UHGV virus genome: UHGV-0293664
Origin: a virus
DNA length: 64,000 nt
Reading direction: 5' to 3' (one strand)
In this document: piece after piece, positions 1-64,000 of the stretch
Layout: every line of letters begins with the position of its first letter
How positions within the stretch are numbered: the first letter of the stretch is position 1
Notes under the pieces: model-generated
The model's database searches: none
Told to the model about the DNA's origin: nothing
The model's input: only the letters and a program-made list of their open reading frames with translations
Translations under genes and position numbers: made by a program

Positions 1-1
1 T

Positions 2-625
2 ATTGGCCCAGATAAGACAACTCTTGACTTTGGGTTAAGTGATAATATTGGGGCGTTCGATGATGGTGGCACATCTACAGTGGATGCGTTCCGTTGGAGA
101 TTCCAGCCAACTCAGCCGGACATTAATCCAGAGTTCACTTTAATGTACCTGAACGCAATCACGGCTAATCGTGCGTTGTTGAAAGTGGTGGGCAATGTTG
201 AAGTTGTTGATAACATGCGGTGTAATAACCTCACCATTAGTAGCACAGCAACATTCACTAACTGCAATGTAGCCAGTCAGTTGACAGCTGGGTCAGTATA
301 TGTCAATGGCGGTGCAAGTTGTGATAGTATGGTTGTAAGAAGCCAGCATTGTGTTGTCGGTAACAGAAATGTGGTGCGCTCTGTGAATGGAGTGACGGCT
401 AACGGCAACGGCGATGTAACGATCACCATCCCACAGACAGGTGTACAGGATATCAGAATCGGTGCAAGACTTGTTGATGGCGTTTCTGAATCTCCAATCC
501 GCAACGGATACGTTGTCACAGGTTGGCATTTTGGTGACAAAAAAGAGATGCGTGGTTCAACTTACTGGGCAGGACCTTTACAAAAACTTGTAAATGGTCA
601 ATGGATCACTGTTAATTATGCATAG
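2..625 (+). CDS. tail fiber protein, C-terminal part (5' end upstream of window)
   Basis: Frame open from window start to TAG 623-625; last ~130 aa paralogous to C-terminus of ORF 1640-2683 (FRWRFQP, NAITANRA, KLVNGQWIT.NYA). Confidence 0.7.
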   Translation: MGPDKTTLDFGLSDNIGAFDDGGTSTVDAFRWRFQPTQPDINPEFTLMYLNAITANRALLKVVGNVEVVDNMRCNNLTISSTATFTNCNVASQLTAGSVYVNGGASCDSMVVRSQHCVVGNRNVVRSVNGVTANGNGDVTITIPQTGVQDIRIGARLVDGVSESPIRNGYVVTGWHFGDKKEMRGSTYWAGPLQKLVNGQWITVNYA

Positions 626-639
626 ATCGGAGGACTAGC

Positions 640-1224
640 ATGAAAATACTTCAAGAGTTTAAACTTTACCAACCGGGATCTGGCGAATACCACGCCAACA
701 AGGAAACCAAGGAGCTGACCCCTCAAGAGGTTGAGGACTACACCGCATACACTGGGTATTTTTTACGTAATGATGATGGCGATTGGTATGTGCAGTCACG
801 AACATTACGACAAGAAAATCCGGGTTGTATCTTCCTACTTGTTGACGAGAAAGGAATTCTTAAGACATCTACAGAAGAACCTGATGCCTTATGGCCTGCT
901 CCAGGTCTTCGTGTGGTTATCGCCAAAAAAGAAGAGGTACCAGAAAACATTATGCTTCACCACGACGCTTTGCGTTTAGTTGGTGATGAATTTGTCACAG
1001 ATAATGAATTCTTTGTTCAACAGGCAGAGGGTGTCATAGAGACAGAACTTGCTTGGGCTACTGCTAGACTTGGTGCCTATCAAGACATGATTGACCTTGA
1101 ATATGATCTTACTGATGACCAGAAACGTAACATCAGAGATTTGAAAATGTACAGGGTAAAACTTCTTGAAATAGATACATCTAAAGCCCCTGACATTTTC
1201 TTCCCGGAGCGACCTACCCTCTAA
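640..1224 (+). CDS. hypothetical protein between tail fiber genes (possible fiber assembly factor)
   Basis: 194-aa ORF; ATG 640 preceded by GGAGGA; starts 14 nt after upstream stop. Confidence 0.7.
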   Translation: MKILQEFKLYQPGSGEYHANKETKELTPQEVEDYTAYTGYFLRNDDGDWYVQSRTLRQENPGCIFLLVDEKGILKTSTEEPDALWPAPGLRVVIAKKEEVPENIMLHHDALRLVGDEFVTDNEFFVQQAEGVIETELAWATARLGAYQDMIDLEYDLTDDQKRNIRDLKMYRVKLLEIDTSKAPDIFFPERPTL

Positions 1225-1235
1225 GAGGAGGTGTT

Positions 1236-1550
1236 GTGGAGTTGGATTTGGCGGCATTGTACGGTATCTGTATGGGTACCGTTGTCCCGATCTGTGTATG
1301 GGCTTTCAACCAGTGGCACACCAAATGGAAAGGCATTTCCCAGAGGTTGGATGAACTGGAGAAAGACCTCATCTTAGTGAAAAATAGTATGGTTACAAAA
1401 GATAGACTTGATTCCGTTATCGAGACCCGGTTAAGCAAGCTAGAGGCCGATATTAACGACCTTAAGCAGGATGTCAGGACAGATGTCTCCGGCATCCGAG
1501 CTGATGTACAAAAGATTTTGCACATGCTCGTAGAGCATAGTAAAAGGTAA
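1236..1550 (+). CDS. small membrane/coiled-coil protein
   Basis: 104-aa ORF with GTG start after GAGGAGG; hydrophobic N-terminus then heptad-like region; terminator follows. Confidence 0.55.
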   Translation: MELDLAALYGICMGTVVPICVWAFNQWHTKWKGISQRLDELEKDLILVKNSMVTKDRLDSVIETRLSKLEADINDLKQDVRTDVSGIRADVQKILHMLVEHSKR

Positions 1551-1559
1551 ACAAAGGTC

Positions 1560-1595
1560 AGAACGGAAAGGACTCCGTTCTTGCATTTTGTTCTC
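1560..1595 (+). terminator. intrinsic terminator
   Basis: Hairpin GAACGGAAAGGACTCCGTTC followed by T-rich tract. Confidence 0.6.
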
Positions 1596-1639
1596 TAAAG
1601 TGTTAAAATAGTCCTAAGGAATTTTCTCAGGAGAACGCG

Positions 1640-2683
1640 ATGACTAAACCAGTTATCCCTCTTGATATTTGGGCCAATCAGGATGTTGTGCTTGAAAATA
1701 CGGGAGAGTTGAATAAATCTCAACCAAAAAAAGAAGAGAGATTGAAAGGTTGGGATATGACACAAAGAATGGCATGTGAAGTTGTTAACTTTGAACTTCA
1801 CATGCTTTCTGCGTGGTTGAAGCATTTAACAGAAGATGTTGTCCCAGGATGGGATAATAGATTCTTAAGGGTCACTAATAACCTAGCAGACGTTCCAGAC
1901 AAAGCTGCTGCACGTCAAGTTCTCAATGTATACTCACCTGAAGAAATGGACGATCTATATGTTGACAAGTCTGGAGACATAATGACTCAGACTCAAACTT
2001 TAGGTCTTCAAAGAATCGAGTTTGCATCTGCGTCAACAGACAGTGCGGCAATATACACCACCATAACTCCAGACAAGACGACGATGGATTTCTGGATTAT
2101 GGACAACATCGGTGGTGCTGACGGCACAGACCTTGATGATCCTTCTCACCAAATAGACGGGTTCCGTTGGAGATTTCAACCTTCTGGTGGGCAGCCTGTG
2201 TTTTCGGCTATGAAGCTCAATGCTATAACTGCCAACCGTGCAAGACTGGCTATCCAAGGAAATCTTGAATGTAACGATGCAAAAAGTTCCTCTGCAAATG
2301 CCAATGCGGTCACGATACCAAGAGCCACTGTTAACGGACAACAATCCTGCGGAAGCGCTCAAATAGGTGGAAGAGTTGATTGTAACGATGAAACCGTTAG
2401 GGGCCAATATGCAACCGTTGGTGGAAGAAACGTGGTCCGCAGGGTAAATGGTAACAGCGCAGACGGTAGTGGTAACCTTACTATCCCTATGCCTAGCAGA
2501 GGGGTTGATGATGTAAGGATAGCGAACCGTTTCAAAACCACCTACAGAGAGTCAAGAGTCTACCCTGGACATGTGATGTGCTCTGGTAACTACGCCTATA
2601 AACACCCTTATCAAGGTGATTACTGGACAGGTGCTATCCAAAAACTTGTAAATGGTCAATGGATCACTATATCTTATGCTTAA
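1640..2683 (+). CDS. tail fiber protein
   Basis: 347-aa ORF; SD AGGAGAA; C-terminal domain paralogous to upstream partial fiber gene. Confidence 0.8.
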   Translation: MTKPVIPLDIWANQDVVLENTGELNKSQPKKEERLKGWDMTQRMACEVVNFELHMLSAWLKHLTEDVVPGWDNRFLRVTNNLADVPDKAAARQVLNVYSPEEMDDLYVDKSGDIMTQTQTLGLQRIEFASASTDSAAIYTTITPDKTTMDFWIMDNIGGADGTDLDDPSHQIDGFRWRFQPSGGQPVFSAMKLNAITANRARLAIQGNLECNDAKSSSANANAVTIPRATVNGQQSCGSAQIGGRVDCNDETVRGQYATVGGRNVVRRVNGNSADGSGNLTIPMPSRGVDDVRIANRFKTTYRESRVYPGHVMCSGNYAYKHPYQGDYWTGAIQKLVNGQWITISYA

Positions 2684-2694
2684 AAAGAGGGTAA

Positions 2695-2961
2695 ATGAAA
2701 CTAACTCAGTTTTTATGGGGACTGGTTGCGGCATCTGATGACCCTACGAAAGTGTCCCAATCTAAGCTATGGTCGAACATAGGTATGGCGGTGATGACTG
2801 GGGTGTTTATTCATATGGGGTATAATGATACGCTTCCTGAATGGTATGCGTGGATATACGCGCCTTCAGTAGCTTGCCCCCAGCTTATTAGCAAATTCAT
2901 CTCGCTCCGGTGGGGTTGCCAGCACCCTGACCACGTTAAAAACGAAGAGCAAAAAGCTTAA
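2695..2961 (+). CDS. hypothetical protein (tail fiber associated)
   Basis: 88-aa ORF; SD AGAGGG; 11 nt after upstream stop. Confidence 0.6.
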   Translation: MKLTQFLWGLVAASDDPTKVSQSKLWSNIGMAVMTGVFIHMGYNDTLPEWYAWIYAPSVACPQLISKFISLRWGCQHPDHVKNEEQKA

Positions 2962-2970
2962 GGAGAAATC

Positions 2971-4716
2971 ATGGCGCAAGACATGACAAGCTTTGAGCAG
3001 GCGGTAGATCAAGTAATTGTTGATTCTGAACGTTTGCACCTGATTGTCAACGGTAACGCTGTGGATGAAGTTGTCGTAGAGGATGGGACCACCATCCCTA
3101 CGGTACGAAAAGCCATGCTTGACACCCTTTATTTTAAAACGCCACCGATCCCTTGGGCGTATGGTGCATCCACAACAGTTTTTAACCAGCTGTACGAGTT
3201 TAAGGGGGACACAGGCCCTCAGTGGTGGTACGCTCCCGCAGCATCAAAATCTAACCCGGTTAGAATGCCAGCAGATCCTTCACAATCTCCAAACTGGAGA
3301 TTATATACAGATTCTGCAGTAATGGCAAAATACTACGCAAAACTTAACAGTCCGAGGTTCGAAGGTGACCCGCGAGTACCGACACCTCCAATGGACGACA
3401 AATCCGAGTCTATAGCAAACACAGAGTTTGTTGTTGACTACGTGGATAGCATATTTGAAGCCATGGAGGGGATGAAAGTTACTGTAGGGTCTTTGGTGGT
3501 AAAAGGTCTTACAGAACTTGCTAACACCATAGTTGGTGGCACACTCACCCTACATGGGCCTGTTAATGGAGCAGATTCTACTGCACGCTTCAGGAACCTA
3601 ATCCTCACGGCAAACACTTCTACACTTACTTTTGCGTGGAGCGATCCTAAGCATGCAGACTGGAGAAGTACAGAGCTGCAGCCTCATGAAGTGTCCACCC
3701 ACAGGATTATAGCTGACACTATAACTTCTGGGAAACCAGTGGCTAATAATAACGATGTGCATTTTGATGGTCTAGGTAATAACTTTTTTGACTACGTGTA
3801 CATTCGTGGTAATGCCATGAAGGCAGCAACCGAACCGACATTGCAGGTAGATGGAACCACCAGGGTTAAGAACCTTGAGGTGACAGGTACTGTTACAGGA
3901 ATAACCTACTCTGTCGATGGCACCATGATCTACCCTAGCTATATTGAAAGCACGGGGGACGCATTAATAAATGGTGATTTAGAAGTTGGCGGATCTGTAG
4001 TTATTCGAGGTACAGCCTCTATCCAAAACATAGCTCTGAATACCTTAAGAGTCAATGAGCGTGCAACTTTTGAAGGAGAAGGGCTTGCAGCCAATAAAGG
4101 TACAATTACCGAGCTGACCACCACCACTCTAACTGCAACAACTGCAAACTCTGAAAACTGCAACGTTACCAGAAACTTGCAGGTAAATGGGGATGTTAGT
4201 TTAAACGCAGCAGGTACTGGCACCACCTACCTGCACAACCTTGAAATATCCGGCACAGTGACTGGGTGGCTGCCAGACTTCTCTAATGTCAACTTTGTTT
4301 GTAATGGCATTAACTCTAGCGGTAAGATAACCACCTCTCAAGGAATTGAAGCTGGTAAAACCATTACTGCCCCTACTTTCCACGCAGGGAAGGTAGATTT
4401 TGATTTAGAGGAGGTTGACGCGTCCAGTGGGACATGGACACCTAACGGGCAGGCCAGTATGTATGTTGTCCACGCGAAAGGGGATTTTACAATAGGACAG
4501 TGGCCTGGGACATCAGCGGAAGATAAACCTTATCCATTCACTGCAGTTATCTATGTAATTCAGGATGCTGTAGGTCACAACGTGACTTTGCACGATAAGT
4601 ATGCCATCCTGTCGGCAACACCTGTTATTAACAACAAGGCTAACAGTGTTACCTTGCTGCAATTAACGTATTGTGGTGTTGGTGATATTGTAGACGTAGT
4701 AATTGCACAACGTTAA
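2971..4716 (+). CDS. tail fiber/tail spike-like structural protein
   Basis: 581-aa ORF; SD AAGGAG; Thr/Gly/Asn-rich repetitive beta-type sequence typical of fibers. Confidence 0.8.
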   Translation: MAQDMTSFEQAVDQVIVDSERLHLIVNGNAVDEVVVEDGTTIPTVRKAMLDTLYFKTPPIPWAYGASTTVFNQLYEFKGDTGPQWWYAPAASKSNPVRMPADPSQSPNWRLYTDSAVMAKYYAKLNSPRFEGDPRVPTPPMDDKSESIANTEFVVDYVDSIFEAMEGMKVTVGSLVVKGLTELANTIVGGTLTLHGPVNGADSTARFRNLILTANTSTLTFAWSDPKHADWRSTELQPHEVSTHRIIADTITSGKPVANNNDVHFDGLGNNFFDYVYIRGNAMKAATEPTLQVDGTTRVKNLEVTGTVTGITYSVDGTMIYPSYIESTGDALINGDLEVGGSVVIRGTASIQNIALNTLRVNERATFEGEGLAANKGTITELTTTTLTATTANSENCNVTRNLQVNGDVSLNAAGTGTTYLHNLEISGTVTGWLPDFSNVNFVCNGINSSGKITTSQGIEAGKTITAPTFHAGKVDFDLEEVDASSGTWTPNGQASMYVVHAKGDFTIGQWPGTSAEDKPYPFTAVIYVIQDAVGHNVTLHDKYAILSATPVINNKANSVTLLQLTYCGVGDIVDVVIAQR

Positions 4717-4725
4717 TATATCTAA

Positions 4726-4750
4726 CCGCTCCTGACGGGGCGGTTTTCTT
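4726..4750 (+). terminator. intrinsic terminator
   Basis: ACCGC...GCGGT stem followed by TTTTCTT. Confidence 0.55.
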
Positions 4751-4764
4751 ATCTGGAGAACACA

Positions 4765-7700
4765 ATGCTTCCAATCCCTTTGCTAAAACTTGGTCGTCAT
4801 TTCCTCGATAAGAGGGGTGGAATTAAGGAACTTGCTGTTCTGTCATACCCAATAGACAACAGTGATGGCACAAGCACTACAGTATCCTATGTAAATAGTT
4901 TAGCTATACTTTTTGATGATGGTCAACTCAATATCACGGGCTATAACAGGTTCGGAGAGTGCCGCACTGGGGGTCTTGACACGATAAACTACCCCAACGA
5001 GGCTGCCTGGAACGTTGATCATGTGTGGAGAGCAGACCGTGCGTTTGTGATCCGAACTTTTGATAACCAGTTTTTCTACATCGGCTGCACTGCAGGGCTT
5101 ATTGGGTCTGATGCTGCAGGCGGTAATGATGTTTGTGTAAGAGAGTGGACACCTCTTCCTGAACAGATCGTTAAAGGGTTGCACCTTGACACCCACCCAG
5201 AGCGCCTTATTGAAGTAATGGGCGGTATTAACAACACTATCTGGGTTATTGCAGAGGCAGAAGGCACTGGCATACTTAACCTGTATGGATCTGGTAACAA
5301 CACCTACGGATCTTTGCATGTAGATAAAAATCAGCATGCAACCCCTGTAAAGATCGGTGAGACATCGGAAAATCCTGAAACAGGCCCTTGGAAAAACCCA
5401 AGCATCAACTGCGAGGTGCATGACAACTCTGTTATTTTCGGTGGTCCTAGAGGTTTCTGGATTGCTGGATACGACTTTCTGAGAAATAACAGTAGAAACG
5501 ATCTTGTTTGGCCTCCTGTGCAGATTACTCGTAACGATTTGAGGGGCATTCCTGCAGATGAGGAGTGGAAAGGGTTTATGTGTGGTCCTAACGGGGCAAT
5601 AATTGCCACACAGAGGATGCATAGACCCGATGACCAGCAGCTTGTTAACGTATTCTACGGGCAAGACGTTTGGGGAGATGACACATGGCGTTCCTTAAAT
5701 ATCACCTACACCCATGAGGTAATAATGGCTCGTGGGTACGGCACAAGTGGCATTTTCTTCAATAATGGCACTAAGCAGTATCGTGGATTCTCTCGCAACT
5801 TGTGTAATGATATTGGCGCACAATCTGCAAACAATAGCCCTAGGGCCAATTTTATCCACTATCAAGCTCTTGCTACAGCTAAATATGTTGAGCAACGCCT
5901 GCCAGTTAGCTGGACAGAGAGTGTTTATTTCCAAGGCATCCACAGGGAAGGTTTCTTAGGAACCTTTACTGTTGTTAATGGTAAACTTTGGTGGTCAGGC
6001 ATCCCAAGGGGGAGTTTTGCAGGCTCTAACAACCTGTTTGGCGGCAGACTTAATAGTCAGGGGTTCACAGAGGTTCCTGAGAATTGGTATAAAAATGTCC
6101 CAGTAGACAGTTGGGATGTTGATGATATTTTCGACGTTAACGGTGTTAGCAGCGTTAGCAATATTTACATTGGTGACACGGTCAAGATGAAATTGAAGCC
6201 TCAGCCAGAAGGGGCTACGTTCATTATTGACAAGATTGAACTGGTAAATGCTGCAGGCACGGTTGTTACAGATGCAAATTACCAATTCTCCACCAACTGG
6301 AACCACGGCGGGGCCAATGAAGTTGTTGTTACCCAGTATAACAGAAATGTTAACAGACGTGGCCTGTACTCTGTAAAAATAACTTATCATGACAAGCATG
6401 GCACAGGCAGAACCCATACGACAAGGACTTTGAACTGGAACACCATAGTTCCTGCGTATCCGTCTAACGGCAAGTGGCATACCGTTGGTAGAAACAAGCA
6501 GTTCCATGTTAACGATACTGTATACTTTGGGCTGAATGGTACTCAGCCTGCAGTAGAAGGTGATACATCATATATGGTCCGACTCCACAGAATGGATGCT
6601 GGATCAGTCACTTACGATGTTACCCAAGAGATTTATGATCAGAGAAGAAATACCTACAACAACTTGGTGCAGACACAGGCCGTATGGGAGTTCAACCCTA
6701 ACGGCAGAGGTGGTAAAATGTTGCAGGTTAACGAGCAAAACGGAACGTCGTTAACTGTCCACAAACACCCAGACCCTTGGCCTGATCCTGGAAAACCTCA
6801 CCCAGGCGCTCGTACGCTGAAAATTGTCAGCCATGATGTAGGATATTTCGGAATACGCTGGGAAGCTACAGTAAGGTATGCCGACGGGACAACAAACAAC
6901 ATAGGGATTACACTTGGTGGCACCAGTGAAGATAACTCGCTGAAAATTGCCTACACTCCTAGAGGTATATCTATTGACAATATGGATGTTGTTCGCAATG
7001 GTTACGGCGATGTGAATGTCAAAGTTACTCTTGGCGAACATCTTGGTGGGGAAAGGATCATCATGTATGCTTTTGATCATGACCCGCGTACCAACGGAAC
7101 TTATGCAAATCAGGCATGGAGTTACCTGATAAATGCACCTGGGCCGAATACTAAAGAGTTCTACTACGGCATGAAGCGAGATGTGTGCAAGAAAACAGGA
7201 ACACATGACTGGATTGCTATCTGCGTTAAAGATGAGCGCACAGCTTGGGATGAGCCTGTTAACAGATGGTTCATAGGTATTCCTACCAGAAGTGATAAGT
7301 ATGTCGCAGAATATATTGTATGCATGGGCGGTACCAACCTGAACATGTGTTGGAACGAGGATGCAAACAAATACTCTGATTATGACTATATGAGGGACTA
7401 CTCTTGTAATCAGTGGTTTAACCAATCAACAGGATACCCTCCACGTCAGGCGAGAGTAAACCCTGCAATCTTCACAGATACGCAGGTTTTCTTGACAAAA
7501 CAGGCCAACAAGGTTCAGACCTTCAAGAATAAATACGATCCTAACAAGTGGTTCTACAACTGTTACGGCGCATTTTTCTGGGGACCTGGTGAGTTACCTG
7601 GTGGAGGATCTTGCTTGAATGAGGCAACTTACGCCAGTGACTACATCATGGGGCAGGTCAAGAAGTATAAGATAATCCCCGGTCCTGAGACTCTGGGCAA

Positions 7701-10392
7701 TGCCGTTGACCCTTATATCATCATGACTGCACTGAGATCAAACATGGACGGGACATCCATGTCTATGCAAATTCCGGTAACAAACGGGTACAAACGTGTT
7801 GTGATGATCATTAAGTGCGACTTAATAGGTAAACAAGTTCTTGCAGAAAACGGGACATCCACACATCCTTTTGAGATTGCTCTGCACTATCAGTTTGCTG
7901 ACTCGCCTTTTGCAGGTGATAAGAGAATATCTGATACAGATGCACAGCGTTGTAAGAAAGTATTGTTGGGTGCAGGTTGGTGGTGGTATGAGTTTGATTT
8001 AACAGACAAATTCACCGACACGTCTAAAGTTGTAACAGGACTTCGTCTAGACCTTGGCGAGAACATGCACAAAGCTGTTTGTGATGGCACCTATGGTGAC
8101 CCTACAATATACCTAAAATATATTTCTTTTGAGCATCCGGAAGATGTTGTCTACGGTCCAAAACTGAGATTGTTTGGCAGTTGGATTGCAAAAGATAGGG
8201 TAGGCATGGGTAAGAAGGTGAGAGGGTTCTTGGTTGATGCAGGAACAGAAGACATGCTGGTTAATGCAGTATGGCCTGAATTACCTGGGACTCAGTGGAA
8301 CAACTCAGCCAAATCTATAAACTGGTTTAACATCCACAGGGCTATGTGGACCACTAACTGCTACTTGTGGAGAGAGCTTAACGATCAGGCTTTTGGCTTC
8401 AGTGATGGCAGGAGGATGGCGATCATTTGCTGGACAACGCTGCAAAGATGCTATGACCATGACTACGAGATTGGTGGTAGGGCATGGAAAAATATCAGGG
8501 ACAGAATCATAACCAATTTTGCAGACGACAACGGTGGTGGAGCACATAACTTTGGCACAAGCCGACTTATCCATTTGAATGGATCCTCGGCCTACAAGAA
8601 AGAAGGTTACTCAGGGTCCATGATCGAGTGGGGTCTGGTGAAAGATGCTCGCGTATTGATGGGCCAGCAACTTGCTGCCGCAATAGGCCCAAGCGCAGTG
8701 CAGTCGGTTAAACCAGCGTGGTTCGATATCCCATTGTGGTCACCAGGAACACCGGGAACTGCTGCAATCAACCCTACCACTGGGGATCTAGAAATATCCT
8801 GGGAGGACTTGAAGCAGGTCGGTGGTTGGGATAAAACGGGGTATCAGGTCCAGTGGTGGAGGGCTGATGGATCTTTAGCCTCTGATGAGTTTGTTAAGGA
8901 CAATTTCTACACCATGTCCTCTGCAAAAGCACAGCAATTATTTGGTCAGGCCACTCCGTCAACGATCACCATGTCTATGTGCTGTAAAGACAACAGGACT
9001 GGAGCTTTGGGGCCAAGGGTTGCTAAGGTTTTCTCAGGTATTAAATGGAATCTCCCTGTTCAAAGTGTTTCATGGAAGCAAATAGGTGATAACAAGCTGC
9101 TGGTTACCCCTGCCTGTCAGTTCAACGCAACTCTTAACGTTGATCCTGCTGTTGCGGCAAACTCAGCTAAAGCTTCTGACTTCTCTGTGTCTAACACTGC
9201 TATGGCAGATGTGAGGAAGATTGACACACTGAACGCCAGAATTACCTGTAAAAACACTTATGGCACATTCCAAATCATCAACAACTTCACAGATGCTGAT
9301 TCTAAGGTAGTAAGGACAGCAAGCCAGACTCTGAGTTTAGGGACTCTGGCCTATGCGGCCCTGATCACCGAACAGTCGGCAACACTCCAAGGAGGCGGTG
9401 TAGGCAAGTCCATTGCAACACCTGTGTGGAAGCCGAATGAGTGGGTTGTGTTTGATTTGACTGTGGACTTCTCCAGTGATAATAACTGGACATGGGTAAG
9501 GAATTGTTTGTCACAGTTGATGGGCGGTCCAAGCTCCATTAGCGATAGTCACGACTCTACTGACCCGAGCGTGTTCCAGGTGGGTAAAACTCACCCAGAG
9601 ACTGGAGAAACGTTGCCTGACAGGAAGTATGCTTTGGTTTGCATCTCTTACGGGAAGGCAGATGTCACCTTCTCAGGGACACACACTTATAACGGAACCT
9701 ACAACTTCTCAAGGAAGTATAGTCTCAAAGCAGGGAACATTGTAGACGAGGTTGGTGTGCTGTATAATCCAGGTAACGGCATAGGGATTGTGGGTGGTCA
9801 ACTGCAGATGCAGGAACCTTCTATTACACCTTCCAACGTATCCGGGATTAGAAAGACTTGGGAAAGTAGTAATACCAACATTGCAACAGTGGATGCCACC
9901 ACAGGACTGGTAACATTTAAAGCCACTGGGAATGTCACCATAAAGTTTGTAGTTACAGATGATGCAGGCCGCAAAACGTCTTCAACATCATTCACTGTCA
10001 AACAGATGGCACCTCAGTGGTTTATTTGGGAAGGAAATCCTCTTGACGGGGCTTACCCTAGACCTGCAGGAACGTCTAATATGAGGGTCTTTACCGGTCC
10101 GGTCATGAACAATCCGACCACAACCACCAACCCTACATTTTTTGGTGCTTACATACCTGAAATCATTGGCCTACCAAGGAACCAGATACAACTGCTTTTC
10201 GGAGCAGGTGTTGATGGTCTAGCCACCTTTGGGTACAGTGACAACATTGATGCAGCCAGAAGCTCGGGTTGGATTGGATTTAAGTTCCAGTGGAACCCTG
10301 GTGGTAGAACATTAGGTCTTGCAAGCATAGGTGTTATGCTACCTGGTAACCAGCAATACCATCTCGAAGCTTATACAAACTTCCCTAGTTAA
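4765..10392 (+). CDS. giant tail fiber/adhesin-like structural protein with Ig-like (Big_2-type) domain
   Basis: 1875-aa uninterrupted ORF; SD GGAGAA; Big_2-like segment ITPSNVSGIRKTWESSNTNIATVDATTGLVTFKATGNVTIKFVVTDDAGRK. Confidence 0.85.
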   Translation: MLPIPLLKLGRHFLDKRGGIKELAVLSYPIDNSDGTSTTVSYVNSLAILFDDGQLNITGYNRFGECRTGGLDTINYPNEAAWNVDHVWRADRAFVIRTFDNQFFYIGCTAGLIGSDAAGGNDVCVREWTPLPEQIVKGLHLDTHPERLIEVMGGINNTIWVIAEAEGTGILNLYGSGNNTYGSLHVDKNQHATPVKIGETSENPETGPWKNPSINCEVHDNSVIFGGPRGFWIAGYDFLRNNSRNDLVWPPVQITRNDLRGIPADEEWKGFMCGPNGAIIATQRMHRPDDQQLVNVFYGQDVWGDDTWRSLNITYTHEVIMARGYGTSGIFFNNGTKQYRGFSRNLCNDIGAQSANNSPRANFIHYQALATAKYVEQRLPVSWTESVYFQGIHREGFLGTFTVVNGKLWWSGIPRGSFAGSNNLFGGRLNSQGFTEVPENWYKNVPVDSWDVDDIFDVNGVSSVSNIYIGDTVKMKLKPQPEGATFIIDKIELVNAAGTVVTDANYQFSTNWNHGGANEVVVTQYNRNVNRRGLYSVKITYHDKHGTGRTHTTRTLNWNTIVPAYPSNGKWHTVGRNKQFHVNDTVYFGLNGTQPAVEGDTSYMVRLHRMDAGSVTYDVTQEIYDQRRNTYNNLVQTQAVWEFNPNGRGGKMLQVNEQNGTSLTVHKHPDPWPDPGKPHPGARTLKIVSHDVGYFGIRWEATVRYADGTTNNIGITLGGTSEDNSLKIAYTPRGISIDNMDVVRNGYGDVNVKVTLGEHLGGERIIMYAFDHDPRTNGTYANQAWSYLINAPGPNTKEFYYGMKRDVCKKTGTHDWIAICVKDERTAWDEPVNRWFIGIPTRSDKYVAEYIVCMGGTNLNMCWNEDANKYSDYDYMRDYSCNQWFNQSTGYPPRQARVNPAIFTDTQVFLTKQANKVQTFKNKYDPNKWFYNCYGAFFWGPGELPGGGSCLNEATYASDYIMGQVKKYKIIPGPETLGNAVDPYIIMTALRSNMDGTSMSMQIPVTNGYKRVVMIIKCDLIGKQVLAENGTSTHPFEIALHYQFADSPFAGDKRISDTDAQRCKKVLLGAGWWWYEFDLTDKFTDTSKVVTGLRLDLGENMHKAVCDGTYGDPTIYLKYISFEHPEDVVYGPKLRLFGSWIAKDRVGMGKKVRGFLVDAGTEDMLVNAVWPELPGTQWNNSAKSINWFNIHRAMWTTNCYLWRELNDQAFGFSDGRRMAIICWTTLQRCYDHDYEIGGRAWKNIRDRIITNFADDNGGGAHNFGTSRLIHLNGSSAYKKEGYSGSMIEWGLVKDARVLMGQQLAAAIGPSAVQSVKPAWFDIPLWSPGTPGTAAINPTTGDLEISWEDLKQVGGWDKTGYQVQWWRADGSLASDEFVKDNFYTMSSAKAQQLFGQATPSTITMSMCCKDNRTGALGPRVAKVFSGIKWNLPVQSVSWKQIGDNKLLVTPACQFNATLNVDPAVAANSAKASDFSVSNTAMADVRKIDTLNARITCKNTYGTFQIINNFTDADSKVVRTASQTLSLGTLAYAALITEQSATLQGGGVGKSIATPVWKPNEWVVFDLTVDFSSDNNWTWVRNCLSQLMGGPSSISDSHDSTDPSVFQVGKTHPETGETLPDRKYALVCISYGKADVTFSGTHTYNGTYNFSRKYSLKAGNIVDEVGVLYNPGNGIGIVGGQLQMQEPSITPSNVSGIRKTWESSNTNIATVDATTGLVTFKATGNVTIKFVVTDDAGRKTSSTSFTVKQMAPQWFIWEGNPLDGAYPRPAGTSNMRVFTGPVMNNPTTTTNPTFFGAYIPEIIGLPRNQIQLLFGAGVDGLATFGYSDNIDAARSSGWIGFKFQWNPGGRTLGLASIGVMLPGNQQYHLEAYTNFPS

Positions 10393-10406
10393 CAAGAGGA
10401 AAATAA

Positions 10407-10434
10407 AAAGGGGCCGTTTGGCCCCTTTCTTTTT
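10407..10434. terminator. bidirectional intrinsic terminator between convergent gene blocks
   Basis: AAAGGGGCCGTTTGGCCCCTTT hairpin flanked by A-run and T-run. Confidence 0.75.
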
Positions 10435-10438
10435 ATAA

Positions 10439-10639
10439 TTAGTAATATTCCCAACACGACCCATCTTCAGACGGCTGGACACGCTTACCTTCATGATCGA
10501 CATAGGTGTAACCACAGCCTTCACAGATAACAGGTGCCGCATAACCTTCCTTCCACTGCTTCTCCGTGATCAATCCTTTCAGATCTCCGCAGTCACGACC
10601 AAACAACTCTTCAGAACAGTCTTTACAAAAATCAGCCAT
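10439..10639 (-). CDS. small Cys-rich zinc-ribbon-like protein
   Basis: 66 aa; two CxxC pairs (CKDC...CEGC); GGAG upstream. Confidence 0.65.
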   Translation of the reverse strand: MADFCKDCSEELFGRDCGDLKGLITEKQWKEGYAAPVICEGCGYTYVDHEGKRVQPSEDGSCWEYY

Positions 10640-10708
10640 CTCTATCAGTCTCCATATTTAACCAATCTGTATTACATATTGCCGAAGAAACAGTATTTCA
10701 TTTCATCA

Positions 10709-10927
10709 TTACAGATCTCCAACAACTTCCCAAATACCCCAGTGAGCATCCATATCCTTGATAAAGTATCTTTCTCCACGGTTTGTCCACACACCTATCC
10801 CAACTTTACCATCTATCCCATTGTATACATCTGCCTCATACTCTTTGCCCGGTGTAAAGTGTACACCCATCATAAGGGCTGTTATTCCGTTAGGATTTTT
10901 AAATTTAACAAATTTTACTTTGCTCAT
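10709..10927 (-). CDS. hypothetical protein
   Basis: 72 aa; AAGGA SD upstream; minus-strand operon. Confidence 0.6.
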   Translation of the reverse strand: MSKVKFVKFKNPNGITALMMGVHFTPGKEYEADVYNGIDGKVGIGVWTNRGERYFIKDMDAHWGIWEVVGDL

Positions 10928-10928
10928 A

Positions 10929-11258
10929 TTACTTAATCCTTGCAGTTACAGTAGCGCTATACCCCATGTAGTTATGAGACATAAAGAATGTAAGCCCTTT
11001 AAGTTCAGGATTCTTTCTAAGAAATCGTTTCAATTTTCGAATGCAATTAACACCATGATCATAGTTTGAGAAATTAAATTTAATACCCTGCTCTATCATA
11101 GTGCACACTTCTTCATGGGTATGCCATTGTCTATCGTGGTCACAAAACCAGTAACCAATACTTTCTTTTTCTTGGATATGCAACCCCCAAAATACTTTAT
11201 GCATTGGATATTTTGGTTTTCTACCATGATAATGTAGTTTAATATTCACATGTGCCAT
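10929..11258 (-). CDS. hypothetical protein
   Basis: 109 aa; GGAGT SD upstream; abuts downstream gene. Confidence 0.6.
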   Translation of the reverse strand: MAHVNIKLHYHGRKPKYPMHKVFWGLHIQEKESIGYWFCDHDRQWHTHEEVCTMIEQGIKFNFSNYDHGVNCIRKLKRFLRKNPELKGLTFFMSHNYMGYSATVTARIK

Positions 11259-11428
11259 TTTTTTGTTACTCCGTTCTGTATCTGTGATAATGAGAATAGC
11301 AAACTGGAGTGTGTGCTGTCAACAACATTTTTTAAGCGTTTTGGGGAAGTTTTTTGAAAGGTGGGTGTAATCACAAGAGGGGGTAGAGTTATTGAAGGCA
11401 CAGGCCTCGTTTGAGGCCTTAAAACAGA

Positions 11429-11809
11429 TTATGATGCTTTGACGTAGCGCTCTGACAAAGCTGGGAAGCCAAAAGCAGCACCTACACTGCCGTACGCTAT
11501 CCACCATTGAAGTTCATCGTGACACCATTTTCCGATCAGAAAGGTGCTGGGGTAGCGGGTCAATATTTTGGCATAAGCTTTAGGGTCTGCATCCTCTGGG
11601 ATAATGATGCTTGGAACATCTTTGTTATGACCACAGCAGCAGTTTAGAGTTTTCAATCCTGCCGCCCATAGACTCATGATAGGCTTAGCCATGCACTTAT
11701 CAAGGCACACACGTTTTTTGCCGTCTCGAAGTTTTTTAGGCACATCAACGATAACATTTGGATGCTTGGCACCTTTCACTTTCCAATTATAGGATTTACA
11801 CTTGCACAT
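11429..11809 (-). CDS. hypothetical Cys-rich protein
   Basis: 126-aa ORF, several Cys clusters (CLDKC, CCCGH). Confidence 0.55.
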   Translation of the reverse strand: MCKCKSYNWKVKGAKHPNVIVDVPKKLRDGKKRVCLDKCMAKPIMSLWAAGLKTLNCCCGHNKDVPSIIIPEDADPKAYAKILTRYPSTFLIGKWCHDELQWWIAYGSVGAAFGFPALSERYVKAS

Positions 11810-11935
11810 TTAATCAGTCTCCGTCTAGAAAGCTCTGTAACTAAAATGATGCACAAAACTACCTAGCAATGCAATCTTATGCCTGCGGTGAGTTAAGTGC
11901 GCTACAGGGACTCCTGTTGCGTTTTAAGGCATATT

Positions 11936-12106
11936 TTACTTAAAGTCTTTATCACCTGCCACGATTGCATGAATCCACTCATTGTGATGCTTAATAGCGG
12001 TGAGATGTAACATGATGTAGTGATCGTCATTGCCAAACATGGTATGATAGGCTTTGGCAGCATTTTGATATAACTTCCACATCAGGTAATAATATCTTCG
12101 CCTCAT
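11936..12106 (-). CDS. possible small protein (56 aa)
   Basis: Hand-translated ORF MRRRYYYLMWKLYQNAAKAYHTMF..., starts 5 nt after stop of upstream gene; not in ORF track (<60 aa). Confidence 0.3.
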   Translation of the reverse strand: MRRRYYYLMWKLYQNAAKAYHTMFGNDDHYIMLHLTAIKHHNEWIHAIVAGDKDFK

Positions 12107-12111
12107 GGCTC

Positions 12112-12582
12112 TTACTCCGGTTCAGGATCTGGGTAATCTTCAATAATAAAGGGCCATCCGTTCCGCTTAGCCTCAGACTTATACTCGATCTCCTTCATTG
12201 CAAACTCTAACTGATTCTTAGCCGGAATACATGCCGGAGAATCATCAATCCAGATATCTGGGTAGATATCAAACTGCGCCAGATAGGCTGCCTTCTGAAC
12301 ACCCCCAGTATAAAACACACCAACATCAAGCTCCTTGCGCCAATACTCAATGTCTACATTGTCTTGAGTAATGAATCGGGAAGTCACAAGGTAGACTGTC
12401 CACCCCTCCTTCTTCAGATCCCTGATCAGGCGGGAGAAGATGAAAGGGCTCGCATTAAACGTTCCATCAAAGTCAATGGCAATGATGTGCGTGCCGTGGC
12501 GAGTCTCATATGGATTGCTCGTGGTAAGATTGCTGTAGTTAAAAGGAACTTCTTCCCCGCAGTAGCTGTAGTCCATATTCAC
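12112..12582 (-). CDS. HAD-superfamily phosphatase-like protein (possible nucleotidase)
   Basis: 156 aa; HAD motif I-like IAIDFDGTF near N-terminus. Confidence 0.75.
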   Translation of the reverse strand: MNMDYSYCGEEVPFNYSNLTTSNPYETRHGTHIIAIDFDGTFNASPFIFSRLIRDLKKEGWTVYLVTSRFITQDNVDIEYWRKELDVGVFYTGGVQKAAYLAQFDIYPDIWIDDSPACIPAKNQLEFAMKEIEYKSEAKRNGWPFIIEDYPDPEPE

Positions 12583-12854
12583 ACCTTCTCGTTGATAAAT
12601 TTACGGGCGGTTTGGTGAGTTGTTTCTGCTGTCTTCAGAATGATGTTAATTTTATTGTCAAGATCATTCATCTCTGCAGTTAATTCAGGAATCTCTCCGG
12701 CGTGCATAGTGAAATCATACATAGACATGCCCAGAATCTCATTGATGCGGCGGTTGCATTCTGCAGCACGCTGGTTCATTTTCCAAGCTAACACCAAAGC
12801 CTCCTGCGTAGCCTCTAGTGCAAAATCTAATACGTCGGCCTCTTCTTTCGTCAT
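12579..12854 (-). CDS. hypothetical protein
   Basis: 91 aa; 4-nt overlap with downstream gene. Confidence 0.65.
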   Translation of the reverse strand: MTKEEADVLDFALEATQEALVLAWKMNQRAAECNRRINEILGMSMYDFTMHAGEIPELTAEMNDLDNKINIILKTAETTHQTARKFINEKV

Positions 12855-12911
12855 GTCAGTCTCTCCTGTTGTATTGTTGGTAGGTGTATGAATACCTTAT
12901 AACTCACCTTT

Positions 12912-13478
12912 TTATTCAAACTGCAATAGTAAATCCACCACCGCGCTAGGTCTGTCAACAAATTCCCCTGGTCCACATGCCCATAAAGGGTATCCGTCTA
13001 CATACCGCCAAATCCAACCTGCAGTGTGGAGTTCGAGCAGGGCAGTACCGTCCTTACTGTCAACCACTCTTTCCCACAGTGTCGGGCAGCGAAGCTTGAG
13101 GATCGGATCCCCTCCCTTATACCCGTCCATGTAGATACCCATTGCAAAGTTCAGCATCATCTTTTTGTGCACCGATCTCTTACTGAGAGTGCTCATCACT
13201 TCCTCTTTGTGAATGTTTGTAAGCTTCTCCTTGGCTATCCGCAGATCGTTGCAACCATTGTTCAGCAAATCTTCTAGACACCTGATCCGAAGGTCGTGAA
13301 TGTCTTTGTCGTGTACCGTTGGCACAGGGTCGTAGCGGTATAGCACTGTTGATACAAGGTTGCTCGGGTGTGGGTCTGACAGCAACCCATAACCCCAATA
13401 CTCTTCTGTATCTGAAAGGACAAGACACCCAATGTCTCTGTCAAGCTTTCCTGTGTTGTAAGCCACATTGACCGCCAT
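12912..13478 (-). CDS. hypothetical protein
   Basis: 188-aa ORF in minus-strand operon. Confidence 0.7.
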   Translation of the reverse strand: MAVNVAYNTGKLDRDIGCLVLSDTEEYWGYGLLSDPHPSNLVSTVLYRYDPVPTVHDKDIHDLRIRCLEDLLNNGCNDLRIAKEKLTNIHKEEVMSTLSKRSVHKKMMLNFAMGIYMDGYKGGDPILKLRCPTLWERVVDSKDGTALLELHTAGWIWRYVDGYPLWACGPGEFVDRPSAVVDLLLQFE

Positions 13479-13480
13479 GA

Positions 13481-13726
13481 CTATAGCTCCACTAGCAAAG
13501 TGCTTTCAAAGTGCCGTTCATGCAGACCGTTGTAAGGGACCACCTCCACAACGCCATCACGAACATATGGGGTCATCATAGTGGTATAATCTCCAAACGG
13601 GTTGGTATTGTCACTAACCACAACCACCTTCTGCCCTTCCTTGGCAGAGTGCCAAATAGATCTGCACTTCATCAGGTGTTCGAGAGCTCCAGGTAAAATT
13701 TTGTTACGTTCTTTACGGGTCTTCAT
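13481..13726 (-). CDS. hypothetical protein
   Basis: 81 aa; tightly packed. Confidence 0.6.
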   Translation of the reverse strand: MKTRKERNKILPGALEHLMKCRSIWHSAKEGQKVVVVSDNTNPFGDYTTMMTPYVRDGVVEVVPYNGLHERHFESTLLVEL

Positions 13727-14172
13727 AACAGGTATAGCTCCTTATGAAAGTGATCTTTTAATTTCTCACTGAGAAACTTCTTGATACCTTCCTCTAAAGT
13801 GTTTTCGATGTAGTCCAGCTTAACTGCTTCGATAGACATATCATAGATCGCCAGCTCTAAGCTGTCAAGTCCCATCATAGCATGAACCATAAGATTTTCA
13901 TCTTCAGATACATTCAGGGGACTTCCTATAACATCTGGAGGCAGAATAGTTTCCCAATTATTCTGGGTGGTAGTTCTCCCCCCCTCTGCTTTACGGCGCA
14001 GTTCGAATGTGTTCTTAGTATAGAACACTTCATAAGAAACGATACGACTGTCGCTCTCATAATAAACGAAGTTCAGGTAGGAGCCTAGCCGCAGTCGGCA
14101 AACTTCCACCCCAAACCATTGTTTCTTATAAGAATTCAGGCTAATGCTGTCGCATTCACGTTTGCTCAACAC
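13723..14172 (-). CDS. hypothetical protein
   Basis: 149 aa; 4-nt overlap with downstream gene. Confidence 0.7.
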   Translation of the reverse strand: MLSKRECDSISLNSYKKQWFGVEVCRLRLGSYLNFVYYESDSRIVSYEVFYTKNTFELRRKAEGGRTTTQNNWETILPPDVIGSPLNVSEDENLMVHAMMGLDSLELAIYDMSIEAVKLDYIENTLEEGIKKFLSEKLKDHFHKELYLL

Positions 14173-14188
14173 GGCTCTCTCCTTTTTG

Positions 14189-14422
14189 TTAATCTTCGTA
14201 AATCAGGATTTCTGCTTTAGGTTTTCGTGCTTTCAGATCCAGCTCTATCCAATGCACCATGGCTGTTTCAAGAAAAACAGCCTGGATGCATCCGTCCTCA
14301 GCGTGCCCTACCAACATAACAAGATCTTCACCTTCGTCATCTGCATCACGAACATACAGAATCTCTCCAGATTCAAAGTCTTTCACAACCTGATTGCTGG
14401 ATAATTTACGAATTTTTGCCAT
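14189..14422 (-). CDS. hypothetical protein (distant member of the 87-aa paralog family)
   Basis: 77 aa; adjacent to three tandem paralogs. Confidence 0.65.
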   Translation of the reverse strand: MAKIRKLSSNQVVKDFESGEILYVRDADDEGEDLVMLVGHAEDGCIQAVFLETAMVHWIELDLKARKPKAEILIYED

Positions 14423-14423
14423 A

Positions 14424-14687
14424 TCAGAAACCCTCTAAAAAGCTCTTGTAGAAAACAATCTCAGTGTCCACACCAGTCACAATCTTGTCGTTCCTGATTT
14501 CATCGGTAAGATAGGTGTCAAAACGCAGAACCTGTGTGGTGTTGTCACACATCCACTCAGCTGTGACCATTGCGAAAATCTTAGCATCTTCATTATCCGG
14601 TGTAAATGTTACCACCTCACCGCATTTAAACTTTTCGATAGGTTGAGTGTTAGCTTTCGGCTCTGCGATAGTGATTTTTGTGGTCAT
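14424..14687 (-). CDS. small paralog family protein, copy 3
   Basis: 87 aa, 264 nt; shares CGxVV / FD...L pattern with copies 1 and 2. Confidence 0.7.
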   Translation of the reverse strand: MTTKITIAEPKANTQPIEKFKCGEVVTFTPDNEDAKIFAMVTAEWMCDNTTQVLRFDTYLTDEIRNDKIVTGVDTEIVFYKSFLEGF

Positions 14688-14950
14688 TATTCTCCTCCTT
14701 GTTTTGAATAGCTTGTCTCTCCAAGGATGGTAATTTTGGTATCAAGCTCTGTAACTTTCATGTTTGGTGGCAGATCGTACAACTCCTTATTTTCTAAATC
14801 GAACCCCCACACACAATGTTCTCCTGTTTTGACAATCATAACTATGTTTTGAATGCCGTCTCCGTCGCAACTTACCACGGTCCCACACGGAAAACTATCT
14901 GCACGCTTTTTGTTCTTCACCTTAGAATTGAATACAATGCTAGTAGCCAT
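14687..14950 (-). CDS. small paralog family protein, copy 2
   Basis: 87 aa, 264 nt; MAT...KKR...PGTVV...FDL...ILGE shared with copy 1. Confidence 0.7.
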   Translation of the reverse strand: MATSIVFNSKVKNKKRADSFPCGTVVSCDGDGIQNIVMIVKTGEHCVWGFDLENKELYDLPPNMKVTELDTKITILGETSYSKQGGE

Positions 14951-15213
14951 TATTGTTCCTCCACCATAACTTCGCCAAGAATTTCTATGCAGGCATCCAT
15001 TTCTGTAACAACCAAGGTGTGAGGTAGTTCTGCAAACACCTTTCTGAACAGGTCAAATACCCCAACATATATGTTTGCAGGATGTGATTTTACAACAAGT
15101 GCTGTATTCACATCCCCAAGTTCATCAACAAACATCACCACAGTGCCTGGAGCTACTGAAGACAGATACTTCTTAGTTTTACGGTTTGATGCAAATTTTA
15201 ACTCTGTTGCCAT
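14950..15213 (-). CDS. small paralog family protein, copy 1
   Basis: 87 aa, 264 nt; start/stop abut the next copy. Confidence 0.7.
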   Translation of the reverse strand: MATELKFASNRKTKKYLSSVAPGTVVMFVDELGDVNTALVVKSHPANIYVGVFDLFRKVFAELPHTLVVTEMDACIEILGEVMVEEQ

Positions 15214-15228
15214 AAATAATCTCCTCCT

Positions 15229-16710
15229 TTATTTAGCGTACTCGATTAATTCCACAGTTTTCCCAAAGCTCGGGATATAATTTTTATTATACCCCTCGGT
15301 GAGAACCCATAAAGTATCGTACTTTTTCCACTTGTTGTCAACAGCCTTTTGTTCAAAGTTATGCTCAAAGTATAGGTCGGTCAGGACGATGACATCTTTT
15401 GCATTCGGTATATTGGCATCCAGATACTCGAACACGCAAGCAGCTGTTGTGCCCCATGTTGAGTGGACCTCATAGTTGATCATCTCATCTATGTTACCGC
15501 GAGTGTATACTTTAACCTCTCCAACCTCAGTTGACCAACAGAACATTGTAACCTTAAACTCTTTATACAGATTGCACAATCCGGTGATTTCATTGAACAT
15601 TTTCTTTAAAGTTCTTTGAGAGATCGAGCCAGAAACGTCTAAAGCCACCACAATATCTATGGTGTTTTCCGGATTACGACCAGGAACAATAACGTGCTGG
15701 TTCTTGTTTATAGCCCCAACTTTTCGCATTGTGCTGGTCAAAGACCCAGATCGGCGACCAGGTTTTCTGTAGGTCAGTTCAGCCTTTCGTTTAGACAACA
15801 TGCGTTGCTTAATGATATCTATATAGTTGATTACAGGCTTGCCTCTGTTCTTGACAAACTCACGCACCGCCTCAGGGCAACGACCTCCGGAAGCTTGCAT
15901 TGCTGCCTCCAGCATGTCACCAGAATCCTGCATGGCCTGATCTTTATCAGATTGGCTGATTACAGGTTGTGGCCGATCATACCCCATAGCCTTCCCAAGA
16001 TCATCGCTGGTGCCACCGTTCCCGCTCATGTGATCATCGGTTTGTCGCTTATCTCCTTGGGAGTTATCACCTTTACCGCTCTTACTTTTACCGTTATTTT
16101 GATCTCTTTGCCTATCAAGAACTGCATAGACGTTCTCAGCAATCCATCCATGAAACTTCATGTCGCAGTAGCAGCTGGCTAAGAAACCAAAAGGCTTACC
16201 TTTTACGAACGTAGTGCTTTTCCCCTTCGGGAAGAAAACACAAGGGGGCTTGCTAAAGTCAACCACAAGACCTGTGTTGATAACGTGATCACAAGCAATA
16301 TTGAACAGTTCCGGCTCAAAGCTTTTGCCACGGACCAGGTGATCACAGATAATATGCCCCACCTCATGTGACAGAAGGAAAGCCACCTCTTTCACAGATT
16401 TGGGGGAATAGAAAACTTCAGCCATCTCAAACTGCTCTCCAGTTAGAGAGGCCTTGAGAATAGCCTTGCGTTCATCAGCCAACCCCATAATGAACTCAGG
16501 ACTGTAATAGATGCGTTTATGGTCGGTTGCCATGGTGGAGCACCATGTGTGGTTTTCTACGAACTGTAACCCTGACAGCAGTGTGCCATAAAACGGCAGC
16601 TTTTCAAGGAGATACATACGTGCAGCCTGTAACATTCTCAGGGCATCATCTTTCTGTGAGGCAATGATTTCTGAACTTCTGCTATCCATTAAAACTCCAG
16701 AAGGGGCCAT
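15229..16710 (-). CDS. vWA domain protein with N-terminal putative metallopeptidase-like domain (partner type of MoxR ATPases)
   Basis: 493 aa; HExxH-like HEVGHIICDH; MIDAS motif VVALDVSGSIS. Confidence 0.85.
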   Translation of the reverse strand: MAPSGVLMDSRSSEIIASQKDDALRMLQAARMYLLEKLPFYGTLLSGLQFVENHTWCSTMATDHKRIYYSPEFIMGLADERKAILKASLTGEQFEMAEVFYSPKSVKEVAFLLSHEVGHIICDHLVRGKSFEPELFNIACDHVINTGLVVDFSKPPCVFFPKGKSTTFVKGKPFGFLASCYCDMKFHGWIAENVYAVLDRQRDQNNGKSKSGKGDNSQGDKRQTDDHMSGNGGTSDDLGKAMGYDRPQPVISQSDKDQAMQDSGDMLEAAMQASGGRCPEAVREFVKNRGKPVINYIDIIKQRMLSKRKAELTYRKPGRRSGSLTSTMRKVGAINKNQHVIVPGRNPENTIDIVVALDVSGSISQRTLKKMFNEITGLCNLYKEFKVTMFCWSTEVGEVKVYTRGNIDEMINYEVHSTWGTTAACVFEYLDANIPNAKDVIVLTDLYFEHNFEQKAVDNKWKKYDTLWVLTEGYNKNYIPSFGKTVELIEYAK

Positions 16711-16722
16711 TGGCCCCTGTTA

Positions 16723-17712
16723 TTATTTAACGTGTTTGAAAATACCTGCCAACTCGGTCATTGTCATGCGGGTGGTCTTCATAAGATCTGTCATAGCTTT
16801 CTCCATAATTGGGGATACTACCATAAAGTTTCCTTTAGTGAAACCTTTATTCCAGTCGGTCACCAACAGTGGTTTAAGTCCAGCTCCGAGACGTTCACCA
16901 GTTAAAGCACAACATTTTCGAATGTATGTGCTCTTAAACTGGCTGAATGACAGATCCACTTTCATACCTGCATCGTAGAACGTCTGGCAATAGAAAGTGT
17001 AAGCTTTGGCAATCTCAACATCGTCAGGCAGTGCAGGAACCTCTTCTGTAAGCTCTTCTTCGACCCCTTGAGGCTCTTTTTCCTCTTCGTAAGCCTGTTG
17101 CGTCATCTCTTCAATCTCCTCTACTACAGGCTCGTTTACAATGTCAGAAATGTGCTTGTTGGCTCCACGATTAGCCATGAAGTTTTTAAAATCCTGCATT
17201 GGTGACATATCTTCCTCCCATTCTTCGTCAAAGAGTGCCAGTTTATCCTCTTCCGTTCCATATTGCAAGATGAAATCTTCAAAAGTGTAATCACCTTTCA
17301 ATTTCTCCATACGCTCTTCGCTCAGGTGGAGCATCATCTGCTGGACAATTTTTCGATCAGTTTTGTCTTTAATCAAGACTGCGGTCTTTTTATCTACCAG
17401 ACAGTCCTTTAGAGAGTTGCATCTCAACCCTACCACACAACAGTTATCAACCGCATAAGGGCCTTCATCATCTATCCGCTCTAGAGATGGGTAGAAAGGA
17501 TTTCCCAGTCCGTTTTCATCCGTGTGCATGTCGAAAGGTATAAGGGTATAGTCGCATACTCCATCTCCTAAAAGTTTTTTACCAAATAGGAGATATTCTT
17601 CCCATGACAGGTTGAACTCTATATCTCGTTTCCGTGCATTATTCTGTTTGCGTCTGTATTTTTTGAGCAAGCGCTCTAACTCTTCTGGTGTATAATATTT
17701 TTCAAGATTCAT
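16723..17712 (-). CDS. hypothetical acidic protein
   Basis: ORF track start at 17778 is TTG and overlaps a minus-strand promoter; ATG at 17712 (MNLEKYY...) lies downstream of that promoter. Confidence 0.7.
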   Translation of the reverse strand: MNLEKYYTPEELERLLKKYRRKQNNARKRDIEFNLSWEEYLLFGKKLLGDGVCDYTLIPFDMHTDENGLGNPFYPSLERIDDEGPYAVDNCCVVGLRCNSLKDCLVDKKTAVLIKDKTDRKIVQQMMLHLSEERMEKLKGDYTFEDFILQYGTEEDKLALFDEEWEEDMSPMQDFKNFMANRGANKHISDIVNEPVVEEIEEMTQQAYEEEKEPQGVEEELTEEVPALPDDVEIAKAYTFYCQTFYDAGMKVDLSFSQFKSTYIRKCCALTGERLGAGLKPLLVTDWNKGFTKGNFMVVSPIMEKAMTDLMKTTRMTMTELAGIFKHVK

Positions 17713-17743
17713 GAGTTGTCTCTTGTGCTCTGTGGGTGGAGAA

Positions 17744-17772
17744 ATCTTACCAAGGGCCTGGGAAGATGTCAA
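17744..17772 (-). promoter_or_regulatory. sigma70-like promoter for minus-strand operon
   Basis: TTGACA-17 nt-TAAGAT on minus strand. Confidence 0.6.
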
Positions 17773-17785
17773 CCTCAAAAACGTG

Positions 17786-17814
17786 TTGACTTTACTCTAA
17801 ATCCTCGATATAGT
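17786..17814 (+). promoter_or_regulatory. sigma70-like promoter for plus-strand replication module
   Basis: TTGACT-17 nt-TATAGT, 40 nt upstream of ATG 17855. Confidence 0.65.
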
Positions 17815-17854
17815 GCACCCATTCGAAAGAAAACTAGCATAGGAGTACTTATTC

Positions 17855-18754
17855 ATGGCAAATCTTAACAGTTTTAGCACCAGGTGGCAACAGGATATAA
17901 CAACCAATCTTTCAGCTGGAGATATCCTTTCTGCAATTTACGAGGCTTTGGATGATAAAGCTACTTCAAGATCGGTTTGTACTAATCCGCTAATTCCTAT
18001 AGTGATGAAGGTAATTGAGCGGAGGTTGGTATCCGGGTCTGATAAGTGGACATACCTTGATAATGGAGGGCATACTTACTCCAACGGATATGTTGATATA
18101 AAAGTGGAATACGCAGTATCATACCGCCGGAGCGGTTCTGTAACTTTCAACTTCTCTGGAGGTTTTCGATCTCTGGCTACTTCACCTTTTGTTTCCTCAG
18201 AGGAGAAGTATGAGCTGCCATTTCTTTGGATGATGGCTAACGCGACAGGAAAAACCCCCGTTAGCATCCGAGTAAAATACAACTACAACGGATCTAGTAA
18301 GATCTATGCCGAAAGTGCCTCAGCAAGTTTTTATTTTGTGATGGGGGATGGAATCCTCAAACATATAAAGATGTGCGATATGCATGATGTTATAAATGAA
18401 GTGACTGATAAGAATGTTCTAGTGAAAGACCTCAATAATTTTTATACACCTGGAGACTATTACGTCAACCGCCCACTGTGCATCTTTAATGCCGCACACC
18501 CTTTAGGTGAGTATTTGATCGCCAATAGCGATATTGCCAATAACCGCTTCGAGGTAGCAAGAGTACAGAATGAGGTATTGACATCTTGCAAGAGCGGTGA
18601 TAAGTTTACCGAAGAAGAGATGGGTGTTTTAGAAATGATGGGATATAAGTGTAGCCTTTGGGTAGATGAGGTGTTTAATGACTGCATCTATGGACAGGAT
18701 ATTTACCCGTTAAAGAAGTATACTGATTCCAGTTTAATTTACGCGGAGATTTGA
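17855..18754 (+). CDS. hypothetical protein
   Basis: 299 aa; AGGAG SD 9 nt upstream. Confidence 0.8.
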   Translation: MANLNSFSTRWQQDITTNLSAGDILSAIYEALDDKATSRSVCTNPLIPIVMKVIERRLVSGSDKWTYLDNGGHTYSNGYVDIKVEYAVSYRRSGSVTFNFSGGFRSLATSPFVSSEEKYELPFLWMMANATGKTPVSIRVKYNYNGSSKIYAESASASFYFVMGDGILKHIKMCDMHDVINEVTDKNVLVKDLNNFYTPGDYYVNRPLCIFNAAHPLGEYLIANSDIANNRFEVARVQNEVLTSCKSGDKFTEEEMGVLEMMGYKCSLWVDEVFNDCIYGQDIYPLKKYTDSSLIYAEI

Positions 18755-19029
18755 CTATGATGAAGTCATGTGGTAGTGTATATTATGTTGGTGAGAATGT
18801 TCAGGCAGACAGCGTGTGGAAATCCATTAAGTCTACCACCGACGATGCCTTCTTGAGCGGGTTATGTTTTCCCAGCCCTGGGGACACTCTCCCTTACCCT
18901 GGAGATTTTGTTGTCAACAAGATGGACGGTTATACCGTGTGCCTGATGGTTGAAAAAATCTTTTTAGACACTAGACACAATCACCGTCTTGTGTTAAAAT
19001 TTCAAGAATGTAAAATGACAATTGCCTAA
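18751..19029 (+). CDS. hypothetical protein
   Basis: 92 aa; start overlaps upstream stop. Confidence 0.6.
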   Translation: MTMMKSCGSVYYVGENVQADSVWKSIKSTTDDAFLSGLCFPSPGDTLPYPGDFVVNKMDGYTVCLMVEKIFLDTRHNHRLVLKFQECKMTIA

Positions 19030-19042
19030 GGAGGCCTTGCCT

Positions 19043-19399
19043 ATGTCTAAAGTTACGTATCGTGCAGCTATTTACTGCAATGAACACCCAATCAATAATG
19101 ATGGTCACTGCCTTTTTAAAGAAAATCAGTTGGGCTGTATTGTCCTCCCTGATGAAGGGAAAGGTTATCTGATTGCATTGACAGGGTTTGAGCCTGAAGC
19201 TTTGGAAGCCAATCTGGACTACCTGGTAGAAGAGGGTGCTGCAGACCTGGTTGCCAATGGCCTCTCCATAAACCTTGACGAAGTGGAGCGCTTCATGGGC
19301 AATTACCGTGTAGTGCGTGAGTTTACTATCGAGGTGGAAACTCCAGAGTGGGGTAGCCCTGAAACTAATACCGAAGAAAAAGAAGAGGAGGTAGAATAA
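19043..19399 (+). CDS. hypothetical protein
   Basis: ATG 19043 preceded by AAGGAGG; track start 19022 is TTG. Confidence 0.7.
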   Translation: MSKVTYRAAIYCNEHPINNDGHCLFKENQLGCIVLPDEGKGYLIALTGFEPEALEANLDYLVEEGAADLVANGLSINLDEVERFMGNYRVVREFTIEVETPEWGSPETNTEEKEEEVE

Positions 19400-19656
19400 T
19401 GAAAGTGCAGATTTTGACTAATGCCGAGAAGATGTTTATTGAAGATACACCTTTTGAAGCTGGTGAGCTACAGTTCGTTTATTTTGTTGACTTAGATAAG
19501 GTGTTCCCTGCACTGAATCTGGGTCTGGATGAAGTTCCTCATAAGGTTTTGTGCCAAGTTGTTCGTGCTTTAGCGGCAGATGGGGAGTTCCACACTCTTG
19601 AAGATATCCAGACCTACGGGTATCTTGAACTACAACGAGAAGAAGAGGTGGATTGA
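19399..19656 (+). CDS. hypothetical protein
   Basis: 85 aa; GAGGAGG SD; start overlaps stop. Confidence 0.75.
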   Translation: MKVQILTNAEKMFIEDTPFEAGELQFVYFVDLDKVFPALNLGLDEVPHKVLCQVVRALAADGEFHTLEDIQTYGYLELQREEEVD

Positions 19657-19658
19657 TA

Positions 19659-20039
19659 ATGGCCCGATGGAAGACAACGGTTGACCTGCATGATCAGTGG
19701 TTAGGACGCATCACTGAAGACGGGAAACTAGTAGAGTGGGACAATAAACATGTCAGCGAGTTGGCAAGTATTGTGGCTGGCAAGTTACGCTCCAAGTTCC
19801 CTGAACAACTGGATCCTGATAATTCAAAGTTCGATCCTGAGTTGGAGGATGTTGTATACTACTTCGATACCGTGGATGACTACGATGCGTGGTTTGCAGC
19901 ACGGGAGCTTTACCCACAAGGCTCCGCTATGCGTCAGATGGAAGAAGATTATCCTCCGTGCGAGCAATTCAATAGCGCAATGACTTGCCTCTATGATTGG
20001 GCAGATAAGAACCTTGTCTGGATCCGGACTGCATTCTAG
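19659..20039 (+). CDS. hypothetical protein
   Basis: ATG 19659 after AAGAGGTGG; track start 19653 is TTG. Confidence 0.7.
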   Translation: MARWKTTVDLHDQWLGRITEDGKLVEWDNKHVSELASIVAGKLRSKFPEQLDPDNSKFDPELEDVVYYFDTVDDYDAWFAARELYPQGSAMRQMEEDYPPCEQFNSAMTCLYDWADKNLVWIRTAF

Positions 20040-20054
20040 CAGGCTGTGGCAAGG

Positions 20055-20348
20055 ATGCCACTTAAAAGAGTAATAAGCATGTTATACCAGAAACACAAAC
20101 TTTGTGCAGAAAAAGAGTTAAATTTTGACAAAGTTATCCACAGATATTGTTATGGGAAAACCGGAAGACAACTAAGAAGGTGTACCCCAACATTCTTTCA
20201 CCCCAGTAGACGGCTAAGTCCTGAAGAAGCAACAGCAGAAAGGGTTGCATACAACTGGGAAGTTGTGTACGATATTGACAGATCCGATGTGGCATCTGTT
20301 TTGGAAAACTTTGAAAACACTTACACACAAGTAGAGGACTTTTACTAA
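20055..20348 (+). CDS. hypothetical basic protein
   Basis: 97 aa from ATG 20055; stop overlaps ATG of next gene (TAATG). Confidence 0.5.
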   Translation: MPLKRVISMLYQKHKLCAEKELNFDKVIHRYCYGKTGRQLRRCTPTFFHPSRRLSPEEATAERVAYNWEVVYDIDRSDVASVLENFENTYTQVEDFY

Positions 20349-21532
20349 TGTCAAGAAACGTATTTGAAAGTGGTCAAATCACTGTCCGTGAGTTGCCAGC
20401 TATCATTCAGTTTGCCCAGCGTCATAACCGATCTGTCCTGATTTTAGGACCAATGGGCGTGGGGAAGAGCCAGGTGATGAAGCAGATTGCCGATAATATG
20501 TTCGGTGAGCGAGATGACAACCTGGTTGACGTGCGACTGTCAGATAAAGATCCTGCCGACTTATCTGGGCTACCTATCCCTGTAGAAGCGGATGGAACTA
20601 CACGTACAGTGTTTGCAATTCCAGAATTCTGGCCTGCAGATCCAGACTGGAGCGGGATTATCTTTCTGGATGAGCTTACTCATGCAGATAACTATCTACA
20701 AAAGGTTGCAATGCAGATTATGCTCGACCACAAGTGCGGCACCTATGCATTCCCTAAAGGCTCTGTTTTTGTGGCTGCGGGTAACCGTTCTACAGATGGT
20801 GCGGTTCTTTCGGCGCTCGAAGCCCCTCTGGCTAACCGTTTTATCATTGTAGAAGTTACAAGCAATGCAGAGGTGTTTATTGAGGACTACGCATTCCTTA
20901 ATGGGGTGCATTCCTCTGTAATTGGGTATCTGAAAAGAGTTCCATCAGCTATCGATAATTATGAGGCTATGGCTGAGATTAATTGTCCATCTTTTGCCAC
21001 ACCGCGATCTTGGGTTGCTGCATCTGACATCTTGCACGATTTTGACAGCGGTATTATTTCTGACGCTATGGCCCGTGTTCTTCTGCAAGGTGCTATTGGT
21101 CACACTGCAGCGGTAGAGATCTGGACCTACCACACCAAGAAACGCAACTTACCGGAAATCGGTCGGATTATGGCAGGGGGTTGCAAAGAATACGTAGGTC
21201 CTAAACAGCCAGACATTTTGTGGATTCTTGGATCTGAAGGTTGTATCGCTATTCGTAATATGATGGAAAATGCAAGTATCTCCGACGAAGATCTTGTCAG
21301 CTGCGTGGCAAACTTCCTCGATTTCCTTTGGGAAAACTTCAAAGACGAGAACCGAGATTTTGTATTCTCAGTCTTTATGGCGATGATGAAACCTAATGCC
21401 TTAGGAAATGCCTTGCTTATCGGTAAAGGGCGTGACAAGATTGTTGCTCAGCTGATCAAAGCATACCCAAACCTGATGAAGATTGTAAAAGAGTTTGGTG
21501 AAGAGTTTAGCGCCATTTTGGCTAAAGCTTAA
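20348..21532 (+). CDS. MoxR-like AAA+ ATPase
   Basis: 394 aa; Walker A LILGPMGVGKSQ; Walker B IIFLDELTHA; AAGNRS and LANRF motifs. Confidence 0.85.
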   Translation: MSRNVFESGQITVRELPAIIQFAQRHNRSVLILGPMGVGKSQVMKQIADNMFGERDDNLVDVRLSDKDPADLSGLPIPVEADGTTRTVFAIPEFWPADPDWSGIIFLDELTHADNYLQKVAMQIMLDHKCGTYAFPKGSVFVAAGNRSTDGAVLSALEAPLANRFIIVEVTSNAEVFIEDYAFLNGVHSSVIGYLKRVPSAIDNYEAMAEINCPSFATPRSWVAASDILHDFDSGIISDAMARVLLQGAIGHTAAVEIWTYHTKKRNLPEIGRIMAGGCKEYVGPKQPDILWILGSEGCIAIRNMMENASISDEDLVSCVANFLDFLWENFKDENRDFVFSVFMAMMKPNALGNALLIGKGRDKIVAQLIKAYPNLMKIVKEFGEEFSAILAKA

Positions 21533-21541
21533 GGGGGTTGT

Positions 21542-21922
21542 ATGGCTAAAGTAGGTAAGCGGGGAAACTACCTGGTGGTATTGACCGAGGAGCCAGAGAA
21601 GGAGTACGAATGCAGCTCCACTTGCGTGATCGATATCCGAGAAAAAGATGTAGATGAAATCTGGTTTGAAATATTAGACGCTTGCGACAGCAGTGATTAT
21701 TTCTTCATCTATGTCAACGATAAGGCTGGGTTCTTCCATGACGACGGAGAGTTGCCGTATGAAATCTATGAACTTGTAGAGGCTTGCCATCGCGGAGATG
21801 CGGAGTTGTTTGGCCTACGGCTGAAAAGCGGTAAATTCTTCTATCAAGATGAGTGCATGAATCTTCATAACTTTGTAGAGGGAACTTGCAACGATGGAGA
21901 GATTTTGGCACACTACGATTAA
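21542..21922 (+). CDS. hypothetical protein
   Basis: 126 aa; SD AAGGGGG. Confidence 0.75.
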   Translation: MAKVGKRGNYLVVLTEEPEKEYECSSTCVIDIREKDVDEIWFEILDACDSSDYFFIYVNDKAGFFHDDGELPYEIYELVEACHRGDAELFGLRLKSGKFFYQDECMNLHNFVEGTCNDGEILAHYD

Positions 21923-21933
21923 TTTCTAAGACA

Positions 21934-21960
21934 CCCCGCTTCGGCGGGGATTTTCTATTT
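21934..21960 (+). terminator. intrinsic terminator
   Basis: CCCCGC-TTCG-GCGGGG hairpin then ATTTTCTATTT. Confidence 0.7.
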
Positions 21961-21969
21961 GGAGTTATT

Positions 21970-22470
21970 GTGAAAATTAAGATCTTTGCTATTATTTTGA
22001 GCGCATTTTTATCGCTGCCTGTTGTTGCAGCACCAAAACAAAAAGTATATCATACTTGCAAGCCCTCAGATACTAAGGAAAACATTCTGGCATGCAATAT
22101 CTACAGGGAAGCTAGAGGGGATGGCACGATGGGTATGCTGGCATCTGGGTTTGCCACACTAAACAGGAAATCTCACCCCAAATACCCAGACACTATAAGA
22201 AAGATCGTCTACCAACCTAACCAGTTTTCGTGGACAAACCACGGCAAAACTTTTAAGGTGACAGAAAAAGATTCATGGGATCACGCTAAAAGTCTTGCAA
22301 AGATGCTTCTAAAGGTCTATAATAACAACCATGTTGCATACATGGCTATGGATATAACAGGTGGAGCAACACACTACCATACAACCAAAGTACGACCGAA
22401 ATGGGCAAAAAAGATGCAGAGGACAGCTCAATTCGGGAACCATATCTACTACAAGGAGCGCAATAAATGA
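21970..22470 (+). CDS. SleB-like cell wall hydrolase with N-terminal signal peptide
   Basis: GTG 21970 after GGAG; MKIKIFAIILSAFLSLPVVAAPK signal-like N-terminus; YREARGDG...LNR...YQPNQFSW matches Hydrolase_2/SleB pattern. Confidence 0.7.
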   Translation: MKIKIFAIILSAFLSLPVVAAPKQKVYHTCKPSDTKENILACNIYREARGDGTMGMLASGFATLNRKSHPKYPDTIRKIVYQPNQFSWTNHGKTFKVTEKDSWDHAKSLAKMLLKVYNNNHVAYMAMDITGGATHYHTTKVRPKWAKKMQRTAQFGNHIYYKERNK

Positions 22471-24449
22471 TCGTAAACAGTAATGAAACTAAAGCGGTAC
22501 TGACCGGGAATATGGAGGTCACCAGGGGCTCAATTTCTCTGAACAAAGAGACTTTTGGGCTAATCATTAAAGGGATTTACGAAGATAAGGTGCTGGCAAG
22601 CTGCCGTGAACCAATCTTCAATGCTGTGGACTCCCATGTTGAGTCTGGACGGGGTGATGTACCGATCATCATTCACTCTCCTACAGACCTTGAACCATAC
22701 TTCTTTGTGCAGGACGTTGGATTGGGCATGTCAGAAGAGATGGTCCGTAACACTTTCATGAACCTCGGGGAGTCAACCAAGCGCAACAGCAACGCCCTGG
22801 TTGGCAATAAAGGTGTTGGTTCAAAGGCCCCGTTCAGCATGGTGGACACTTTCGATGTGATCAGTGTGCACAATGGGGTTGAAAGCACATATCTATTGTT
22901 CTTGGATCAGGGTATCCCAAACGTTACCAAGATCCGCGAGCGGAAGACCGAAGAGCACAATGGGGTAAAAGTTCAGTTCCATGTTAAGAAAGAGCATGTT
23001 CTGAAATATCGCACTGCTATTGCGTCATGCCTACGCTATGCAAAGTTTCCGTTTACCGTTACCGACCCTATGACCAGTAAGATGCTGGAAGGTGACAAGG
23101 TTGAGGCGCAGTATCACTACGAGAAGGATGGTTGGAAAATGACCATCCTGAAAGGTTATACCAGCTCTGATGAGAGCCGTGTGGTGATGGGACACCAACC
23201 TTACCGCTCTAAGTTCCTGGAAACATTGACAGACTACCCTGCAATCTGTGTGGAGATCCCTATCGGGGATTGCAATATTAACCCTGGGCGCGAATGGACC
23301 ATAGAGGGTCACGACGATGGTGGATTCCAAGAGCGTCTGGAGGCTTTTGTCAAAGAGGGTATCCGTCTTCGTGGGGCAGAAGTTGTTGCGGAATTGGAAA
23401 CAGCAAAAACATCCTCAGAAGCACGCGAAATGATGAAGAACAGCGGAGTGTTCGGGCACATCTTCGGTAAGAATTTTATGTGGGAACGATGGGAAGAGAC
23501 AGGCCTAGGAAATTTGGGGGACTGTGAGATCTTCGCTGGCGGCTTAAATAAAGGCCGCATAGGTTACGCTTGTTACGGAAAGGTAGAATTCTTACGGGGA
23601 GTCTATTTAGTATTTAACGACGGAGACGGCAAATATAACCGAAATAAGTGTAACTACTTAAGCGAGATCACCGGACGCAACGTTTTCTATTGCCGGAACA
23701 CGGATCTGGTGAAAGAGTTTAAAGAGGCGGCACACCATCCGTTCTTTGCAGATACGATCAAATTGTTATCAGAGCTCCCTCGCCGACCTGCGAAGAAAGG
23801 TGAAACAAAAACTCATTATGAGCCAGGCTATTGGGTTAAAAAACTTGAGGATGATGGTTACTTCCGTCGTGAGCGTATTACTAAGGCAGAGTTCAAGAAG
23901 ATTAAGCACTGCATTCCTTATGAGGGCGATATCCAACGTGGAAGTTGTTGGCTGGGACAGCTGAGTAACATCTACCAGCAAAATTATGACCGTGTGCGTG
24001 CGGCACTCCAAATTCCTGAAGGTGAAGATCTGTACTTGGTATCAGAATCTCGTCTGCTTTGGACTGATCCTGATTGCCAGTATGTTACAGAGAAGAGTGT
24101 GGAACATTTGTTGAAAGAGGATGCTTGGAAATTCTTACTGACTCGCGCAGCAAATGAAACCTCATATGACAGCCTGTATAGACAATTAGGGAAAATTATC
24201 CCCATGCAAGATTTTGGAAATTATCGGCCACATTTCCACAAGTGGGAAGGTAACACCGCGTGGAAGCACAGTGAGCTAAATCATCGTGCCAAAATCTTAA
24301 TCGCCAACCGAGTTAAGTGCGGGAAGGCCTATATTGCAAGATTGGAAAAGAAATATCCACTTTTGAAGCATGTGGGCTTGAAATATTGGGACACTCCTGC
24401 TATGATTGAATACCGTGAACTGATTGATACAAAGAATAACACCAACTAA
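22467..24449 (+). CDS. GHKL-type ATPase domain protein
   Basis: 660 aa; Bergerat-fold motifs: N box E..FNAVDS, G1 VQDVGLGMS, G2 GNKGVGSKAPFS. Confidence 0.8.
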   Translation: MIVNSNETKAVLTGNMEVTRGSISLNKETFGLIIKGIYEDKVLASCREPIFNAVDSHVESGRGDVPIIIHSPTDLEPYFFVQDVGLGMSEEMVRNTFMNLGESTKRNSNALVGNKGVGSKAPFSMVDTFDVISVHNGVESTYLLFLDQGIPNVTKIRERKTEEHNGVKVQFHVKKEHVLKYRTAIASCLRYAKFPFTVTDPMTSKMLEGDKVEAQYHYEKDGWKMTILKGYTSSDESRVVMGHQPYRSKFLETLTDYPAICVEIPIGDCNINPGREWTIEGHDDGGFQERLEAFVKEGIRLRGAEVVAELETAKTSSEAREMMKNSGVFGHIFGKNFMWERWEETGLGNLGDCEIFAGGLNKGRIGYACYGKVEFLRGVYLVFNDGDGKYNRNKCNYLSEITGRNVFYCRNTDLVKEFKEAAHHPFFADTIKLLSELPRRPAKKGETKTHYEPGYWVKKLEDDGYFRRERITKAEFKKIKHCIPYEGDIQRGSCWLGQLSNIYQQNYDRVRAALQIPEGEDLYLVSESRLLWTDPDCQYVTEKSVEHLLKEDAWKFLLTRAANETSYDSLYRQLGKIIPMQDFGNYRPHFHKWEGNTAWKHSELNHRAKILIANRVKCGKAYIARLEKKYPLLKHVGLKYWDTPAMIEYRELIDTKNNTN

Positions 24450-24459
24450 GGAGACCAAG

Positions 24460-25665
24460 ATGATTTTCATCTACGAACATTTCAAAACTCGTAAAGAAGC
24501 ACGTGACCGCCGTGCAGAACTTGAGAAGAAGGGTTTCACATGTGCCATTGAGAAAGGTGATACAACCTGGACACTAGCAGTTGGTGCCCCAGAGCTGTTC
24601 GATCCTGACCGTGACAGCGTCTGCTACACCCGTGAGGATTTTGAAACCCGTGAAGAGGCCCGTTTATTTCGATATGGGCTGGAAGATAACGGTAAGTACG
24701 CCATGATCTTAGACTTAGGCGAAGGTTCCGTTAAACGTTGGGGCGTGGTATACCCACTGTGTGTTGTTCACGGTGTGGGGTTCACTGGTGTAGCAATCAA
24801 GTCAGAAGAACCTTTAGTAGAAGTCAAAGATCCGGTGCTGGAGGTGGTGAGCAGTGTGTCTCAGCAACAGACTCGAAGCATCGAGCCTTTGGTAGTTATT
24901 TGCGGAGAACTCCTCCAGATCACCTGCAACGAAGGCATTTTTGAAATTCGCCGCAGTGAAAGTGAGGAAGTTTACCAGAAAGTCTTTGACCATATCTCTG
25001 TTCAGGAATATGACGAGGCAATTGGTGAAATCCTTGTCTGGCTGGAACGCAAGAATGAGTTCACCACACTTGCAGACAACTTGATCATGAAAGATGGCAA
25101 GCTCTACTACTACGGCGTAGAGATGCGATCCACTATTGCAAAGAAAATTGAGAAAGACTATGCAGACGGAACATTGGATGACCGCTATGTGAAATTCCTC
25201 GTTCGACTGCTACGCAATCCATCTGCAAAATCTGTAAACATGCTCTACGATTTTATGCAGGCCAATGATATTCAGATTGCAGAAGATGGTCGAATCATTT
25301 GCTACAAAGGCGTTCAGTTTAACGGCAGCAAGTGGGTGGATTGGCACAGTGGTAAAGTCCCACAATACCAAGGTGCTTTTGTATCCATGCCTCGTAACTT
25401 TGTAGAGGATGATCCTGAAGCTGCGTGCTCCTATGGCTTACACTGCGCCAGCAAAGAGTATGCAAAGAGCTACGGCACTGTAATGACTGTTATGGTTGAC
25501 CCTGCAGATGTGGTTAGTGTGCCATACCAACACAATAGCGCTAAGTGCCGTGCATGCCGCTATGAGATTGTGGTAGCTCCGGAAGCACGCAAGGACGGCG
25601 ACCCGATTGAATACGTGGTTGACCGAGACGGTAACACTATCGACATTCTTTACGAGGAGGCGTAA
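24460..25665 (+). CDS. hypothetical protein
   Basis: ATG 24460 preceded by AAGGAG (track start 24424 is TTG inside upstream gene); 401 aa. Confidence 0.8.
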   Translation: MIFIYEHFKTRKEARDRRAELEKKGFTCAIEKGDTTWTLAVGAPELFDPDRDSVCYTREDFETREEARLFRYGLEDNGKYAMILDLGEGSVKRWGVVYPLCVVHGVGFTGVAIKSEEPLVEVKDPVLEVVSSVSQQQTRSIEPLVVICGELLQITCNEGIFEIRRSESEEVYQKVFDHISVQEYDEAIGEILVWLERKNEFTTLADNLIMKDGKLYYYGVEMRSTIAKKIEKDYADGTLDDRYVKFLVRLLRNPSAKSVNMLYDFMQANDIQIAEDGRIICYKGVQFNGSKWVDWHSGKVPQYQGAFVSMPRNFVEDDPEAACSYGLHCASKEYAKSYGTVMTVMVDPADVVSVPYQHNSAKCRACRYEIVVAPEARKDGDPIEYVVDRDGNTIDILYEEA

Positions 25666-27035
25666 TGGAAAAAGGGCAGTATGATGTAGGCACAGATGCT
25701 GCCCTTGTTGCAATCATGAGCGGTGAGAATGTCTTCGTTTCAGGACCCGCAGGTTGTGGGAAGACGTACCTCATCAACATGATCCAGTCAATGTATGGAG
25801 ACTCTTGCATAACGGTTGCCCCGACAGGGGTAGCCGCTTTAAACGTTAATGGAGCAACAGCACACCGAACCTTCGATCTTGCAGCAGGTGTGAGCATGGA
25901 GTCAGACTGGACCGCAATAAGGGCAAAAACAGCAAAGCCTTTGAAAAGCAAGGCATTTACCATCCTAATTATCGATGAAATCTCTATGATCCGTGCTGAT
26001 AAGTTTATAGAGATGGATAGGAAACTCCGCTTCCTTCGAAAAAATGACAAACCTTTCGGAGGCATACAGGTCATATTGTTTGGCGATTTTTACCAGGCAC
26101 CTCCTGTTGTCTCTTCTATGGAGAAGGAGGCCTACTTCAACTTCTACCACACAGACCTATGTTGCTATACCGAATCTTGGAAAGAGCTTGACCTTCACAA
26201 CATAGCCCTAATAGACCAGTTCCGACAGGAGTCTATTCGATTTGCCACAATGCTCAACTGTGTTCGTGAGGGTCGTCGCATAAAAGAGGTTGTAGCAGAA
26301 CTTAATGCTCGCTGTTACAAAGGCGGTGTACCAACAGACGCTCTCACAATTTGCGCCACCAACAAACAAGCAGAGGAAGTGAACAGAAGGTTCTATGATG
26401 CCATCAACGCCCCAGAGAAGGTATACACTGGTGAAATGAAGGGTAAGTTTCCCTCCACCCTGCCAGTGGAGCAGGAGATGAAGTTGAAAATTGGCATGAA
26501 AGTTATGATAACCGCCAACGATGTTGACCCGACGCACAAAGTACCTTATTATGTTAACGGAACACGTGCCACAATTGTTAAATTTAAGAACAAGGCGGTG
26601 GTGGTAGAGCTTGAAGATGGAACACAGGTTGACATAGAGCAGAGGTTGTGGGAGAATAACGAGTATAAGCCATCTCAGAGATACAACATTGCAGAAAGGA
26701 AGATGGAGAAGTTTATAGAGAGGGTAGTGATTGGGTCATACAAGCAACTTCCTCTGAAATCTGGGTACGCCGTAACATCTCATAAAAGTCAAGGACTTAC
26801 GTTAGATTGTTACAACCTAGACCTTGGAAAGAACGGAGCTTTCTCTCCTGGTATGACGTATGTTGCTTTGAGTAGAGTTAAGACAATACAAGGAATAAAC
26901 TTGTTGCGTCCACTAAGAGAGGTTGACATTATTGTTGACCCGCGAGTCGTAGAGTTTTACAATACAACATTCCCTGACTTAGACAAAATTGTCAGGAAAG
27001 ATTTTGAAACCAGAGCAGAAGAGGGGGACGTATGA
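25665..27035 (+). CDS. SF1B DNA helicase (Dda/RecD/Pif1-like)
   Basis: 456 aa; Walker A GPAGCGKT; Walker B IIDEISM; TSHKSQG motif. Confidence 0.9.
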   Translation: MEKGQYDVGTDAALVAIMSGENVFVSGPAGCGKTYLINMIQSMYGDSCITVAPTGVAALNVNGATAHRTFDLAAGVSMESDWTAIRAKTAKPLKSKAFTILIIDEISMIRADKFIEMDRKLRFLRKNDKPFGGIQVILFGDFYQAPPVVSSMEKEAYFNFYHTDLCCYTESWKELDLHNIALIDQFRQESIRFATMLNCVREGRRIKEVVAELNARCYKGGVPTDALTICATNKQAEEVNRRFYDAINAPEKVYTGEMKGKFPSTLPVEQEMKLKIGMKVMITANDVDPTHKVPYYVNGTRATIVKFKNKAVVVELEDGTQVDIEQRLWENNEYKPSQRYNIAERKMEKFIERVVIGSYKQLPLKSGYAVTSHKSQGLTLDCYNLDLGKNGAFSPGMTYVALSRVKTIQGINLLRPLREVDIIVDPRVVEFYNTTFPDLDKIVRKDFETRAEEGDV

Positions 27036-27373
27036 GTTTGTGGAGAAATATCGTTAACTACGTGTGTGGCAATCCAACCCCTGAAGAGAAGGATGTTGTG
27101 ATTCACGATTTTACTAAAAGATCTCGTGAAAAAGATCTACTGCTAACAAAGGTGACTGATAAAGATCCCGCAGTAGGGGACTGGGCAGGTTTTGCATTTA
27201 CATCGGACAAATACACCTTTAACAAAGGTGACTACCTTGTTGTGGATTTTAACGAAGACATTGAGGGTGCTGAACCTTACTATCAGACCCTTATTGTTGC
27301 AGGGTGTGTTGATCTCTCTGCAGGTATGCACAGTTTGATTCTTTTTGAGCTTGACTCTGAAGACCTTGAGTAG
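27032..27373 (+). CDS. hypothetical protein
   Basis: 113 aa; start overlaps helicase stop. Confidence 0.7.
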   Translation: MSLWRNIVNYVCGNPTPEEKDVVIHDFTKRSREKDLLLTKVTDKDPAVGDWAGFAFTSDKYTFNKGDYLVVDFNEDIEGAEPYYQTLIVAGCVDLSAGMHSLILFELDSEDLE

Positions 27374-27433
27374 TAAGATGTGAGTCTAAAGGGGAGGCAC
27401 TCCTCCCCACAAAAACTAAGGAAGCACTAAACG

Positions 27434-27736
27434 ATGAAACGTTATAAACCATACACTTTTGAAATCGATTTCGAACTTGACGATATGTTTACTGTGGAGG
27501 CTCAGGCAGTTGTCCAGTTGCCAGACCCGGAGTGCCGTGATTCTGATGTTGACTATTACGGATTTAGACAAATTACCGATGTGCATGTTTACCACAACGG
27601 TGAAGAGGTGGACTTCTACAAATTGCCAAACGATATGCGCCACTCAATTTACAAACGTGCAGCCCGTGAACTAGATTCCTATCTGGATGCAGCGACGACA
27701 GCAGCTGCATTTGCCGAAGAAGTGGGAGGTTTCTGA
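27434..27736 (+). CDS. hypothetical protein
   Basis: 100 aa; SD AAGGAAG. Confidence 0.7.
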   Translation: MKRYKPYTFEIDFELDDMFTVEAQAVVQLPDPECRDSDVDYYGFRQITDVHVYHNGEEVDFYKLPNDMRHSIYKRAARELDSYLDAATTAAAFAEEVGGF

Positions 27737-28131
27737 TGATTACAGGTGTGAAGATTATCCAATACCACTTAACTAAATTGGAAGATGCTGAAAAAGAGCT
27801 TGCAGAAGTTCTGAACAGTGGATATACTTTGCTATCATGCGCCTGCTCAGACACCTACGCTGTGTGGACACTTACCCGGAAGGAAGAGCCTGCATGGATC
27901 TTGGTGCCAAACCCTAAGATTATTAGTGAGGTGGATGACTACCCCCAGGACGGCCTGCCAGAAGGCTGGGAAGTATGGGAAGGTGGTGAAAACCCTGCAC
28001 CAGGTAAGTGGGTAAAATACAAACTACGTAGTGGTGCACAGTACGCTGACTACTCTGATGACCTAGACTGGAGTCATTCTTCACCAGGATCATCTGCAAG
28101 TTCATATGATATCGTTGCTTTTCAGGAATAA
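27736..28131 (+). CDS. hypothetical protein
   Basis: 131 aa; start overlaps stop. Confidence 0.7.
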   Translation: MITGVKIIQYHLTKLEDAEKELAEVLNSGYTLLSCACSDTYAVWTLTRKEEPAWILVPNPKIISEVDDYPQDGLPEGWEVWEGGENPAPGKWVKYKLRSGAQYADYSDDLDWSHSSPGSSASSYDIVAFQE

Positions 28132-28143
28132 GGAGAGAGCGCT

Positions 28144-28626
28144 ATGTCAGATTTTATGTGGAAAGTAGGCTATGCCACTCCTGAAATGTGTGAGGCTTGC
28201 TTTGTGAAAATAGGCCGCGAGGATATCGACAAAGTGATCCTTAAGTTTCGTGATGTAGCTGTGATCGGCAACCGAGTGCTTAAGCACTTAAAGAATCTGA
28301 AGCTAACCAAAAAGAAGTTCTTCGGACTTTTCGAAGAGAAAGTTGATGCTTGGACCCATTGCATTCAGGAAGCGAAATCTCACTACAGTGCTATCGTTAC
28401 TCCAGAACGGGTAGCTAAGATGGAAGGATTCATCAACAGCACAGAATTTGAGTGTCTGAAAGCTGCACTCGATAGTTATCCGAAATGCCTCAAGCACTTG
28501 GACAAGTATGTAGAAAAGGATGGGGAAATGTATCTCACCCTAGACGCATATTATGAGATGCAAGAAATTTTAAATTTAGATTTGACATTGGTATCCACCG
28601 AGTATACAATAGGTATCCGGGTTTAA
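28144..28626 (+). CDS. hypothetical protein
   Basis: 160 aa; SD AAGGAGAG. Confidence 0.75.
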   Translation: MSDFMWKVGYATPEMCEACFVKIGREDIDKVILKFRDVAVIGNRVLKHLKNLKLTKKKFFGLFEEKVDAWTHCIQEAKSHYSAIVTPERVAKMEGFINSTEFECLKAALDSYPKCLKHLDKYVEKDGEMYLTLDAYYEMQEILNLDLTLVSTEYTIGIRV

Positions 28627-28633
28627 CACTAGG

Positions 28634-28659
28634 CCCTGCCCGAAAGGGTGGGGCTTTTT
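28634..28659 (+). terminator. intrinsic terminator with GAAA tetraloop (copy 1 of 2)
   Basis: CCCTGCCC-GAAA-GGGTGGGG then CTTTTT; same hairpin at 39347. Confidence 0.75.
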
Positions 28660-28677
28660 GCATTAGGAGACAGCAAA

Positions 28678-29289
28678 TTGAAATTTATATACAAAGAACA
28701 CTACCACAAAGGTGTTGTGTGGAGTCTATTTGACGGGTCTGGTGGTGCAGTCATTGACTGGGCAAAAGCTGGGTACCTGTGCCTGTGCTTTAATGCAGAA
28801 GGTGCTGATCACGGCAGTTATGCAGAGGTGATCACCGATCATCCCAACATTCACTATGTTGATTATTGGATTGACCCATGGTTCCCTCAGGAAACTTTTT
28901 GCATGTACCCAGCTCCAGACTTTATTCTTGCATTTCCTCCGTGCACGCATTTAGCGGTGTCAGGTGCTGCACATTTTAAGAAAAAGCTGGCTAAGGACCC
29001 CCTGATCCAAATTAATGCTGTAAAGGATGCTCGGGTTGCGGAAGAGCTGGGAGAGATTTACGATTGCCCGTGGCATGTAGAGAATCCTGTGGGTGTTATG
29101 TCCACACTGTGGCGCAAACCTGTCCCGCAAATAGTTGACGTGGTTAGCGGGTATTCCATGCAACACGCCAAGCTGGGTGGAAAGAGTGCAAGAACGAAGA
29201 TGATTCGAAGCCTCACACCACGTGGCTGGGCAAAAGCCGTATTCTTAGCAAACGAGCCTGTAGTAAGGAGCAGAATTAATGGGAAGTAA
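28678..29289 (+). CDS. DNA cytosine-5 methyltransferase-like protein (catalytic core only)
   Basis: Motif I LFDGSGG...AG; motif IV FPPCTHLAVSG (PC dipeptide); motif VI HVENPVG; start uncertain (TTG 28678 after AGGAG; track start 28648 lies inside terminator). Confidence 0.7.
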   Translation: MKFIYKEHYHKGVVWSLFDGSGGAVIDWAKAGYLCLCFNAEGADHGSYAEVITDHPNIHYVDYWIDPWFPQETFCMYPAPDFILAFPPCTHLAVSGAAHFKKKLAKDPLIQINAVKDARVAEELGEIYDCPWHVENPVGVMSTLWRKPVPQIVDVVSGYSMQHAKLGGKSARTKMIRSLTPRGWAKAVFLANEPVVRSRINGK

Positions 29290-31357
29290 ATTTATGGCAT
29301 CTGCATACAACCGTTTCGGCGAGCCAAACCCGAAAGCAACTAAGTATAAAAGTGGGGGAAGTGTGAAACGAGACTATCGTGATGAAAAAGAAGTTGAAAC
29401 TGTAGAGACTGTTTTAGAAAATACTAAAATTGTCCCTGTCCCACAACAGAATATCGGTCTGATGGCTGCACAATATTTTGGTGTGCGATCAGCATTGTCC
29501 CAAGAAGACGGTGTGACAGTCACTGCAACATATTTCCCATATTACGACCGCTACGGAAATCTGTCCGGTTTCAAAAAGCGTGACTGGACTATTCCTAAAG
29601 AGCAAAGGGGCCATTTCTCCGTTGTTGGCATCGTAAAGGCCAACTCCCAGATGTTTGGTCAAAAGCTGTGTGCATCTTCCAACAACCGTAAGCAGATCAA
29701 CGTTTGTGAGGGAGAAGGTGATGTTATTGCAGCATGGCAGGCTGCATATCAGATACAAGTAAAAGGGATTCTCACCAATGCTAAAGCCCCGGCAAAGGTG
29801 AAGCAGTGGGCTAAAGAGGTCCAGGACGGGATCGATGCAGTTATCAACGGCGGTGATCTGGCAGGAAAACCCTGCCTGCCTTTTGTTGGAATTAACTGTG
29901 GATGTGCAAACGCAGTAGATACTTTTGCAAACAATGAGAAGTTTATCCGTAGCTATGGAACAGTTGTGCTGGCAATGGATAACGATGCAGCTAACGAGGT
30001 AGAGAAGCAAAAACACGTCATTAAAGGTGTTGAGGCCACGCACAATATCGCAGCATTTTTAATGGCTGATAACGTTTACCACGTAGAATACCCTGGTGAA
30101 GTAAACGACCCTGACGGTGTAAAAGATATCCGAGACATGCTGAAGGCTAAAAAGCTGGAAGATATTGTCAACATGTTCCGGCATCCTGTTAAATATGTGC
30201 CTGATGCTGTGTCGGATTTAGAAGACTTCTCTATCGAGTCTTTGCGGAAAAAGACTTCCAACGGGGTAGATATCAGTGCAGAGTTCCCAAAACTGCAAAA
30301 AATGCTAAAAGGCTTGCACAAAGGGACACTTGTAATGCTTACAGGTCCATCAGGCGGCGGTAAAACAACCGTGGCTAAAAAACTGGAACACTGTATTGCA
30401 AGATACCTAATGGACCCGACATGCCAGAAGGCTGATGACTATGAAGAGGATGATCGTCTATGTATGATCCATCTTGAGGAGGACCCAGAGGAAGCAATTA
30501 ACTCCTTGTATGCAAACCAGTTAGGGTTTGATGTTAAAGAGTTTGTTGAAGATCCTAGCCAGTTTTTAACTGATCAAGAACACGCAGAGATTCACCAATC
30601 ATGGGCAAAAGCTGGAAAAATCAAAGTGTTCAAACATTTCGGATCTATTCCGGTGGACGAGTTGATTACCAAGCTTAAGCAAATGGTTTGCCTGTACCAT
30701 TGCCGTTATATTGTGCTGGATCACCTGTCCATGGTAATTTCAGGGCTTAATGTTAAGGATGAGCGAAAAGAACTGGACATGGCTATGACTCAGCTGGCTG
30801 CGTTTTGTAAGCAGTTTAACGTGTTTATCTTGGTGATCGCTCACCTCAAACGTACAGAGATTGTGCCTCCTAAGGACAAGGATGGTAACCCGTTACCTTT
30901 CTGGTATCCTGTGCGAAAAGAGAATTTGCGAGGATCGGCGGGGCTTGAACAGTTGAGTTGGGTAGTCATAGGTGTCGAGGCCGAAGAAATGGTGGATCGT
31001 TCTCGTGGACGTGTCCGTCTGGTAGGTCTTAAAAACCGTCCAGCAAAAACTCTAGGTATTGCTGACACTTTGGTTATGGACCCGCACACAGGTAAGTTCC
31101 ATGATGCCAGTAATTGGTACTGGGACAAAGAAATGCAAATGTTTACAGACGGAGAAGGTGGGGAGGTTGTTTGGAGACCTCAGGCTATGTTTGAGGATCA
31201 GGAGCATGCAGTTGTAGAAACACCTATGGGCAAGGTTGTGGCTGATAAGGTTGTAACTCCTACTGTTAAGTCTGTTGACACGCAGGAAGACCTCCAGTAC
31301 GATGATCCATCCTCTGACCCGGTCCCCGGTTTTGAGGATGATGAAACGCCTTTTTAA
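29279..31357 (+). CDS. bifunctional DNA primase-helicase (TOPRIM primase + DnaB-like helicase)
   Basis: 692 aa; TOPRIM-like CEGEGD and MDNDAANE; Walker A TGPSGGGKTT. Confidence 0.9.
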   Translation: MGSKFMASAYNRFGEPNPKATKYKSGGSVKRDYRDEKEVETVETVLENTKIVPVPQQNIGLMAAQYFGVRSALSQEDGVTVTATYFPYYDRYGNLSGFKKRDWTIPKEQRGHFSVVGIVKANSQMFGQKLCASSNNRKQINVCEGEGDVIAAWQAAYQIQVKGILTNAKAPAKVKQWAKEVQDGIDAVINGGDLAGKPCLPFVGINCGCANAVDTFANNEKFIRSYGTVVLAMDNDAANEVEKQKHVIKGVEATHNIAAFLMADNVYHVEYPGEVNDPDGVKDIRDMLKAKKLEDIVNMFRHPVKYVPDAVSDLEDFSIESLRKKTSNGVDISAEFPKLQKMLKGLHKGTLVMLTGPSGGGKTTVAKKLEHCIARYLMDPTCQKADDYEEDDRLCMIHLEEDPEEAINSLYANQLGFDVKEFVEDPSQFLTDQEHAEIHQSWAKAGKIKVFKHFGSIPVDELITKLKQMVCLYHCRYIVLDHLSMVISGLNVKDERKELDMAMTQLAAFCKQFNVFILVIAHLKRTEIVPPKDKDGNPLPFWYPVRKENLRGSAGLEQLSWVVIGVEAEEMVDRSRGRVRLVGLKNRPAKTLGIADTLVMDPHTGKFHDASNWYWDKEMQMFTDGEGGEVVWRPQAMFEDQEHAVVETPMGKVVADKVVTPTVKSVDTQEDLQYDDPSSDPVPGFEDDETPF

Positions 31358-31415
31358 TGTTTAACAAAGAGTGGGAGGGGTAGTACAACCGCCTCCCCTT
31401 TAAGGAGAACACTTC

Positions 31416-32150
31416 ATGAACGAGTTCAGAGATCACTGTGTAGCCAATCACTTGTGGTCAGAGATATTGGAGTATGACGGTCAAAATCTTTTTTGGAAGA
31501 TAGACATTCTGGCAGGTAGCGGTGTAGGATATGTTAAAACTTCAGCAGGCTCTAGAGCTGACAAGGGGCAAGATGCTGATGGCAGGCCTGTGGTCAGTCT
31601 AGGAAAGCATTGCACTAAAGGTGCCCACGTCATAATTTGGGAAATGTTTAACGGTCCTGTACCGGAAGGGTATGAGGTTGACCACATCAAGGAGATAAGA
31701 GAAACAGGTGGTGTGGCTGATAACAGTATTCAAAATTTGCAACTGCTCGAGCCTACAGATAACAAAAAGAAAAGTTGCAAGATACCTCGTAGTAACAACA
31801 AGTCTGGTAGGGTCGGGGTGCACTATTCTGAAGAAAGAGAGGCATGGATAGCTCAAGGCACAGATTCTGCAGGTGAAAGAGTCTGGCTAGGCCAGTACAG
31901 AACTTTTGAAGAGGCAGAGTGGGCAAGAAAGTTCTTCGAAGATAATGGTTTTTCGCACAAGAGTGGAAGAGCCGTGCAGTATAATAACACCAGCGGTTGC
32001 TCAGGGGTGAATTGGGATAAAACCCATGAAAGATGGGTAGCCAGAATTTATGTAGATGGTAAAAGGAAATGCCTTGGGTATTTCAAGAACAGAGAAGATG
32101 CAATAGCTGCAAGAAAGAGTGCTGAGAAGAAACAGGAGGAGACAGTATGA
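31416..32150 (+). CDS. HNH homing endonuclease with AP2-like DNA-binding domains
   Basis: 244 aa; HNH core EVDHIKE...N..NLQLL; two AP2-like repeats (GVHYSEEREAWIAQ..., GVNWDKTHERWVARIYVDGKRKCLGYF). Confidence 0.85.
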   Translation: MNEFRDHCVANHLWSEILEYDGQNLFWKIDILAGSGVGYVKTSAGSRADKGQDADGRPVVSLGKHCTKGAHVIIWEMFNGPVPEGYEVDHIKEIRETGGVADNSIQNLQLLEPTDNKKKSCKIPRSNNKSGRVGVHYSEEREAWIAQGTDSAGERVWLGQYRTFEEAEWARKFFEDNGFSHKSGRAVQYNNTSGCSGVNWDKTHERWVARIYVDGKRKCLGYFKNREDAIAARKSAEKKQEETV

Positions 32151-34924
32151 GTAATTGGTGCTTCGACTTGGAGGCCTCCGGGCTTTTGGAAGACCCAGAT
32201 CTTTATTATCACTGCGGTCTGTTTAAAGAGCTGAATAAGAACCGTTTTATGCTGTTCCTTCCTCTAAATGACCGCACACACTACTCCGAGGAGGATATAG
32301 AGAAGGCTAAGAACTTTATTCTGGCAAAGAAAACTCTTTATAAAGATTTTGAAGTTCGCATAGCAGATTTTTCGGAGTTGGAAGGTTGGCTTACAGGCAA
32401 TTCCGACTGGTCACCAACAGCTTTGAACTGCCATAACTGCTACAGTTATGACTTTATGCTAATGGAAAGATTGTCCGGTATTCATTTTGATATGTTCCGT
32501 GATCCTAAATGCATGGGGACTATCAACGACCACCAGGTTAACCTGTTTGATACGTTGGCGATGAGCCGAATCTTGTGGCCTGATCGCCCTTTACCAAAAG
32601 GTTGTCCGGACTCTGTATTCAACCCGGTTACTAAGAAAATGCAGCCTGTTGGTCCTCACGGCCTTATGGCATGGGGCTACGCCCTTGGTAACCAGAAAGT
32701 TCAAATTGATGACTGGCGTGATCTTCCGTTGTGGAAGTATGTGGATCGTGTATTCGAGGACGTTATCATCCAAGAGCTGCTCTGGAAAGAGCTGGTAGCG
32801 GAATCAAAAGGTGTATTCTACGGCAAATCTGACATGCAGAACTTTATGTACGATCCTGCCAAAGAGAAGCCGAAAGGGTTCAAGAAGATCACCTGGAAGA
32901 ACGCATTACGCCGAGGCATGCTGCAGCACTTCCTGATGGAGCTGCAGGCCCGTCAGGGTGTGTATTTCGACATAGATGGAGCTATTGCTTTACGTGACCG
33001 TTGCGATGCGTGGATGAAAGAGATCGCTGATCGTGTTGAACCTCAACTTCCTTTAAAAGAGTTGTCAATGTCTCAGCGGCCCAAGTTCCCTGAAAAGCCG
33101 TTTAACCAAGATGGGACAATCTCCAATAATGGTTGGAAATGGTTAAAAGATAAGCTTGGCTATCCTGTGGACATGAGCGCTTTAGAGTTCAAAGCCCCGC
33201 CTAAGCGAGCATTTACCTCCACAGGGGATGTCAGTAAGATGGGGATAAAGTGGTGTGAAGAGATGGGCTGCAAAGACCCAGATAAGATGGCTGATTTCTT
33301 GAGAGGCTATATTAAGGGCACCTCCACACCACAACCTTTACCTAAAGAGCTAATGGATCAGGCAATAAGTGATCTACAGCAGAAGCGAATGCCGGACTGC
33401 AAGATACCTATGAAAATCAGCAATCAGGACGACATTAAGAGATACCTGATCAGTGCTGGTTGGCTTCCGACAATGTGGAGAACTAAGGATGTAACTAAAG
33501 ACAGCAAGAAGAAAGCTCTACCTGATGCAGATGTTGATGCACGAGTGTATGCATATATGGACGAGCTTTTAGAGTCAGAGTATTGTGACCTAATTATCAA
33601 CTTCTGGAACAAAACTGATGCTAAGTTCCAGACAACCGTGCACAAGTTCCGAAGCTTTCCTAACTCTGAAAGGATTAAAAAGGAAGTATTCGGGAAAATA
33701 CGTAGAAAAGCTAGGACACTTATTACTTCTCCGCAGCTGAAAGATACGTTTGGACACCTATGCCCGAATCTTGAAAAATTGAACGGGGAGATGGCTAAAG
33801 ATATCGTCTTGTGGTTATCATTGCGAAACCGCAGATCGGTCCTTGATCCAATCAAGGAGGATAAGGTTGATACTGGTCTTCTTAATCACCCACGTTTGAA
33901 GATTGACCATAAGCTTCCGGCTAAAAGCTCTGGATTAACAAACACTTCCAGACAGAAACACAGTATTTGTGCAAACATGCCTAAACCATCTCCTAAAGTG
34001 GTTATGGGTAAAGAGATGCGCAGTCTGTGGGGTGTTCCTCCAGGATACTTTGAGATCGGTATTGACGGGTCCAACTTAGAGCAGCTTATCGGGGCTTGGG
34101 GTGCCTTTGAGTTCGACAACGGCTTGTATTATGATGTTGTAAGTAACGGGGACGCACACCAAAACAATGCTGAGGCATATACAAAAGTAGCAGGCAGAGA
34201 GGTGTCTCGTAACGACGGTAAACCTATCACGTATGGGGTTATGTATGGGGCACAAAAAGACAAAGTTGCAGACATGCTGGATATCTCCCCAGAGTTGGGA
34301 CAAAGGGTAATCGATGCACTTTGGGATGCCAACCCCGGTCTTAAGGGGCGTAAAGAAGATCTGGAGAAATTCTGGGAAGCAACGGGTAAGAAGTTTATCT
34401 ACTCTTTTGATGGTCATGCTATCTGGACCCGATCTAAACACTCTTTACTTAATGCATACCAACAGAATGGTGGTGCATCGTTGTGTGACTTAGTTGGGAT
34501 ACTCATGCACCACCAAATGGTGAAGCGCGGGTGGTACGATGAAGGTGTTCGTCGTATTATTTATTACCATGACGAATATCAGCTTCAAGTCCCTGACACA
34601 CCTAAGTATAAGACTGTGTACACCTTCGACACAATTGAAGAACTGGAAGCATTTAAGGCAGAGCAGGAGGCCAAACTTCATGTGTTCGACGGTCATAAGT
34701 ACAAAAAGGCACGCAAGGATGAGGACGGAAACGAAGTGGTTGACAGAGACGGAAACACGGTGTACGATCCTATCCTGAACGATGACGGAAAGCTTGAACT
34801 TATCTGGAGCCCTGTGGGTGAAATGGTGGTGCATTGCTTCTGGCAAGCTTCTAAAATGATGGGAGTCCCGTTCCAGATCACAGGTGAATACTTGTGCGGT
34901 CGTAATTGGGGTGATTGTCACTAA
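32147..34924 (+). CDS. DNA polymerase, family A, with 3'-5' exonuclease domain
   Basis: 925 aa; exo I-like FDLEASG; motif A-like IDGSNLEQL; O-helix-like KPITYGVMYG; motif C YYHDEYQL. Confidence 0.9.
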   Translation: MSNWCFDLEASGLLEDPDLYYHCGLFKELNKNRFMLFLPLNDRTHYSEEDIEKAKNFILAKKTLYKDFEVRIADFSELEGWLTGNSDWSPTALNCHNCYSYDFMLMERLSGIHFDMFRDPKCMGTINDHQVNLFDTLAMSRILWPDRPLPKGCPDSVFNPVTKKMQPVGPHGLMAWGYALGNQKVQIDDWRDLPLWKYVDRVFEDVIIQELLWKELVAESKGVFYGKSDMQNFMYDPAKEKPKGFKKITWKNALRRGMLQHFLMELQARQGVYFDIDGAIALRDRCDAWMKEIADRVEPQLPLKELSMSQRPKFPEKPFNQDGTISNNGWKWLKDKLGYPVDMSALEFKAPPKRAFTSTGDVSKMGIKWCEEMGCKDPDKMADFLRGYIKGTSTPQPLPKELMDQAISDLQQKRMPDCKIPMKISNQDDIKRYLISAGWLPTMWRTKDVTKDSKKKALPDADVDARVYAYMDELLESEYCDLIINFWNKTDAKFQTTVHKFRSFPNSERIKKEVFGKIRRKARTLITSPQLKDTFGHLCPNLEKLNGEMAKDIVLWLSLRNRRSVLDPIKEDKVDTGLLNHPRLKIDHKLPAKSSGLTNTSRQKHSICANMPKPSPKVVMGKEMRSLWGVPPGYFEIGIDGSNLEQLIGAWGAFEFDNGLYYDVVSNGDAHQNNAEAYTKVAGREVSRNDGKPITYGVMYGAQKDKVADMLDISPELGQRVIDALWDANPGLKGRKEDLEKFWEATGKKFIYSFDGHAIWTRSKHSLLNAYQQNGGASLCDLVGILMHHQMVKRGWYDEGVRRIIYYHDEYQLQVPDTPKYKTVYTFDTIEELEAFKAEQEAKLHVFDGHKYKKARKDEDGNEVVDRDGNTVYDPILNDDGKLELIWSPVGEMVVHCFWQASKMMGVPFQITGEYLCGRNWGDCH

Positions 34925-34973
34925 TGTAAACTATCAACACATGGAAGTGTTGTTGAGCAAAGAGGAGACTTTT

Positions 34974-35258
34974 ATGGTAGTAGAACCAACAAAAACATTT
35001 ACATCCATGACTATTCCTGTTATTATGCAGGTGGAGTGTGTTCAGGTATCTCAAGTGTGGCCTGGCACCAAAATCCCGACAGGGCCTGATTTCTTTCAGG
35101 TTGGCAAAGTGTACAATGTCTGGAAGGCACCAGATTGTTACCCTTTCATCAAAGATGACCGTGGGATGCTGTGGTATCTTGGAAATGATTTGACACTGCA
35201 CCTTGGGAATGCTATTATTGCAGTATTCAGACTTAACAAGAAGGAGACTGATCAATGA
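34974..35258 (+). CDS. small hypothetical protein (paralog triad member)
   Basis: ATG 34974 after AGAGGAG; VYNVW...IKDDRGMLWYLGND similar to next two genes. Confidence 0.6.
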   Translation: MVVEPTKTFTSMTIPVIMQVECVQVSQVWPGTKIPTGPDFFQVGKVYNVWKAPDCYPFIKDDRGMLWYLGNDLTLHLGNAIIAVFRLNKKETDQ

Positions 35259-35482
35259 CGACTTTGGTTAAAGCTACCTTTGTAGAAGAAAAGATGACAG
35301 ACCTGTCATTCTTTAAAGAAGGAAAGACCTACGAGGTTTATTACGATAAAGCTCGTGCAAATAAAATGATTAAAGACGAGGAAGGGGTTGCCTGGCTTAT
35401 CTCCCATCTGGCAAACGGTGAGTATCATATCTACGGAACCACCCTGCTTGCCAAGTTTGTAGCTGTTGAAGAGGACCTATGA
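35255..35482 (+). CDS. small hypothetical protein (paralog triad member)
   Basis: 75 aa; SD AAGGAGA; YEVYYD...IKDEEGVAWLISHLANGEYHIY. Confidence 0.75.
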   Translation: MTTLVKATFVEEKMTDLSFFKEGKTYEVYYDKARANKMIKDEEGVAWLISHLANGEYHIYGTTLLAKFVAVEEDL

Positions 35483-35673
35483 AAGTAAAGTATCTGGCTG
35501 AGGGTATGAGTAGGTATTTCACCCTTGGTGAAGAATATTGGCCATTTACAAGCAACGGCGATGTCTACGTGAAAGATAATTTCGGCACGCCATGGTTTTT
35601 GCACTCTAACGGGTTAGGGTATTCTATTTATCGCAGTGCAATGAGCGACACAACCCTTGCAGAGTTTGTATAG
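35479..35673 (+). CDS. small hypothetical protein (paralog triad member)
   Basis: 64 aa; DVYVKDNFGTPWFLHSNGLGYSIY. Confidence 0.7.
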   Translation: MKVKYLAEGMSRYFTLGEEYWPFTSNGDVYVKDNFGTPWFLHSNGLGYSIYRSAMSDTTLAEFV

Positions 35674-35683
35674 AGGAGGTAGA

Positions 35684-36055
35684 ATGTTAGTAAAAGGTAC
35701 TCACACAGTCAAACAGCGTATTGAAGTTGAGATTGATGATTGTGAGCTGAAGCATATTCTACGGTCATGCTCCAACGTTTTGCTCCTTGGTATTCTCCAG
35801 GAGCGAGCGGAGAACGAGTTCTTAAATGCATTGGCAGGCCGCCCTGGTGACTTCTGTGTGCGTAAGCGTGGTGACAACAAGTCATGGCTGTGGGAGATAG
35901 ACGCAGAATGGGATTACCACAAAAATGAGGGTATAGATGAGCCTATTCGTGAATTGACAGACAAAGAGATTCAGATGTACAATGAAGTTTGTCATTGGGC
36001 AAGACGTCAACAAATTTACCTCGACCCTGTGTGGATGATTGAAAATAGCCATTGA
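35684..36055 (+). CDS. hypothetical protein
   Basis: ATG 35684 after GAGGAGG; 123 aa. Confidence 0.7.
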   Translation: MLVKGTHTVKQRIEVEIDDCELKHILRSCSNVLLLGILQERAENEFLNALAGRPGDFCVRKRGDNKSWLWEIDAEWDYHKNEGIDEPIRELTDKEIQMYNEVCHWARRQQIYLDPVWMIENSH

Positions 36056-36080
36056 CAAGAAGTAAGATTAGATATAAGAT
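36052..36080 (+). promoter_or_regulatory. sigma70-like promoter
   Basis: TTGACA-17 nt-TAAGAT. Confidence 0.55.
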
Positions 36081-36131
36081 GCTTCACACAAACAGAGCGT
36101 TGATTTTTAAATAACTAAGGAGACTGCCAAG

Positions 36132-36386
36132 ATGAAAATTACTTTGAAGCCAGAATGCGTTGCAAATGACCGAGCTTTTAAAGATTGCACAGTCGGTGCA
36201 ATTTATGAAGCGGAGTTTTGTGAGAACCCTCTGGTAAAAGCCCTTCTGGAAGAAGGGGCCCCTTTATCACAAGAAGAGATTGATGAGCTGGAAAACTCAG
36301 CACAGTGCCTTACCTTTAAAGATGACGAAGGAGATTCTGTCTGGTGCACTGTTAATGAAGTAGTTTTTGTAAAACCTGAACATTAA
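36132..36386 (+). CDS. small Cys-containing protein (paralog pair member)
   Basis: 84 aa; SD AAGGAGA; KPECVANDRAFKDCT...DDEGDSVWCT matches next gene. Confidence 0.75.
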   Translation: MKITLKPECVANDRAFKDCTVGAIYEAEFCENPLVKALLEEGAPLSQEEIDELENSAQCLTFKDDEGDSVWCTVNEVVFVKPEH

Positions 36387-36389
36387 TAC

Positions 36390-36418
36390 TTGACAACAGT
36401 GATGGGGCCTAATATAAT
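36390..36418 (+). promoter_or_regulatory. consensus sigma70 promoter
   Basis: TTGACA-17 nt-TATAAT; -10 sits in loop of GGGCC/GGCCC inverted repeat. Confidence 0.65.
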
Positions 36419-36449
36419 GGCCCTATCGAAACGAAAGGGGACCACAGCA

Positions 36450-36710
36450 ATGACCAAACAATATCAACGAATTAAAGCCAAGGTTAAGCCAGACTATCTG
36501 GAAAAGGACTCTGCTTTTCGGGACTGCACAGCCGACAAAGTTTACACAGGGGCTGTCCTGTTGAACGATAAACTTGAAGTAGATGTGCTGGGTAAAGAGG
36601 CCGTTATCGAGGATGACAACGGTGACTGTGTTTTCTGCACCACACGGGAGCTAGAAGTCTTAGAATACTTCGGTGAAATCTTCAACTCCTTAGACGACGA
36701 GGAAGCGTGA
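36450..36710 (+). CDS. small Cys-containing protein (paralog pair member)
   Basis: ATG 36450 downstream of promoter; KPDYLEKDSAFRDCT...DDNGDCVFCT. Confidence 0.7.
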   Translation: MTKQYQRIKAKVKPDYLEKDSAFRDCTADKVYTGAVLLNDKLEVDVLGKEAVIEDDNGDCVFCTTRELEVLEYFGEIFNSLDDEEA

Positions 36711-37099
36711 TGAAAAATATTTGGGATATTGATATCTTTGAAGCCTCTAAGCTTGACGGTGCTGATGGAGTGATTATGGTGTCTGACGGCAAGGCAACAC
36801 TAACTTCCGGAGATATCATCTATGCCTTGGACGAGCTGGCGCTTCTGAAATCTACCGGTAACACTTTGGAGGAGCGTCTTCAAGGCTTCGCTTTCAAAGA
36901 AGGTACAAATACCGCCATGATGTGCACCACACGGACAGTTCAGGTTGGTAACGGTGTCTATATGATCATTGCGGTGTGTCCTAAATTCAGCAACGTCAAC
37001 AAAGATGATGCTGACGCTGTCAACGATGTGGTTGTTCTCTTCGTGGGTGACGCTATGGCAGATCTGATGAATGCAGGAGAAGCAGCAAATGAAGACTGA
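36707..37099 (+). CDS. hypothetical protein
   Basis: 130 aa; SD GAGGAAG. Confidence 0.75.
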   Translation: MMKNIWDIDIFEASKLDGADGVIMVSDGKATLTSGDIIYALDELALLKSTGNTLEERLQGFAFKEGTNTAMMCTTRTVQVGNGVYMIIAVCPKFSNVNKDDADAVNDVVVLFVGDAMADLMNAGEAANED

Positions 37100-37391
37100 A
37101 AACATCACCCCCGCAGGGTTCTTAAAAGTATACCGTGAACTGCTATATACTACAGAGGACAGCGTTCTAGAGTATCCAGAATATCTTTTGCTGTATAAGT
37201 ATCTGCAGGAGGCTGGTGAAAATCTGCCAGTTAGTGCAGAAGGTGGTCCGAACTGGATATACAGCGCATGGAGAAAGGTTGACATTCTCCCAGACCCAGG
37301 TAAAGATATGGTAGTTTGGCAGCTTATCAACAACATCGGGATTCCAATCTTTGATGAAGCTGTTAAAATCTATTTTGAACTTGACGATTAA
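37089..37391 (+). CDS. hypothetical protein
   Basis: ATG 37089 after AGGAG; 100 aa. Confidence 0.65.
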   Translation: MKTENITPAGFLKVYRELLYTTEDSVLEYPEYLLLYKYLQEAGENLPVSAEGGPNWIYSAWRKVDILPDPGKDMVVWQLINNIGIPIFDEAVKIYFELDD

Positions 37392-37408
37392 TATCAGGAG
37401 ACCTTAAG

Positions 37409-37654
37409 ATGACTGAAGTAGTTGCTCGCGCAGGACAGAAAGTACGTTGTGTTGAAGTAGGTTTTGGTGGCAAAGGGTGTCAAAACTTGACTCAAGGTAA
37501 GGAATACGCTGTTATTTCTGGTGGTGGCGACGAAAGTATTGTGTTCGAGGGCCACATCCTGGATGCTGAAAACTTTGAAATCTTTGACGACGATGGGGAT
37601 CCGATCACCTGCCTGCTGGACGGGAATTGGGGAACTTTTGAAGTGATTGGCTAA
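37409..37654 (+). CDS. hypothetical protein
   Basis: 81 aa; SD CAGGAGA. Confidence 0.75.
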   Translation: MTEVVARAGQKVRCVEVGFGGKGCQNLTQGKEYAVISGGGDESIVFEGHILDAENFEIFDDDGDPITCLLDGNWGTFEVIG

Positions 37655-37737
37655 CAAATACCTATTGTAATTTGCAGAAGGGGATGCTAAAATAGTGTCT
37701 CCTTTTATGTTGTTCAAATAAAATCGGAGATTCCATA

Positions 37738-38103
37738 ATGGAACAAATGAACGATCAAACGTCGGTTGCGATGAACGAGCAAGAACAACCTCAAGAATTT
37801 TTCTTAGGGTTAAGTAAAGATCAAGTGTCTCTTCTGCTAGTGCTTTCTTCTTTCATGGGAAGACTTCAGGAGCTTACACAACAGCCAGAGGCTGAACAAT
37901 TATTCCAGGCTCTGCGTGAAGAAGAAAAATATCGTCGTTTGGACTATGCCTTAGGTTGGGTAGCTCAACAACGAGATATGCTGATGGCCCTCTCTGGGAC
38001 CACAAGTTTTGCAATGGGCCTGTTGGCTCAAGTTCAGGACAAATTAATTCAAGCAGGGTTTGCACACACGGCAAACACTAACGAAGAACAAGGAGACAAA
38101 TAA
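37738..38103 (+). CDS. hypothetical protein
   Basis: 121 aa; SD CGGAGA. Confidence 0.7.
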   Translation: MEQMNDQTSVAMNEQEQPQEFFLGLSKDQVSLLLVLSSFMGRLQELTQQPEAEQLFQALREEEKYRRLDYALGWVAQQRDMLMALSGTTSFAMGLLAQVQDKLIQAGFAHTANTNEEQGDK

Positions 38104-39329
38104 TGAGCGTTATTCAACAATTCGCTAACCCGATGAATCCGCGTGAAACTGTTTTACTGGCTCACGGCATGATTAAACGTGTCAGCATCAAGCCTATCAA
38201 GGGTGCTGATCCTACAACAGGTATTAAAACCACTGTGTGGCAAGGTAAGAAAATTGAATCCAGCCACACCATCTCTTTACTGATTTCTGAACTGGATTCC
38301 TCTGATAACCTGCTTCAAGGTGGTGAAGAAGTTTGGATCAGTATGGGTGATAAGCTGCTTAAACCTGGTCATCAAGACTCTGTCTCTGTTAAAATTGATG
38401 ACAAGTGGGAAACCGTAACGCCGGGATGGATCGTAAATATCCCTTTGAAGGCAAACGAGCATAAAGGTAAGACCTATTACAAAGGCTCACTGGCTAAGAT
38501 GGTCAAGCTGGGTGCAGGAGAGGCTCCAGCAGCGACTCAGCAGCAAAAACAGCAACAAGGTGCACAATCACAAGGCCAGAAGCAGAAACCTCAGCAGAAT
38601 GCCAATCAGGACGTTTTACGCATCTATGGTGATGTGACTCAGATTGTTGGCAACGTGGTTACTGTTAATGACCACAAGATTGGCGAAGGTGCTATGGTTG
38701 TCACTGATGAGCAGCTTAAAGACCTGGTGGTAGGTGGTCGTGTTGCAGCCATTGTTGACAAAGACACCGGAAACATTATCAGTGGTTTCAAAGCCTACCC
38801 ACCTAAGGAAGAGAACGGCACTCAAGGCTCTGGTGGCAAGCGTAAATCCTCTTACGACCCTATCGGTGTGGAAACGGGGCATAGCATCAATGCGTTGCAG
38901 ATCATCCTGGATCGCGGGTTTAAGGTAGACGACCCACTGGGCGTGGCTAAAACACTGCACGTAGTCACCATTGAGCTTAAGAAAGAGTATGCTCAAGCCA
39001 CCAACCGAACTGAAGATGAAGTAGGTGCCAGTGTCGGTAATGCGGTGTTGAACGCTTGTCGCCGTATTGACAAGAAAACGAAAGTTGATGATTTTGCAGC
39101 GGCAATTACTGCAGAAGCAAAAGATGTCTTGACTAATCTGGCTGAGCCGTTGTACGATTGGATCAAGAACGGTGCTGGGTCAACTGACCATCAAGAACCT
39201 CAGGCTGCCAAACAGGAAGCAGCTCCACAGCAAAACACTGTAGACGCTCCTCCTGTAAATGATGAGGAAGATGACCCAATGGATCAGAATCCAGCACAGT
39301 ACGCCTTTGATGATGACATCCCTTTTTAA
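38103..39329 (+). CDS. single-stranded DNA-binding protein-like, with bacterial SSB-type C-terminal tip
   Basis: 408 aa; ends ...AQYAFDDDIPF (same acidic tip as E. coli SSB); Gln-rich linker; N-terminal region OB-fold-like. Confidence 0.8.
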   Translation: MSVIQQFANPMNPRETVLLAHGMIKRVSIKPIKGADPTTGIKTTVWQGKKIESSHTISLLISELDSSDNLLQGGEEVWISMGDKLLKPGHQDSVSVKIDDKWETVTPGWIVNIPLKANEHKGKTYYKGSLAKMVKLGAGEAPAATQQQKQQQGAQSQGQKQKPQQNANQDVLRIYGDVTQIVGNVVTVNDHKIGEGAMVVTDEQLKDLVVGGRVAAIVDKDTGNIISGFKAYPPKEENGTQGSGGKRKSSYDPIGVETGHSINALQIILDRGFKVDDPLGVAKTLHVVTIELKKEYAQATNRTEDEVGASVGNAVLNACRRIDKKTKVDDFAAAITAEAKDVLTNLAEPLYDWIKNGAGSTDHQEPQAAKQEAAPQQNTVDAPPVNDEEDDPMDQNPAQYAFDDDIPF

Positions 39330-39345
39330 CAATTAGTTAACATAG

Positions 39346-39373
39346 CCCTGCCCGAAAGGGTGGGGCATTTTTG
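39346..39373 (+). terminator. intrinsic terminator with GAAA tetraloop (copy 2 of 2)
   Basis: Same CCCTGCCC-GAAA-GGGTGGGG hairpin as 28634, then CATTTTT. Confidence 0.75.
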
Positions 39374-39391
39374 TACAAGGAGATCTGAAAA

Positions 39392-39808
39392 ATGACATTA
39401 GAAGATATCATTGTTAAACCTGAGAACTATGACCAATACAACCTGTCAACTCAATCTGTAGACCTCGGATGCGCCACAGTCAGTGCATGGCTGGTTAACG
39501 GAAAAGAGCTTGACGAGTGCCTGGAAGCACACATGTCGGTGAATAAATTTCTTGATGAAAATACCCACTGGCTAGAGGGTGCAGGAGTATATGCTTCATG
39601 GTTGGAGAGTATGGGATTCGACTACCAATCTGAAGAGGGGTGGTGGAGCTATTTAGCTATCTGCCCAGAGACGCTGCAATGCTTCATGAAATACTCTGAA
39701 GATTTGGAGTACCGGGCGGTGGTTGATAGTGCTATTGCCCGTTATAGCCGTAAACCTTTTTCCCACGACATTAAAACTGTGGAAGAATTTGTTGAAGTTT
39801 TCTGTTGA
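39392..39808 (+). CDS. hypothetical protein
   Basis: 138 aa; SD AAGGAGA. Confidence 0.75.
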   Translation: MTLEDIIVKPENYDQYNLSTQSVDLGCATVSAWLVNGKELDECLEAHMSVNKFLDENTHWLEGAGVYASWLESMGFDYQSEEGWWSYLAICPETLQCFMKYSEDLEYRAVVDSAIARYSRKPFSHDIKTVEEFVEVFC

Positions 39809-39904
39809 CACAGGTTGAAAGGCGTGCAATTATAACTTCATATAACGGGAGGACGCGATGAACGAAGAAAACTGGGATGTATAACTAACAGGAGGCCACT
39901 GCCC

Positions 39905-40102
39905 ATGATTTATCGAATCCGTGTAAGAGAAGATGCACCAGGCTGTTACTTTGACTGGCGTGGGTGGTGGTTTCTCCACCCGATGGATGGACTCACAGAT
40001 AGAATGCTGGATGCTGCCCTTTATACAGATACCGACATAGAATATAATCTCTATCTGAAGGACGGTATAGATAACGGTCTATTTGAAGCAATTCCTGTGT
40101 AA
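39905..40102 (+). CDS. hypothetical protein
   Basis: 65 aa; SD CAGGAGG. Confidence 0.7.
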   Translation: MIYRIRVREDAPGCYFDWRGWWFLHPMDGLTDRMLDAALYTDTDIEYNLYLKDGIDNGLFEAIPV

Positions 40103-40170
40103 GAGACTGTGATAGCCATGTTTTATGATCTTCCTGTAGCACCACCACCTGTTGAACCCGGAGAACTAAG

Positions 40171-40596
40171 ATGACCTATGAAATGCCAAAACTGATTCGT
40201 GACGATGCCCAAAACGCCCACACCTTTATCATGGGCAAACGCATGGATATTATTTGTCATAAAGATTTCTGGGAAGGAAGTTACTTCACAGAGTATTTTG
40301 GTAAACTGGACAATGGTCTGCTGATCCAGTTCTACACCGATGCGGAAAACAACATTCACTGGGAGTTCGAAACTGAAGATATCCATAAACTTTTCACCTT
40401 CCTCGGTATTAAGGTTGAGGCCAAGTTTGAAGAAGGTGAGTGCGACGATTGTGGATTCTATGAGGTAACAGATTTCTATCTCCCGAGTGGTGAGAACCTT
40501 TACTATGAAAGCCACTTCGGTAACTCCAATATGCCACAGTGCTGGACTGAGTTTTTTGAAATTGCGGAAGAGGAGCTGGCATACCGTGATTATTGA
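40171..40596 (+). CDS. hypothetical protein
   Basis: 141 aa; SD CGGAGAA. Confidence 0.75.
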   Translation: MTYEMPKLIRDDAQNAHTFIMGKRMDIICHKDFWEGSYFTEYFGKLDNGLLIQFYTDAENNIHWEFETEDIHKLFTFLGIKVEAKFEEGECDDCGFYEVTDFYLPSGENLYYESHFGNSNMPQCWTEFFEIAEEELAYRDY

Positions 40597-41044
40597 TACT
40601 GTAGAGGGGGATTTAATCTCCCTTTTTAAGAGCGGTGCTGGTCACCTGATCCACGGTTGCAACTGCTTCCACACAATGGGCAAGGGGATAGCAAAACAGA
40701 TCGCCCGTGAGTTCCCTCAAGCACTGGCAGCTGACAAAGAGACCAGACATGGTTGCCTAAGTAAACTGGGCGCGTTCTCAAGATGGGAGCACTTATCTCC
40801 GATAGGTATTGTCTACGGAATAAATCTGTATACTCAGTTCTACCCAGGGCCTAATGCTGAATATTTCTCAATCCTGAAAGGCTTTGAGCGAGTCAATGAG
40901 GTATTCGAGGGATCGACTTTACCATTCTACATCCCTAAGATCGGGTGCGGCATAGGCGGTTTGAAGTGGGAACACGTAGAGGACGTTATTAACCTTGCCA
41001 CTTTCGACATAGATATTGTCGTGGTGGAGTACAAAAAGTGTTGA
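40586..41044 (+). CDS. macro domain protein, TARG1/OARD1-like (ADP-ribose processing)
   Basis: GTG 40586 after AGGAG; GDLISLF...HLIHGCNCFHTMGKGIAKQIAREFP and IPKIGCGIGGLKWEHVEDVI match TARG1-type macro domain pattern. Confidence 0.75.
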   Translation: MIIDTVEGDLISLFKSGAGHLIHGCNCFHTMGKGIAKQIAREFPQALAADKETRHGCLSKLGAFSRWEHLSPIGIVYGINLYTQFYPGPNAEYFSILKGFERVNEVFEGSTLPFYIPKIGCGIGGLKWEHVEDVINLATFDIDIVVVEYKKC

Positions 41045-41069
41045 CGACAATCTTCTGAGGTGATATAGT
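41041..41069 (+). promoter_or_regulatory. sigma70-like promoter
   Basis: TTGACG-17 nt-TATAGT. Confidence 0.55.
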
Positions 41070-41098
41070 TTCCACAACAACTAAGAGAGGAGAGCACT

Positions 41099-41269
41099 GT
41101 GGAGACTAAAATCTTAATTCTTGCTGTGGTAGATACAACCGAAGGAGCTATATTCGAATCTGCAGGAGGGTATTTCTACCTACCATACGGAAAAAGAACT
41201 TCCGAGCCAAGTAAAGATTCAATCCTCAAAGTGTTCCCGTGTGCTTTCTGGCTGGAGATTTTGGTATAA
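41099..41269 (+). CDS. possible small protein (56 aa)
   Basis: GTG start after GAGAGGAGAG; hand-translated VETKILILAVVDTTEGAIFE...; not in ORF track. Confidence 0.3.
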   Translation: METKILILAVVDTTEGAIFESAGGYFYLPYGKRTSEPSKDSILKVFPCAFWLEILV

Positions 41270-41295
41270 GATTGCAGAGGATTTGGGAGAGAATT

Positions 41296-41490
41296 ATGAG
41301 AAACAAGAAAGAACTTTACTCTGGTGAGTGGATCAACGATCAACAGGTGGGAGAGGTAACCTGCTTCCGATGTTTTACCAGGTACAATCTTAAAACTGCA
41401 CCAAAAAGTGTTCCAAAGACTGACGGTTATTACATAAAAGAACCTCATTGCCCAAAATGTAAATGCCGATTGTACTGGAGCAATCTGTAA
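41296..41490 (+). CDS. small zinc-ribbon-like protein
   Basis: ATG 41296 after GGGAGAG; CFRCF...CPKCKC. Confidence 0.6.
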   Translation: MRNKKELYSGEWINDQQVGEVTCFRCFTRYNLKTAPKSVPKTDGYYIKEPHCPKCKCRLYWSNL

Positions 41491-41494
41491 GAGG

Positions 41495-41522
41495 TTGACA
41501 TCTGAAAACTGCAGTGTATAAT
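41495..41522 (+). promoter_or_regulatory. consensus sigma70 promoter
   Basis: TTGACA-16 nt-TATAAT. Confidence 0.65.
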
Positions 41523-41756
41523 ATACGCATAAACTAACAGAGAGCGATGTATTATGGTAATTTTTAACCGGGATGGTATCATAGTTAGACAGCACCCGTT
41601 CCTTGAATACTATCAAATTGAGCAATGGTGCTACGGGGATTGCAGTCACTCCTATGGACAAAGTTGGGGGGTATCGCACAGTTTTTGAATCAACAGATCT
41701 TGACAAAGTAAGACAGAAAGTTTTAGAACTTCTTAACAACAAGTGAGTATCGTGCC

Positions 41757-42089
41757 ATGGTAACATTGGAAAGACGTAAAGCTATCGCCGCCACACTGGC
41801 AGACATCTTTTGGGATTGCAACTTAAAAGATACCCGAAATTGTGGCGCATCTGTAGATGTATTATTCCCACGGCCCACCATTGTTGCAATGGGCAACCTG
41901 CTCGATGTGGTATATGGAGCATGGGACAAGGAAGGTGGATTCTATATCTGGCAACCTGACTACGGGACCTGGAAAGAGGTTAGTGGTTCTGCGGACTTCA
42001 CTCCTGCAGAGGCTAAAATGGATGGCTGGAAAATCTATGTCGGTAACGACATGGAACTGAAAGGCGAAATTGTTTACTGGTTACCTTAA
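41757..42089 (+). CDS. hypothetical protein
   Basis: 110-aa ORF; weak SD. Confidence 0.6.
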   Translation: MVTLERRKAIAATLADIFWDCNLKDTRNCGASVDVLFPRPTIVAMGNLLDVVYGAWDKEGGFYIWQPDYGTWKEVSGSADFTPAEAKMDGWKIYVGNDMELKGEIVYWLP

Positions 42090-42109
42090 GAAAGTGCAGG
42101 AGATAAAGT

Positions 42110-42355
42110 ATGAACAAAGGGTGGACATTTGTAGACGGCGTTAAAAACATGCCTCTAGGAAAGTATATTGTAGCCATGGCAGATGAGAATGGCAAGGTGG
42201 ATTTCGGAGTTTGCGAGGTTGTTCTTGCAGGATCTGGTGACTATGCTCACAAAACTGGGATAATTAACGGTCATTTCTACTTTGATTACAACCCTGTTGT
42301 GGCGTATATGGCTATGCCAGAGTTAGAGCTCCCAAAGGAGGGTGCAGATGTTTAA
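42110..42355 (+). CDS. hypothetical protein
   Basis: 81 aa; SD CAGGAGA. Confidence 0.75.
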   Translation: MNKGWTFVDGVKNMPLGKYIVAMADENGKVDFGVCEVVLAGSGDYAHKTGIINGHFYFDYNPVVAYMAMPELELPKEGADV

Positions 42356-42545
42356 GCTTAAATCTGCATGGAACATCGCTGTGGGGGACGAGATCCGTAT
42401 CCCAGGTGGAAAGACCATTATGAAGATATCTCGTATCGAGTACGAAGGTGATCGTGTATTTCATATCTTTGCAGAAGATGGTCGAGAAATTTATATACAG
42501 GCAGGCTCTCACATCTATATCTGTAAGAAAGGGGACGACAAATGA
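42348..42545 (+). CDS. hypothetical protein
   Basis: ATG 42348 after AAGGAGG; 65 aa. Confidence 0.7.
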   Translation: MFKLKSAWNIAVGDEIRIPGGKTIMKISRIEYEGDRVFHIFAEDGREIYIQAGSHIYICKKGDDK

Positions 42546-42874
42546 CAGAGATCATCGTTTCAACTGCAGGGTATGTATTCCTGACAATCATTGCGTTGGC
42601 TATTCTGGTGGCGGTGTATGGATTTGTTATCCTGCCTATTCTTGAGACATTTAGTTTGTGTCGGTGTTGGAGAAAAGCTTACGGACCACAACCGTGGAAA
42701 GACTGGTTCCATTTGGTGCGTATAGCGTTCTCTTATGCCTATGACCACTCTAGCAGTGCATGCGTAACTGGGTACCATGCCTACAACTGGAACTGGGAAG
42801 GGCTGGGGAGATGGACTGTTACAAAAACTATACCCTTACGGTTGTACAAAGGAAAGAACACACTGGGAGCCTGA
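42542..42874 (+). CDS. putative membrane protein
   Basis: 110 aa; hydrophobic N-terminal segment; SD AGGGGA. Confidence 0.7.
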   Translation: MTEIIVSTAGYVFLTIIALAILVAVYGFVILPILETFSLCRCWRKAYGPQPWKDWFHLVRIAFSYAYDHSSSACVTGYHAYNWNWEGLGRWTVTKTIPLRLYKGKNTLGA

Positions 42875-43182
42875 TATTTTAAGTTATCAGGTTGCCAGAG
42901 ATCAGGAGGATTTCTAAAATGGATTTCCTCCTTTTGATATTTTACCTGCCAGGATATTTTAAAATCCTTAGAAAATCAGAAAATGGATCGAAAACTAAAA
43001 TGGATTTTTCAGGGCAGGCACGACGAGATGAACCACTCATCCTGTCGTTTGCACCATATTCCAGACCACCATTACAGATTTCCCGCACATGCTTACATCC
43101 TTCTACTGGAACTTCCTCCGCTTGCCCTTGACCTTTTATGGTAATAATCCAACCACTATCTTGAAGTTGCGATGCAGCTTTT

Positions 43183-43372
43183 CAGGTACTCGATCTGTTT
43201 TTCGTTTCAAAGATTGAATTTTCTGAAAATTTTTCTCGATAAATTTCTCAGTACTCGATCTGTTTTTCGTTTTCTGAATCGGATTTTCTGGAAATCGTTC
43301 CGGCTCTCGACCTGAAATTTTTGGGGACGAAATCGATTTTTCGTTTTCAGAAATGGATTTTTAAAATTTCTA
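43183..43372. repeat. degenerate tandem direct repeats (~65-bp unit, about 2.5 copies), iteron-like
   Basis: TACTCGATCTGTTTTTCGTTT at 43187 and 43252, partial third CGATTTTTCGTTTTC at 43333; GATTTTCTG/GAATTTTCTG sub-repeats. Confidence 0.6.
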
Positions 43373-43477
43373 TATGGGAATATTTTATGGGATACTGTTT
43401 TATAGGAAATTGTTACGGAGGGTAATTAGCGTGCTAATTAAATTTATGAAATGCGAGGAGTTCTCATTTAGAATTTT

Positions 43478-43700
43478 GAATGATAATCATTCTCGTTTGC
43501 AGAATAACGGGCACCCCCGGTGATTGTCTCCCGGCCCCTGTTGCCCCGGCTTGTTATTATAGTATCACACAGGACAAAGAAAGCAAGGACTTTTTGCATA
43601 AATTTTTAGACGATAATGATAATCGTTCTCATTTCATGCAGCGCCCATCCCCGGTGGTTGTCTCCCCCGTCACCGGTGCCTGCCGTCCTTTCGATATGTA
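43478..43700. repeat. tandem duplication (~120-bp unit) each carrying a GC-rich box ...CCGGTG(A/G)TTGTCTCCC...
   Basis: Both units start GATAATC.TTCTC.TTTC; boxes at 43510-43550 and 43641-43688. Confidence 0.6.
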
Positions 43701-43838
43701 TATTGTGCCACCTGGCGGGGCCGCTGTCAACACTTTTCAAAAAATTTTTCTAACCTGATGCGCTAACCGTTGCAACCTGGCGGGGCCAGCCTGGCAGGTC
43801 CGCGTTATAAAGTAAACAGCTACGGAAGAGGTACAAAA

Positions 43839-43988
43839 ATGAAAGGTAATGCTACTCGCCTGGAAAATGTAGTAATTGATGATACGGAAGCTATCGCCCT
43901 GGTCGAGAAGGTTGAAACGGAAGCGCGGGAACATAAAGAAGAGTACGAAAAAATGGTAGTTAACCTGGCGGGGGCGATTCTATCATAA
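43839..43988 (+). CDS. small hypothetical protein (49 aa)
   Basis: ATG 43839 after GGAAGAGG; the longer track ORF from 43770 starts inside repeats. Confidence 0.5.
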   Translation: MKGNATRLENVVIDDTEAIALVEKVETEAREHKEEYEKMVVNLAGAILS

Positions 43989-44088
43989 AAATAATTTAAA
44001 ATAATCGTTGACAGCTCGGACAGCTATTGTTATTCTTATCCTCGCAAGGTGAACAACACCACACCAATTAACAGAGAGGATAAAAATC

Positions 44089-44286
44089 ATGAACGCCTAC
44101 GGAATTAAAGTACGTCGCAACACCCGCCAGGTGGTCACCGATCAAATGGTTTGCCGGGTGGATGTAACCATCAACAACGGGCAAGGCCTTTATAAATTTC
44201 GTCGCGGTCATAGCTATACCCTGCAGCAGCTTAATCGTTGCGCCCTGACAAAAGGTCAGATCAACCACTGGTTTAATAAAAAATAA
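44089..44286 (+). CDS. early small protein
   Basis: 65 aa; SD GAGAGGA. Confidence 0.75.
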   Translation: MNAYGIKVRRNTRQVVTDQMVCRVDVTINNGQGLYKFRRGHSYTLQQLNRCALTKGQINHWFNKK

Positions 44287-44289
44287 ATA

Positions 44290-44318
44290 TTGACATGTAG
44301 TCTGAAACAAAATATACT
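44290..44318 (+). promoter_or_regulatory. sigma70-like promoter
   Basis: TTGACA-17 nt-TATACT. Confidence 0.65.
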
Positions 44319-44350
44319 GAAAGCACAAAAGACACTAAGAGGATAAAATC

Positions 44351-44749
44351 ATGAAAACCACAACCTTTAATTTTGACAATGCTAACTTCTCTTTTTCTGA
44401 TGTTAAAAGCTGCCGCCGTGATCGCGGATTCTACAAGGCCTATAATCTGGTTGTCTTGGACGATGATAATAATTTGCACGAAGTAGCGGAGATCCGGTAC
44501 TATGCCGCCGCCAGCGGTAACACTCACTACTGTGTATTTTGGATTCACGACAACAAGAACAATAAGTACGGTTATACTGGCGGCAAGGCGAGCGGTCACG
44601 GTTATGATAAAGCCAACGCTGCACTTGAAAGCGCATTAAGTGCCATGGGAATCACTGCCGACGGCTGGATCTATGAAGAAGAGTTTTTGGCGGCACTTGC
44701 TAACCGCTTGGGCTATAAAAAGCACATTGTAACGTGCGCCCACGAATAA
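44351..44749 (+). CDS. early protein
   Basis: 132 aa; SD AAGAGGA. Confidence 0.75.
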   Translation: MKTTTFNFDNANFSFSDVKSCRRDRGFYKAYNLVVLDDDNNLHEVAEIRYYAAASGNTHYCVFWIHDNKNNKYGYTGGKASGHGYDKANAALESALSAMGITADGWIYEEEFLAALANRLGYKKHIVTCAHE

Positions 44750-44838
44750 AAAAAAAAAATTATTGACACGCTGCAAAATTAAAGTAAACTAGACACAAAA
44801 GGCGGGAATATTTCCCGCCAACACAAAGGAAAAAGATC

Positions 44839-45243
44839 ATGAATAAGAACGTACGCCGCATCATGAACGAGTTGGCAAACGATGAAAAAATTATTGACAT
44901 GCATTTGATCAACATTTGCCGCCGTTGTGTAACATATAACAACCGCGCCGCAAAAGCGCGTGAGATGAACGCAAAAGGTACCTTAAAGCCATTCCAGGTG
45001 GTGGTAAAGGCCATTAAAGATGTAACTAATACGGCAAACCAGGTACAGGGGAACACCAACGAGAGTACCAATATTGATCCGTCTTACGTAATGAAACGGA
45101 TCCGGACTTGCAAGAATAAAGAGCAGGTGTATAACGTCATAGATTGGCTGGACTCCCTGGGTGATGTGGTTTACAATAGGTTTTCTGCAGCTATCGAGAT
45201 CCAGCTTGACAGATTAGACGGGAAAGTACTAAAAACTTATTGA
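44839..45243 (+). CDS. early protein
   Basis: 134 aa; SD AAAGGAAAAAGA; preceded by TTGACA box and GGCGGGAAnnTTCCCGCC leader hairpin. Confidence 0.75.
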   Translation: MNKNVRRIMNELANDEKIIDMHLINICRRCVTYNNRAAKAREMNAKGTLKPFQVVVKAIKDVTNTANQVQGNTNESTNIDPSYVMKRIRTCKNKEQVYNVIDWLDSLGDVVYNRFSAAIEIQLDRLDGKVLKTY

Positions 45244-45290
45244 GTTTATTTTTAGATGGCCTTGACTTCAGGGCCATCAATAAAGTAAAC
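45244..45290 (+). repeat. conserved post-stop hairpin element, copy 1
   Basis: TTTATTTTTAGATGGCCTTGACTTCAGGGCCATCAATAAAGTAAAC; 7-bp stem GATGGCC/GGCCATC. Confidence 0.6.
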
Positions 45291-45323
45291 TAACCACAAT
45301 TGAGCGGAAAAGGAGGCTTAAAG

Positions 45324-45443
45324 ATGAGCACTACACGCCAGCACACAAAGGTAACTATTATCGTTTGCATCATTGGTTACATCCTGGCGCAAATGTTGAT
45401 GAGTAGCGCCAACAGTTTTGCAAAATTTTTCTTAAATTTTTAA
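45324..45443 (+). CDS. possible small hydrophobic peptide (39 aa)
   Basis: ATG after AAGGAGG; MSTTRQHTKVTIIVCIIGYILAQ...; not in ORF track. Confidence 0.45.
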   Translation: MSTTRQHTKVTIIVCIIGYILAQMLMSSANSFAKFFLNF

Positions 45444-45471
45444 TTGACAAGCTAACCCAAATCGGTATACT
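45444..45471 (+). promoter_or_regulatory. sigma70-like promoter
   Basis: TTGACA-16 nt-TATACT. Confidence 0.65.
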
Positions 45472-45522
45472 TAAACACGTAAACGGGAAAACTTCCCAAA
45501 ACACACAAAAGGAGAAAACACC

Positions 45523-45864
45523 ATGACTACTATGACCGCCGAAGAAAAAGCCCTGCAGATCGCCGCTCTGAAAAAACAGATCGCAGACCTTGAGAATAAG
45601 ATCGATAACTTTGAAATCGACGAGGACAAGTACGACGAAAACTATGATGAATGGCTAGACGAGGTTTATGGCGAAATTATGATCGGAAACATTTCTTTTC
45701 TTCCGTCGCGTATCCTCAAGGAGTTAGATCCTATCGCTTACCGCTGCGGATTTAGCGACTACATCGACAGCCTGGATATTGAGGACGATGAAGAGTACCA
45801 AGAATTGCAGACAGAGATTGAAGAAGTGAAAGAAGAGCTTTCAAAGCTGGAAGAAAACGAGTAA
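45523..45864 (+). CDS. early acidic protein
   Basis: 113 aa; SD AAAGGAGAAAA. Confidence 0.75.
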   Translation: MTTMTAEEKALQIAALKKQIADLENKIDNFEIDEDKYDENYDEWLDEVYGEIMIGNISFLPSRILKELDPIAYRCGFSDYIDSLDIEDDEEYQELQTEIEEVKEELSKLEENE

Positions 45865-45912
45865 AATTTATTTTTAGATGGCCTTGACTCCAGGGCCATC
45901 AATAAAGTAAAC
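45865..45912 (+). repeat. conserved post-stop hairpin element, copy 2
   Basis: AAATTTATTTTTAGATGGCCTTGACTCCAGGGCCATCAATAAAGTAAAC. Confidence 0.6.
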
Positions 45913-45954
45913 TTTATACTGTTAACACTGAACTACTGCAAAGGAGTTAAAACC

Positions 45955-46200
45955 ATGGCAGCACTAATCACCAAGTATTATGCCCCTACTAACACCAAAA
46001 GCGCCCGTATCATGGTAAAAGGCTTCGGACGTAAAAAGGTTTACACCTGGGATTATGCCTTAGATACGGAAGACAACTACACCAACGCGATGACCGATTT
46101 TATTAATGAGCTGAACACGCGGATCTTGACAAATTATAAAATTACCGATATTGCCTATATAGGGGAAGGCGGGATCTGTTTTGTCGGTATCGTCAAATAA
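45955..46200 (+). CDS. early protein
   Basis: 81 aa; SD AAAGGAG. Confidence 0.75.
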   Translation: MAALITKYYAPTNTKSARIMVKGFGRKKVYTWDYALDTEDNYTNAMTDFINELNTRILTNYKITDIAYIGEGGICFVGIVK

Positions 46201-46275
46201 ACTATTTTTTCGGTGGTCCTGGCTGCAGGGCCATCTATAAAGATAATTTATTAACACCGTGAAAGGAGAAAGTAC

Positions 46276-46629
46276 ATGATCAGCGGGGCTAGTTTTATTA
46301 TTGGCGCTATTGCTACGGCTTTAATTGTAAACAAGATCCAATCTAAAAACGAAAAAGATAGCAACGCGCTCACAGAATACCCATTTTGGGTATTCAACGA
46401 CAACGAAGACTACATAATCAAGTACAAGAATGAGAAGGGCGACCAGGTAACACCGCGACCGATCCCGGCTTACAAAATGCAAGAAACACTATACCGCCTA
46501 AAGGCTGGAGGCGCAAAAATCGTAGACTTTTGGGGATATGATTGCAAGGATCAGGAGGTTATAAAACGGCGTATCCGGGCGATTCAGGCAAATATCGAGA
46601 TCAGTAAGGGGGGAAGTTATGAAAATTAA
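46276..46629 (+). CDS. early protein with N-terminal hydrophobic segment
   Basis: 117 aa; SD AAAGGAGAAAG. Confidence 0.75.
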   Translation: MISGASFIIGAIATALIVNKIQSKNEKDSNALTEYPFWVFNDNEDYIIKYKNEKGDQVTPRPIPAYKMQETLYRLKAGGAKIVDFWGYDCKDQEVIKRRIRAIQANIEISKGGSYEN

Positions 46630-46816
46630 TTTCGAAAAAATTGTAAAGCGCCCCCACGATTCCGAAGAGCTGCCGGAACGCCGCCAGCGCAACAATAAAC
46701 TGAATAAACCGAAAAGATTTGGGAAGATCTGGCGGAATCATTATGATCGTAAACTGCCTGGCCTACTCTTGGAACGTGAACGACAGGCGGAACGATACCG
46801 CCACAAAGGCAAATAA
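46619..46816 (+). CDS. small basic protein
   Basis: 65 aa; SD AAGGGGGGAAG; overlaps upstream stop. Confidence 0.6.
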   Translation: MKINFEKIVKRPHDSEELPERRQRNNKLNKPKRFGKIWRNHYDRKLPGLLLERERQAERYRHKGK

Positions 46817-46824
46817 CAACCAAC

Positions 46825-46853
46825 GCCCCGCCATTGTGCGGGGCTTTTTATTT
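46825..46853 (+). terminator. intrinsic terminator
   Basis: GCCCCGC-CATTGT-GCGGGGC then TTTTTATTT. Confidence 0.8.
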
Positions 46854-46997
46854 CTATCCTACGAATAGCGCCCCTGGTTGGTCCCACAAACGCCACAAAA
46901 GCCCCTACCTATGCAATCCCCTTTCTTAGTCTGAAAACATCGCCCAGGGCCGTTTTATGGTGTTAAAAATAGCATTGACAGTGATTTTATTTAAAGC

Positions 46998-47026
46998 TTG
47001 ACACCTTGGAATAGCCCAGATATACT
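46998..47026 (+). promoter_or_regulatory. sigma70-like promoter
   Basis: TTGACA-17 nt-TATACT. Confidence 0.65.
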
Positions 47027-47061
47027 AACCACATCAAAGCAAGAAGGAAGGAGTAAACGCC

Positions 47062-47322
47062 ATGCGTAAATTAAAAAATTTTGATAAAGTCGATATTGTC
47101 CTGAATAATTTTTACTACTGCAATAATAAAGCCGTTTGGTGGCGTGATAGTTCCACCGATAAAGTTAAAGCGCGCTTTCTCCAGGGGCACTGGCAAGGCC
47201 GCCCAGTGATTAAGATCCTGGGGCAATCGGTAGCGTTTAAAAATTGCCGCCGTGTTGATGACGTTGAAGAGATTCTAAACATTTTACGCCACAATAATTT
47301 AAAAAATAGTGTTGACAAGTAA
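47062..47322 (+). CDS. early protein
   Basis: 86 aa; SD GAAGGAAGGAG. Confidence 0.75.
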   Translation: MRKLKNFDKVDIVLNNFYYCNNKAVWWRDSSTDKVKARFLQGHWQGRPVIKILGQSVAFKNCRRVDDVEEILNILRHNNLKNSVDK

Positions 47323-47339
47323 ATCTTGATAAGTATACT
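47312..47339 (+). promoter_or_regulatory. sigma70-like promoter
   Basis: TTGACA-16 nt-TATACT; followed by GGCGGGAAAACTTCCCGCC leader hairpin. Confidence 0.65.
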
Positions 47340-47396
47340 TAAACACACAGGCGGGAAAACTTCCCGCCACTAACAAAGAAAATAGGAGAAAATATC

Positions 47397-48020
47397 ATGA
47401 CCACCGTTAACATTACCGCAGGTTACAATTTATCTTTCGACGTGCTGACCGACGAACAAAAAGAAAAAGCTATTGAAATGGTCCGCGAAAGAGAAGAACA
47501 CAGCGGAGAGGATTTTTTCGCAGAAAGTGTAATTGAATATTATAAAGAACAAGTTTTTCCAGAGTACGGCCTTGAAGATACCGAAGTACATTGGTCCGGA
47601 TTTTGGTGTCAAGGCGATGGCGCGTCAATTAGTGCTGAAAATGTAGACTTAGAAAAATTCTTGCGTAAAGTAAAGGCCCTGACCAAGTTCCGATCAATTC
47701 GTCACTTGTTCGGCACAATGCACGATGGCGAGTTATCAGCCAGTATTGAACGCGACAAGTACAGCCATTACAGCCATGAAAACACTGTAAACGGATACAT
47801 TGATACCACCTGGATAAATCTGACCGCCAAACAAGAAAACAAAGTGGAAGACCTGGAAGAGCTGATCACCGAGACGGCACGGGAGCTATCCCGTAAGGTT
47901 TACGTAGACCTGGAGGAGGCCTATCTAGAACAGTTCACTACCGAAAACCTGATCGATCTTATTAAGGCTAATGATTGGCGGTTTGATGTAGATGAACATG
48001 GCGAGATGACTTTTTCATAA
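47397..48020 (+). CDS. early acidic protein
   Basis: 207 aa; SD AAATAGGAGAAAA. Confidence 0.8.
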   Translation: MTTVNITAGYNLSFDVLTDEQKEKAIEMVREREEHSGEDFFAESVIEYYKEQVFPEYGLEDTEVHWSGFWCQGDGASISAENVDLEKFLRKVKALTKFRSIRHLFGTMHDGELSASIERDKYSHYSHENTVNGYIDTTWINLTAKQENKVEDLEELITETARELSRKVYVDLEEAYLEQFTTENLIDLIKANDWRFDVDEHGEMTFS

Positions 48021-48109
48021 ATAAAGTGTTGCAATAACCTAAAAACCTGCTATATTAAAACTCAAGGGGCAAGACGTTTGCCCCCACACAAAACAAAGAG
48101 GAAAACATC

Positions 48110-48490
48110 ATGAAAAACACTACTAAAGCTATTGACACCGTTATGTTTAACCTGGTTACCTTTCGCGAGGATATGAAAGATCTTCCGCGTGAAACAGTGT
48201 GCGACCATATCGAAAACTATCGCAAACTAATCAAAAAGTTGCCTTTAAAACGTGATCAGTATGCGGCTAACGCCATGCTTAATGCCATGATCAAAAAGAT
48301 GATCCAGTGTGATTTAACTCTGGCCTATGATTATGCAGGTGGTCGTTTTGCAGTATACAATCAGCCCGTGCCTGGTATGAGCACCACAGAAGAATTGCAC
48401 GCGTTAAATCTAAAACAAGACGTGTGGGATAGCATGCCTCGCGTGGTGGTATGGGTAGAAAGCGGGAAGATTTACGGCGATAATTTTTAA
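48110..48490 (+). CDS. early protein
   Basis: 126 aa; SD AAAGAGGAAAA. Confidence 0.8.
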   Translation: MKNTTKAIDTVMFNLVTFREDMKDLPRETVCDHIENYRKLIKKLPLKRDQYAANAMLNAMIKKMIQCDLTLAYDYAGGRFAVYNQPVPGMSTTEELHALNLKQDVWDSMPRVVVWVESGKIYGDNF

Positions 48491-48500
48491 TCAGATAACA

Positions 48501-48532
48501 GGCGGCGGCATATTTGCCGCCGCCTTATTGTT
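48501..48532 (+). terminator. intrinsic terminator
   Basis: GGCGGCGGC-ATATTT-GCCGCCGCC then TTATTGTT. Confidence 0.75.
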
Positions 48533-48560
48533 AAACAGAACTGCAAAAGAGGTACATAGA

Positions 48561-48932
48561 ATGGAATTTATTATTTTGGCTGTATTGGTTGCCTTGTTTA
48601 ACGCCTGGATTGCTGGCAAGATGGGCAGATCCGCCTTTTTATGGTTTATTATATCTATTTTCCTGGGGGTGGTTGCAACTATTGTATTGGTTATCCTTGC
48701 AATTGTTGACAAGGGGAATAATAGAAAGGGTAAAGTATTTTCAGACCTGTACGACGCTCAAACGTTTGTCAACGCATATTATAGTGATCTTCCAGTCTCC
48801 CTACGCTGCAGCCTGGCACAACAAGTTTTCGATGAGGCTAAAACCAGAGATCAAGCCCATGAGATATGTTTAACTGAGGCGGATCGCCTATTTGAGAGGA
48901 ATAGAAAATATGTGGGCCAACCGTTTAAATAA
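48561..48932 (+). CDS. membrane protein
   Basis: ATG 48561 after AAAGAGG; two hydrophobic helices. Confidence 0.7.
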   Translation: MEFIILAVLVALFNAWIAGKMGRSAFLWFIISIFLGVVATIVLVILAIVDKGNNRKGKVFSDLYDAQTFVNAYYSDLPVSLRCSLAQQVFDEAKTRDQAHEICLTEADRLFERNRKYVGQPFK

Positions 48933-49155
48933 TGCCACGTTAATTAATCCCTTTAGTGAAGATTTGAAGCCAGCCGCCTGGCGTGATGGATTCAATACCG
49001 AACGCTTTATTTTCAGGCCTGATCTTGAGGAATTTTATAACAATGGATCGAACAACGACAGAGATAATTTTTCTTGTGATGTGCGTGGTGATGGTACTCC
49101 TGGGGGCCATTGTAAACCACGTCACTACTACCAGGGGGAAAGGGGGAGACGATGA
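48910..49155 (+). CDS. hypothetical protein
   Basis: ATG 48910 after GAGAGG; overlaps upstream gene end. Confidence 0.5.
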   Translation: MWANRLNNATLINPFSEDLKPAAWRDGFNTERFIFRPDLEEFYNNGSNNDRDNFSCDVRGDGTPGGHCKPRHYYQGERGRR

Positions 49156-49271
49156 CACCCAAGGATAAGCCACGCACCAATAAGGCGCGCCGTGTTATGG
49201 TGTGGCTGGAGATCATCGCCCTTGAAATATTGCTAGGCGTAGGGATGTACTTTATCGCTGTAAGTAACTAA
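49152..49271 (+). CDS. possible small membrane peptide (39 aa)
   Basis: ATG after GGGGGAGA; MTPKDKPRTNKARRVMVWLEIIALEILLGVGMYFIAV; terminator follows. Confidence 0.45.
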   Translation: MTPKDKPRTNKARRVMVWLEIIALEILLGVGMYFIAVSN

Positions 49272-49275
49272 GAAC

Positions 49276-49303
49276 GGCCCCCCGATCATGGGGGCCTATC
49301 TTT
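49276..49303 (+). terminator. intrinsic terminator-like hairpin
   Basis: GGCCCCC-GATCAT-GGGGGCC then TATCTTT. Confidence 0.55.
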
Positions 49304-49326
49304 AAAAAAATTTTTCTTCCGGGGTG

Positions 49327-49354
49327 TTGCAATCCGGTCCGGAATGTGGATAAT
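49327..49354 (+). promoter_or_regulatory. sigma70-like promoter
   Basis: TTGCAA-16 nt-GATAAT. Confidence 0.55.
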
Positions 49355-49409
49355 AACAATCAACGGGGAGCTAATCCCACCACCACAAAAACCAGAAAGG
49401 AGAAACAAA

Positions 49410-49610
49410 ATGAGCAACAATATCCGCGTTATTAACTTCAAAAAAGAAGAAAAAATTGCCGTGCTGATTGACGGTCAAGAAATCTTCAAGGGCGACTATG
49501 AAGATCATCAAACGGCGATTAGTATCACCCGCGTGATTGGTTACCATAATTTCTACCCCCAAGGTGCTGAGGCAGCAGTTAAACGAATCAAAGAGATTGT
49601 AGGCCTGTAA
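49410..49610 (+). CDS. early small protein
   Basis: ATG 49410 after AAAGGAGAAAC; 66 aa. Confidence 0.7.
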   Translation: MSNNIRVINFKKEEKIAVLIDGQEIFKGDYEDHQTAISITRVIGYHNFYPQGAEAAVKRIKEIVGL

Positions 49611-49658
49611 AATTTATTTTTAGATGGCCTTGACTCCGGGGGCCATCAATAAAGTAAA
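49611..49658 (+). repeat. conserved post-stop hairpin element, copy 3
   Basis: AAATTTATTTTTAGATGGCCTTGACTCCGGGGGCCATCAATAAAGTAAAT. Confidence 0.6.
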
Positions 49659-49702
49659 TTTAAACCCTGTTAAAATAATCAGTGCAAAAAGGAGTAATGA
49701 TC

Positions 49703-50002
49703 ATGTTTATACCCGCCAATAATCTTTATTTCTTTGATGGTCAAATCGTAGACGGCGTGGAAGTTGAGATCACCGGGTGCCCTGGTGGTCAGGCTATGAC
49801 TTTTCGGAATAATGCTTTTGATGATTCTCATATCGTTATGAGAATGGAAGTTACGAAGCTGGACGACAAGAAAACACTTATTGACTATTCTGTGAAAGAT
49901 CATCCAGACTACCGCATGATCCATGGCGATTTGTGCAGTGTTGACCGTGACAAGGTGGGCGGCATTGTGATCGCTATTGTGAACGATGTTTTCTCAAACT
50001 AA
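49703..50002 (+). CDS. early protein
   Basis: ATG 49703 after AAAGGAG; 99 aa. Confidence 0.7.
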   Translation: MFIPANNLYFFDGQIVDGVEVEITGCPGGQAMTFRNNAFDDSHIVMRMEVTKLDDKKTLIDYSVKDHPDYRMIHGDLCSVDRDKVGGIVIAIVNDVFSN

Positions 50003-50019
50003 TTTCAGCAGGTGATTTT

Positions 50020-50370
50020 ATGAAAGTCAAACTATATTACCTTAATGAGCTTAACCCCCTTGCCCAGGTCCGCGCCCTGGCTAATACCTTGATTTGTGAG
50101 AAATCTGCATATTGTGTTGAGCTTAACGCCATGCGTGAACGTCTCAAAGGGGGTTACTTCGACATCCATGCTGCAATCAACGGCCTGAATATGGAATTTA
50201 TACGCTTACGTAACAGCCGCCGGAATCTGGCAAGAATGGAACAAGATCCGGCCCACCTTCGTAAGCTGGTTATTGAAAATCATCTGATGTTTAATGCCGA
50301 GGGTGATTATTACCATTTTCACCGCAAACGCTGGTACCGTGGCGGCAATACAGGCAAGAATGCAAAATAA
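50020..50370 (+). CDS. early protein
   Basis: 116-aa ORF; weak SD. Confidence 0.65.
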   Translation: MKVKLYYLNELNPLAQVRALANTLICEKSAYCVELNAMRERLKGGYFDIHAAINGLNMEFIRLRNSRRNLARMEQDPAHLRKLVIENHLMFNAEGDYYHFHRKRWYRGGNTGKNAK

Positions 50371-50571
50371 GGCCCCAGGCAGGGCCTGCAGCGATATAAT
50401 CACATAAAGGCTATGCGGTTGCATGGCCTTTATTATTTTAGCGTTACAGCGACCCCCAAGGCGCTTAAAAAAATTTTAAAGAAGTACTTGCATCAAGCCC
50501 TACAATATGGATAATAGGACGTGTCGGGGGGCGGCCCCCAATCATTAACCGGATAGATAGGAGTTAAAACC

Positions 50572-50856
50572 ATGGCTATTGTTACCGCTGGCGATGTAGT
50601 AGAAATGGAAGCAAAATACTTAAAAGCGGGTATGCATATCCTACGCAACGATCTTGAACTGGTCCTGACAATGGTTGACTATAACCCAGGGCAAGATTAT
50701 CCAAGTGTTGACTACTTTTTTAGGTATGTTGATGAAGAATTAAAAGAGGATGAGGCTTATCAGGGCGAATTCTGTAATTTCTTTTGCTCTGATGAGGTTG
50801 TAAAAGTTATCTATCAACCTGGCGTACCTTTCCCGTTGCACGCTATCAATAAATAA
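50572..50856 (+). CDS. early protein
   Basis: 94 aa; SD ATAGGAG; TTGCAT-17 nt-ATAATA box upstream. Confidence 0.75.
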   Translation: MAIVTAGDVVEMEAKYLKAGMHILRNDLELVLTMVDYNPGQDYPSVDYFFRYVDEELKEDEAYQGEFCNFFCSDEVVKVIYQPGVPFPLHAINK

Positions 50857-50911
50857 ACCTGGCGGGGCCGAAAAGGCCCCCAATTATGAAAATAAAGAGA
50901 GGTAAATCATC

Positions 50912-51145
50912 ATGATGGAACAAATTAAACGCGCTGAGGCTATTAATGGCAATGTGATCTACTTTGTCAGCAAAAACGAAAAAGGCGTACCATATGCGGC
51001 GGTAATAGTACAGCCTGACGGTGATTATTGGTTTACTGTGTACGGCGCTTATTCTTTCGGGCGTCCGGTGCATGATAGAATTTTGAAAGTAGCGAACCCC
51101 ACCGGGAAGAATATCACGGCAGAAAAATTTTTTGAAAATAATTGA
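50912..51145 (+). CDS. early protein
   Basis: 77 aa; SD AGAGAGG. Confidence 0.75.
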   Translation: MMEQIKRAEAINGNVIYFVSKNEKGVPYAAVIVQPDGDYWFTVYGAYSFGRPVHDRILKVANPTGKNITAEKFFENN

Positions 51146-51169
51146 CAACGTTTTAAATTAGTTTAAGAT
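51142..51169 (+). promoter_or_regulatory. sigma70-like promoter
   Basis: TTGACA-16 nt-TAAGAT then conserved GTATCACGTAGGG start region. Confidence 0.6.
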
Positions 51170-51226
51170 GTATCACGTAGGGGAGACAAGCGCCCTATTA
51201 AACGCAACAGGAAGAGGATAAACACC

Positions 51227-51466
51227 ATGAAAAGCAATAAAGGTTATAACGGTTACAAAAACAAAACTCATTGGAATGTAAGCCTTTGGATTAATAACGA
51301 TGAGTCATTGTACCGGTTGGCCCAAGGCTTTATCAACGCTAATGCTAATCGTAATGATGCGGCGCGGGATATGATGCTTTTTCTGGAGCTAACCGGACAA
51401 GATAAGACCCCGGACGGCTTCAAGTACAGCACTACGGCGATCCGTGCCGCGATGGTTGGAATGTGA
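51227..51466 (+). CDS. early protein
   Basis: 79 aa; SD GAAGAGGA. Confidence 0.75.
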   Translation: MKSNKGYNGYKNKTHWNVSLWINNDESLYRLAQGFINANANRNDAARDMMLFLELTGQDKTPDGFKYSTTAIRAAMVGM

Positions 51467-51475
51467 TAAAATAGC

Positions 51476-51503
51476 TTGACACTGTTTTTTATTCTGGTAT
51501 AGT
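51476..51503 (+). promoter_or_regulatory. sigma70-like promoter
   Basis: TTGACA-16 nt-TATAGT. Confidence 0.6.
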
Positions 51504-51645
51504 TTATCACATAGGACGGCACGACAGAGTACTACGGATTCGAGGGTGTCCGGTGCGGTGAACTTGCTCGCGACCTTAAGGAAGATCCAGACCTGGAAGA
51601 TCTGCCCATCACCGTAAACGGGAAAACTTACGTAAACCGTTAACC

Positions 51646-51780
51646 ATGAGAAAGATAATCATCACCTTGGGGATTGTGGCGGGATCGCTGGCGCTCTTTC
51701 CCCTTATGGTTAGATATGTGCTGATCAGTATTGTCCTGATAGTTAGTGATTTATTGGAAACGGTTGGCACCTTGTTTTAA
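51646..51780 (+). CDS. possible small membrane peptide (44 aa)
   Basis: MRKIIITLGIVAGSLALFPLMVRYVLISIVLIV...; no clear SD; not in ORF track. Confidence 0.3.
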   Translation: MRKIIITLGIVAGSLALFPLMVRYVLISIVLIVSDLLETVGTLF

Positions 51781-51792
51781 AGAGCGGTAAAA

Positions 51793-51984
51793 ATGAATAT
51801 CGAACAAGTTAGAAAGGTATTGGCGGTACTGCGTTATCATAATCATAGAAAGGTCATAGACGATCCTGATTATGTCGATTCAAGCCTGGAAGGGGATACA
51901 CTACAAGCCATAAGCAACATGCAAGAATTGCTAAAGCGCATGACAGAGAAAAACAGATCTGATTATATAGGTGACGAGATCTAA
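51793..51984 (+). CDS. early small protein
   Basis: 63-aa ORF; weak SD. Confidence 0.6.
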   Translation: MNIEQVRKVLAVLRYHNHRKVIDDPDYVDSSLEGDTLQAISNMQELLKRMTEKNRSDYIGDEI

Positions 51985-51990
51985 AATAGC

Positions 51991-52018
51991 TTGCACAATG
52001 TATCTGATAGTGTAAGAT
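51991..52018 (+). promoter_or_regulatory. sigma70-like promoter
   Basis: TTGCAC-16 nt-TAAGAT then GTATCACGTAGGG as at 51170. Confidence 0.6.
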
Positions 52019-52068
52019 GTATCACGTAGGGCGGCAATAGTGCCGCTCACAACTGGAAGGAAAACACC

Positions 52069-52272
52069 ATGACTACAGCTAACCGCCTGATCGCCGTCCT
52101 GAACAAAGCAAAGGCTAACCGCCTGGATGTTCAAATCAAAGAGCAAGCAAATGGCGAGATCCTTGCTACGGTGTCCGATGGCGGTTATGTATCGGAATCA
52201 TTTTTATCAGGGAGCTTAGATCATCTTGTTTGGAAATTAGAAATTATCGTGGAGGATATGCAGATCATCTAA
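52069..52272 (+). CDS. early small protein
   Basis: 67 aa; SD GGAAGGAAAA; terminator-like hairpin follows. Confidence 0.75.
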   Translation: MTTANRLIAVLNKAKANRLDVQIKEQANGEILATVSDGGYVSESFLSGSLDHLVWKLEIIVEDMQII

Positions 52273-52326
52273 TCTTTACAAAACAGGGCTTGTTTTTATC
52301 CTGTTTTTTGTTATACTTGTTTCACG

Positions 52327-52372
52327 GCAGGCACCTGGCGACGGGGGGAGACAATCACCGTGGGTGCCTGTC
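52327..52372 (-). repeat. inverted copy of the GC-rich box found at 43510 and 43641
   Basis: GGGGGGAGACAATCACCGTGGG is the reverse complement of CCACGGTGATTGTCTCCCC-type box; flanked by CAGGCACC/GGTGCCTG. Confidence 0.6.
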
Positions 52373-52476
52373 ATGTAAGAACTATAAAAACCGTTGACAT
52401 CTGCCAGGGGGTGGGGTAACATTTATCTTGAAGGGGCAAAAGTGCCCACACAACAACCAGAAGAGAGGAAAACATT

Positions 52477-52749
52477 ATGTCAAGCTGGATTAATCAAGAA
52501 GTCGAATCACGTTTTAATGCTATTTGGGATCTCATCGAAAAAGAGGACGGAACATCAAGCCCCTACCTCAACAATTTGGAATTCCATTTTGTGGAAGCGA
52601 TGAACGCAGAACATGATCACGAAGGTGGTGCGGATGAATTCGCTAAAGGATATGGCTTCAACAATGCCAACGAAATGATCGAGGCGGTTGTACTCCAGGC
52701 TGAGGAAGATTATCAATTAAAAACGCTTGAATTCTGCCGCCGTAAGTAA
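52477..52749 (+). CDS. early protein
   Basis: 90 aa; SD AGAGAGGAAAA. Confidence 0.75.
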   Translation: MSSWINQEVESRFNAIWDLIEKEDGTSSPYLNNLEFHFVEAMNAEHDHEGGADEFAKGYGFNNANEMIEAVVLQAEEDYQLKTLEFCRRK

Positions 52750-52811
52750 TAAGATAATGACACGGGCCAAAAGGCCCACTAAACAAAAACCACATAAAGA
52801 GGAAAAACATC

Positions 52812-53075
52812 ATGAAACGCCTTGATCAGCTCAAATTAGTTCAATATATGGCTTATCGTGTTCTTGAAGTCCAGAAAGGTAGCAAAAAAGAGGTTTGCGA
52901 GAAAGCTTATAAGATCTTCACTCGCAAAAAAGATGACTGGATGCTACGCCAGACCAAAAAGGCTGACATCTTGGGGTACCTGGAAGAAGAGATCCGACTT
53001 GAAGAGCAAGAAGAGATCCGCCGTAGTGAGGCAGATTATCAGGCCGCTTGGGAAAACTGGATGAGCAACAAATAA
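52812..53075 (+). CDS. early protein
   Basis: 87 aa; SD AAAGAGGAAAAA. Confidence 0.75.
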   Translation: MKRLDQLKLVQYMAYRVLEVQKGSKKEVCEKAYKIFTRKKDDWMLRQTKKADILGYLEEEIRLEEQEEIRRSEADYQAAWENWMSNK

Positions 53076-53140
53076 TACAACAAGGTGCACGGTCAGGGGC
53101 TTAAAGCCCCTTGATCACATAAAAATTATGCTATCCCTGG

Positions 53141-53169
53141 TTGACAGGGATCGGCAGTTTTGCTATATT
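53141..53169 (+). promoter_or_regulatory. sigma70-like promoter
   Basis: TTGACA-17 nt-TATATT; -35 embedded in CCCTGG...CAGGG inverted repeat. Confidence 0.6.
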
Positions 53170-53218
53170 CTTTTTTGAAGGGAAGTTGTAAGAAAATTAA
53201 CTAAGAGGTAAAAACACC

Positions 53219-53638
53219 ATGAACATTAAATCTAATAATCCGGCATATAGCTTTGATAACGCTTTTTGTCACGGTCCGGCGGCGAAAGGATTCGAAATCG
53301 ATGGTAAACTAATTATTGTCAATGTTGACGGGGAAGAGGTTGCAGTATATCCGGTGGCAGACGTAAAAAGCCGTTTACAATGCCGCATGGATGTTACCGC
53401 CTATCAGCTTGATCCGGTCCGCATAGTTGCCCTGGTCCTGGAGGAAGAAATTAAAGCCATGCACCATAGCAACAGGTTTATTGGTGACGCTCAGGATAAT
53501 ATGAAGGTGTGCCGCCATAAAGTTAATGAAGTGCTTAAAGAGTACGGCTATAAGGATTTAATGATCAAGCGTGATGAAAAATTCCGCTACCGTAACGACC
53601 TGGCAAATCGGATTTTTGAAATATACGAATCATTATAA
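53219..53638 (+). CDS. early protein
   Basis: 139 aa; SD TAAGAGG. Confidence 0.8.
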   Translation: MNIKSNNPAYSFDNAFCHGPAAKGFEIDGKLIIVNVDGEEVAVYPVADVKSRLQCRMDVTAYQLDPVRIVALVLEEEIKAMHHSNRFIGDAQDNMKVCRHKVNEVLKEYGYKDLMIKRDEKFRYRNDLANRIFEIYESL

Positions 53639-53656
53639 TTTCTTAACTGAATTATC

Positions 53657-53685
53657 AAGGGGCTTAAAGGCCCCTTTCTTTTTGT
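53657..53685 (+). terminator. intrinsic terminator closing the plus-strand early block
   Basis: AAGGGGC-TTAAA-GCCCCTT then TCTTTTTG. Confidence 0.8.
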
Positions 53686-56201
53686 CTGCTCTTCTCCTAC
53701 CATAAACGGCCCTACCTGGCAAGTGGAATAATTGACTAGCCATCAATCCCACACACTGTACAAATATACATGGAAAATAACTATTGCATAATTTTTCATT
53801 GTGTGGTAGCAAGTCCATTTTTACCCGTTTTCTCTCCCAAAATTGCACGTAATGCCGCTATTGCACAAATTTTAACCTGATGCACATCTCCAATATCTTG
53901 TCAACAACTAAAAATCTTTATAAGTCATACACTTACACAGCATCGAAAGCGTGTTCTACGCGAAAAATCGAGTATAACTATAGCCGCCAGATCTCAGAAT
54001 TCACGTACGCACACCATTCTATAGTCCGCTAAGTATTTATTCCAACCACAGAATAACGGAATAGTCAATACCTGTACAAAATAATTATTCGTATAAACTG
54101 CATAACATAAACCTGTCCAGGTGTCAACATTTTTCGTAAACAGTCTGAAATTGTCACGATAGGTTACTATAATCAGAGAAATCTTTAGTCGTCTAATGTT
54201 TACTGCACATAACTATACTGACTGGAATCATTAGATGACTAATAGAAAGATAAGAAATAGTTAACAATGTAATTGTTTTACCTGTAACAATAAGGCAACT
54301 ATGCAAACGAATGTCATGGCGCGACGGAGTCGCGACATAATATAAAAGCAGTAACCATCACCCCCGTGATAGTTTGTCTGCAAACTATTAATCAGATCAT
54401 AGTTGCCTTGTATTTAGTTAATCATGACATAACAAGCAAGGCAACTATAGATCTGCTAATAGTTGCCCTGCTTTTATATTATGTCATATATTATTAACCT
54501 GTTAATTGTCAGCTTGTTGGATGTTAGCTTGTCAATTATTAACTTGCTAATTGTTTTCATGCAAACGAATGTCATGGCTGATTATTTCTATGTAAATGGT
54601 TTGTTCGTAAACAGTTTATTCGGGAACAGTTTATTCGGGAACAGTGAGGCATGCAATAGTAACAATTGTTATTGTATCCAGTGTGTTGAGTATGCCCAGT
54701 GTGTCCAGTATGTCAGACAAGTTTTTCCTCTCTTTGTCAAGTGCCGCATTAAAAATTTACAAACTGGTATGGTAGCATTTTTGCGGCCCTGTTTACATTC
54801 AGCAGTGTATGTATAACCCTTGTTGTGTGGGCGTTTAGACGTCTAGACGGTTGGAAGTCTACAGGTCAATATCTAATCTATTGGCTGCTAACTATATCCC
54901 ACACAAATAGTAAGAAATATGATTGTTATATGCGTAAACTGTAACTCATGTTATCAATCCCTGTATGTATCGCCAGTGGTTCGCATAATGGGTATTATGT
55001 TAAATTGCCAGTAATGATAACGATTCTCACAATGATAGGTATTCTCATTCATCCACACAAAATAGTTTGCAAATGTTGTGCCACTGTGTGAACGGCCTGG
55101 CCTATTAATTTCTCTCACTGCCTCGATATTTGAGAATTGTTATAAGAATGAGAAGTATTCCCATTCCGTCCGCCTGGCAGCGCTCCTGTAGGTCCTGCAA
55201 GGACTCTAGCTGAAAGCTAGACCCTTCGGGCCTCCCTGTAGGTCAGGTCAAAATCGTGGTAGAATTGGGCCTGTTCAGATATTTCTGGCTGACTCTTCAG
55301 GTCTGTGTGGGAAAAGCCAACCTCTCCGGCGGGGCAGGGGGTCATGACGGTAAAATTGCAGGTCAATTAAAAAATTTACGTGGTGTATGAAGCGCTCTTC
55401 AGGTAAGGCAGGTATTATGGGATGAAACCCTCTTCAGGCAATGATATTTGTGGGTGTGATATTTGCTGGAAAGCCAGATATGACGGGACTCCCGGCGGGG
55501 CAGGGGTAGTACAGACAGGGGAAATATGGGGGATGTGGTTGGGGAAATTGATCAGGCAGGAAGAGTATGGAATATGTTACAGATATGTTAAATATGAAGG
55601 TAGGATATTTGTAGGATTTGTGTGTAAAATCAAAGACTTAAGTGGTGTTGTGGTATTTTCTATAAATAATTCAAGTTTAATAGGCAATATTTGTCTCTAT
55701 CCGCTTTGTGTGGTAAACAGATTCAGATGAGATTGGTTTACAGGTGTATACATAATATACAAATTAAAGATACAAGAAACCCCCCTCCCCCTTCGGCTAC
55801 CATTCACCTTTTCCTCTGACTGGTACTTAAACACTTATTCAGACTCTTCAGGTTATCACCCATATATCATATGGCAGTGACTGGTGTCCTCCGGCCCCTC
55901 TTTCGTCACCCGTCCGCTTCGCCATGCTAATGCCATAGCCAAATGTTCGGTTGTTCACCCTGTTCACTCAGGTGTATCTCCATACCCCTTCAAACCGAAG
56001 AGAACAGAAAACCCGAATTACTCGGTAAAAGAAAAGAGAAGAACTTAATTTTATCAGGATAGGCAAGAATGTCAAGGCATGACTGCTCACTAAACAAGCA
56101 AACAGTCATGTGTGGGAGGTAAGTGATTGTGGTGGTAGGAAATTTAGTTGAAAGATGTGTTATAGGTGCTCCAGCACTTTATCCAGGCAGCTAATTGTGT
56201 G
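53686..56201. other. 2.5-kb non-coding, AT-rich, repeat- and palindrome-rich region at convergence of plus and minus transcription
   Basis: No convincing ORF; direct repeats, large inverted repeats and tetraloop hairpins (see findings). Confidence 0.7.
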
Positions 56202-56417
56202 TCAGTCCAGCGGTTCATCCTCTACTTCACTGAAATCAATGTTCATGGTCTCCTCCCAACCATCGATCTCAGCACAAGAGTGGAGTTCTTTAGGGTTTAC
56301 CCCCAAAGCCTCAGCAACAGAGTCTATATTTAACACCTCTGGCAGGTATGATTCATCGAATTCAAGGTAAATCAGGCCACGAGTGTTGTCAGCTCCACCA
56401 AATATCTCTATCTTCAT
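56202..56417 (-). CDS. small acidic protein
   Basis: 71 aa; GAGGAG SD 6 nt upstream. Confidence 0.75.
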   Translation of the reverse strand: MKIEIFGGADNTRGLIYLEFDESYLPEVLNIDSVAEALGVNPKELHSCAEIDGWEETMNIDFSEVEDEPLD

Positions 56418-56538
56418 TGAATCTCCTCTGGAAATGAGAGTGTGAACAGGGTTTCATACGTTACAACACGCTGGAATTATGCACGTTTGCCTCTTCAGGC
56501 CATGCTCTAGCATGAGGAACCTGTGTGGGCTCGGTGCT

Positions 56539-56943
56539 TCATAGTCTACCACCTCTGAACTCTTCGTGCTCAGGCATAATAGAGAACCAGATATCTACGA
56601 TGTCTCCCCACGTCAAGTCATCAGCCTCAGGATCTACCTGGAGCGAAGATGGAGAATCTTCAGAATCGAAGTTTTCCCCTTTCACTGGCTCAGCCAGGCT
56701 ACATATGGTCGTCACTCCTTCAGATGCATGTATGTTGATCATGTTCCACCCGTGAGTATTCCGGCAACAGCCGCTATGGACGTAATGATCATCAGGATCA
56801 CCACTAAAACCTCGGATAATGTTCTCATTGTGTATTCCATATTCTCCAAACGATGTGTGGATACTATCACGAGAGCGGTAATGTGTCAACAGAAACGCCG
56901 CGAGGGTTTGGTTAAAATCCGAGCGTATGGTGATTTTGGTCAA
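56539..56943 (-). CDS. possible acidic protein (start uncertain)
   Basis: 134-aa ORF with TTG at track start; lies downstream of a minus-strand terminator; competing plus-strand ORF looks low-complexity. Confidence 0.35.
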   Translation of the reverse strand: MTKITIRSDFNQTLAAFLLTHYRSRDSIHTSFGEYGIHNENIIRGFSGDPDDHYVHSGCCRNTHGWNMINIHASEGVTTICSLAEPVKGENFDSEDSPSSLQVDPEADDLTWGDIVDIWFSIMPEHEEFRGGRL

Positions 56944-57049
56944 AACGGACGTGCGTTCTCGCTACGCTCGAAATAGAGAGTTGCTTGTAAGCCGCCCTTA
57001 AACGCTCTGTAATGAGATTAACTGCTTAAGGTATGGAATCGTTCACCGG

Positions 57050-57078
57050 ATAAAGAAAAGGACGCCACAGAGCGTCCT
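57050..57078 (-). terminator. intrinsic terminator (minus strand)
   Basis: On minus strand AGGACGC-TCTGTG-GCGTCCT then TTTTCTTTA. Confidence 0.7.
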
Positions 57079-57102
57079 ATGTGCCTTAAATTTGATACTT
57101 TG

Positions 57103-57402
57103 CTATACCCATGAAGGCTTGTCTAGGTTTGAGTAACTAAAAGGTGTCAAAAGGTGACTGTCAAAATCTTTCAAACTATCCAGATCTTTTTCCTCGTCTT
57201 GACACCATCTGTGCCTACATTTATTGTTGTAGTGCATGGAGTGCATAGCGTTCTGCAACTTAACAGGTACAAGGGATTCAGGAGTAGATAGTATTGTTGG
57301 GTATGCCAGAACCACCTCAAACAATGGAAACACATCGAAACTGAAGTTTATTTCTGCTGAGGTTGCTGGCATATAGGAGTATTTAGCTGTCGTTGTAGAC
57401 AT
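57103..57402 (-). CDS. hypothetical protein
   Basis: ATG at 57402 after GAGGTGG; track start 57414 is GTG. Confidence 0.65.
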   Translation of the reverse strand: MSTTTAKYSYMPATSAEINFSFDVFPLFEVVLAYPTILSTPESLVPVKLQNAMHSMHYNNKCRHRWCQDEEKDLDSLKDFDSHLLTPFSYSNLDKPSWV

Positions 57403-57410
57403 AATCCACC

Positions 57411-57794
57411 TCACACAGGCTTGATAATACCTTCACCGAATAACTCTTCATATTTAATCTTATCAGGATCCCACTCTTGGATAATTTCGAAGACAATGTC
57501 CAGCCCAGGGATAATCACTTCTCCAGTATCAAGTCTGGCAAGAACAAAACCGGAAGGTTGAATGGTTTCCCAGTTGCGACGATTAGAATAGAGAACTTCG
57601 AAAATATCGCCAACCGCAATCTGCTGATCAAGATGTTCAAGATTTTCTTTCATATAGACGCAGCGGATTTTTCGTGCAGGCCATAGACCGCCTGCATCAC
57701 GTTCATTTAGCTCTTTTACAGTAATCGGTATACCCATCTCAAAATCTCCTTCATAGATAGTAAAAAGAGGGGCCCAAGCCCCTCTCTTTGTCAT
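57411..57794 (-). CDS. hypothetical protein
   Basis: 127-aa ORF with ATG overlapping upstream stop; alternative internal ATG 57737 has AAGGAG SD. Confidence 0.7.
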   Translation of the reverse strand: MTKRGAWAPLFTIYEGDFEMGIPITVKELNERDAGGLWPARKIRCVYMKENLEHLDQQIAVGDIFEVLYSNRRNWETIQPSGFVLARLDTGEVIIPGLDIVFEIIQEWDPDKIKYEELFGEGIIKPV

Positions 57795-58099
57795 TATTCT
57801 ACAGAGCGTTTGAACAGAATGTCTGCTTCAGACATGTGCTCAACCTCTTCTTCGATTTTAGCTCGACGTTTTTCAGCTTCGTAGCGGATATCGAATTCGG
57901 TAGCCACCAATGACTTGATAAACTTAGGAGAATACAGGTGATCCTGTTTCTCGACAAGAATAATATCCTTGATAGCGTCTTTCAGATCTTTAATCTGAAG
58001 CTGAAGTTCCACCAGCTCTTCAATTGTTTTACGGAGGCGATCACGCTCTGCAGTGTCAGAAGGCAGAGAGGTGAACAGTTCAACTTTAGATTTAGCCAT
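57794..58099 (-). CDS. coiled-coil protein
   Basis: 101 aa; AAGGAG SD; Glu/Lys-rich heptads. Confidence 0.75.
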   Translation of the reverse strand: MAKSKVELFTSLPSDTAERDRLRKTIEELVELQLQIKDLKDAIKDIILVEKQDHLYSPKFIKSLVATEFDIRYEAEKRRAKIEEEVEHMSEADILFKRSVE

Positions 58100-58127
58100 A
58101 GTAAGAGTCTCCTTATATTGTTTTAAA

Positions 58128-58379
58128 TTAACGTTCTACAAAAATACCGTTCAGTTCGATAACCAGGAATTTCTGGTCTTCACTATCGTCACGTGCCAGC
58201 ACCTCACAGACGTAACGGTCATCTCCGTCATCATCGCAGTCAAATACAAGGCTGAGGACTTTATCATGATAAACCTTCGCCACTACCGCCTCGTAAGTGT
58301 TGCCGATTGTGAATCCAAGATAGTCCCCGATGCATTTGACAACAACATGGTCGCCAGCATTTAAGTCAATCTTCGTCAT
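58128..58379 (-). CDS. small acidic protein
   Basis: ATG 58379 after AAGGAG; track start 58445 lacks SD. Confidence 0.7.
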   Translation of the reverse strand: MTKIDLNAGDHVVVKCIGDYLGFTIGNTYEAVVAKVYHDKVLSLVFDCDDDGDDRYVCEVLARDDSEDQKFLVIELNGIFVER

Positions 58380-58534
58380 TACTGTGCTCCTTGGGTGATA
58401 ATATGGTATGTAAAACTTTAACCAGAGATGTGAATAACGCCCCAAAACACACAGATAGCGCTAAAACGGATAAGGCCATCATTAAAGCTTCAGTAAAATC
58501 AGTCATTCCTCACCTCTTGTTAGTAACTATACTA

Positions 58535-58798
58535 TCATTTGTCTTTGCCGTCAAGAACTTTTTTAAATCTCTCAGGAATATCTCCTGTTCTTAGATAGTT
58601 CATGACCTCACAAGGTTCCCACTTAAACTTCTTACACAGCAGGGCGGCTGAGATTGTCTCATTGCGAAAAGAAAGGATATTAATATCCCACTCTGAGAAC
58701 CCTAATTTCCGAAGAGTGGCTATAGAAATCCTCACAGCAACCCAACAAGAGAGGCACGCAACAAACGCTACTGCTACAACCCACACCAAGATGTTCAT
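58535..58798 (-). CDS. membrane protein
   Basis: 87 aa; hydrophobic N-terminus; AAGGGGG SD. Confidence 0.7.
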   Translation of the reverse strand: MNILVWVVAVAFVACLSCWVAVRISIATLRKLGFSEWDINILSFRNETISAALLCKKFKWEPCEVMNYLRTGDIPERFKKVLDGKDK

Positions 58799-58887
58799 AC
58801 AGCCCCCTTAATGAAATACAAGACATAGTGCCAAGGTCACTATCCAGCAAATAATTAACAGTGCCGTTGCAACCTTGGCAAGATTTA

Positions 58888-59175
58888 TCATAGCGTCTCT
58901 AAAATTTCATACCCTTCGGGTCGGAAAACAAGCCACTCAGGTGCTCCATTTGGTCGATACGCTTTATACAGAACAACCTGATCTCGGCACATACACATTG
59001 CTACATAGTTTTCATCCACACCTGCAGCCTGCATTGCATCTTCTTCTCCGGCAACCGCTTTGCTTACAACTTCCTTGGTAGGCAGGTGGGCGATCAGTTC
59101 GTCACCATCGTTAATTCCAAAATGGCTGAGTTCTCCATTGGTGTCTTTAATCTTGATCTTAACCAAATCTTTCAT
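58888..59175 (-). CDS. small acidic protein
   Basis: 95 aa; start overlaps upstream stop. Confidence 0.75.
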   Translation of the reverse strand: MKDLVKIKIKDTNGELSHFGINDGDELIAHLPTKEVVSKAVAGEEDAMQAAGVDENYVAMCMCRDQVVLYKAYRPNGAPEWLVFRPEGYEILETL

Positions 59176-59504
59176 TAGTCTTCCCCCAAGTTCAAAGGCC
59201 CTAAGATCTCATATGCCAGATTAGAGGTTACCAGGGGATCTTCTGCATCTTTAGTATTATACCACCCGTGAATAACCAGAGTCCCACTTTGCTTCATGTC
59301 TAACTGGAACTGTTCTGCCGTTTCCTCATCCATCTCCAAGATCTCCATGAGGTATTTGATGTTAGGAAGGTATGCAGCTGTTACAGTCCCCTCTACCAGG
59401 CCTTCAGGCCAACCTACATCCGGATGACAAGTAGGGACCAGAGAGGTCAGCTTGATAGTGTATGCTTTTTCTGCACGAGCCTTCAGTAACGGATCAATTT
59501 TCAT
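59175..59504 (-). CDS. small acidic protein
   Basis: 109 aa; translationally coupled. Confidence 0.75.
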   Translation of the reverse strand: MKIDPLLKARAEKAYTIKLTSLVPTCHPDVGWPEGLVEGTVTAAYLPNIKYLMEILEMDEETAEQFQLDMKQSGTLVIHGWYNTKDAEDPLVTSNLAYEILGPLNLGED

Positions 59505-59854
59505 TATTCTTCCTCCTCTGCGGTGCCTGCTTCCAGTAGTAAGTTAAGAACATCTTCAGCAGAAGGTTCGTAGAACTCTTGGCCTTCGTTGTCGATGACA
59601 CGATAGTCATCACCACGAATAATCAGAGGATCGTTATCAAAACCTTCAAGACCTTTAACAACGACAACACGGTCGATTGCCATCATTGTAAGAACTTTAT
59701 CAACACCTTCCTCTGCCACACCATACTGCAGCAGAATGTCTTTGGTAGGAGGAACAGCATCAACCACAACACCGTTACCAAAACCTTCCGGAAGTTTAGC
59801 TAAAATATCTTCCGGAACCGCATTCATATCAAAACCTGTGATCTCTACTTTCAT
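59504..59854 (-). CDS. small acidic protein (related to family B)
   Basis: 116 aa; poly-Glu C-terminus; MKVEITG...PEGFGNG. Confidence 0.75.
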   Translation of the reverse strand: MKVEITGFDMNAVPEDILAKLPEGFGNGVVVDAVPPTKDILLQYGVAEEGVDKVLTMMAIDRVVVVKGLEGFDNDPLIIRGDDYRVIDNEGQEFYEPSAEDVLNLLLEAGTAEEEE

Positions 59855-60115
59855 TTACAGCACCTCTTCGTCAACTACTTCATAAAAATGGCTCGGGATT
59901 GCAATAGCGTTCTCACCTTCACCTACAAACACAGTCCCGTCAAGGATCAACATCATAAGAATGTCTGTAATATCCTCCTCCGGAACGTTGCCAAAACCTT
60001 TAATCAACTTACATGTCGGGACATTCGCCTCTAGGATGTCTCCATCTTTAGAACGGAAATCAACACCTTCCTGAATCTCTGCCGTTTCAAGGTTTTTCAA
60101 TTTAATCTTCATCAA
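59855..60115 (-). CDS. small acidic protein, family B
   Basis: 86 aa; AGGAG SD; MKIKL...FVGEGENAIAIPSHFYEVVDEE paralogous to 61280-61549. Confidence 0.75.
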   Translation of the reverse strand: MMKIKLKNLETAEIQEGVDFRSKDGDILEANVPTCKLIKGFGNVPEEDITDILMMLILDGTVFVGEGENAIAIPSHFYEVVDEEVL

Positions 60116-60191
60116 TCGGTCTCCTATCTTGTTAAGATGAAGGTATTATTGCACACAGGGTTGGTGTTGTCAACACCTGTGTGGCATAAAA

Positions 60192-60587
60192 TTACTGAAA
60201 CAGTGCAGATAAATTACCTTCTGGTGGGAACTTATCTGCCAGGAATGGGGTTAGAACAGTGGCCTTCTGAAGATCAGGGGTCCACTCATTGTTCAGAACA
60301 TCCCAGTAGTACGCAATGTTGCTGTGTGGGTGCCGCATTACGAACTTTTTCCCTTCGTAGTCGGTTGAAACCTCTACAGAAGAAATAACAACAGAATCTT
60401 CGAGGGTTTCTTCATAGAAAGATCCGCCCTCAAATTTCCAACGAGATGCAAGAGCTCCTGCCTTGAACGCTGCAGATAACGGACTATCTGCAAGAACATA
60501 CATTTCTTGCACTCTATCACTGCGATCTTTGCTTCTTACGTTGTATACAGTATCCGAGCTATACTCAACACGGTATAGACTTACCAT
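60192..60587 (-). CDS. hypothetical protein, family C
   Basis: 131 aa; RHPHSNIAYYWD...WTPD paralogous to 62396-62794. Confidence 0.75.
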   Translation of the reverse strand: MVSLYRVEYSSDTVYNVRSKDRSDRVQEMYVLADSPLSAAFKAGALASRWKFEGGSFYEETLEDSVVISSVEVSTDYEGKKFVMRHPHSNIAYYWDVLNNEWTPDLQKATVLTPFLADKFPPEGNLSALFQ

Positions 60588-60919
60588 TACCGAACCTCCT
60601 CAATAACTTCCACATCTGAACCCACCACAAATGCAAAAGGACAGGTTTCATGAAAGATATCCGGATCTCCACCAAGCTTGCTAACTATCTCTCCACCACT
60701 AATAAACACAAGCTCACCAATATTCATCAGATTGCTAAAATAGTAGCCATAATGATTGAAGAATGCAGCTGGGTCAGGCAGACTGGTGGCCTCAAGCTCT
60801 ACATTGCTTGAGATCACTTTCTTATCATACCCTCTCGCCTTTTGAGATGCAAGATCTGCAGAGTCTTCAGGAGACCGGAGATGCACAGGAATTGTTTCAC
60901 CAATAAAGCGTACTTTCAT
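60587..60919 (-). CDS. small protein, family A
   Basis: ATG 60919 gives MKVRFIG... matching family A N-termini; track start 60946 overlaps upstream gene. Confidence 0.7.
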   Translation of the reverse strand: MKVRFIGETIPVHLRSPEDSADLASQKARGYDKKVISSNVELEATSLPDPAAFFNHYGYYFSNLMNIGELVFISGGEIVSKLGGDPDIFHETCPFAFVVGSDVEVIEEVR

Positions 60920-60923
60920 ATTC

Positions 60924-61187
60924 TTACCCCACAACCATAGCTTCAAAAGGTGTCATAAACGAATAAACAGCATCATCATCTGCTTCAGGGAATGCCCCCA
61001 AAGACTTTATGTCTGATCCCTTGACAAATACAAGGTTTTGATCAAAAGCTTCTTGTGGATCAATCCGATACATATCTCGTAGGATACCACTTACCTCCTC
61101 ATCAAGAGGCGAGTATGCTGTGCACGTTTTTCCAATCAAGCTTTGAGAATCAGGGTATCCACCTGAAGTTTTAAAATAAACAATCAT
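60924..61187 (-). CDS. small protein, family A
   Basis: 87 aa; KGSDIKSLGAFPEADDDAVYSF resembles GSDLIAAGAPE...YYAF. Confidence 0.75.
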   Translation of the reverse strand: MIVYFKTSGGYPDSQSLIGKTCTAYSPLDEEVSGILRDMYRIDPQEAFDQNLVFVKGSDIKSLGAFPEADDDAVYSFMTPFEAMVVG

Positions 61188-61279
61188 ATAGTATCACCTC
61201 TGGTAAGAGATGGGGATTCCTTTCCCACAAATAATTATAAACCTTTCTTGTCGAGGAAAGTATTCCAACCCAAGCAGGA

Positions 61280-61549
61280 TTACTCTTCTACAACCTCATA
61301 CACATCCGGAGTTACAATCAACTCCTCTCCATTACCTGGAGCAACAAACACTACCAAACCTTCCGGTGTGTGCTTTTTAGCCATCTCTATGACATCTTCT
61401 CGCAGAGCCGGCTCCATCAGATCAAAACCTTCACCCAGGGCATCACGAACCACCTTCATGTAGTCAACTGGTTGTGCTTCAACGATCATGCCTTCAACCA
61501 GTCCACAGTTTTTGTCTGCCAGCTCAGTTTGGAATAATTTAATTTTCAT
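61280..61549 (-). CDS. small acidic protein, family B
   Basis: 89 aa; MKIKL...VFVAPGNGEELIVTPDVYEVVEE. Confidence 0.75.
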   Translation of the reverse strand: MKIKLFQTELADKNCGLVEGMIVEAQPVDYMKVVRDALGEGFDLMEPALREDVIEMAKKHTPEGLVVFVAPGNGEELIVTPDVYEVVEE

Positions 61550-61692
61550 TTAGAGGTCTCCTCAATTATTTGATATTAATAGCCGTAACCTAACACATTA
61601 ACTACAACTGCGATTGCAAACATAATTTCAAAGCATGCAATCTCTACATTTGGGACTAATTTTTTAATCATGCCTATTGTAGCACCTTAATC

Positions 61693-62004
61693 TCAAAAGT
61701 CAATCTTTACTTTACCTTTTCCCTTACCTTTCTTTCCACCGCATTTAGCCAACTGGCGTGCTGCAACATCTACCATACGGTCAGTTGCCTCGTAAGCATC
61801 ACTACCTTTAGCTTTGGCGATAACTTCTTTCCCAGAATTGTCAAAAATGAAAGCCATAACTTCCTGGTGATCATTTTCAACTTTTACACTCACACGTGCA
61901 TAGTTGGCAGAGGGGTGCAAACGCTCCAGCTTGGACATTTTGTTGGAAATGAAAGACACCATACCTTCAGTGATCTCCACGTTGCCAGTAATTTCAATTT
62001 GCAT
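61693..62004 (-). CDS. hpf: ribosome hibernation promoting factor / RaiA (YfiA) family protein
   Basis: 103 aa; MQIEITGNVEITEGM...KLERLHP...VSVKVEND...KAKGSDAYEATDRMVDVAARQLAK aligns end to end with bacterial HPF pattern; extra Lys/Gly-rich tail. Confidence 0.8.
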   Translation of the reverse strand: MQIEITGNVEITEGMVSFISNKMSKLERLHPSANYARVSVKVENDHQEVMAFIFDNSGKEVIAKAKGSDAYEATDRMVDVAARQLAKCGGKKGKGKGKVKIDF

Positions 62005-62087
62005 AATGTGTTCCTTTTAAAGAAGAGGGAACCAAACCCTCTTTGAAAACAATGATACTAAATCTGAAGCGTTGTGTCAACAGTTTT

Positions 62088-62378
62088 TTACAGCTTGTTG
62101 TCAATAGTATCTAAAATATCTACAGCAAGATCTGCCATTTTTCGAACATACTCTGCAAACTCAACAGGATCCTTGATCAAAGAATTCACAGGGTCGTACC
62201 CTAGAGCGTTCAAAATGGCTGCAGCATCTACAACCTTCTCATCATTTGCGAAGATCTCTCCGTCAAACTTGTAGGTCCATTTTGAGTCAATCTTGGCAGG
62301 GAAGGATTGGTCAATGCTTATTGCACCATCGTCTTTAAACTCTCCTGTGTTATCAATATTCAGAACTAAATCCATCAT
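62088..62378 (-). CDS. small acidic protein
   Basis: 96-aa ORF in operon. Confidence 0.75.
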   Translation of the reverse strand: MMDLVLNIDNTGEFKDDGAISIDQSFPAKIDSKWTYKFDGEIFANDEKVVDAAAILNALGYDPVNSLIKDPVEFAEYVRKMADLAVDILDTIDNKL

Positions 62379-62395
62379 AGTGGCACCTCACTGTT

Positions 62396-62794
62396 TCAGT
62401 TTAGCTTTTCTTCAACAACCCCATAGCTCGGGGCAGAGTCAAGAGCTTTTTGGTTTAAAAGTGGTGTAGCAGAATCTGCAAACGGTGTCCAAGTTTTTGT
62501 TCTGGCATTCCAATAATGTTTCACTCTGGAATCTGGATGCACTATAACAAAAACTTTTTCACTTGTCAACACATTAATTTCTTCCACACCCCTGCTGATA
62601 ATTTCTCCGTCATAGCCACCAGTCTGGTATCCTTCGTACCAGGTTCTTGCATAGGCATAGCCAGCCTGCCAGCATGCAGCCTCTTCAGAGGTGGAGACTA
62701 CGTAGAAGTCTTTCTCAAATTCTGGGATACGCCCTTGCTTTACGCTCCAAGCTCCGCGAATTTTCATTGTAACTTTGAACAGTTTATTTTTCAC
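62396..62794 (-). CDS. hypothetical protein, family C
   Basis: 132 aa; VHPDSRVKHYWNARTKTWTPF. Confidence 0.75.
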   Translation of the reverse strand: MKNKLFKVTMKIRGAWSVKQGRIPEFEKDFYVVSTSEEAACWQAGYAYARTWYEGYQTGGYDGEIISRGVEEINVLTSEKVFVIVHPDSRVKHYWNARTKTWTPFADSATPLLNQKALDSAPSYGVVEEKLN

Positions 62795-62806
62795 AACAGT
62801 TCCCCA

Positions 62807-63064
62807 TCACAGCTCTAAAATATCTGCATCTGATCCTACCCCAAAGGCATAATACGATTCCTCTCCGAAATAATATTCTGGGGCACCAGCCGCAATCAGG
62901 TCTGATCCTAAGATGAACACCACATTGTGGCCTACATATCCGCGAAAATTTTGCCGCACAGGATCATCCCACGGCAACCCTTCAAAGTATACAGCAGGTA
63001 CGACCTTTCCTTTCAGGAAGGATTGTCCCAAGTAGACGTTAGAGTCAAGAATTTTAACCTTCAT
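62807..63064 (-). CDS. small protein, family A
   Basis: 85 aa; MKVKILDSNVYLGQ...GSDLIAAGAPE. Confidence 0.75.
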   Translation of the reverse strand: MKVKILDSNVYLGQSFLKGKVVPAVYFEGLPWDDPVRQNFRGYVGHNVVFILGSDLIAAGAPEYYFGEESYYAFGVGSDADILEL

Positions 63065-63281
63065 GATCGTCCTCCACTATCTCCACATCCTCCCCTAGGG
63101 CAAAGTTGTAGGTCCACTGACTGTCAAAGCATTCCTGGGATGCACCAGCGGCAATAAGATCTGCACCTTTTATTTTTAAAAGGTCAGGATAATCTTCGTT
63201 AGGGATAGCGGTAAACACTTTCCCCACTAAGGGCTCCTGACCAATATAGAAGCTTGAATCTAAAACTTTAACTTTCATCAA
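63054..63281 (-). CDS. small protein, family A
   Basis: 75 aa; MMKVKVLDSSFYIGQ...GADLIAAGASQE. Confidence 0.7.
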   Translation of the reverse strand: MMKVKVLDSSFYIGQEPLVGKVFTAIPNEDYPDLLKIKGADLIAAGASQECFDSQWTYNFALGEDVEIVEDDHEG

Positions 63282-63562
63282 CGGTCTCCCTCAGGCGGTT
63301 GTGGAACGTAAACACTGTTACGAATCTCGTCAGCAGTGTAGTAACAAGTTTTCCCCTCTCTGTCCCTGGCAGCAATGTATTCAGCTATACCAATAAGTGC
63401 CATAGCCTTGGTGGCGTATCTCTTAAGCTCGTTAGCTCCCCAGCAAAATCTCTGCCAAAACGGTATGAAACCGAATAGGTACACCTTCTGTTTCACTATC
63501 CAATAAGTTCCTTTACAGATCACTTTAAACTCTGCAGCACTATTGCTAACACCATTGCTCAT
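63278..63562 (-). CDS. hypothetical protein
   Basis: 94 aa; start overlaps upstream stop. Confidence 0.7.
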   Translation of the reverse strand: MSNGVSNSAAEFKVICKGTYWIVKQKVYLFGFIPFWQRFCWGANELKRYATKAMALIGIAEYIAARDREGKTCYYTADEIRNSVYVPQPPEGDR

Positions 63563-63574
63563 TATCTTCTCCTT

Positions 63575-63859
63575 TTATTTTTCTGGGTTTGGCAGATATT
63601 GCACATTGGCAGGAGGAACACCGGATAGCTCCCAAACAACCATAGTGCTGTACCCTGGCACACTTCTAACATTTAAAAGAGTAGGAGCACCAACACATTT
63701 AAACTTCCTTTTCCCAAATCCGTTCTCCATCATAACCCAGTATCCGGTATCCTGATCACCGGGAATTTGTGTTCCATCATCGTCCACCCAGCGGACGGTC
63801 CATTTCGATACAGCAACGGCTCGGTATTTAAACTTTTTAAACCACTCGAACAGTTTCAT
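63575..63859 (-). CDS. hypothetical protein
   Basis: 94-aa ORF, first complete gene of the visible minus-strand block. Confidence 0.7.
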   Translation of the reverse strand: MKLFEWFKKFKYRAVAVSKWTVRWVDDDGTQIPGDQDTGYWVMMENGFGKRKFKCVGAPTLLNVRSVPGYSTMVVWELSGVPPANVQYLPNPEK

Positions 63860-64000
63860 AATTCAGCCTCGCATAGCCATAATAACTATAAACAGACAAA
63901 TAATGAATCCGAATGCCACGCCACCCATAAACGTTAATATTGATGCGACCATAATCAATCAGCCTCGTTTGGCAGCTCTTCCATTTTGACATACCGGAAA

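Follow-up and report, generated by a model that had tools for sequence, protein, structure and literature searches.

A conserved non-coding repeat region at the inner border of the early-gene block of rV5-like phages is a candidate cis-acting control element

rV5-like phages are widely used in therapy and biocontrol cocktails against E. coli O157, Salmonella, Klebsiella and Cronobacter. To our knowledge, they have no defined replication origin or early-control element, and no origin has been mapped in any relative. Among the systems to which a candidate element might be compared, iteron origins (phage lambda ori, P1 oriR, plasmid oriV) combine same-orientation, helically phased direct repeats of 17–22 bp with bent DNA and an AT-rich melting region. 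A second group consists of transcription-activated origins, such as the T7 primary origin, T4 oriF and oriG and the RNA II/RNA I system of ColE1. We know of no precedent for control of a transcription-activated origin by Fur. A third point of comparison is Repeat Region 3 of the injection-stop region (iss) of phage T5, an untranslated stretch of ~1–1.2 kb that lies about 8% from the left end and borders the first-expressed genes (10.1101/866236). Here we describe a locus that shares features with each of these systems.

Anatomy and position of the gene-free gap

The window is a 64,000-nucleotide stretch of viral genome UHGV-0293664, which comes from a Vequintavirus (rV5-like) phage of E. coli. 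An initial annotation had noted about 950 bp without a convincing ORF downstream of the replication module, and all the features that it named were found in their places. The gene-free gap measures 964 bp (42875–43838) and extends from an ORF end at 42874 to an ATG at 43839. Read along the plus strand, it appears to comprise a terminator, a short-repeat block, a drifting spacer, three phased units, one or two Fur operators and two minus-strand promoters, as follows.

42872–43012, plus strand: left repeat block, three copies each of GATATTTTA and AAAATGGAT, 31% GC
42904–42935, plus strand: intrinsic terminator predicted by folding, hairpin AGGAGGAUUUCUAAAAUGGAUUUCCUCCU then UUUGAUAUUUU; closes the replication-side plus-strand cluster
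43013–43185, no strand: variable spacer, 173 bp, 47% GC, without a conserved motif in this genus
43186–43250, plus strand: repeat unit 1, 65 bp, GTACTCGATCTGTTTTTCGTTT, then GATTGAATTTTC, then GAAAATTTTTC, then TCGATAAATT
43251–43324, plus strand: repeat unit 2, 74 bp, GTACTCGATCTGTTTTTCGTTT, then GAATCGGATTTTC, then CTCGACCTGAAATTTTTGG; 80% to unit 1
43325–43390, plus strand: repeat unit 3, degenerate, GGACGAAATCGATTTTTCGTTTTCAGAAATGGATTTTTAAAATTTC, with internal dyad symmetry ACGAAA/TTTCGT (repeat family D1, 60%)
43449–43469, no strand: degenerate copy of palindrome GAATGAGAAnnnTTCTCATTT, the Fur-box-like element found before the main Fur box in other genera
43476–43494: putative Fur box 1, TTGAATGATAATCATTCTC, 15/19 to consensus, four mismatches
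43476–43505, plus strand: predicted promoter TTGAAT-18-CAGAAT, overlapped by Fur box 1
43509–43549, no strand: GC-rich element 1, GGGCACCCCCGGTGATTGTCTCCCGGCCCCTGTTGCCCCGG, C-rich on the plus strand and with four G-runs on the minus strand (repeat family D4)
43559–43586, minus strand: putative weak promoter TTGCTT-16-TACTAT, read from the sequence
43612–43630, no strand: putative Fur box 2, GATAATGATAATCGTTCTC, 17/19 to consensus GATAATGATAATCATTATC, two mismatches
43641–43688, no strand: GC-rich element 2, a duplicate of element 1 (families D4 and D5, spacing 134–136)
43702–43730, minus strand: predicted strong promoter TTGACA-17-CACAAT with upstream TG, directed at the Fur boxes and the array
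43710–43787, plus strand: two copies of ACCTGGCGGGGCC, at 43710 and 43775, with more at 43963 and 50857; six matches against 1.25 expected
43839–43988, plus strand: first early-block ORF, 49 aa, PHROG 21957, function not assigned

Within the left block, AAAATGGAT lies at 42916, 42980 and 42997 and is followed by T, C and T, respectively, in agreement with the T/C-ended short repeats originally reported for 42910–43010. The GATATTTTA copies, which were missing from that list, lie at 42872/3, 42935/6 and 42953 (repeat search families D10 and D11). GATATT and ATATTT occur at least three times in eight of nine Vequintavirinae loci. The first AAAATGGAT copy (42916) sits in the loop of the conserved plus-strand terminator (about 42904–42935) and is therefore at least partly explained by it; this terminator had been overlooked. 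Its hairpin and U-run are found in all nine vequintaviruses (9/9); in SYGMH1 the sequence differs but the stem still forms (GAGGGAAAAU...AUUUUCCCUU).

The tandem array was first described as ~2.5 copies of a ~65-bp unit. It consists of three copies, the third degenerate, that start at 43186, 43251 and 43325 with spacings of 65 and 74 bp (family D1), and "iteron-like" is a fair description of three helically phased units in the same orientation. Units 1 and 2 have the exact 22-mer GTACTCGATCTGTTTTTCGTTT in common, and CTCGATCNNTTTTTC has no exact match in the 64 kb other than those at 43189 and 43254; chance cannot account for an exact 22-mer that recurs after 65 bp. Measured over 50 nt against the reference copy, identity is 80% for copy 2 and 60% for copy 3, and the copies have diverged too far for Tandem Repeats Finder to pick up the 65-bp period at a score of at least 30. 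The units run on into a far larger conserved block (43186–43800) that the initial annotation did not mention. The segment from 43193 to 43492 has 31% GC and is the fourth least stable 300-bp stretch of the 64 kb, and predicted curvature at 43168–43293 ranks fifth (z = 4.0) in a model built on wedge parameters.

The locus falls exactly between the terminator and a promoter-rich early block, in which consensus sigma-70 promoters follow the first early ORF at 44008, 44290, 44763, 45444, 46998 and 47312 and continue to about 53.2 kb. Measured from the ends of phage Gotham, it is 11.3–12.3 kb from the physical left end, or 8.3–9.0% of a ~137-kb genome, and matches at about 11.3–12.4 kb in EdH4, HdK5 and others agree with this distance. 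This position had also gone unremarked. The 459-bp terminal repeat of Gotham corresponds to about 54716–55174 of the window, ~11.3 kb from the locus, which rules out the locus as the physical genome end, terminal repeat or packaging site.

Conservation and coding status

A comparison with rV5 gave identities of 0.947 for the array, 0.96–0.98 for 43375–43800 and 0.936 for the left block (42903–43012), against 0.659 for the spacer and 0.81–0.97 for the flanking ORFs. The repeat blocks are thus as well kept as the best-conserved flanking genes, and the spacer accumulates frameshifting indels of 1 and 2 bp.

The three-unit array recurs in seven further Vequintavirinae lineages (eight other loci, spacing 63–78 bp, or roughly 6–7 helical turns). 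Its carriers are Vequintavirus, Seunavirus, Mydovirus, Certrevirus, Avunavirus, Henunavirus and Serratia phage Kashira, and the Aeromonas genus Plateaulakevirus has two units. The units share a ~38-bp core, GTTCTCGATCGnnTTTTCAnnTTCnARATCGTATTTT, which is followed by a linker that includes GAAAAAATTTTT in most units. Units of one genome have a mean identity of 0.73 to each other, and same-index units compared across genomes one of 0.67, so unit-by-unit orthology across genera is unsupported; what is conserved is the motif and the copy number. Stephanstirmvirinae carry other repeats, ATTATTTAAAGTTTTT and TGAAAAnnAAAA, at the same position. Lineage-specific repeats at one site are the pattern that would be expected if the array co-evolves with a lineage-specific binding protein.

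A scan of viral contigs for three spaced CTCGATC motifs returned more than 120 contigs, mostly unrelated. The plasmid collection yielded no plasmid iteron relatives; its single match, entered as an E. coli "plasmid" of 137.6 kb, is in fact a vequintavirus-like genome. The absence of the repeats from related phages had been named as an outcome that would speak against a functional element; they are present across the whole subfamily. Because the layout is kept across an entire phage subfamily, the locus is probably a real control element.

We found no conserved reading frame or coding signature in the region. Spacer ORFs are broken in relatives by stops and 1–2-bp indels. Those of the conserved blocks stay open on both strands and in several overlapping frames, a pattern that points to nucleotide-level rather than coding constraint. 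Translation as ordinary genes in relatives, the other outcome that had been named as adverse, is accordingly not what the comparison reveals, and this favours a cis-acting element.

Fur-box-like sites and minus-strand promoters

Adjoining the array are candidate Fur operators that the initial annotation had overlooked. Seven Fur-like 19-mers occur in the window against 0.8 expected, and a match of the grade of Fur box 2 is expected 0.03 times. The 16 nt at 43483–43498 (ATAATCATTCTCGTTT) recur without a mismatch in the Fur operator region of fhuA, whose E. coli promoter sequence we read directly for comparison. Putative Fur boxes are found at the same relative place in 12 of 12 loci, with one to five per phage, and further boxes lie inside the terminal repeat, at its very end. 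The window sites match the consensus and are thus putative Fur operators.

This arrangement resembles Fur-regulated host promoters such as fhuA and ryhB in its 19-bp palindromic boxes (17/19 and 15/19), in the overlap of Fur box 1 with a predicted plus-strand promoter and in the several tandem boxes of some relatives. It differs in belonging to a strictly virulent phage and in the extra boxes of the terminal repeat. A convincing plus-strand −10 element was not found at Fur box 2, and no iron-related gene is obvious downstream of the boxes in this genus. Searched by BLAST against 5,426 E. coli genomes, the Fur units gave no match at E ≤10 in a database too large for short matches, and the exact 30-mer of the Fur-box promoter had 0 matches in 185,579 bacterial and archaeal genomes. 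In the searchable literature we found no account of Fur operators or iron sensing in these lytic phages.

Each Fur box combines with a GC-rich element into a ~135-bp unit that is duplicated here and single in other genera. GC-rich element 1 has a counterpart in all genera and is invariant in alignment A1 except at two dinucleotide sites, where no covariation of CC/GG with GT/AC was seen by eye. The G-richness that these elements give to the predicted minus-strand transcript is marked in Vequintavirus and not in other genera.

The inward-facing minus-strand promoters had likewise been missed. Promoters were defined as consensus matches only (sigma-70-like). In 11 of 12 loci, all but that of the Aeromonas phage, a strong minus-strand promoter (9–12/12 consensus) is predicted at a matching relative position. 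Six loci (five genera) have a second one ~150 bp further on, and Seunavirus, Mydovirus and Kashira have a third that adjoins the array. Counterparts of the weak promoter at 43559–43586 read TTGATC-16-TATTAT or TTGCAA-17-TATATT in other genera, at relative positions +107 to +110. No minus-strand ORF of at least 30 aa lies between 43089 and 43467, so the predicted promoters have no gene to serve there.

Candidate functions of the locus

These features are best explained by a single composite control region, non-coding and acting in cis as DNA, that lies at the inner border of the early-gene block. The anatomy of the locus, its deep conservation, non-coding status, DNA-level physical properties and Fur and promoter consensus matches are directly established, and all binding, all transcription and any origin function are inferred. 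The initial annotation had proposed an origin or regulator-binding array that might bind DnaA or IHF. The idea of a cis-acting element is borne out by the subfamily-wide repeats and the lack of a coding signature, whereas the DnaA/IHF suggestion is not, as neither TTWTNCACA nor WATCAANNNNTTR occurs anywhere in 42.8–43.9 kb.

We tentatively favour a transcription-activated origin or early-block boundary element, a reading that we regard as quite possible though short of probable. In such an origin, the array would supply the segment that is bound by protein, bent by its own sequence and easily melted. From the minus-strand promoters, host RNA polymerase would cross the G-rich and Fur-box segments into the AT-rich units, where transcription may open or prime the duplex for the phage primase-helicase and polymerase. 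Fur at its operators, together with the opposing plus-strand Fur-box promoter, would tune that transcription by iron supply. An R-loop step has no general support, with the G-rich transcript marked in Vequintavirus but not in other genera; the G-runs on the non-template strand at 43509–43549 and 43641–43688 are suggestive of an RNA-DNA hybrid for this genus only.

The T7, T4 and ColE1 origins offer a close parallel to such a mechanism, in that tandem promoters, here predicted, are followed, in the direction of transcription, by an AT-rich stretch without a gene. The opposing promoter would yield a transcript antisense to the beginning of the long one, and in other genera a plus-strand terminator right at the predicted start of the minus-strand transcript gives the geometry of ColE1. 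The locus differs from these origins in that its predicted promoters are of the host sigma-70 type and, in place of a simple AT run, it has a structured array of repeats.

The array also shares several features with iteron origins, with at least three same-orientation, helically phased direct repeats on DNA predicted to be bent, an adjoining AT-rich unwinding region, repeat sequences that differ between lineages at one site and a second short-repeat cluster a few hundred base pairs away. Its ~38-bp core and 25–40-bp linker differ from classical iterons, as does the lack of DnaA boxes, IHF boxes and a recognisable adjoining initiator gene. No gene of the Rep, O or RepA type was recognised beside it, and ten neighbouring proteins all belong to families of unassigned function. 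Searches with the neighbouring ORFs and with a ~275-aa upstream protein of other genera gave no significant Pfam match and function-less PHROGs only; the sole sub-threshold Pfam match was Remorin_N (18 bits against a cut-off of 23.2). GATC (Dam) sites are not clearly enriched as in oriC (4 in the locus, compared with a window-wide density of about 5 per kb). Cumulative GC skew is still climbing through 43 kb in this window, and in rV5 GC and AT skew shift only at changes of transcription direction, with none at this locus (PMC3606486). The array is iteron-like in form but fits no known origin family.

A somewhat less likely alternative is that the locus serves transcriptional control only, with no role in replication. 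The units would be sites for H-NS/Fis-type or phage early proteins combined with static bends, and would set the activity of the Fur-box promoter (43476–43505) and the opposing promoters as an iron-responsive or time-dependent switch of the early block. The array is strongly AT-rich, predicted to be bent and 100–330 bp upstream of the plus-strand Fur-box promoter, where putative Fur operators overlap a predicted promoter in classical repression geometry; the locus is also the junction of terminator and early block. Unit 1 holds the window's sole exact H-NS high-affinity nucleation motif, TCGATAAATT at 43236–43245 (PMC2094087), but the motif is not retained in other genera. Moreover, many other downstream early promoters lack such an array, which could therefore control one of them only, and it is too far upstream for direct polymerase contact. 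Control alone also leaves unexplained the left repeat block 250 bp away and the tandem promoters on a gene-less strand.

We consider it unlikely that the locus marks a genome-entry boundary at which, as in T5, conserved untranslated repeats end the first-entering, first-expressed segment. It might do so by pausing DNA transfer, or its inward-facing promoters might let host RNA polymerase pull the genome in as in T7. The comparison is invited by the distance from the left end, given that the first-step segment of T5 is 7.9% of the genome (10.1101/866236), and by the block between the locus and the terminal repeat, which consists throughout of small genes with consensus sigma-70 promoters. In both phages the untranslated region of ~1 kb has many direct repeats, is helically phased and bent, is better kept than many neighbouring ORFs and carries clustered boxes for a host DNA-binding protein, here putatively Fur, at both locus and terminal repeat. 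The predicted minus-strand promoters are in addition directed from the early block to the rest of the genome. Against this, two-step entry has never been reported for rV5-like myoviruses, the terminal repeats are 459 bp rather than 10 kb, and there is no sequence similarity to T5. The DnaA boxes and long inverted repeats (IRC and IRD) of T5 are likewise absent, as a search for a T5-type IRD'spacerIRC' with paired DnaA boxes found none, and no inverted repeat exceeds 23 nt. Several related genera are also reported to be circularly permuted (PMC3475682), in which case a fixed distance from an end would be meaningless there.

It seems still more doubtful that the locus encodes one or more non-coding RNAs, with the repeats as modules of a ~0.7–0.85-kb minus-strand transcript or of a plus-strand transcript that might act as a decoy or antitoxin mimic. 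A possible model is the pseudo-ToxI of the related phage phiTE, and a Certrevirus counters ToxIN with tandem RNA repeats (PMC3475682); here as in phiTE, tandem, intergenic, non-coding repeats occur in a Vequintavirinae phage. Promoters are predicted on both strands, and a minus-strand hairpin with a U-rich tail (42863–42898) is replaced by a different hairpin with a U-rich tail in the rV5 clade. In the same region, relatives outside Vequintavirus have a structured element of ~110 nt whose hairpin covaries. Energies point to the minus strand for 14 of 16 sequences of this element, and UUCG loops, together with wobble pairs in a possible long-range helix, speak for the plus strand; the element is absent from the window. 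The array itself (43186–43320) gave no RNA-fold signal on either strand (z = +0.6 and +1.0). The z-scores at 43310–43440 were −2.2 on the plus strand and −3.2 on the minus strand, and 43317–43354, in the area of units 2 and 3, was flagged in a terminator scan. No Rfam family matched (best E = 0.26 and E = 2, far under gathering scores), and further Rfam searches likewise gave nothing significant. The phiTE repeats form a structured RNA from a ~36-nt, ToxI-related pseudoknot unit, whereas the units here are 65–74 bp long, with positive fold z-scores and no similarity to ToxI apparent by eye. Homology to the phiTE escape locus is ruled out, since that locus occupies another position, next to tRNA genes and upstream of the terminase gene. 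The array, which is AT-rich, melts easily and has a predicted bend, shows neither an RNA-fold signal nor a conserved frame and would on these grounds act as DNA.

It is very improbable that the region holds ordinary small protein-coding genes, as several GenBank records have it: automated and manual annotations place ORFs of 31–95 aa here (rV5 gp193 and gp194; JeffSchatz bas55_0098 to bas55_0100), but the records disagree on the ORFs, four annotators leave a gap of about 1 kb, the spacer ORFs are disrupted in relatives, ORFs in the conserved blocks "survive" in all manner of overlapping frames on both strands, and a 92-aa ORF, which consists of the duplicated Fur-box unit, lacks a counterpart in other genera because the unit is single there.

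Returning to the composite control region, the locus is a compact, deeply conserved candidate that can be deleted, cloned and footprinted directly. The comparison does not support the small hypothetical proteins with which many GenBank records fill it. A bolder extension, which we hold to be improbable as a whole, is an iron-sensing module in virulent phages (at least two subfamilies plus an Aeromonas genus), in which host Fur and sense and antisense promoters would gate transcription into a lineage-specific array that serves as an origin or as an entry or early-to-middle switch. If so, the start of genome replication would be coupled to host iron status, which would be relevant to iron-dependent nucleotide synthesis, and the early block would be flanked as a whole by the boxes of the locus on one side and those at the extreme end of the terminal repeat on the other. 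If the conserved Fur operators work, strictly lytic phages would read the iron state of their host, which would matter in the iron-poor gut and during infection.

A conserved non-coding repeat locus in vequintaviruses

For this region, 122 phage records match with 80-99% identity; nearly all are from Vequintavirus, a genus of rV5-like E. coli myoviruses with genomes of ~137 kb. A long plus-strand cluster of larger genes (~18-42.9 kb), the replication module of the initial annotation, runs up to a gap at 42875-43838, after which comes an early block of small ORFs, each behind a near-consensus sigma-70 promoter (TTGACA, 16-17 nt, TATACT), that ends at a terminator at 53657-53676. The initial annotation described a gap without a convincing ORF, with short repeats at 42910-43010 and tandem ~65-bp units, and every feature it named is present in the window. 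The gap measures 964 bp; copies of AAAATGGAT lie at 42916, 42980 and 42997, and copies of the 22-mer GTACTCGATCTGTTTTTCGTTT at 43186 and 43251, with a third, 60% identical unit from 43325 (spacings of 65 and 74 bp). A further short repeat that had not been listed, GATATTTTA, occurs three times at 42872-42962. Within the 64 kb, AAAATGGAT, GATATTTTA and the unit motifs are essentially limited to this locus. Divergence between the copies is too great for Tandem Repeats Finder to have reported the 65-bp period.

Parts of the locus and their identity to rV5
42903-43012, left block of short repeats, 0.936
43013-43185, spacer, 0.659
43186-43374, array of three tandem units, 0.947
43375-43800, segment right of the array, 0.96-0.98
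Twelve flanking ORFs, 0.81-0.97

This profile therefore delineates two strongly constrained non-coding blocks around a freely drifting spacer. Annotators differ on the locus, some calling 3-5 tiny ORFs and others leaving ~1 kb empty. In an alignment of nine vequintaviruses, ORFs in 42892-43217 are interrupted by stops and 1-2-bp indels, and overlapping-frame ORFs on both strands of the conserved part all survive because the nucleotides themselves barely change. The 92-aa annotated ORF gp193 of rV5 consists of a duplicated Fur-box unit that is single in other genera, so gp193 has no counterpart there. We regard the locus as non-coding, given the broken spacer ORFs, the nucleotide-level conservation and the lack of a gp193 counterpart in other genera.

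Megablast from the window reached other genera over only ~70 bp (~43461-43531). The whole layout is nonetheless kept in eight phages of other genera: FENT2 (Enterobacter), Kashira (Serratia), PVP-SE1 (Salmonella), BIS47 (Klebsiella), CR9 (Cronobacter), Av-05 and LNA4 (both E. coli) and Hena1 (Erwinia). The shared order is GATATTT repeats, a variable spacer, three 63-78-bp units, Fur-box-like palindromes and a GC-rich element. Alignment of 27 units yields a ~38-bp core, GTTCTCGATCGnnTTTTCAnnTTCnARATCGTATTTT, followed by a linker that carries GAAAAAATTTTT in most units, and when 6-mers are counted by strand, CTCGAT and GATATT/ATATTT each appear at least three times in 8/9 genomes. Units are 0.73 identical within a genome vs 0.67 between genomes at the same index, identities from which one-to-one orthology is not clear; the conserved property is the unit motif and copy number. 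One Aeromonas phage, a Plateaulakevirus, has two units plus Fur boxes. In Stephanstirmvirinae (phAPEC8, alia) the Fur boxes and downstream parts are retained, and another repeat family stands in place of the array. The finding is real, with a greater extent and conservation than were visible to the first reading.

The repeat core reads CTCGATCT in the window vs CTCGATCG in other genera, a difference in keeping with the fact that the 64 kb contain no CGATCG at all (7.6 copies expected) and that we attribute to avoidance of this hexamer. Eight palindromic hexamers, including CGATCG, GGCGCC, GCTAGC and CCGCGG, are missing from the window in what looks like restriction-site avoidance. In relatives, the upstream border of the locus is an insertion hot spot, with a Clp-protease-like ORF in SYGMH1 (L009 1130-1705) and HNH endonucleases in PVP-SE1 (L014 899-1486) and Aeromonas phage 2L372X (L020 552-1223).

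Genome position and physical character

Direct terminal repeats of vequintaviruses are 458-459 bp long (PMC6563267, PMC7471380), and the repeat annotated in phage Gotham (MT682716) can be placed within the window.

Genome end
~54716-55174, minus strand, 459-bp direct terminal repeat and physical genome end, by homology with phage Gotham

This mapping places the locus 11.3-12.3 kb from the left physical end (8.3-9.0% of the genome); in EdH4 and HdK5 its homologue lies ~11.1-12.4 kb into the record, as far from the start as in Gotham. The locus as itself a genome end was rejected in favor of the Gotham-based repeat. The lowest stability and highest AT content of the window are found around that repeat, at 54.0-55.9 kb. 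The locus also occurs at 96.8% identity in a 137,565-bp PLSDB "non-mobilizable plasmid" from an E. coli isolate of pooled cattle faeces (CP057073.1, 17378-17748), evidently a vequintavirus genome assembled with its host through a carrier state or contamination. Exactly at the locus (window 43000-47000), GC skew falls from ~+0.15-0.2 to ~0 and AT skew climbs to ~+0.2; both shifts persist over the first 4-5 kb of the early block, with the coding strand unchanged.

The array has a GC content of 31-33%, and 43193-43492 is the fourth least stable 300-bp segment of the window, behind three at 54.0-55.9 kb. Segment 43168-43293 is predicted by a first-order wedge model to rank fifth in curvature among 126-bp windows (z = 4.0), which fits its in-phase A-tract/T-tract junctions. 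When 43186-43320 is folded as RNA, both strands do no better than shuffled sequence (z = +0.6, +1.0); the dyad-rich third unit alone shows a fold signal (z = -2.2 and -3.2), and an Rfam search gave no family match. The AT-richness, low stability, curvature and lack of an array fold signal or Rfam match thus point to a DNA-level element.

Flanking terminators, predicted promoters and Fur boxes

A plus-strand hairpin with a U-run at ~42904-42935, the predicted terminator of the upstream cluster, is present in 9/9 vequintaviruses, maintained in SYGMH1 by compensatory sequence change, and holds the first AAAATGGAT copy in its loop. An inverted repeat with 14-bp arms (42863-42898) spans the stop codon of the upstream ORF, is followed on the minus strand by a U-rich run, and may terminate predicted minus-strand transcripts; the rV5 clade has a different hairpin there, likewise with a U-rich tail.

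Predicted minus-strand promoters, by consensus match
43730 to 43702, minus strand, strong promoter TTGACA-17-CACAAT
43586 to 43559, minus strand, weak promoter TTGCTT-16-TACTAT, counterpart of a second promoter in relatives

The first is found at the same relative position in 11/12 loci (9-12/12 consensus matches). The second, ~150 bp further on, is predicted in six loci from five genera, and a third adjoins the array in Seunavirus, Mydovirus and Kashira. All face the array, and minus strand 43089-43467 contains no ORF of at least 30 aa.

Relatives outside Vequintavirus carry a ~110-nt conserved element (CTACCGGCGATCCACCTT...TTAGCCCCGCC...) between the first two of these promoters, with a clearly covarying hairpin and, on the plus strand, a terminator-like hairpin after it.

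The ~110-nt element
Order: CTACCGGCGATCCACCTT, covarying hairpin, TTAGCC, GC hairpin
L012 (Enterobacter phage FENT2) ~2630-2745
L013 (another homologous locus) ~2650-2735

We identified the element in many Vequintavirinae, Stephanstirmvirinae and Aeromonas phages and in 23/28 IMG/VR loci (L024-L051); it has no Rfam match. It is absent from the window, where a duplicated Fur-box unit (D4, D5) takes its place.

The 13-mer ACCTGGCGGGG(C/G)C has four exact copies (43710-43722, 43775-43787, 43963-43975, 50857-50869) and, at up to two mismatches, 6 matches vs 1.25 expected; copies usually adjoin a -35-like hexamer, and a similar GC-rich spacer, CCTGGCGTGGCCC, lies inside promoters of other genera. 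A 47-48-bp segment at ~43797/43798 is present in rV5, JeffSchatz, navn and typing phage 4 (L001, L005, L008, L010) and missing from the window, PMBT16, FV3, naswa and SYGMH1. In JeffSchatz, navn and typing phage 4 it supplies the -35 of a predicted promoter (TTGCAA-17-TATAGG) immediately ahead of the first early ORF; rV5 has TTATAA at that position, and the first early ORF of the window has no obvious promoter of its own.

Fur-box-like sites right of the array
43449-43469, further Fur-box-like site
43476-43494, Fur box 1, TTGAATGATAATCATTCTC, 15/19 to the Fur consensus
43612-43630, Fur box 2, GATAATGATAATCGTTCTC, 17/19 to the Fur consensus

Box 2 is the sole window site with three or fewer mismatches to the consensus (0.03 expected). 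Box 1, which overlaps a predicted plus-strand promoter (TTGAAT-18-CAGAAT), hardly varies between phages of E. coli, Serratia and Aeromonas, and 16 nt of it (ATAATCATTCTCGTTT) are identical to a stretch of the E. coli K-12 fhuA promoter 35-50 bp before the start codon, the established fhuA Fur operator. Other genera have one to five boxes in tandem, and in the 12 loci compared, which belong to Vequintavirinae, Stephanstirmvirinae and an Aeromonas phage, boxes occupy the same relative position. The window contains seven Fur-like 19-mers vs 0.8 expected: three at the locus, three in the terminal repeat (55013, 55031 and 55147, the last within ~30 bp of the terminus) and one at 45347. With six of the seven at the locus or terminal repeat, the early block is thus bracketed. 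By sequence, the Fur boxes fit the definition of Fur operators, and we treat them as putative ones.

Candidate functions of the locus

The combined features support interpretation of the locus as a composite cis-acting DNA control region. We tentatively rank first the possibility that the array would be part of a transcription-activated origin, because promoters with no gene to serve would fire into an AT-rich, bent, repeat-structured segment, because each lineage has its own repeat sequence within an unchanging architecture, and because an opposing promoter would yield an antisense transcript in a ColE1-like arrangement. Iteron origins, which the array resembles in form, are expected to have an initiator gene next to the repeats and sites for host DnaA or IHF. 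No initiator gene is recognizable near the array and the locus has no DnaA or IHF sites; both count against an origin, as does the lack of a skew signal at the locus (window cumulative skew; PMC3606486). Since its units also greatly exceed classical iterons in length, the array is not classed with iteron origins. The initial annotation's "iteron-like" label and its two candidate roles, origin or regulator-binding array, remain reasonable; its suggestion of DnaA or IHF does not hold.

Rather less probable is a switch that acts on transcription alone, at the first early promoter: unit 1 contains the window's only exact H-NS nucleation motif, TCGATAAATT (PMC2094087), but other genera do not retain it. 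A genome-entry boundary like the T5 iss region or that of T7 would be consistent with a position at 8.3-9.0% of the genome (cf. 10.1101/866236) and with host-factor boxes at both early-block ends; the likeness to T5 iss is one of geometry and not sequence, and we consider this reading improbable. A non-coding RNA is slightly less probable still, and small proteins are a most improbable product of the locus.

A literature search, limited to the searchable library, gave no account of an origin, a transcript map or Fur boxes in the rV5-like group. Fur operator sequences in a strictly virulent phage suggest an unexpected tie to the host iron sensor, and for a phage group of practical importance the locus provides a well-defined, testable candidate origin or early switch.

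Follow-up and report, generated by a model that had tools for sequence, protein, structure and literature searches.

A conserved GC-rich box beside predicted promoters at both borders of the early block of an rV5-like phage

In this study we followed up a GC-rich box of about 45 bp in a stretch of 64,000 nucleotides (the window), whose phage is a Vequintavirus, an rV5-like myophage of E. coli. Sequence comparison indicates that the box is genuine and has been kept in several related phage genera, and most likely it is an undescribed transcription-control element, neither a gene nor a DNA-inversion site. The reading that we favour, with a probability of roughly 40%, is that the box would be a promoter-proximal regulatory element acting in cis, within an intergenic control module conserved among rV5-like phages and related ones.

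The first-pass annotation had described two tandem copies of the box and one inverted copy, and this was borne out. A search for further copies gave exactly three exact matches of the 15-nt core CGGTGRTTGTCTCCC in the window, at 43518-43532 (+), 43652-43666 (+) and 52346-52360 (-), against a chance expectation of 0.12 matches per window; three cores were reached in 0 of 100 shuffles. The tandem duplication, estimated earlier at about 120 bp, had a measured period of 134-136 bp. The copies are the following:

43510..43550 (+), copy 1, 'box-1 type' GCACCCCCGGTGATTGTCTCCCGGCCCCTGTTGCCCCGG; exact core 43518-43532; kept in CR3, KB57 and GAP31
43641..43688 (+), copy 2, full type, 3' end GGTGCCTGCC; exact core 43652-43666; alignable to copy 3
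52327..52372 (-), copy 3, full type, inverted, within the CAGGCACC/GGTGCCTG stem; exact core 52346-52360; homologous module in other phages

The description of these as three copies of one box holds for copies 2 and 3, but copy 1 matches the consensus in its 5' half only (up to CTCCC), and its 3' half, GGCCCCTGTTGCCCCGG, is a separate 'box-1 type' sequence, itself conserved. The G-rich strand of the box reads GGGAGACAATCACCG... and carries two CACC(T/G)G direct repeats about 24 bp apart. The stem noticed earlier around the inverted copy is present and is made of CAGGCACC (52329-52336) and GGTGCCTG (52364-52371).

The copy at 52.3 kb lies in a module of about 100 nt, which was found in 150-265 phage records of at least five genera and was always intergenic. 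Its holders are Vequintavirus, Certrevirus, Seunavirus, Justusliebigvirus, Phapecoctavirus and one Pseudomonas phage, with phi92-like and phAPEC8-like phages among them. The locus at 43.5 kb, consisting of palindromic operators and the box, is also found in Certrevirus, Mydovirus and Seunavirus. There are three box copies per genome in Vequintavirus and one or two elsewhere. In CR3, DU_PP_I and POP18 the two loci are likewise inverted, 8-10.6 kb apart; the proposal of non-random, seemingly functional sites bracketing the early block is supported, and the bracket is kept in other genera as well. As a control, two other early intergenic repeats (D1 and D7, abundant promoter/stem-loop repeats) matched Vequintavirus only, and no match to the box was found in the E. 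coli chromosome. Since ZCKP1 shows 84-89% identity over about 850 nt at 52.3 kb, part of the cross-subfamily similarity of this locus is attributed to the recent exchange of a larger segment and not only to purifying selection on the box.

The following features were mapped at the 43.5-kb locus, where all promoters, as elsewhere in this article, are consensus matches:

43186..43374 (+), three iteron-like repeats GTACTCGATCTGTTTTTCGTTT..., spacing 65 and 74 bp (family D3), left of the operators
43450..43468 (no strand), degenerate operator-like palindrome AATGCGAGGAGTTCTCATT, at most 4 mismatches to AATGAGAAT-N-ATTCTCATT
43476..43505 (+), weak promoter candidate TTGAAT-18-CAGAAT, by eye, 8/12 of the consensus, under the scan-tool threshold
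43479..43497 (no strand), operator-like palindrome AATGATAATCATTCTCGTT, 13 nt upstream of box 1, invariant in six lineages
43480..43758 (+), spurious ORF (rV5 ORF198, Gotham F10B_0202), built on the repeats
43556..43561 (-), -10 hexamer TATAAT, by eye, 23 nt upstream of the reverse-complemented box 1 core
43615..43633 (no strand), operator-like palindrome upstream of box 2
43702..43730 (-), sigma-70 promoter TTGACA-17-CACAAT with extended TG and A/T-rich upstream element, by scan tool, 10/12 + TG

Each tandem unit carries, besides the box, a 19-bp palindromic operator-like site (43479-43497 and 43615-43633) that was absent from the first-pass annotation. The palindromes near the box are 7-1-7 repeats with the consensus TGAGAAT-N-ATTCTCA. 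The Fur box and the operators of the Fur family have the 7-1-7 consensus TGATAAT-N-ATTATCA, and the 19-mer 43612-43630, which overlaps the box-2 palindrome, agrees with the Fur-box consensus GATAATGATAATCATTATC at 17/19 positions (0.03 expected); the other palindrome copies fit less well, and the consensus of the palindrome family departs at one position per half-site. This likeness is a match of sequence only, and it applies to the neighbouring palindrome, not to the GC box.

The promoter pointing leftward into the reverse complement of box 2 (43702..43730) is kept in rV5 and Gotham, while in L128 its -10 is CATAAT. For the hexamer at 43556..43561, orthologous full promoters were called by the scan tool in the divergent relative L058 (TTGACA-16-TATTAT, 11/12 + TG, with a facing promoter) and in CR3 and KB57 (TTGCAA-17-TATATT), so that in these phages, as in the window, called promoters read into the box; in KB57 and CR3 tandem leftward promoters are predicted. 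The spacer of the weak rightward candidate is filled by the palindrome, its predicted start coincides with the left edge of box 1, its final two -10 bases are invariant, and its equivalent in L058, TTTAAA-18-TATATT, was called by the scan tool. In the window the predicted leftward transcript would express no gene, and it would be antisense to the neighbouring genes. The ORF 43480-43758, suspected earlier to be no gene, is non-coding: it has a stop at codon 8 in L128 and L213, a variable C-terminus (92, 95 or 109 aa), no Shine-Dalgarno sequence, and 6, 8 and 8 substitutions on the three codon positions.

At 52.3 kb a hairpin with T-run is followed by an extended -10 and then by a canonical promoter:

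52281..52310 (+), terminator hairpin of ORF 52069-52272, AACAGG...CCTGTT + T-run, by eye
52309..52317 (+), extended -10 TGT-TATACT, predicted start A52324, 3 nt before the box
52381..52386 (-), -10-like TATAGT facing the box from the right, without -35, unconserved outside Vequintavirus
52394..52422 (+), canonical early promoter TTGACA-17-TAACAT for ORF 52477-52749

The hairpin, with its 12-nt loop, is missed by the scan tool; a terminator is annotated at the equivalent position in Murica, and the T-run is on the gene strand in all genera. TGT-TATACT is a predicted sigma-70 extended -10 element by its TGn and TAnnnT motifs, their spacing and their retention in relatives: throughout 19 sequences, from at least six lineages, T-12, A-11, T-10, T-7 and the +1 A never vary, and G-14 is found in 17 of the 19. 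Part of the constraint on the conserved TGnTATnCT may also stem from its being the tail end of the terminator upstream.

A sigma-70 -10 hexamer precedes every copy, with the G-rich strand of the box setting in 23-35 nt downstream of it, therefore the box would be the first 20-50 nt or so of the predicted transcript. Such transcripts would leave the early block on both sides, those starting at 43.7 and 43.55 kb running leftward and the one starting at 52.32 kb rightward. The box at 43.5 kb is also faced by the weaker promoter on its other side, with the 19-bp palindromic operator in the spacer, thus here it would be the overlap of about 40 bp between predicted face-to-face promoters. We propose that the box, acting with the operator palindromes, may control transcription at the two ends of the early block, possibly by binding a regulator, or else by serving as a leader or as an overlap stretch that sets the balance between the opposing promoters. 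Since the conservation is at the level of sequence and not of structure, a protein or a complementary nucleic acid that recognises the box is favoured over a folded RNA. The retention of the module while the flanking genes differ between phages supports this proposal; the orientation of the box relative to the flanking genes, which differs between the two loci, speaks against it, and so does the facing promoter, weak in the window (8/12) and unconserved at loci of the 52.3-kb type.

Similar arrangements are known from other phages. In the temperate phages 186 and P2 face-to-face promoters form switches (pR/pL and Pe/Pc) with operators between or over the promoters. Here too convergent sigma-70 promoters are predicted, whose starts would be separated by about 40-50 bp and whose transcripts would overlap, one of the promoters being covered by palindromic operators (in L058; in the window partly by eye); however, the present phage is virulent and lacks any repressor or integrase module, and conservation is highest in the overlap segment itself. 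Inverted short elements just past the promoters of outward transcripts are also represented by lambda nutL/nutR and HK022 putL/putR. Our two inverted box loci likewise lie each just downstream of a predicted promoter on outward, opposite transcripts, but the box has neither a boxA/boxB-like motif nor a conserved two-stem put-like fold, and the leftward transcript is antisense to neighbouring genes. The PeSLs, composite terminator/promoter motifs of T4-like phages (Arbiol 2010, PMC2839356; Comeau 2014, PMC4122927), resemble the 52.3-kb module as a small conserved terminator and promoter cassette among small early ORFs, at a junction where phages exchange unrelated genes. In contrast to the dozens of PeSLs, the box module has 1-3 copies per genome and contains the additional GC-rich box of about 45 bp, which has no PeSL counterpart; furthermore it crosses subfamilies, whereas the D1 and D7 repeats of this phage are genus-restricted. 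The pseudo-ToxI antitoxin-mimic RNA of the Certrevirus phiTE (Blower 2012, PMC3475682) is another short noncoding intergenic repeat of an rV5-like phage with partial tandem duplication. A type III antitoxin mimic (tandem repeats of 34-45 nt) is nevertheless not supported: the tandem period is 134 nt versus 36, no Rfam family including ToxI was matched at an E-value of at most 10, and the phiTE locus is elsewhere (phiTE_202/203); the box unit is also GC-rich, that of phiTE AU-rich. The heptamer GGTGATT is presumably common to the box and the ToxI repeat.

Among the alternatives, it had been suggested that the copies are recombination sites bounding an invertible or excisable segment. They are indeed inverted, + at 43.5 kb and - at 52.3 kb, 8.7 kb apart, and in other genera as well; but no inversion variant was found in more than 110 genomes, at least 112 Vequintavirus records are collinear through 43400-43840, the best matches are collinear over 43000-46000, around 52.3 kb all pieces are on one strand, and no recombinase domain was detected by Pfam among the neighbouring ORFs scanned (nine of the window around both loci, with no significant domain and one match under the cut-off), which makes this suggestion, unsupported as it stands, extremely improbable. 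A terminal-repeat boundary is also improbable to judge from the relatives CB7, phiTE and PVP-SE1, which are reported as circularly permuted and would have no fixed genome ends. The module could be kept only as a homology patch for cassette swaps between phages, after the manner of the PeSLs of T4-like phages, the box being without specific function: at least five unrelated gene families flank the same 52.3-kb module on each side, at least 80% of the 2 kb around copy 3 is covered in only 24 of 210 records, and a stretch of about 220 nt, set between unrelated flanks, is common to PsgM04F and PD06 (about 95% identity). Such a passive linker is doubtful, given that the other early intergenic modules are confined to the genus, that the invariant positions are functional promoter positions, and that about 45 nt of box-1 and operator are identical in L058 amid unalignable flanks at a positionally conserved locus. 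A pure DNA operator, to which a phage or host protein would bind irrespective of the -10s, for instance a repressor shutting off or insulating the early block at its two borders, seems unlikely too, but deserves more weight: conservation is of sequence and without covariation, the orientation relative to the genes is not fixed, and the direct repeats and the co-occurring palindromic operator family suit it. Against it, the ten neighbouring ORFs gave no candidate regulator and no significant Pfam domain, and the gap to the promoter that follows downstream ranges between about 34 and about 87 bp, whereas that to the upstream -10 is constrained. Of the earlier idea of operators for one regulator, the regulatory role fits the fixed place by promoter elements and operator palindromes, but no candidate for the regulator was found.

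Two further alternatives involve RNA. The earlier idea of a structured RNA is weak: among the copies only copy 3 clearly outdoes shuffled sequence in folding (z of -2.5 on one strand and -2.8 on the other, against about -1.4 to -1.7 for copy 2 and about 0 for copy 1), but no double-sided compensatory change was found by RNAalifold on either strand (consensus -3.7 kcal/mol on the C-rich and -6.9 kcal/mol on the G-rich strand). On the G-rich strand, 18-19 of 19 sequences retain a 4-bp GNRA-type hairpin, largely via wobble pairs. The Rfam 15 covariance models gave nothing at gathering score in the whole window, nothing relevant at the two loci at an E-value of at most 10, and nothing in CR3, KB57 and GAP31 at an E-value of at most 1. 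With ARAGORN neither the window nor 9 related loci yielded a tRNA, and the tRNA-Met annotated over the box site in OY978796 was irreproducible with it. A small RNA of about 95 nt from the C-rich strand (52374 to about 52280, -) would be composed of a hairpin at the 5' end, a C-rich loop resembling an anti-Shine-Dalgarno sequence (CUCCCCCC, or GAUUACCUCC in phi92-like phages), a linker of ARN type, rich in A, and, for its terminator, the shared hairpin. It is backed by the fold of copy 3 (-23.1 kcal/mol, z -2.8), by G-U wobbles in the GGUGN/NYRCC stem which suit this strand (by eye), by the conserved linker AAG-NAU-AAC-AAA-AAA and by the U-run after the hairpin in the window, rV5, PD06 and EspYZU12. 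Yet it is improbable, considering that about 8 of 19 sequences do not keep the inner stem intact, that the U-run is absent from the minus strand in CR3-like phages and Murica, that there is no Rfam match, and that no consistent promoter serves it: TATAGT of the window has no -35, and the aligned hexamers CTGAAT (CR3) and TATAGC (PD06) are without the key A-11 and T-7, respectively. Somewhat fainter is the chance of origin priming, where outward promoters would give G-rich transcripts (G6 run; four G-tracts in box 1) forming stable R-loops that prime or activate replication by iteron arrays, on the model of ColE1 RNA II, the T4 and T7 origin promoters and mitochondrial CSBII. All copies do have a predicted promoter and then a G-run on the non-template strand, the iteron-like repeats 43186-43374 adjoin predicted promoters, with their motif recurring in CR3 (exact pattern match; in KB57 similar repeats were seen by eye, outside the 3-mismatch pattern scan), and the geneless leftward transcript and the tandem leftward promoters of KB57 and CR3 would agree with it. 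However, neither an initiator gene nor a DnaA box or unwinding element came to light, genes and not iterons lie immediately downstream of copy 3, and GC skew tracks gene orientation, being uninformative on the origin (our analysis and the rV5 paper).

A bolder combination, which we regard as a long shot, is that G-rich transcripts heading outward, as primers or activators of a bipartite replication origin bracketing the early block, would start at the two inverted boxes, which would be gated by an array of 7-1-7 operators of Fur-family type. If this were true, early control or the start of replication would be tuned, throughout a subfamily of virulent phages, by a metal-sensing repressor of the host or by a phage mimic of this repressor.

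The box proved to be a genuine repeated element. Its core, CGGTGRTTGTCTCCC, is matched exactly at 43518 and 43652 on the + strand and at 52346 on the - strand of the window; these three matches stand against 0.12 expected by chance, and no shuffled sequence contained three, which rules out a chance or low-complexity origin and bears out the two direct copies and one inverted copy of the first-pass annotation. The position of the inverted copy within the stem CAGGCACC/GGTGCCTG was likewise confirmed in the sequence, the tandem period, earlier put at about 120 bp, had to be corrected to 134-136 bp, and the idea of one shared box holds for copies 2 and 3, which carry the entire consensus, whereas in copy 1 the agreement is confined to the 5' half, its 3' half being a separate sequence that is itself conserved. 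Each tandem unit of the 43.5-kb locus also contains one 19-bp palindrome. The features considered here are the following, with promoter assignments being consensus matches throughout:

43510-43550, + strand: box copy 1
43641-43688, + strand: box copy 2
52327-52372, - strand: box copy 3
43730 to 43702, upstream of the box on its G-rich strand, 43.5-kb locus: candidate promoter TTGACA-17-CACAAT with extended TG, 10/12 consensus
43561 to 43556, upstream of box 1: candidate -10 TATAAT
43476-43505, opposite strand, 43.5-kb locus: facing candidate promoter TTGAAT-18-CAGAAT, palindrome filling the spacer, predicted start at the left end of box 1
L058, a divergent relative: orthologous promoter TTGACA-16-TATTAT, 11/12 plus TG (scan tool)
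CR3: orthologous promoter TTGCAA-17-TATATT (scan tool)
KB57: orthologous promoter TTGCAA-17-TATATT (scan tool)
43450-43468, 43479-43497, 43615-43633: palindromes of the 43.5-kb locus
55013-55031, 55031-55049, 55147-55165: palindromes of the 2.6-kb noncoding region

More than 100 Vequintavirus genomes, rV5, Gotham, FFH2 and PDX among them, are 91-94% identical to the window over 43000-46000, where the rV5 minus strand corresponds to our + strand; on the latter lie the genes between about 18 and 53.7 kb, and small ORFs with many sigma-70 promoters fill 43.8-53.7 kb. Conservation of the box extends much further. A 59-nt copy-3 query retrieved 150 phage records; with 231 nt of the corresponding PD06 module as the query, the number was 265. 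The module was found in Vequintavirus, Certrevirus (CR3, DU_PP_I, POP18), Seunavirus (EspYZU12, SEW6S), Justusliebigvirus (PD06, AV123), Phapecoctavirus (ESCO13, ZCKP1), the unclassified A73 and Pseudomonas phage PsgM04F. In all 14 fetched loci it is intergenic, and its C-rich strand is antisense to the flanking genes, like copy 3. The 43.5-kb locus, with palindromes and a box bearing copy 1's own 3' half, is conserved separately in CR3, DU_PP_I, POP18, Mydovirus KB57 and K45PH128C2, Seunavirus GAP31, Erwinia Hena1 and Serratia Kashira. Three of these loci were fetched and annotated (CR3, KB57, GAP31); in each, a gene of about 275 aa is followed by a noncoding gap of 0.8-1 kb that contains it. 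The leftward gene seen in Mydovirus and Seunavirus (KB57_208, GAP31_044) has no homologue in the window or in CR3, and no significant Pfam domain was found in 10 flanking ORFs. As controls, the early intergenic repeat modules 45225-45300 and 45440-45525 match Vequintavirus records only. In three Certrevirus phages the two loci are mutually inverted and 8-10.6 kb apart, the arrangement also seen in the window (8.8 kb):

CR3: 80.2 and 90.9 kb
DU_PP_I: 74.4 and 82.4 kb
POP18: 112.3 and 102.7 kb

A host homologue or mimic of chromosomal sequence was rejected, with no match to the box locus among 5,426 complete E. coli genomes. The plasmid search (PLSDB) gave one full-length match, CP057073.1, and three further records matching a 28-nt stretch only; the former, a 137,565-bp E. 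coli 'plasmid' 96% identical to the locus, appears to be the genome of a Vequintavirus misfiled among plasmids. Matches of the IMG/VR 15-mer scan were mostly chance, within prophage coding sequence. Pattern scans of metagenomes and genome collections yielded one real relative, L213, among the matches listed, their permissive pattern being uninformative on absence from bacterial genomes; a stricter form is CCGGTGNTTGTCTCCCN{6,12}AGGTGCC. The 17-22 GenBank records labelled 'Campylobacter phage' (MG0656xx; host C. jejuni) show 92-93% identity with rV5-like phages of E. coli, which looks like mislabelling or contamination.

The alignment of 19 copy-3-type modules ties the box to predicted promoter elements. 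Read along the gene (G-rich) strand, a terminator hairpin and T-run are followed by TGnTATnCT, some 7 nt, an A that never varies and then the box. The columns free of variation coincide exactly with T-12, A-11, T-10 and T-7 of the -10 hexamer and with the predicted +1 A, while the extended-TG G-14 is kept in 17 of 19; from these columns the start is predicted at A52324, 3 nt ahead of the box. In six measured cases the -10 lies 23, 26, 26, 26, 28 and 35 nt from the reverse-complemented core, and in L128 the CACAAT of the 43.5-kb locus is replaced by CATAAT, with neighbouring bases changed. The facing promoter, whose equivalent in L058 is TTTAAA-18-TATATT (scan tool), is weak in the window (8/12) and not conserved at copy-3-type loci; since the two predicted promoters around box 1 are opposed, box 1 would be their face-to-face overlap of about 40 bp. 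A conserved small ORF after the Shine-Dalgarno-like GGGAGA was rejected, the ORF not being conserved, and so was a cis-leader of one particular gene, because the genes downstream of the module vary. Two other promoter-linked repeats were seen: ACCTGGCGGGGCC (43709, 43774, 43962, 50856), directly 3' of -10-like sequences, could fold into a small hairpin, CUGGC-GGG-GCCAG, that may be the stem of a 5' leader; a 60-nt promoter module at 45232-45291, 45854-45913, 46189-46248 and 49600-49659, confined to Vequintavirus, carries the inverted repeat GATGGCC...GGCCATC overlapping a TTGACT -35 and resembles a PeSL motif.

The ORF 43480-43758, annotated as a gene in rV5 and Gotham, has no Shine-Dalgarno sequence, is interrupted by a stop at its eighth codon in both L128 and L213, changes its C-terminus with 1-nt indels (92, 95 or 109 aa) and takes substitutions evenly over the three codon positions (6, 8, 8). 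Judged by these features it is not a gene, as had been suspected, and a spurious gene is thus removed from the annotations.

On this basis the box is, as far as sequence can tell, a real, conserved and previously undescribed noncoding element tied to candidate promoter elements at the two borders of the early block; sigma-70 promoters and terminators are catalogued in the genome papers of rV5 and CB7, neither of which refers to the box. We tentatively favour its being a promoter-proximal cis-regulatory element (probability roughly 0.4), a predicted module of a familiar kind. The nearest rival, a pure protein operator, would suit the palindromes, whose family consensus AATGAGAAT-N-ATTCTCATT is clearest in CR3 (four tandem copies) and which occur in 2-4 tandem copies in CR3, KB57 and GAP31: they form a 7-1-7 inverted repeat of apparently the same form as Fur-family operators, and the site 43612-43630 shares 17 of 19 positions with the 19-bp Fur consensus. 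We consider a pure operator rather unlikely. A small RNA from the C-rich strand is still less probable, though copy 3, alone among the window copies, has a fold clearly more stable than that of its shuffled versions (z -2.5 and -2.8; copy 1 about 0). RNAalifold gave -3.7 kcal/mol for the C-rich and -6.9 for the G-rich strand, no double-sided compensatory change was found on either strand, and the box matched no Rfam family or tRNA; therefore it is probably the sequence that is conserved and not the fold, which weighs against the structured RNA considered at first pass. The column-pair scan gave a single hairpin, 4 bp on the G-rich strand closed by a mostly GNRA loop; 18-19 of the 19 sequences retain it, in part by U-G pairs that would be C-A mismatches on the other strand. 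An inner stem GGUGN/NYRCC, promising in 8 sequences, proved to be disrupted in about 8 of the 19. Identity with the phiTE pseudo-ToxI repeat (PMC3475682) was rejected, as locus and sequence differ. In L386 (OY978796.1) a tRNA-Met, with a neighbouring tRNA-Ile, is annotated over the palindrome/box-1 region (1204-1276); ARAGORN detected none in that stretch, which makes a misplaced annotation probable.

An invertible or excisable segment, suggested earlier by the inverted copies, is very improbable: at least 112 records align over 43400-43840 in one piece, and 3-kb and 2-kb queries, one across each locus, gave same-strand pieces only, none on the opposite strand. Genomes are mosaic around copy 3, the upstream gene belonging to at least three unrelated families in Vequintavirus alone, each common to a different genus, and the downstream gene varying too; thus the copy-3 module is a cassette-exchange junction, like the PeSL motifs of T4-like phages (PMC2839356, PMC4122927), and not an inversion site. 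A passive recombination linker would fit these flanks; set beside the invariant promoter positions it appears improbable, and an R-loop or origin element, which the G-rich strand after the predicted start might accommodate, seems equally so. A terminal-repeat boundary is unlikely because Certrevirus relatives are reported to be circularly permuted. Part of the cross-subfamily identity at copy 3 is due to recent exchange of a larger segment. The product of ORF 52069-52272 (67 aa) is 98.5% and 100% identical to that of the gene in the same place in the phi92-like PD06 and the phAPEC8-like ZCKP1, respectively, and unrelated genes replace it in rV5 and Murica, a pattern suggesting that the cassette was exchanged between subfamilies not long ago. 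The Pseudomonas phage PsgM04F (OR584014, 1375-1594) and the E. coli phage PD06 also share about 220 nt of intergenic module at about 95% identity between different flanking genes, containing an E. coli-type TTGACA-17-TATTAT promoter.

Further noncoding features were observed. Three iteron-like repeats (GTACTCGATCTGTTTTTCGTTT...) lie at 43186-43374 with spacings of 65 and 74 bp, their motif recurs in the equivalent noncoding region of CR3 and similar repeats are visible in KB57; they may be an origin or other protein-binding array. The repeat-rich 2.6 kb at about 53700-56250, between convergent gene blocks, has no convincing ORF and corresponds to the rV5 paper's 'non-coding' box; its GC content drops to 0.36 at 54-55 kb. 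A block of about 100 nt (…CTACCGGCGATCCACCTTCC…GTTAGCCCCGCCTTTTCGCCGTGGGGTGGCG…), common to Certrevirus, Mydovirus and Seunavirus (loci L384 1640-1760, L383 1640-1740, L385 1660-1760), lies downstream of a second leftward promoter, has no Rfam match and could be a remote equivalent of box 2.

The rV5-like, phi92-like and phAPEC8-like phages are among the commonest E. coli phage isolates and are therapy candidates; to our knowledge, their transcription programme and replication origin are essentially undescribed. The box is a cross-genus noncoding element tied to invariant predicted promoter positions and an operator family at the two borders of the early block, and with its promoter module it offers concrete, mutable targets for studying the timing of early expression, and possibly the start of replication, in these phages.

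Follow-up and report, generated by a model that had tools for sequence, protein, structure and literature searches.

Short repeated regulatory elements are familiar from the early regions of large virulent phages. Promoter-early stem-loops (PeSLs), reportedly described by Arbiol, Comeau, Krisch and colleagues in 2010, are said to be repeated regulatory cassettes of the hyperplastic regions of T4-type phages. Other stem-loops act as mRNA stabilisers in bacteria and phages, among them the ompA 5' hairpin and the REP-type 3' barriers. Here we compare with these systems a GC-rich box that recurs in an rV5-like E. coli phage (Vequintavirus), using a window of 64,000 nt, the whole stretch of DNA that was analysed.

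Across the window, the 13-mer ACCTGGCGGGGCC occurs exactly at 43710, 43775 and 50857 (boxes 1, 2 and 4) and with one mismatch at 43963 (box 3); the + (sense) strand carries all four, in the early region of small genes. Re-reading of the sequence reproduced the positions given in the preliminary description, namely CCTGGCGGGGCC at 43711-43722, 43776-43787 and 50858-50869 and CCTGGCGGGGGCG at 43964-43976, and its placement of CCTGGCG at 52334-52340 within an inverted GC-rich element. When the preceding A is included, the 12-mer ACCTGGCGGGGC has three exact copies and one with a single mismatch, all on the + strand; with up to two mismatches allowed, nine matches are found compared to 2.4 +/- 1.5 in shuffled sequence, and none of 100 shuffles reaches nine. 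The box 12-mer is one of the few 12-mers with at least three copies in the window and, the 60-nt hairpin/promoter cassette family aside, the sole GC-rich one. Markov models of order 1-4, trained on the early region with the boxes masked, predict 0.0005-0.009 copies, far below the three exact copies found, so that local composition is not the explanation. The recurrence of the box is non-random. In the close relative slur16, a slurry phage for which the search covered ~135 kb of reconstructed sequence, copies occupy three orthologous places in the early region, accompanied by degenerate copies, with none elsewhere. The initial characterisation of the boxes as promoter-proximal or 3'-flanking is loosely right, but the contexts of the four boxes are all different.

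Two of the boxes are parts of predicted hairpins. Box 2 (43775-43787) and its pairing partner CCTGGCAGG form a predicted leader hairpin (43775..43799, + strand), with the box as the 5' arm and the first early ORF (ATG at 43840) 41 nt downstream; the centroid fold has an energy of -15.5 kcal/mol and a weak z-score of 0.26. In pangalan, a G>A change converts a G-U pair of this hairpin to A-U, and in MiataMamis two changes produce the perfect palindrome GCCTGGC-GGG-GCCAGGC. Box 4 (50857-50869; 50857..50880 with its hairpin, + strand) begins where ORF 50572-50856 ends, directly behind the stop codon. The leader of ORF 50912-51145 contains the predicted hairpin GGGGCC-GAAAA-GGCCCC (50864-50880; -14.3 kcal/mol; z -1.8, also weak), whose 5' arm is the GGGGCC half of the box. 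In Gotham, GGCGGGGCC, the last nine of the 13 box bases, pairs with GGCCCCCGCC in a predicted stem of 9 bp with one bulged C (-19.7 kcal/mol), the stability of which is equalled by none of 200 shuffles. The orthologous leaders of phi92, phAPEC8_ev052 (phAPEC8-like), LTH01, slurp01 and ECP26 carry a GC hairpin with other stems at the same position, which is kept in four other phage lineages (one of them a jumbo phage). A GC hairpin is also present between the -10 element and the SD in most early leaders of the window. On the + strand, the box hairpins do not resemble intrinsic terminators, the tails behind them being A-rich with no U tract; on the minus strand, the 9-bp stem at box 4 of Gotham is followed by AGG and then UUUAUUUAUU, a predicted arrangement that appears terminator-like.

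The other two boxes have different surroundings. Box 3 (ACCTGGCGGGGGC, one mismatch; 43963..43975, + strand) is part of the coding sequence of the small ORF 43840-43988, where it reads ..V N L A G A..; the stop codon (43986-43988) lies 13 nt farther on, and the -35 element of a promoter (TTGACA, 44008) is 33 nt downstream. The common G>A change in relatives is synonymous here (GCG>GCA), and an indel-prone tract adjoins the box on its 3' side. Box 1 (43710..43722, + strand) occupies the 17-nt spacer of a sigma-70-like promoter on the minus strand (43702..43730) that was detected by promoter scan, TTGACA(43730)-N17-CACAAT(43702) with a TG before the -10, and is directed into the Fur-box/hairpin region. 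Four of the 13 relatives compared have a changed box 1 between invariant promoter hexamers, and no stable fold was found at box 1 on either strand. At the homologous place, a minus-strand promoter with a different GC-rich spacer is present in CR8, of the distant genus Certrevirus (TTGACG-N17-CATAAT), and, in alignments, in CB7 (TTGACG-N18-TATACT) and SSE121 (TTGCAA-N17-TATAGT). Two further promoter assignments were rejected: a sigma-54 promoter (TGGCAC-N5-TTGC) at boxes 1 and 2 is missing its -12 element, and a role as the -35-adjacent spacer of + strand promoters fits the relatives' copy only (TTGTAA-N17-TATAGG), not the window.

Conservation was assessed in 13 GenBank genomes of Vequintavirus, a small sample of closely related phages. 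When IMG/VR was scanned for a 15-mer of the sequence that separates boxes 1 and 2, unrelated chance matches only were returned, so the case for genus-wide conservation rests on these 13. Three of the four copies are retained at orthologous positions in nearly all relatives examined, and exact copies were found in 8/12 genomes for box 1, 10/13 for box 2 and 6/8 for box 4. The CCTGG/GGGG core is hit by changes as often as the remainder of the box, CCTGG being replaced by CCCGG, CCTAG or CCTGT at box 1 and by CCTAG at box 3. Indels or replaced sequence start directly 3' of boxes 2, 3 and 4; those immediately behind box 2 are large, and MiataMamis has a different gene between this box and the next promoter.

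It is this location at mosaic junctions that boxes 2, 3 and 4 share with PeSLs. The likeness may extend further, to short repeats in which a stem-loop is combined with sigma-70 early promoters and which lie between the small ORFans of a virulent myovirus, where the gene complement differs among relatives. The 60-nt hairpin+promoter family, D1, with four copies in the region, fits the PeSL definition well and indicates that such cassettes multiply here. The box itself differs: it has 13 nt versus the 50-100 nt of a PeSL cassette, a promoter follows box 3 only (44008), and one copy is in an opposite-strand spacer. The resemblance is one of organisation, and homology to the PeSLs of T4 is not expected. 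With the ompA- and REP-type stabilisers, the elements described here have in common a GC-rich hairpin that lacks a U tract and is placed ahead of the SD, behind the transcription start or the preceding stop codon; box 4 displays all these traits, and the position of the hairpin is conserved in the orthologous leaders of five phage lineages with changing stem sequence. However, such stabilisers are defined by structure rather than by a shared 13-mer, and a stabilising role of the box is a prediction.

We tentatively favor, with a probability of roughly 40%, a reading in which GC-rich stem-loops of leaders and intercistronic regions re-use the box as an arm or flank, and in which it has spread from one regulatory cassette to another at junctions prone to indels. 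Within the cluster of small early genes, these stem-loops would punctuate the transcripts of the sense strand, with the box as their short sequence module. At boxes 2 and 4, the module would form both the 5' arm and the flank of a hairpin in a leader or between cistrons; box 3 would be part of such a hairpin in relatives, the pairing partner having been lost in the window; and box 1 would have been absorbed as the GC-rich spacer of the conserved divergent promoter. The action would be at the RNA level, most plausibly through protection of early mRNA segments from 5'-end-dependent and 3'-exonucleolytic decay, and the hairpins, read from the opposite strand, may stop antisense transcription. The identity of the 13-mer would reflect a single hairpin arm spread and maintained among cassettes by short-homology recombination, as suggested by the location of the copies at indel-prone module junctions, with neither a dedicated DNA-binding protein nor a methylation switch behind it.

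This hairpin-arm interpretation is supported by the predicted folds of boxes 2 and 4, the GC hairpins of most early leaders, the changes that preserve or improve the box 2 hairpin, the Gotham stem and the persistence of the hairpin position across lineages, as well as by the non-random, sense-only and early-region-only distribution of the copies, the indels after boxes 2-4, the D1 cassettes and the presence in CR8 of its own recurring sense-strand GC box, CCCGCCGGGCCG, in five copies. It is weakened by the difference in pairing register, which runs through CCTGGCGGG at box 2 and through GGGGCC at box 4 of the window, and by the unfolded box 1, the coding box 3 and the weak z-scores in the window. 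Furthermore, structure alone gives no reason for an exact 13-nt match, and recombination on 13 nt of homology is inefficient.

An exact match within otherwise unrelated flanks is what one would more typically expect where a sequence is specifically recognised. The box could be, at perhaps one half of the odds given to the hairpin arm, the recognition site of a sequence-specific nucleic-acid-binding factor, a phage early/middle or host protein that binds DNA or sense RNA and would be active at a few places in the early region, with early shut-off or transcript processing as examples of its task. The strict sense-strand orientation and the orthologous copies kept across the genus point in the same direction, as does the 15:2 sense:antisense ratio of CCTGGC in the early region, an asymmetry like that of TTGACA and RBS words. 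The anatomy of the box, however, does not support the DNA-binding site that had been proposed from the sequence. The 13-mer is asymmetric, with both dyad symmetry and tandem arrangement absent; the distance to promoters is not constant across the ~20 early promoters, only ~2 of which are near a box, and neither is the distance to start codons. Point changes strike the core in relatives while the adjacent promoter hexamers are invariant, the four contexts differ, and no candidate binding protein was identified.

To a similarly low degree, we consider it possible that the boxes have no function of their own and are remnants of small duplications and of joints made by illegitimate recombination, in a hyperplastic region composed of host-like GC-rich words (CCTGG, TGGCG, GGCGG). 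The words that form the box are indeed strongly enriched in the early region (CCTGGC, 15 versus 1.0 expected; TGGCGG, 12 versus 1.0), the distance from box 1 to box 2 is only 65 nt and the two have 17 nt in common, the contexts are heterogeneous, and the adjoining sequence is indel-rich. Nevertheless, even the fourth-order model of the region expects only 0.009 copies, and the orthologous retention of three of the four copies does not suit relics. The similarity also breaks off sharply where the box ends; were the copies relics of duplication, it should fade gradually into the flanks.

Somewhat less probable still is the possibility that the relevant unit is the CCWGG (Dcm) site, with the early region selected for density of host methylation sites and the boxes as the densest, most conserved instances; the methylation state, which would differ between incoming and replicated genomes, would modulate early expression or protect the first-entering DNA. 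The preliminary description drew attention to CCWGG in every box, and CCTGG is present in 4/4 copies; this remark gained unexpected support at the regional scale. The early region (42-54 kb) contains 53 CCWGG sites compared to 16.4 +/- 4.1 in dinucleotide shuffles, a ~3-fold excess, and the remainder of the window, including the neighbouring replication genes, is not enriched. Under synonymous-codon shuffling, the early genes have 35 sites versus 14.3 +/- 3.3, and the replication genes 29 versus 33.4. C is the first base of 50% of the NCWGG words in the early region versus 16% in the replication region. The early density of 4.8 sites per kb is twice that of a 50-kb sample of E. coli K-12, and slur16, genome-wide, and CR8, in its early genes, show the same regional enrichment. 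Host Dcm could act on these sites. Codon usage was rejected as the cause of the CCTGG excess, given that the Leu CTG share is 0.28 in early and 0.27 in replication genes and that the excess survives synonymous shuffling; derivation of the early region from E. coli DNA was likewise rejected, a single early gene (52477-52749) having chromosomal homologues, in 19/5426 genomes.

Against a methylation site, the excess in the window is mostly one of sense-strand CCTGG (26 versus 8.3; CCAGG, only 9 versus 5.8), which is not expected of a palindromic DNA site. The box, with its 13 asymmetric nucleotides, also differs from the Dcm/EcoRII site, and CCWGG is not its preferentially conserved part, the CCTGG of boxes 1 and 3 being mutated in several relatives. 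No C5-methyltransferase Pfam domain was detected in the 20 largest ORFs of the window and only adenine methyltransferases are annotated in slur16. The CCWGG richness may be one facet of a general compositional difference: the tetranucleotide signature of the early region correlates with that of E. coli at r 0.65 compared to 0.27-0.34 for the remainder of the phage. GATC is enriched as well in the early genes of CR8 (104 versus 60.8), but in slur16 its density does not set the early region apart. Finally, a Chi or KOPS reading was discarded: Chi, GCTGGTGG, is absent from the early region and differs from the box at 2/8 positions.

Several other elements are found in the same region. The inverted copy of a GC-rich two-tier hairpin element (52326..52372, + strand; -26 kcal/mol, z -2.25) contains the CCTGGCG mentioned above, but the homologous element of CR8 reads CCTGATG at this spot, so the 7-mer is not conserved and its resemblance to the box is probably only partial. 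An Rfam 15 scan of the window yielded nothing at the gathering threshold, and matches with E up to 5 for 42800-44100 and five related loci were at chance level only. Fur-box-like palindromes, elements separate from the box, are located at 43450, 43479, 43615, 55013, 55031 and 55147, the near ones 80-230 nt from box 1; together with a covarying hairpin module, they flank the early cluster. The E. coli Fur-box consensus is GATAATGATAATCATTATC, with which the predicted site at 43612-43630 agrees at 17/19 positions. The phage palindromes agree at 15-17/18 positions with the 9-1-9 palindrome AATGAgAATcATTctCATT, the Fur-box consensus of Xanthomonas (PMC1790865). For the adjacent hairpin, RNAalifold on a plain MAFFT alignment gave no consensus structure on either strand, and a structure-guided (Infernal) alignment was needed.

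Conservation of the palindromes with the covarying hairpin extends to five genera or more; they occupy a gap of ~1 kb that is free of ORFs and for which we know of no explanation in the genome papers. Two potential genes were considered here and rejected. One, a small ORF whose GTG start lies in the hairpin loop behind GGAGA, has lost this codon in SSE121 and is interrupted by a stop codon in ESCO13. ORF 43480-43758, a hypothetical protein in several relatives, is probably spurious because it runs across a tandem duplication whose length, 136 nt, is not divisible by 3 and which is missing from AlexBoehm.

The Fur-box and covarying-hairpin module is found at the proximal edge of the early region, with an inverted copy near the distal edge, an arrangement conserved between Vequintavirus and Certrevirus. 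It is conceivable, but improbable, and the least likely of the possibilities weighed here, that the box belongs to a larger, undescribed organisation of the early region in Vequintavirinae: a ~10-kb block with a host-like oligonucleotide signature and a 3-fold excess of CCWGG at synonymous positions, in which early expression would be coupled to host state (iron through Fur, and methylation as it differs between incoming and replicated DNA) and the 13-mer would be a sequence-specific signal.

Taken alone, the box matters little, as one more hairpin-associated repeat among the known early-region cassettes of large virulent phages, and it marks sites of sequence gain and loss in rV5-like genomes. 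For this therapeutically popular group of phages, the surroundings of the box offer testable leads on the layout of the host-takeover region: the regional surplus of Dcm sites, which in two genera withstands synonymous-codon controls, the early tetranucleotide signature that is nearer to E. coli than to the remainder of the phage, and the Fur-box palindromes that accompany a covarying hairpin in at least five genera.

The virus is an rV5-like myovirus (Vequintavirus) with 90-94% identity to slur16, Gotham, FFH2 and FV3. In a map based on Pfam matches and ORF layout, the tail-fibre genes (1-10.4 kb) are followed by a minus-strand gene block (up to 17.7 kb), a plus-strand replication module encoding a PIF1 helicase, DnaB-like primase-helicase, HNH-AP2 endonuclease and PolA (17.8-41 kb), a 965-nt gap without ORFs (42875-43839), and a plus-strand early cluster of about 25 small genes, each with sigma-70-like promoters (43840-53640), the distal end of which lies approximately at the position of the Gotham terminal repeat. 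Two further features concern 31416-32150 and 27035-27736: the gene between those for the primase-helicase and PolA encodes an HNH endonuclease that carries an AP2 DNA-binding domain, and the window lacks the ~1.3-kb 'adenine methyltransferase' gene that separates the PIF1 helicase and primase-helicase genes in slur16. Early genes are exchanged widely, as two of them show: 52477-52749 has homologues of 68-79% nucleotide identity on 19 E. coli chromosomes, where they presumably belong to prophages, and 50912-51145 (rV5 gp170 / phi92 gp247) is common to Stephanstirmvirinae, jumbo Asteriusvirus phages and others.

A GC-rich box, CCTGGCGGGGCC, recurs within this cluster and at its proximal edge. 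As the preliminary description had it, the box is found at 43711, 43776 and 50858, with a one-mismatch copy at 43964 and CCTGGCG at 52334; together with the preceding A, it forms a 13-mer with three exact copies, all on the plus strand. The recurrence is non-random: the observed number of near-matches was never reached by shuffled sequence, and the box is among the very few 12-mers that occur at least three times in the window. The words over-used in the early region are exactly those that compose the box, but this does not account for the exact recurrence, because a fourth-order Markov model built from the sequence of the early region, with the boxes masked, predicts only 0.009 copies. In slur16 (~135 kb searched, reassembled from four pieces), the box is confined to the orthologous early-region positions.

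The contexts of the four copies differ. Box 1 (43710-43722) occupies the whole 17-nt spacer of TTGACA-N17-CACAAT, a promoter on the minus strand, and is not predicted to fold. Across 13 Vequintavirus genomes, the hexamers of this promoter are constant except for one -10 base in RudolfGeigy, and the box is changed in four (CCCGG, CCTAG, CCTGT and a deletion). The homologous site in CR8 and CB7 (Certrevirus) and SSE121 (Seunavirus) carries the same minus-strand promoter with another GC-rich spacer. Box 2 (43775-43787) is predicted to form a hairpin with the downstream CCTGGCAGG, 41 nt 5' of the first early ORF; in pangalan, a G>A change replaces a G-U pair by A-U, and in MiataMamis, two changes make the hairpin a perfect palindrome. 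Box 3 (43963-43975) lies within the final codons of a 49-codon ORF, with a strong promoter 33 nt downstream, and the G>A change often seen in it is synonymous. Box 4 (50857-50869) starts immediately 3' of a stop codon, and its GGGGCC half is an arm of the predicted hairpin GGGGCC-GAAAA-GGCCCC. In Gotham, nine of the 13 bases of box 4, GGCGGGGCC, take part in a predicted 9-bp stem of -19.7 kcal/mol, a stability attained by none of 200 shuffles. The gene 3' of box 4 is common to phi92, phAPEC8-like phages, LTH01 and jumbo phages; in all of these, a GC hairpin occupies the equivalent position of its leader with different stems, such as GGCGGGAA...TTCCCGCC or GGGGAGC...CCCC, so that position and structure are conserved and sequence is not. 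In relatives, indels or replaced sequence start directly 3' of boxes 2, 3 and 4.

These observations are best, if tentatively, explained by the box being a re-used arm of stem-loops in early transcripts, a reading to which we assign a probability of roughly 40%. Almost all early leaders of the window contain a short hairpin rich in GC, placed between the -10 element and the ribosome-binding site. That the region multiplies such modules is evident from a recurring sense-strand GC box that CR8 has of its own and from a 60-nt cassette present in four copies (45232-45291, 45854-45913, 46189-46248 and 49600-49659), where a TTGACT -35 hexamer lies within the hairpin GATGGCC...GGCCATC and ATAAAGTAAACT comes after the hairpin; the 46189 copy has CCTGGCT in place of CTTGACT. 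GC hairpins in leaders or after stop codons of early genes (44801-44819, 47350-47368, 48065-48085 and 50370-50387) look like canonical intrinsic terminators on the minus strand, with a U tract following, and might block antisense transcription that arrives from beyond 56 kb, where convergent genes lie on the minus strand.

Nevertheless, the pairing register differs among the copies, box 1 has no predicted fold, and structure alone would not require identity over 13 nt, so other explanations have to be kept. A site for a sequence-specific binding protein, as originally proposed, would fit the exact plus-strand copies, but appears unlikely; box 1 varies within a constant promoter, and the CCTGG core shows no special conservation. 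The boxes might instead be relics without function, which we consider equally improbable. Least probable is that the box is simply an instance of a Dcm site: CCWGG is in excess across the region, but the CCTGG core of the box is not specially conserved, and a Pfam search of the 20 largest ORFs of the window found no C5-methyltransferase domain.

The CCWGG excess itself is pronounced. The early region contains 53 sites against 16.4 +/- 4.1 expected from dinucleotide shuffles, or 4.8 per kb; the density is 1.5-1.8 in the other parts of the window, and 50 kb sampled from E. coli gave 2.3. When synonymous codons are shuffled with protein sequence and codon usage unchanged, the early genes have 35 sites against 14.3 +/- 3.3 expected, and the replication genes 29 against 33.4. 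Most of the excess is CCTGG on the sense strand (26 against 8.3 at synonymous sites). At synonymous sites of the early genes (43840-53640), GATC is also over-represented (64 against 41.5) and CTAG depleted (3 against 11.2). The early genes of CR8 likewise show a CCWGG excess, along with 104 GATC against 60.8 expected, and those upstream of its early cluster show neither. The early-region tetranucleotide signature correlates with E. coli at r 0.65 and with the remaining phage (17855-42900 and other parts) at 0.27-0.34, compared with 0.85-0.92 among the other phage parts; CR8 shows the same compositional trend.

The gap without ORFs probably corresponds to the box labelled 'non-coding' in the rV5 genome paper. 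It starts with a terminator-like hairpin near 42905-42945, followed by three iteron-like repeats of ~50 nt (43186-43375), two with GATC; divergent promoters, Fur boxes and hairpins come next. The arrangement recurs in CR8, which has iterons of its own. The gap might serve as a replication origin or as a stop signal for DNA entry. The 9-1-9 palindromes in the gap match the published Fur-box consensus, AATGAgAATcATTctCATT. Fur-like palindromes agreeing at 15-17 of 18 positions occur at 43450-43468, 43479-43497, 43615-43633, 55013-55031, 55031-55049 and 55147-55165, in two clusters that bracket the early region; against the E. coli consensus, 43612-43630 agrees at 17 of 19 positions. Four such palindromes stand in tandem in CR8, and more than 120 highly diverse IMG/VR contigs contain the exact 19-mer palindrome, often just 5' of sigma-70 promoters.

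Palindromes 43479 and 43615 are each followed by a GC-rich two-tier hairpin (43500-43555 and 43640-43690, plus strand) with a conserved loop, GGTGWTTGTCTC. An inverted second copy lies close to the early cluster's distal edge both in the window (52326-52372) and in CR8 (locus L148, 21787-21829, accompanied by a Fur box at 21861-21881), where the proximal copy is at 11142-11196. In the orientation reading GGGAGACAAUCACC, the copies are preceded by a -10-like element. Palindrome and hairpin are also kept in Phapecoctavirus, Mydovirus, Seunavirus and Certrevirus; the hairpin is conserved in at least five genera, and a covariance model recovers it at 20 places. An alignment fitted to the structure has compensatory changes in 7 of 13 pairs, and 84.6% of its cells pair, compared with 22-54% when the partners are slid; G-U and A-C counts (12:17) indicate no strand preference. 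The hairpin has no match in Rfam, and no description of it, of the Fur-like palindromes or of their layout was found in the literature searched. The Fur box and hairpin unit is tandemly duplicated over 136 nt (43479-43614 / 43615-43750), and AlexBoehm retains only one copy, its deletion falling precisely between the repeats. The annotations of Gotham, JES2013, FV3 and RudolfGeigy list a hypothetical protein for ORF 43480-43758, but this ORF extends across the duplication and is probably not a gene. After the Fur box and hairpin, Phapecoctavirus, Mydovirus, Seunavirus and Certrevirus carry a highly conserved ~90-nt block, CTACCGGCGATCCACCTTCCGACC...GCCCCGCCTTTTCGCCGTGGGGTGGCG, between plus- and minus-strand promoters (loci L007-L011, for example CR8 L010 1340-1436); the window lacks this block, and Rfam contains no match to it.

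Read as a stem-loop arm, the box would be a further example of an already known type of module; the regional CCWGG excess and the modules of Fur box and hairpin merit separate study.
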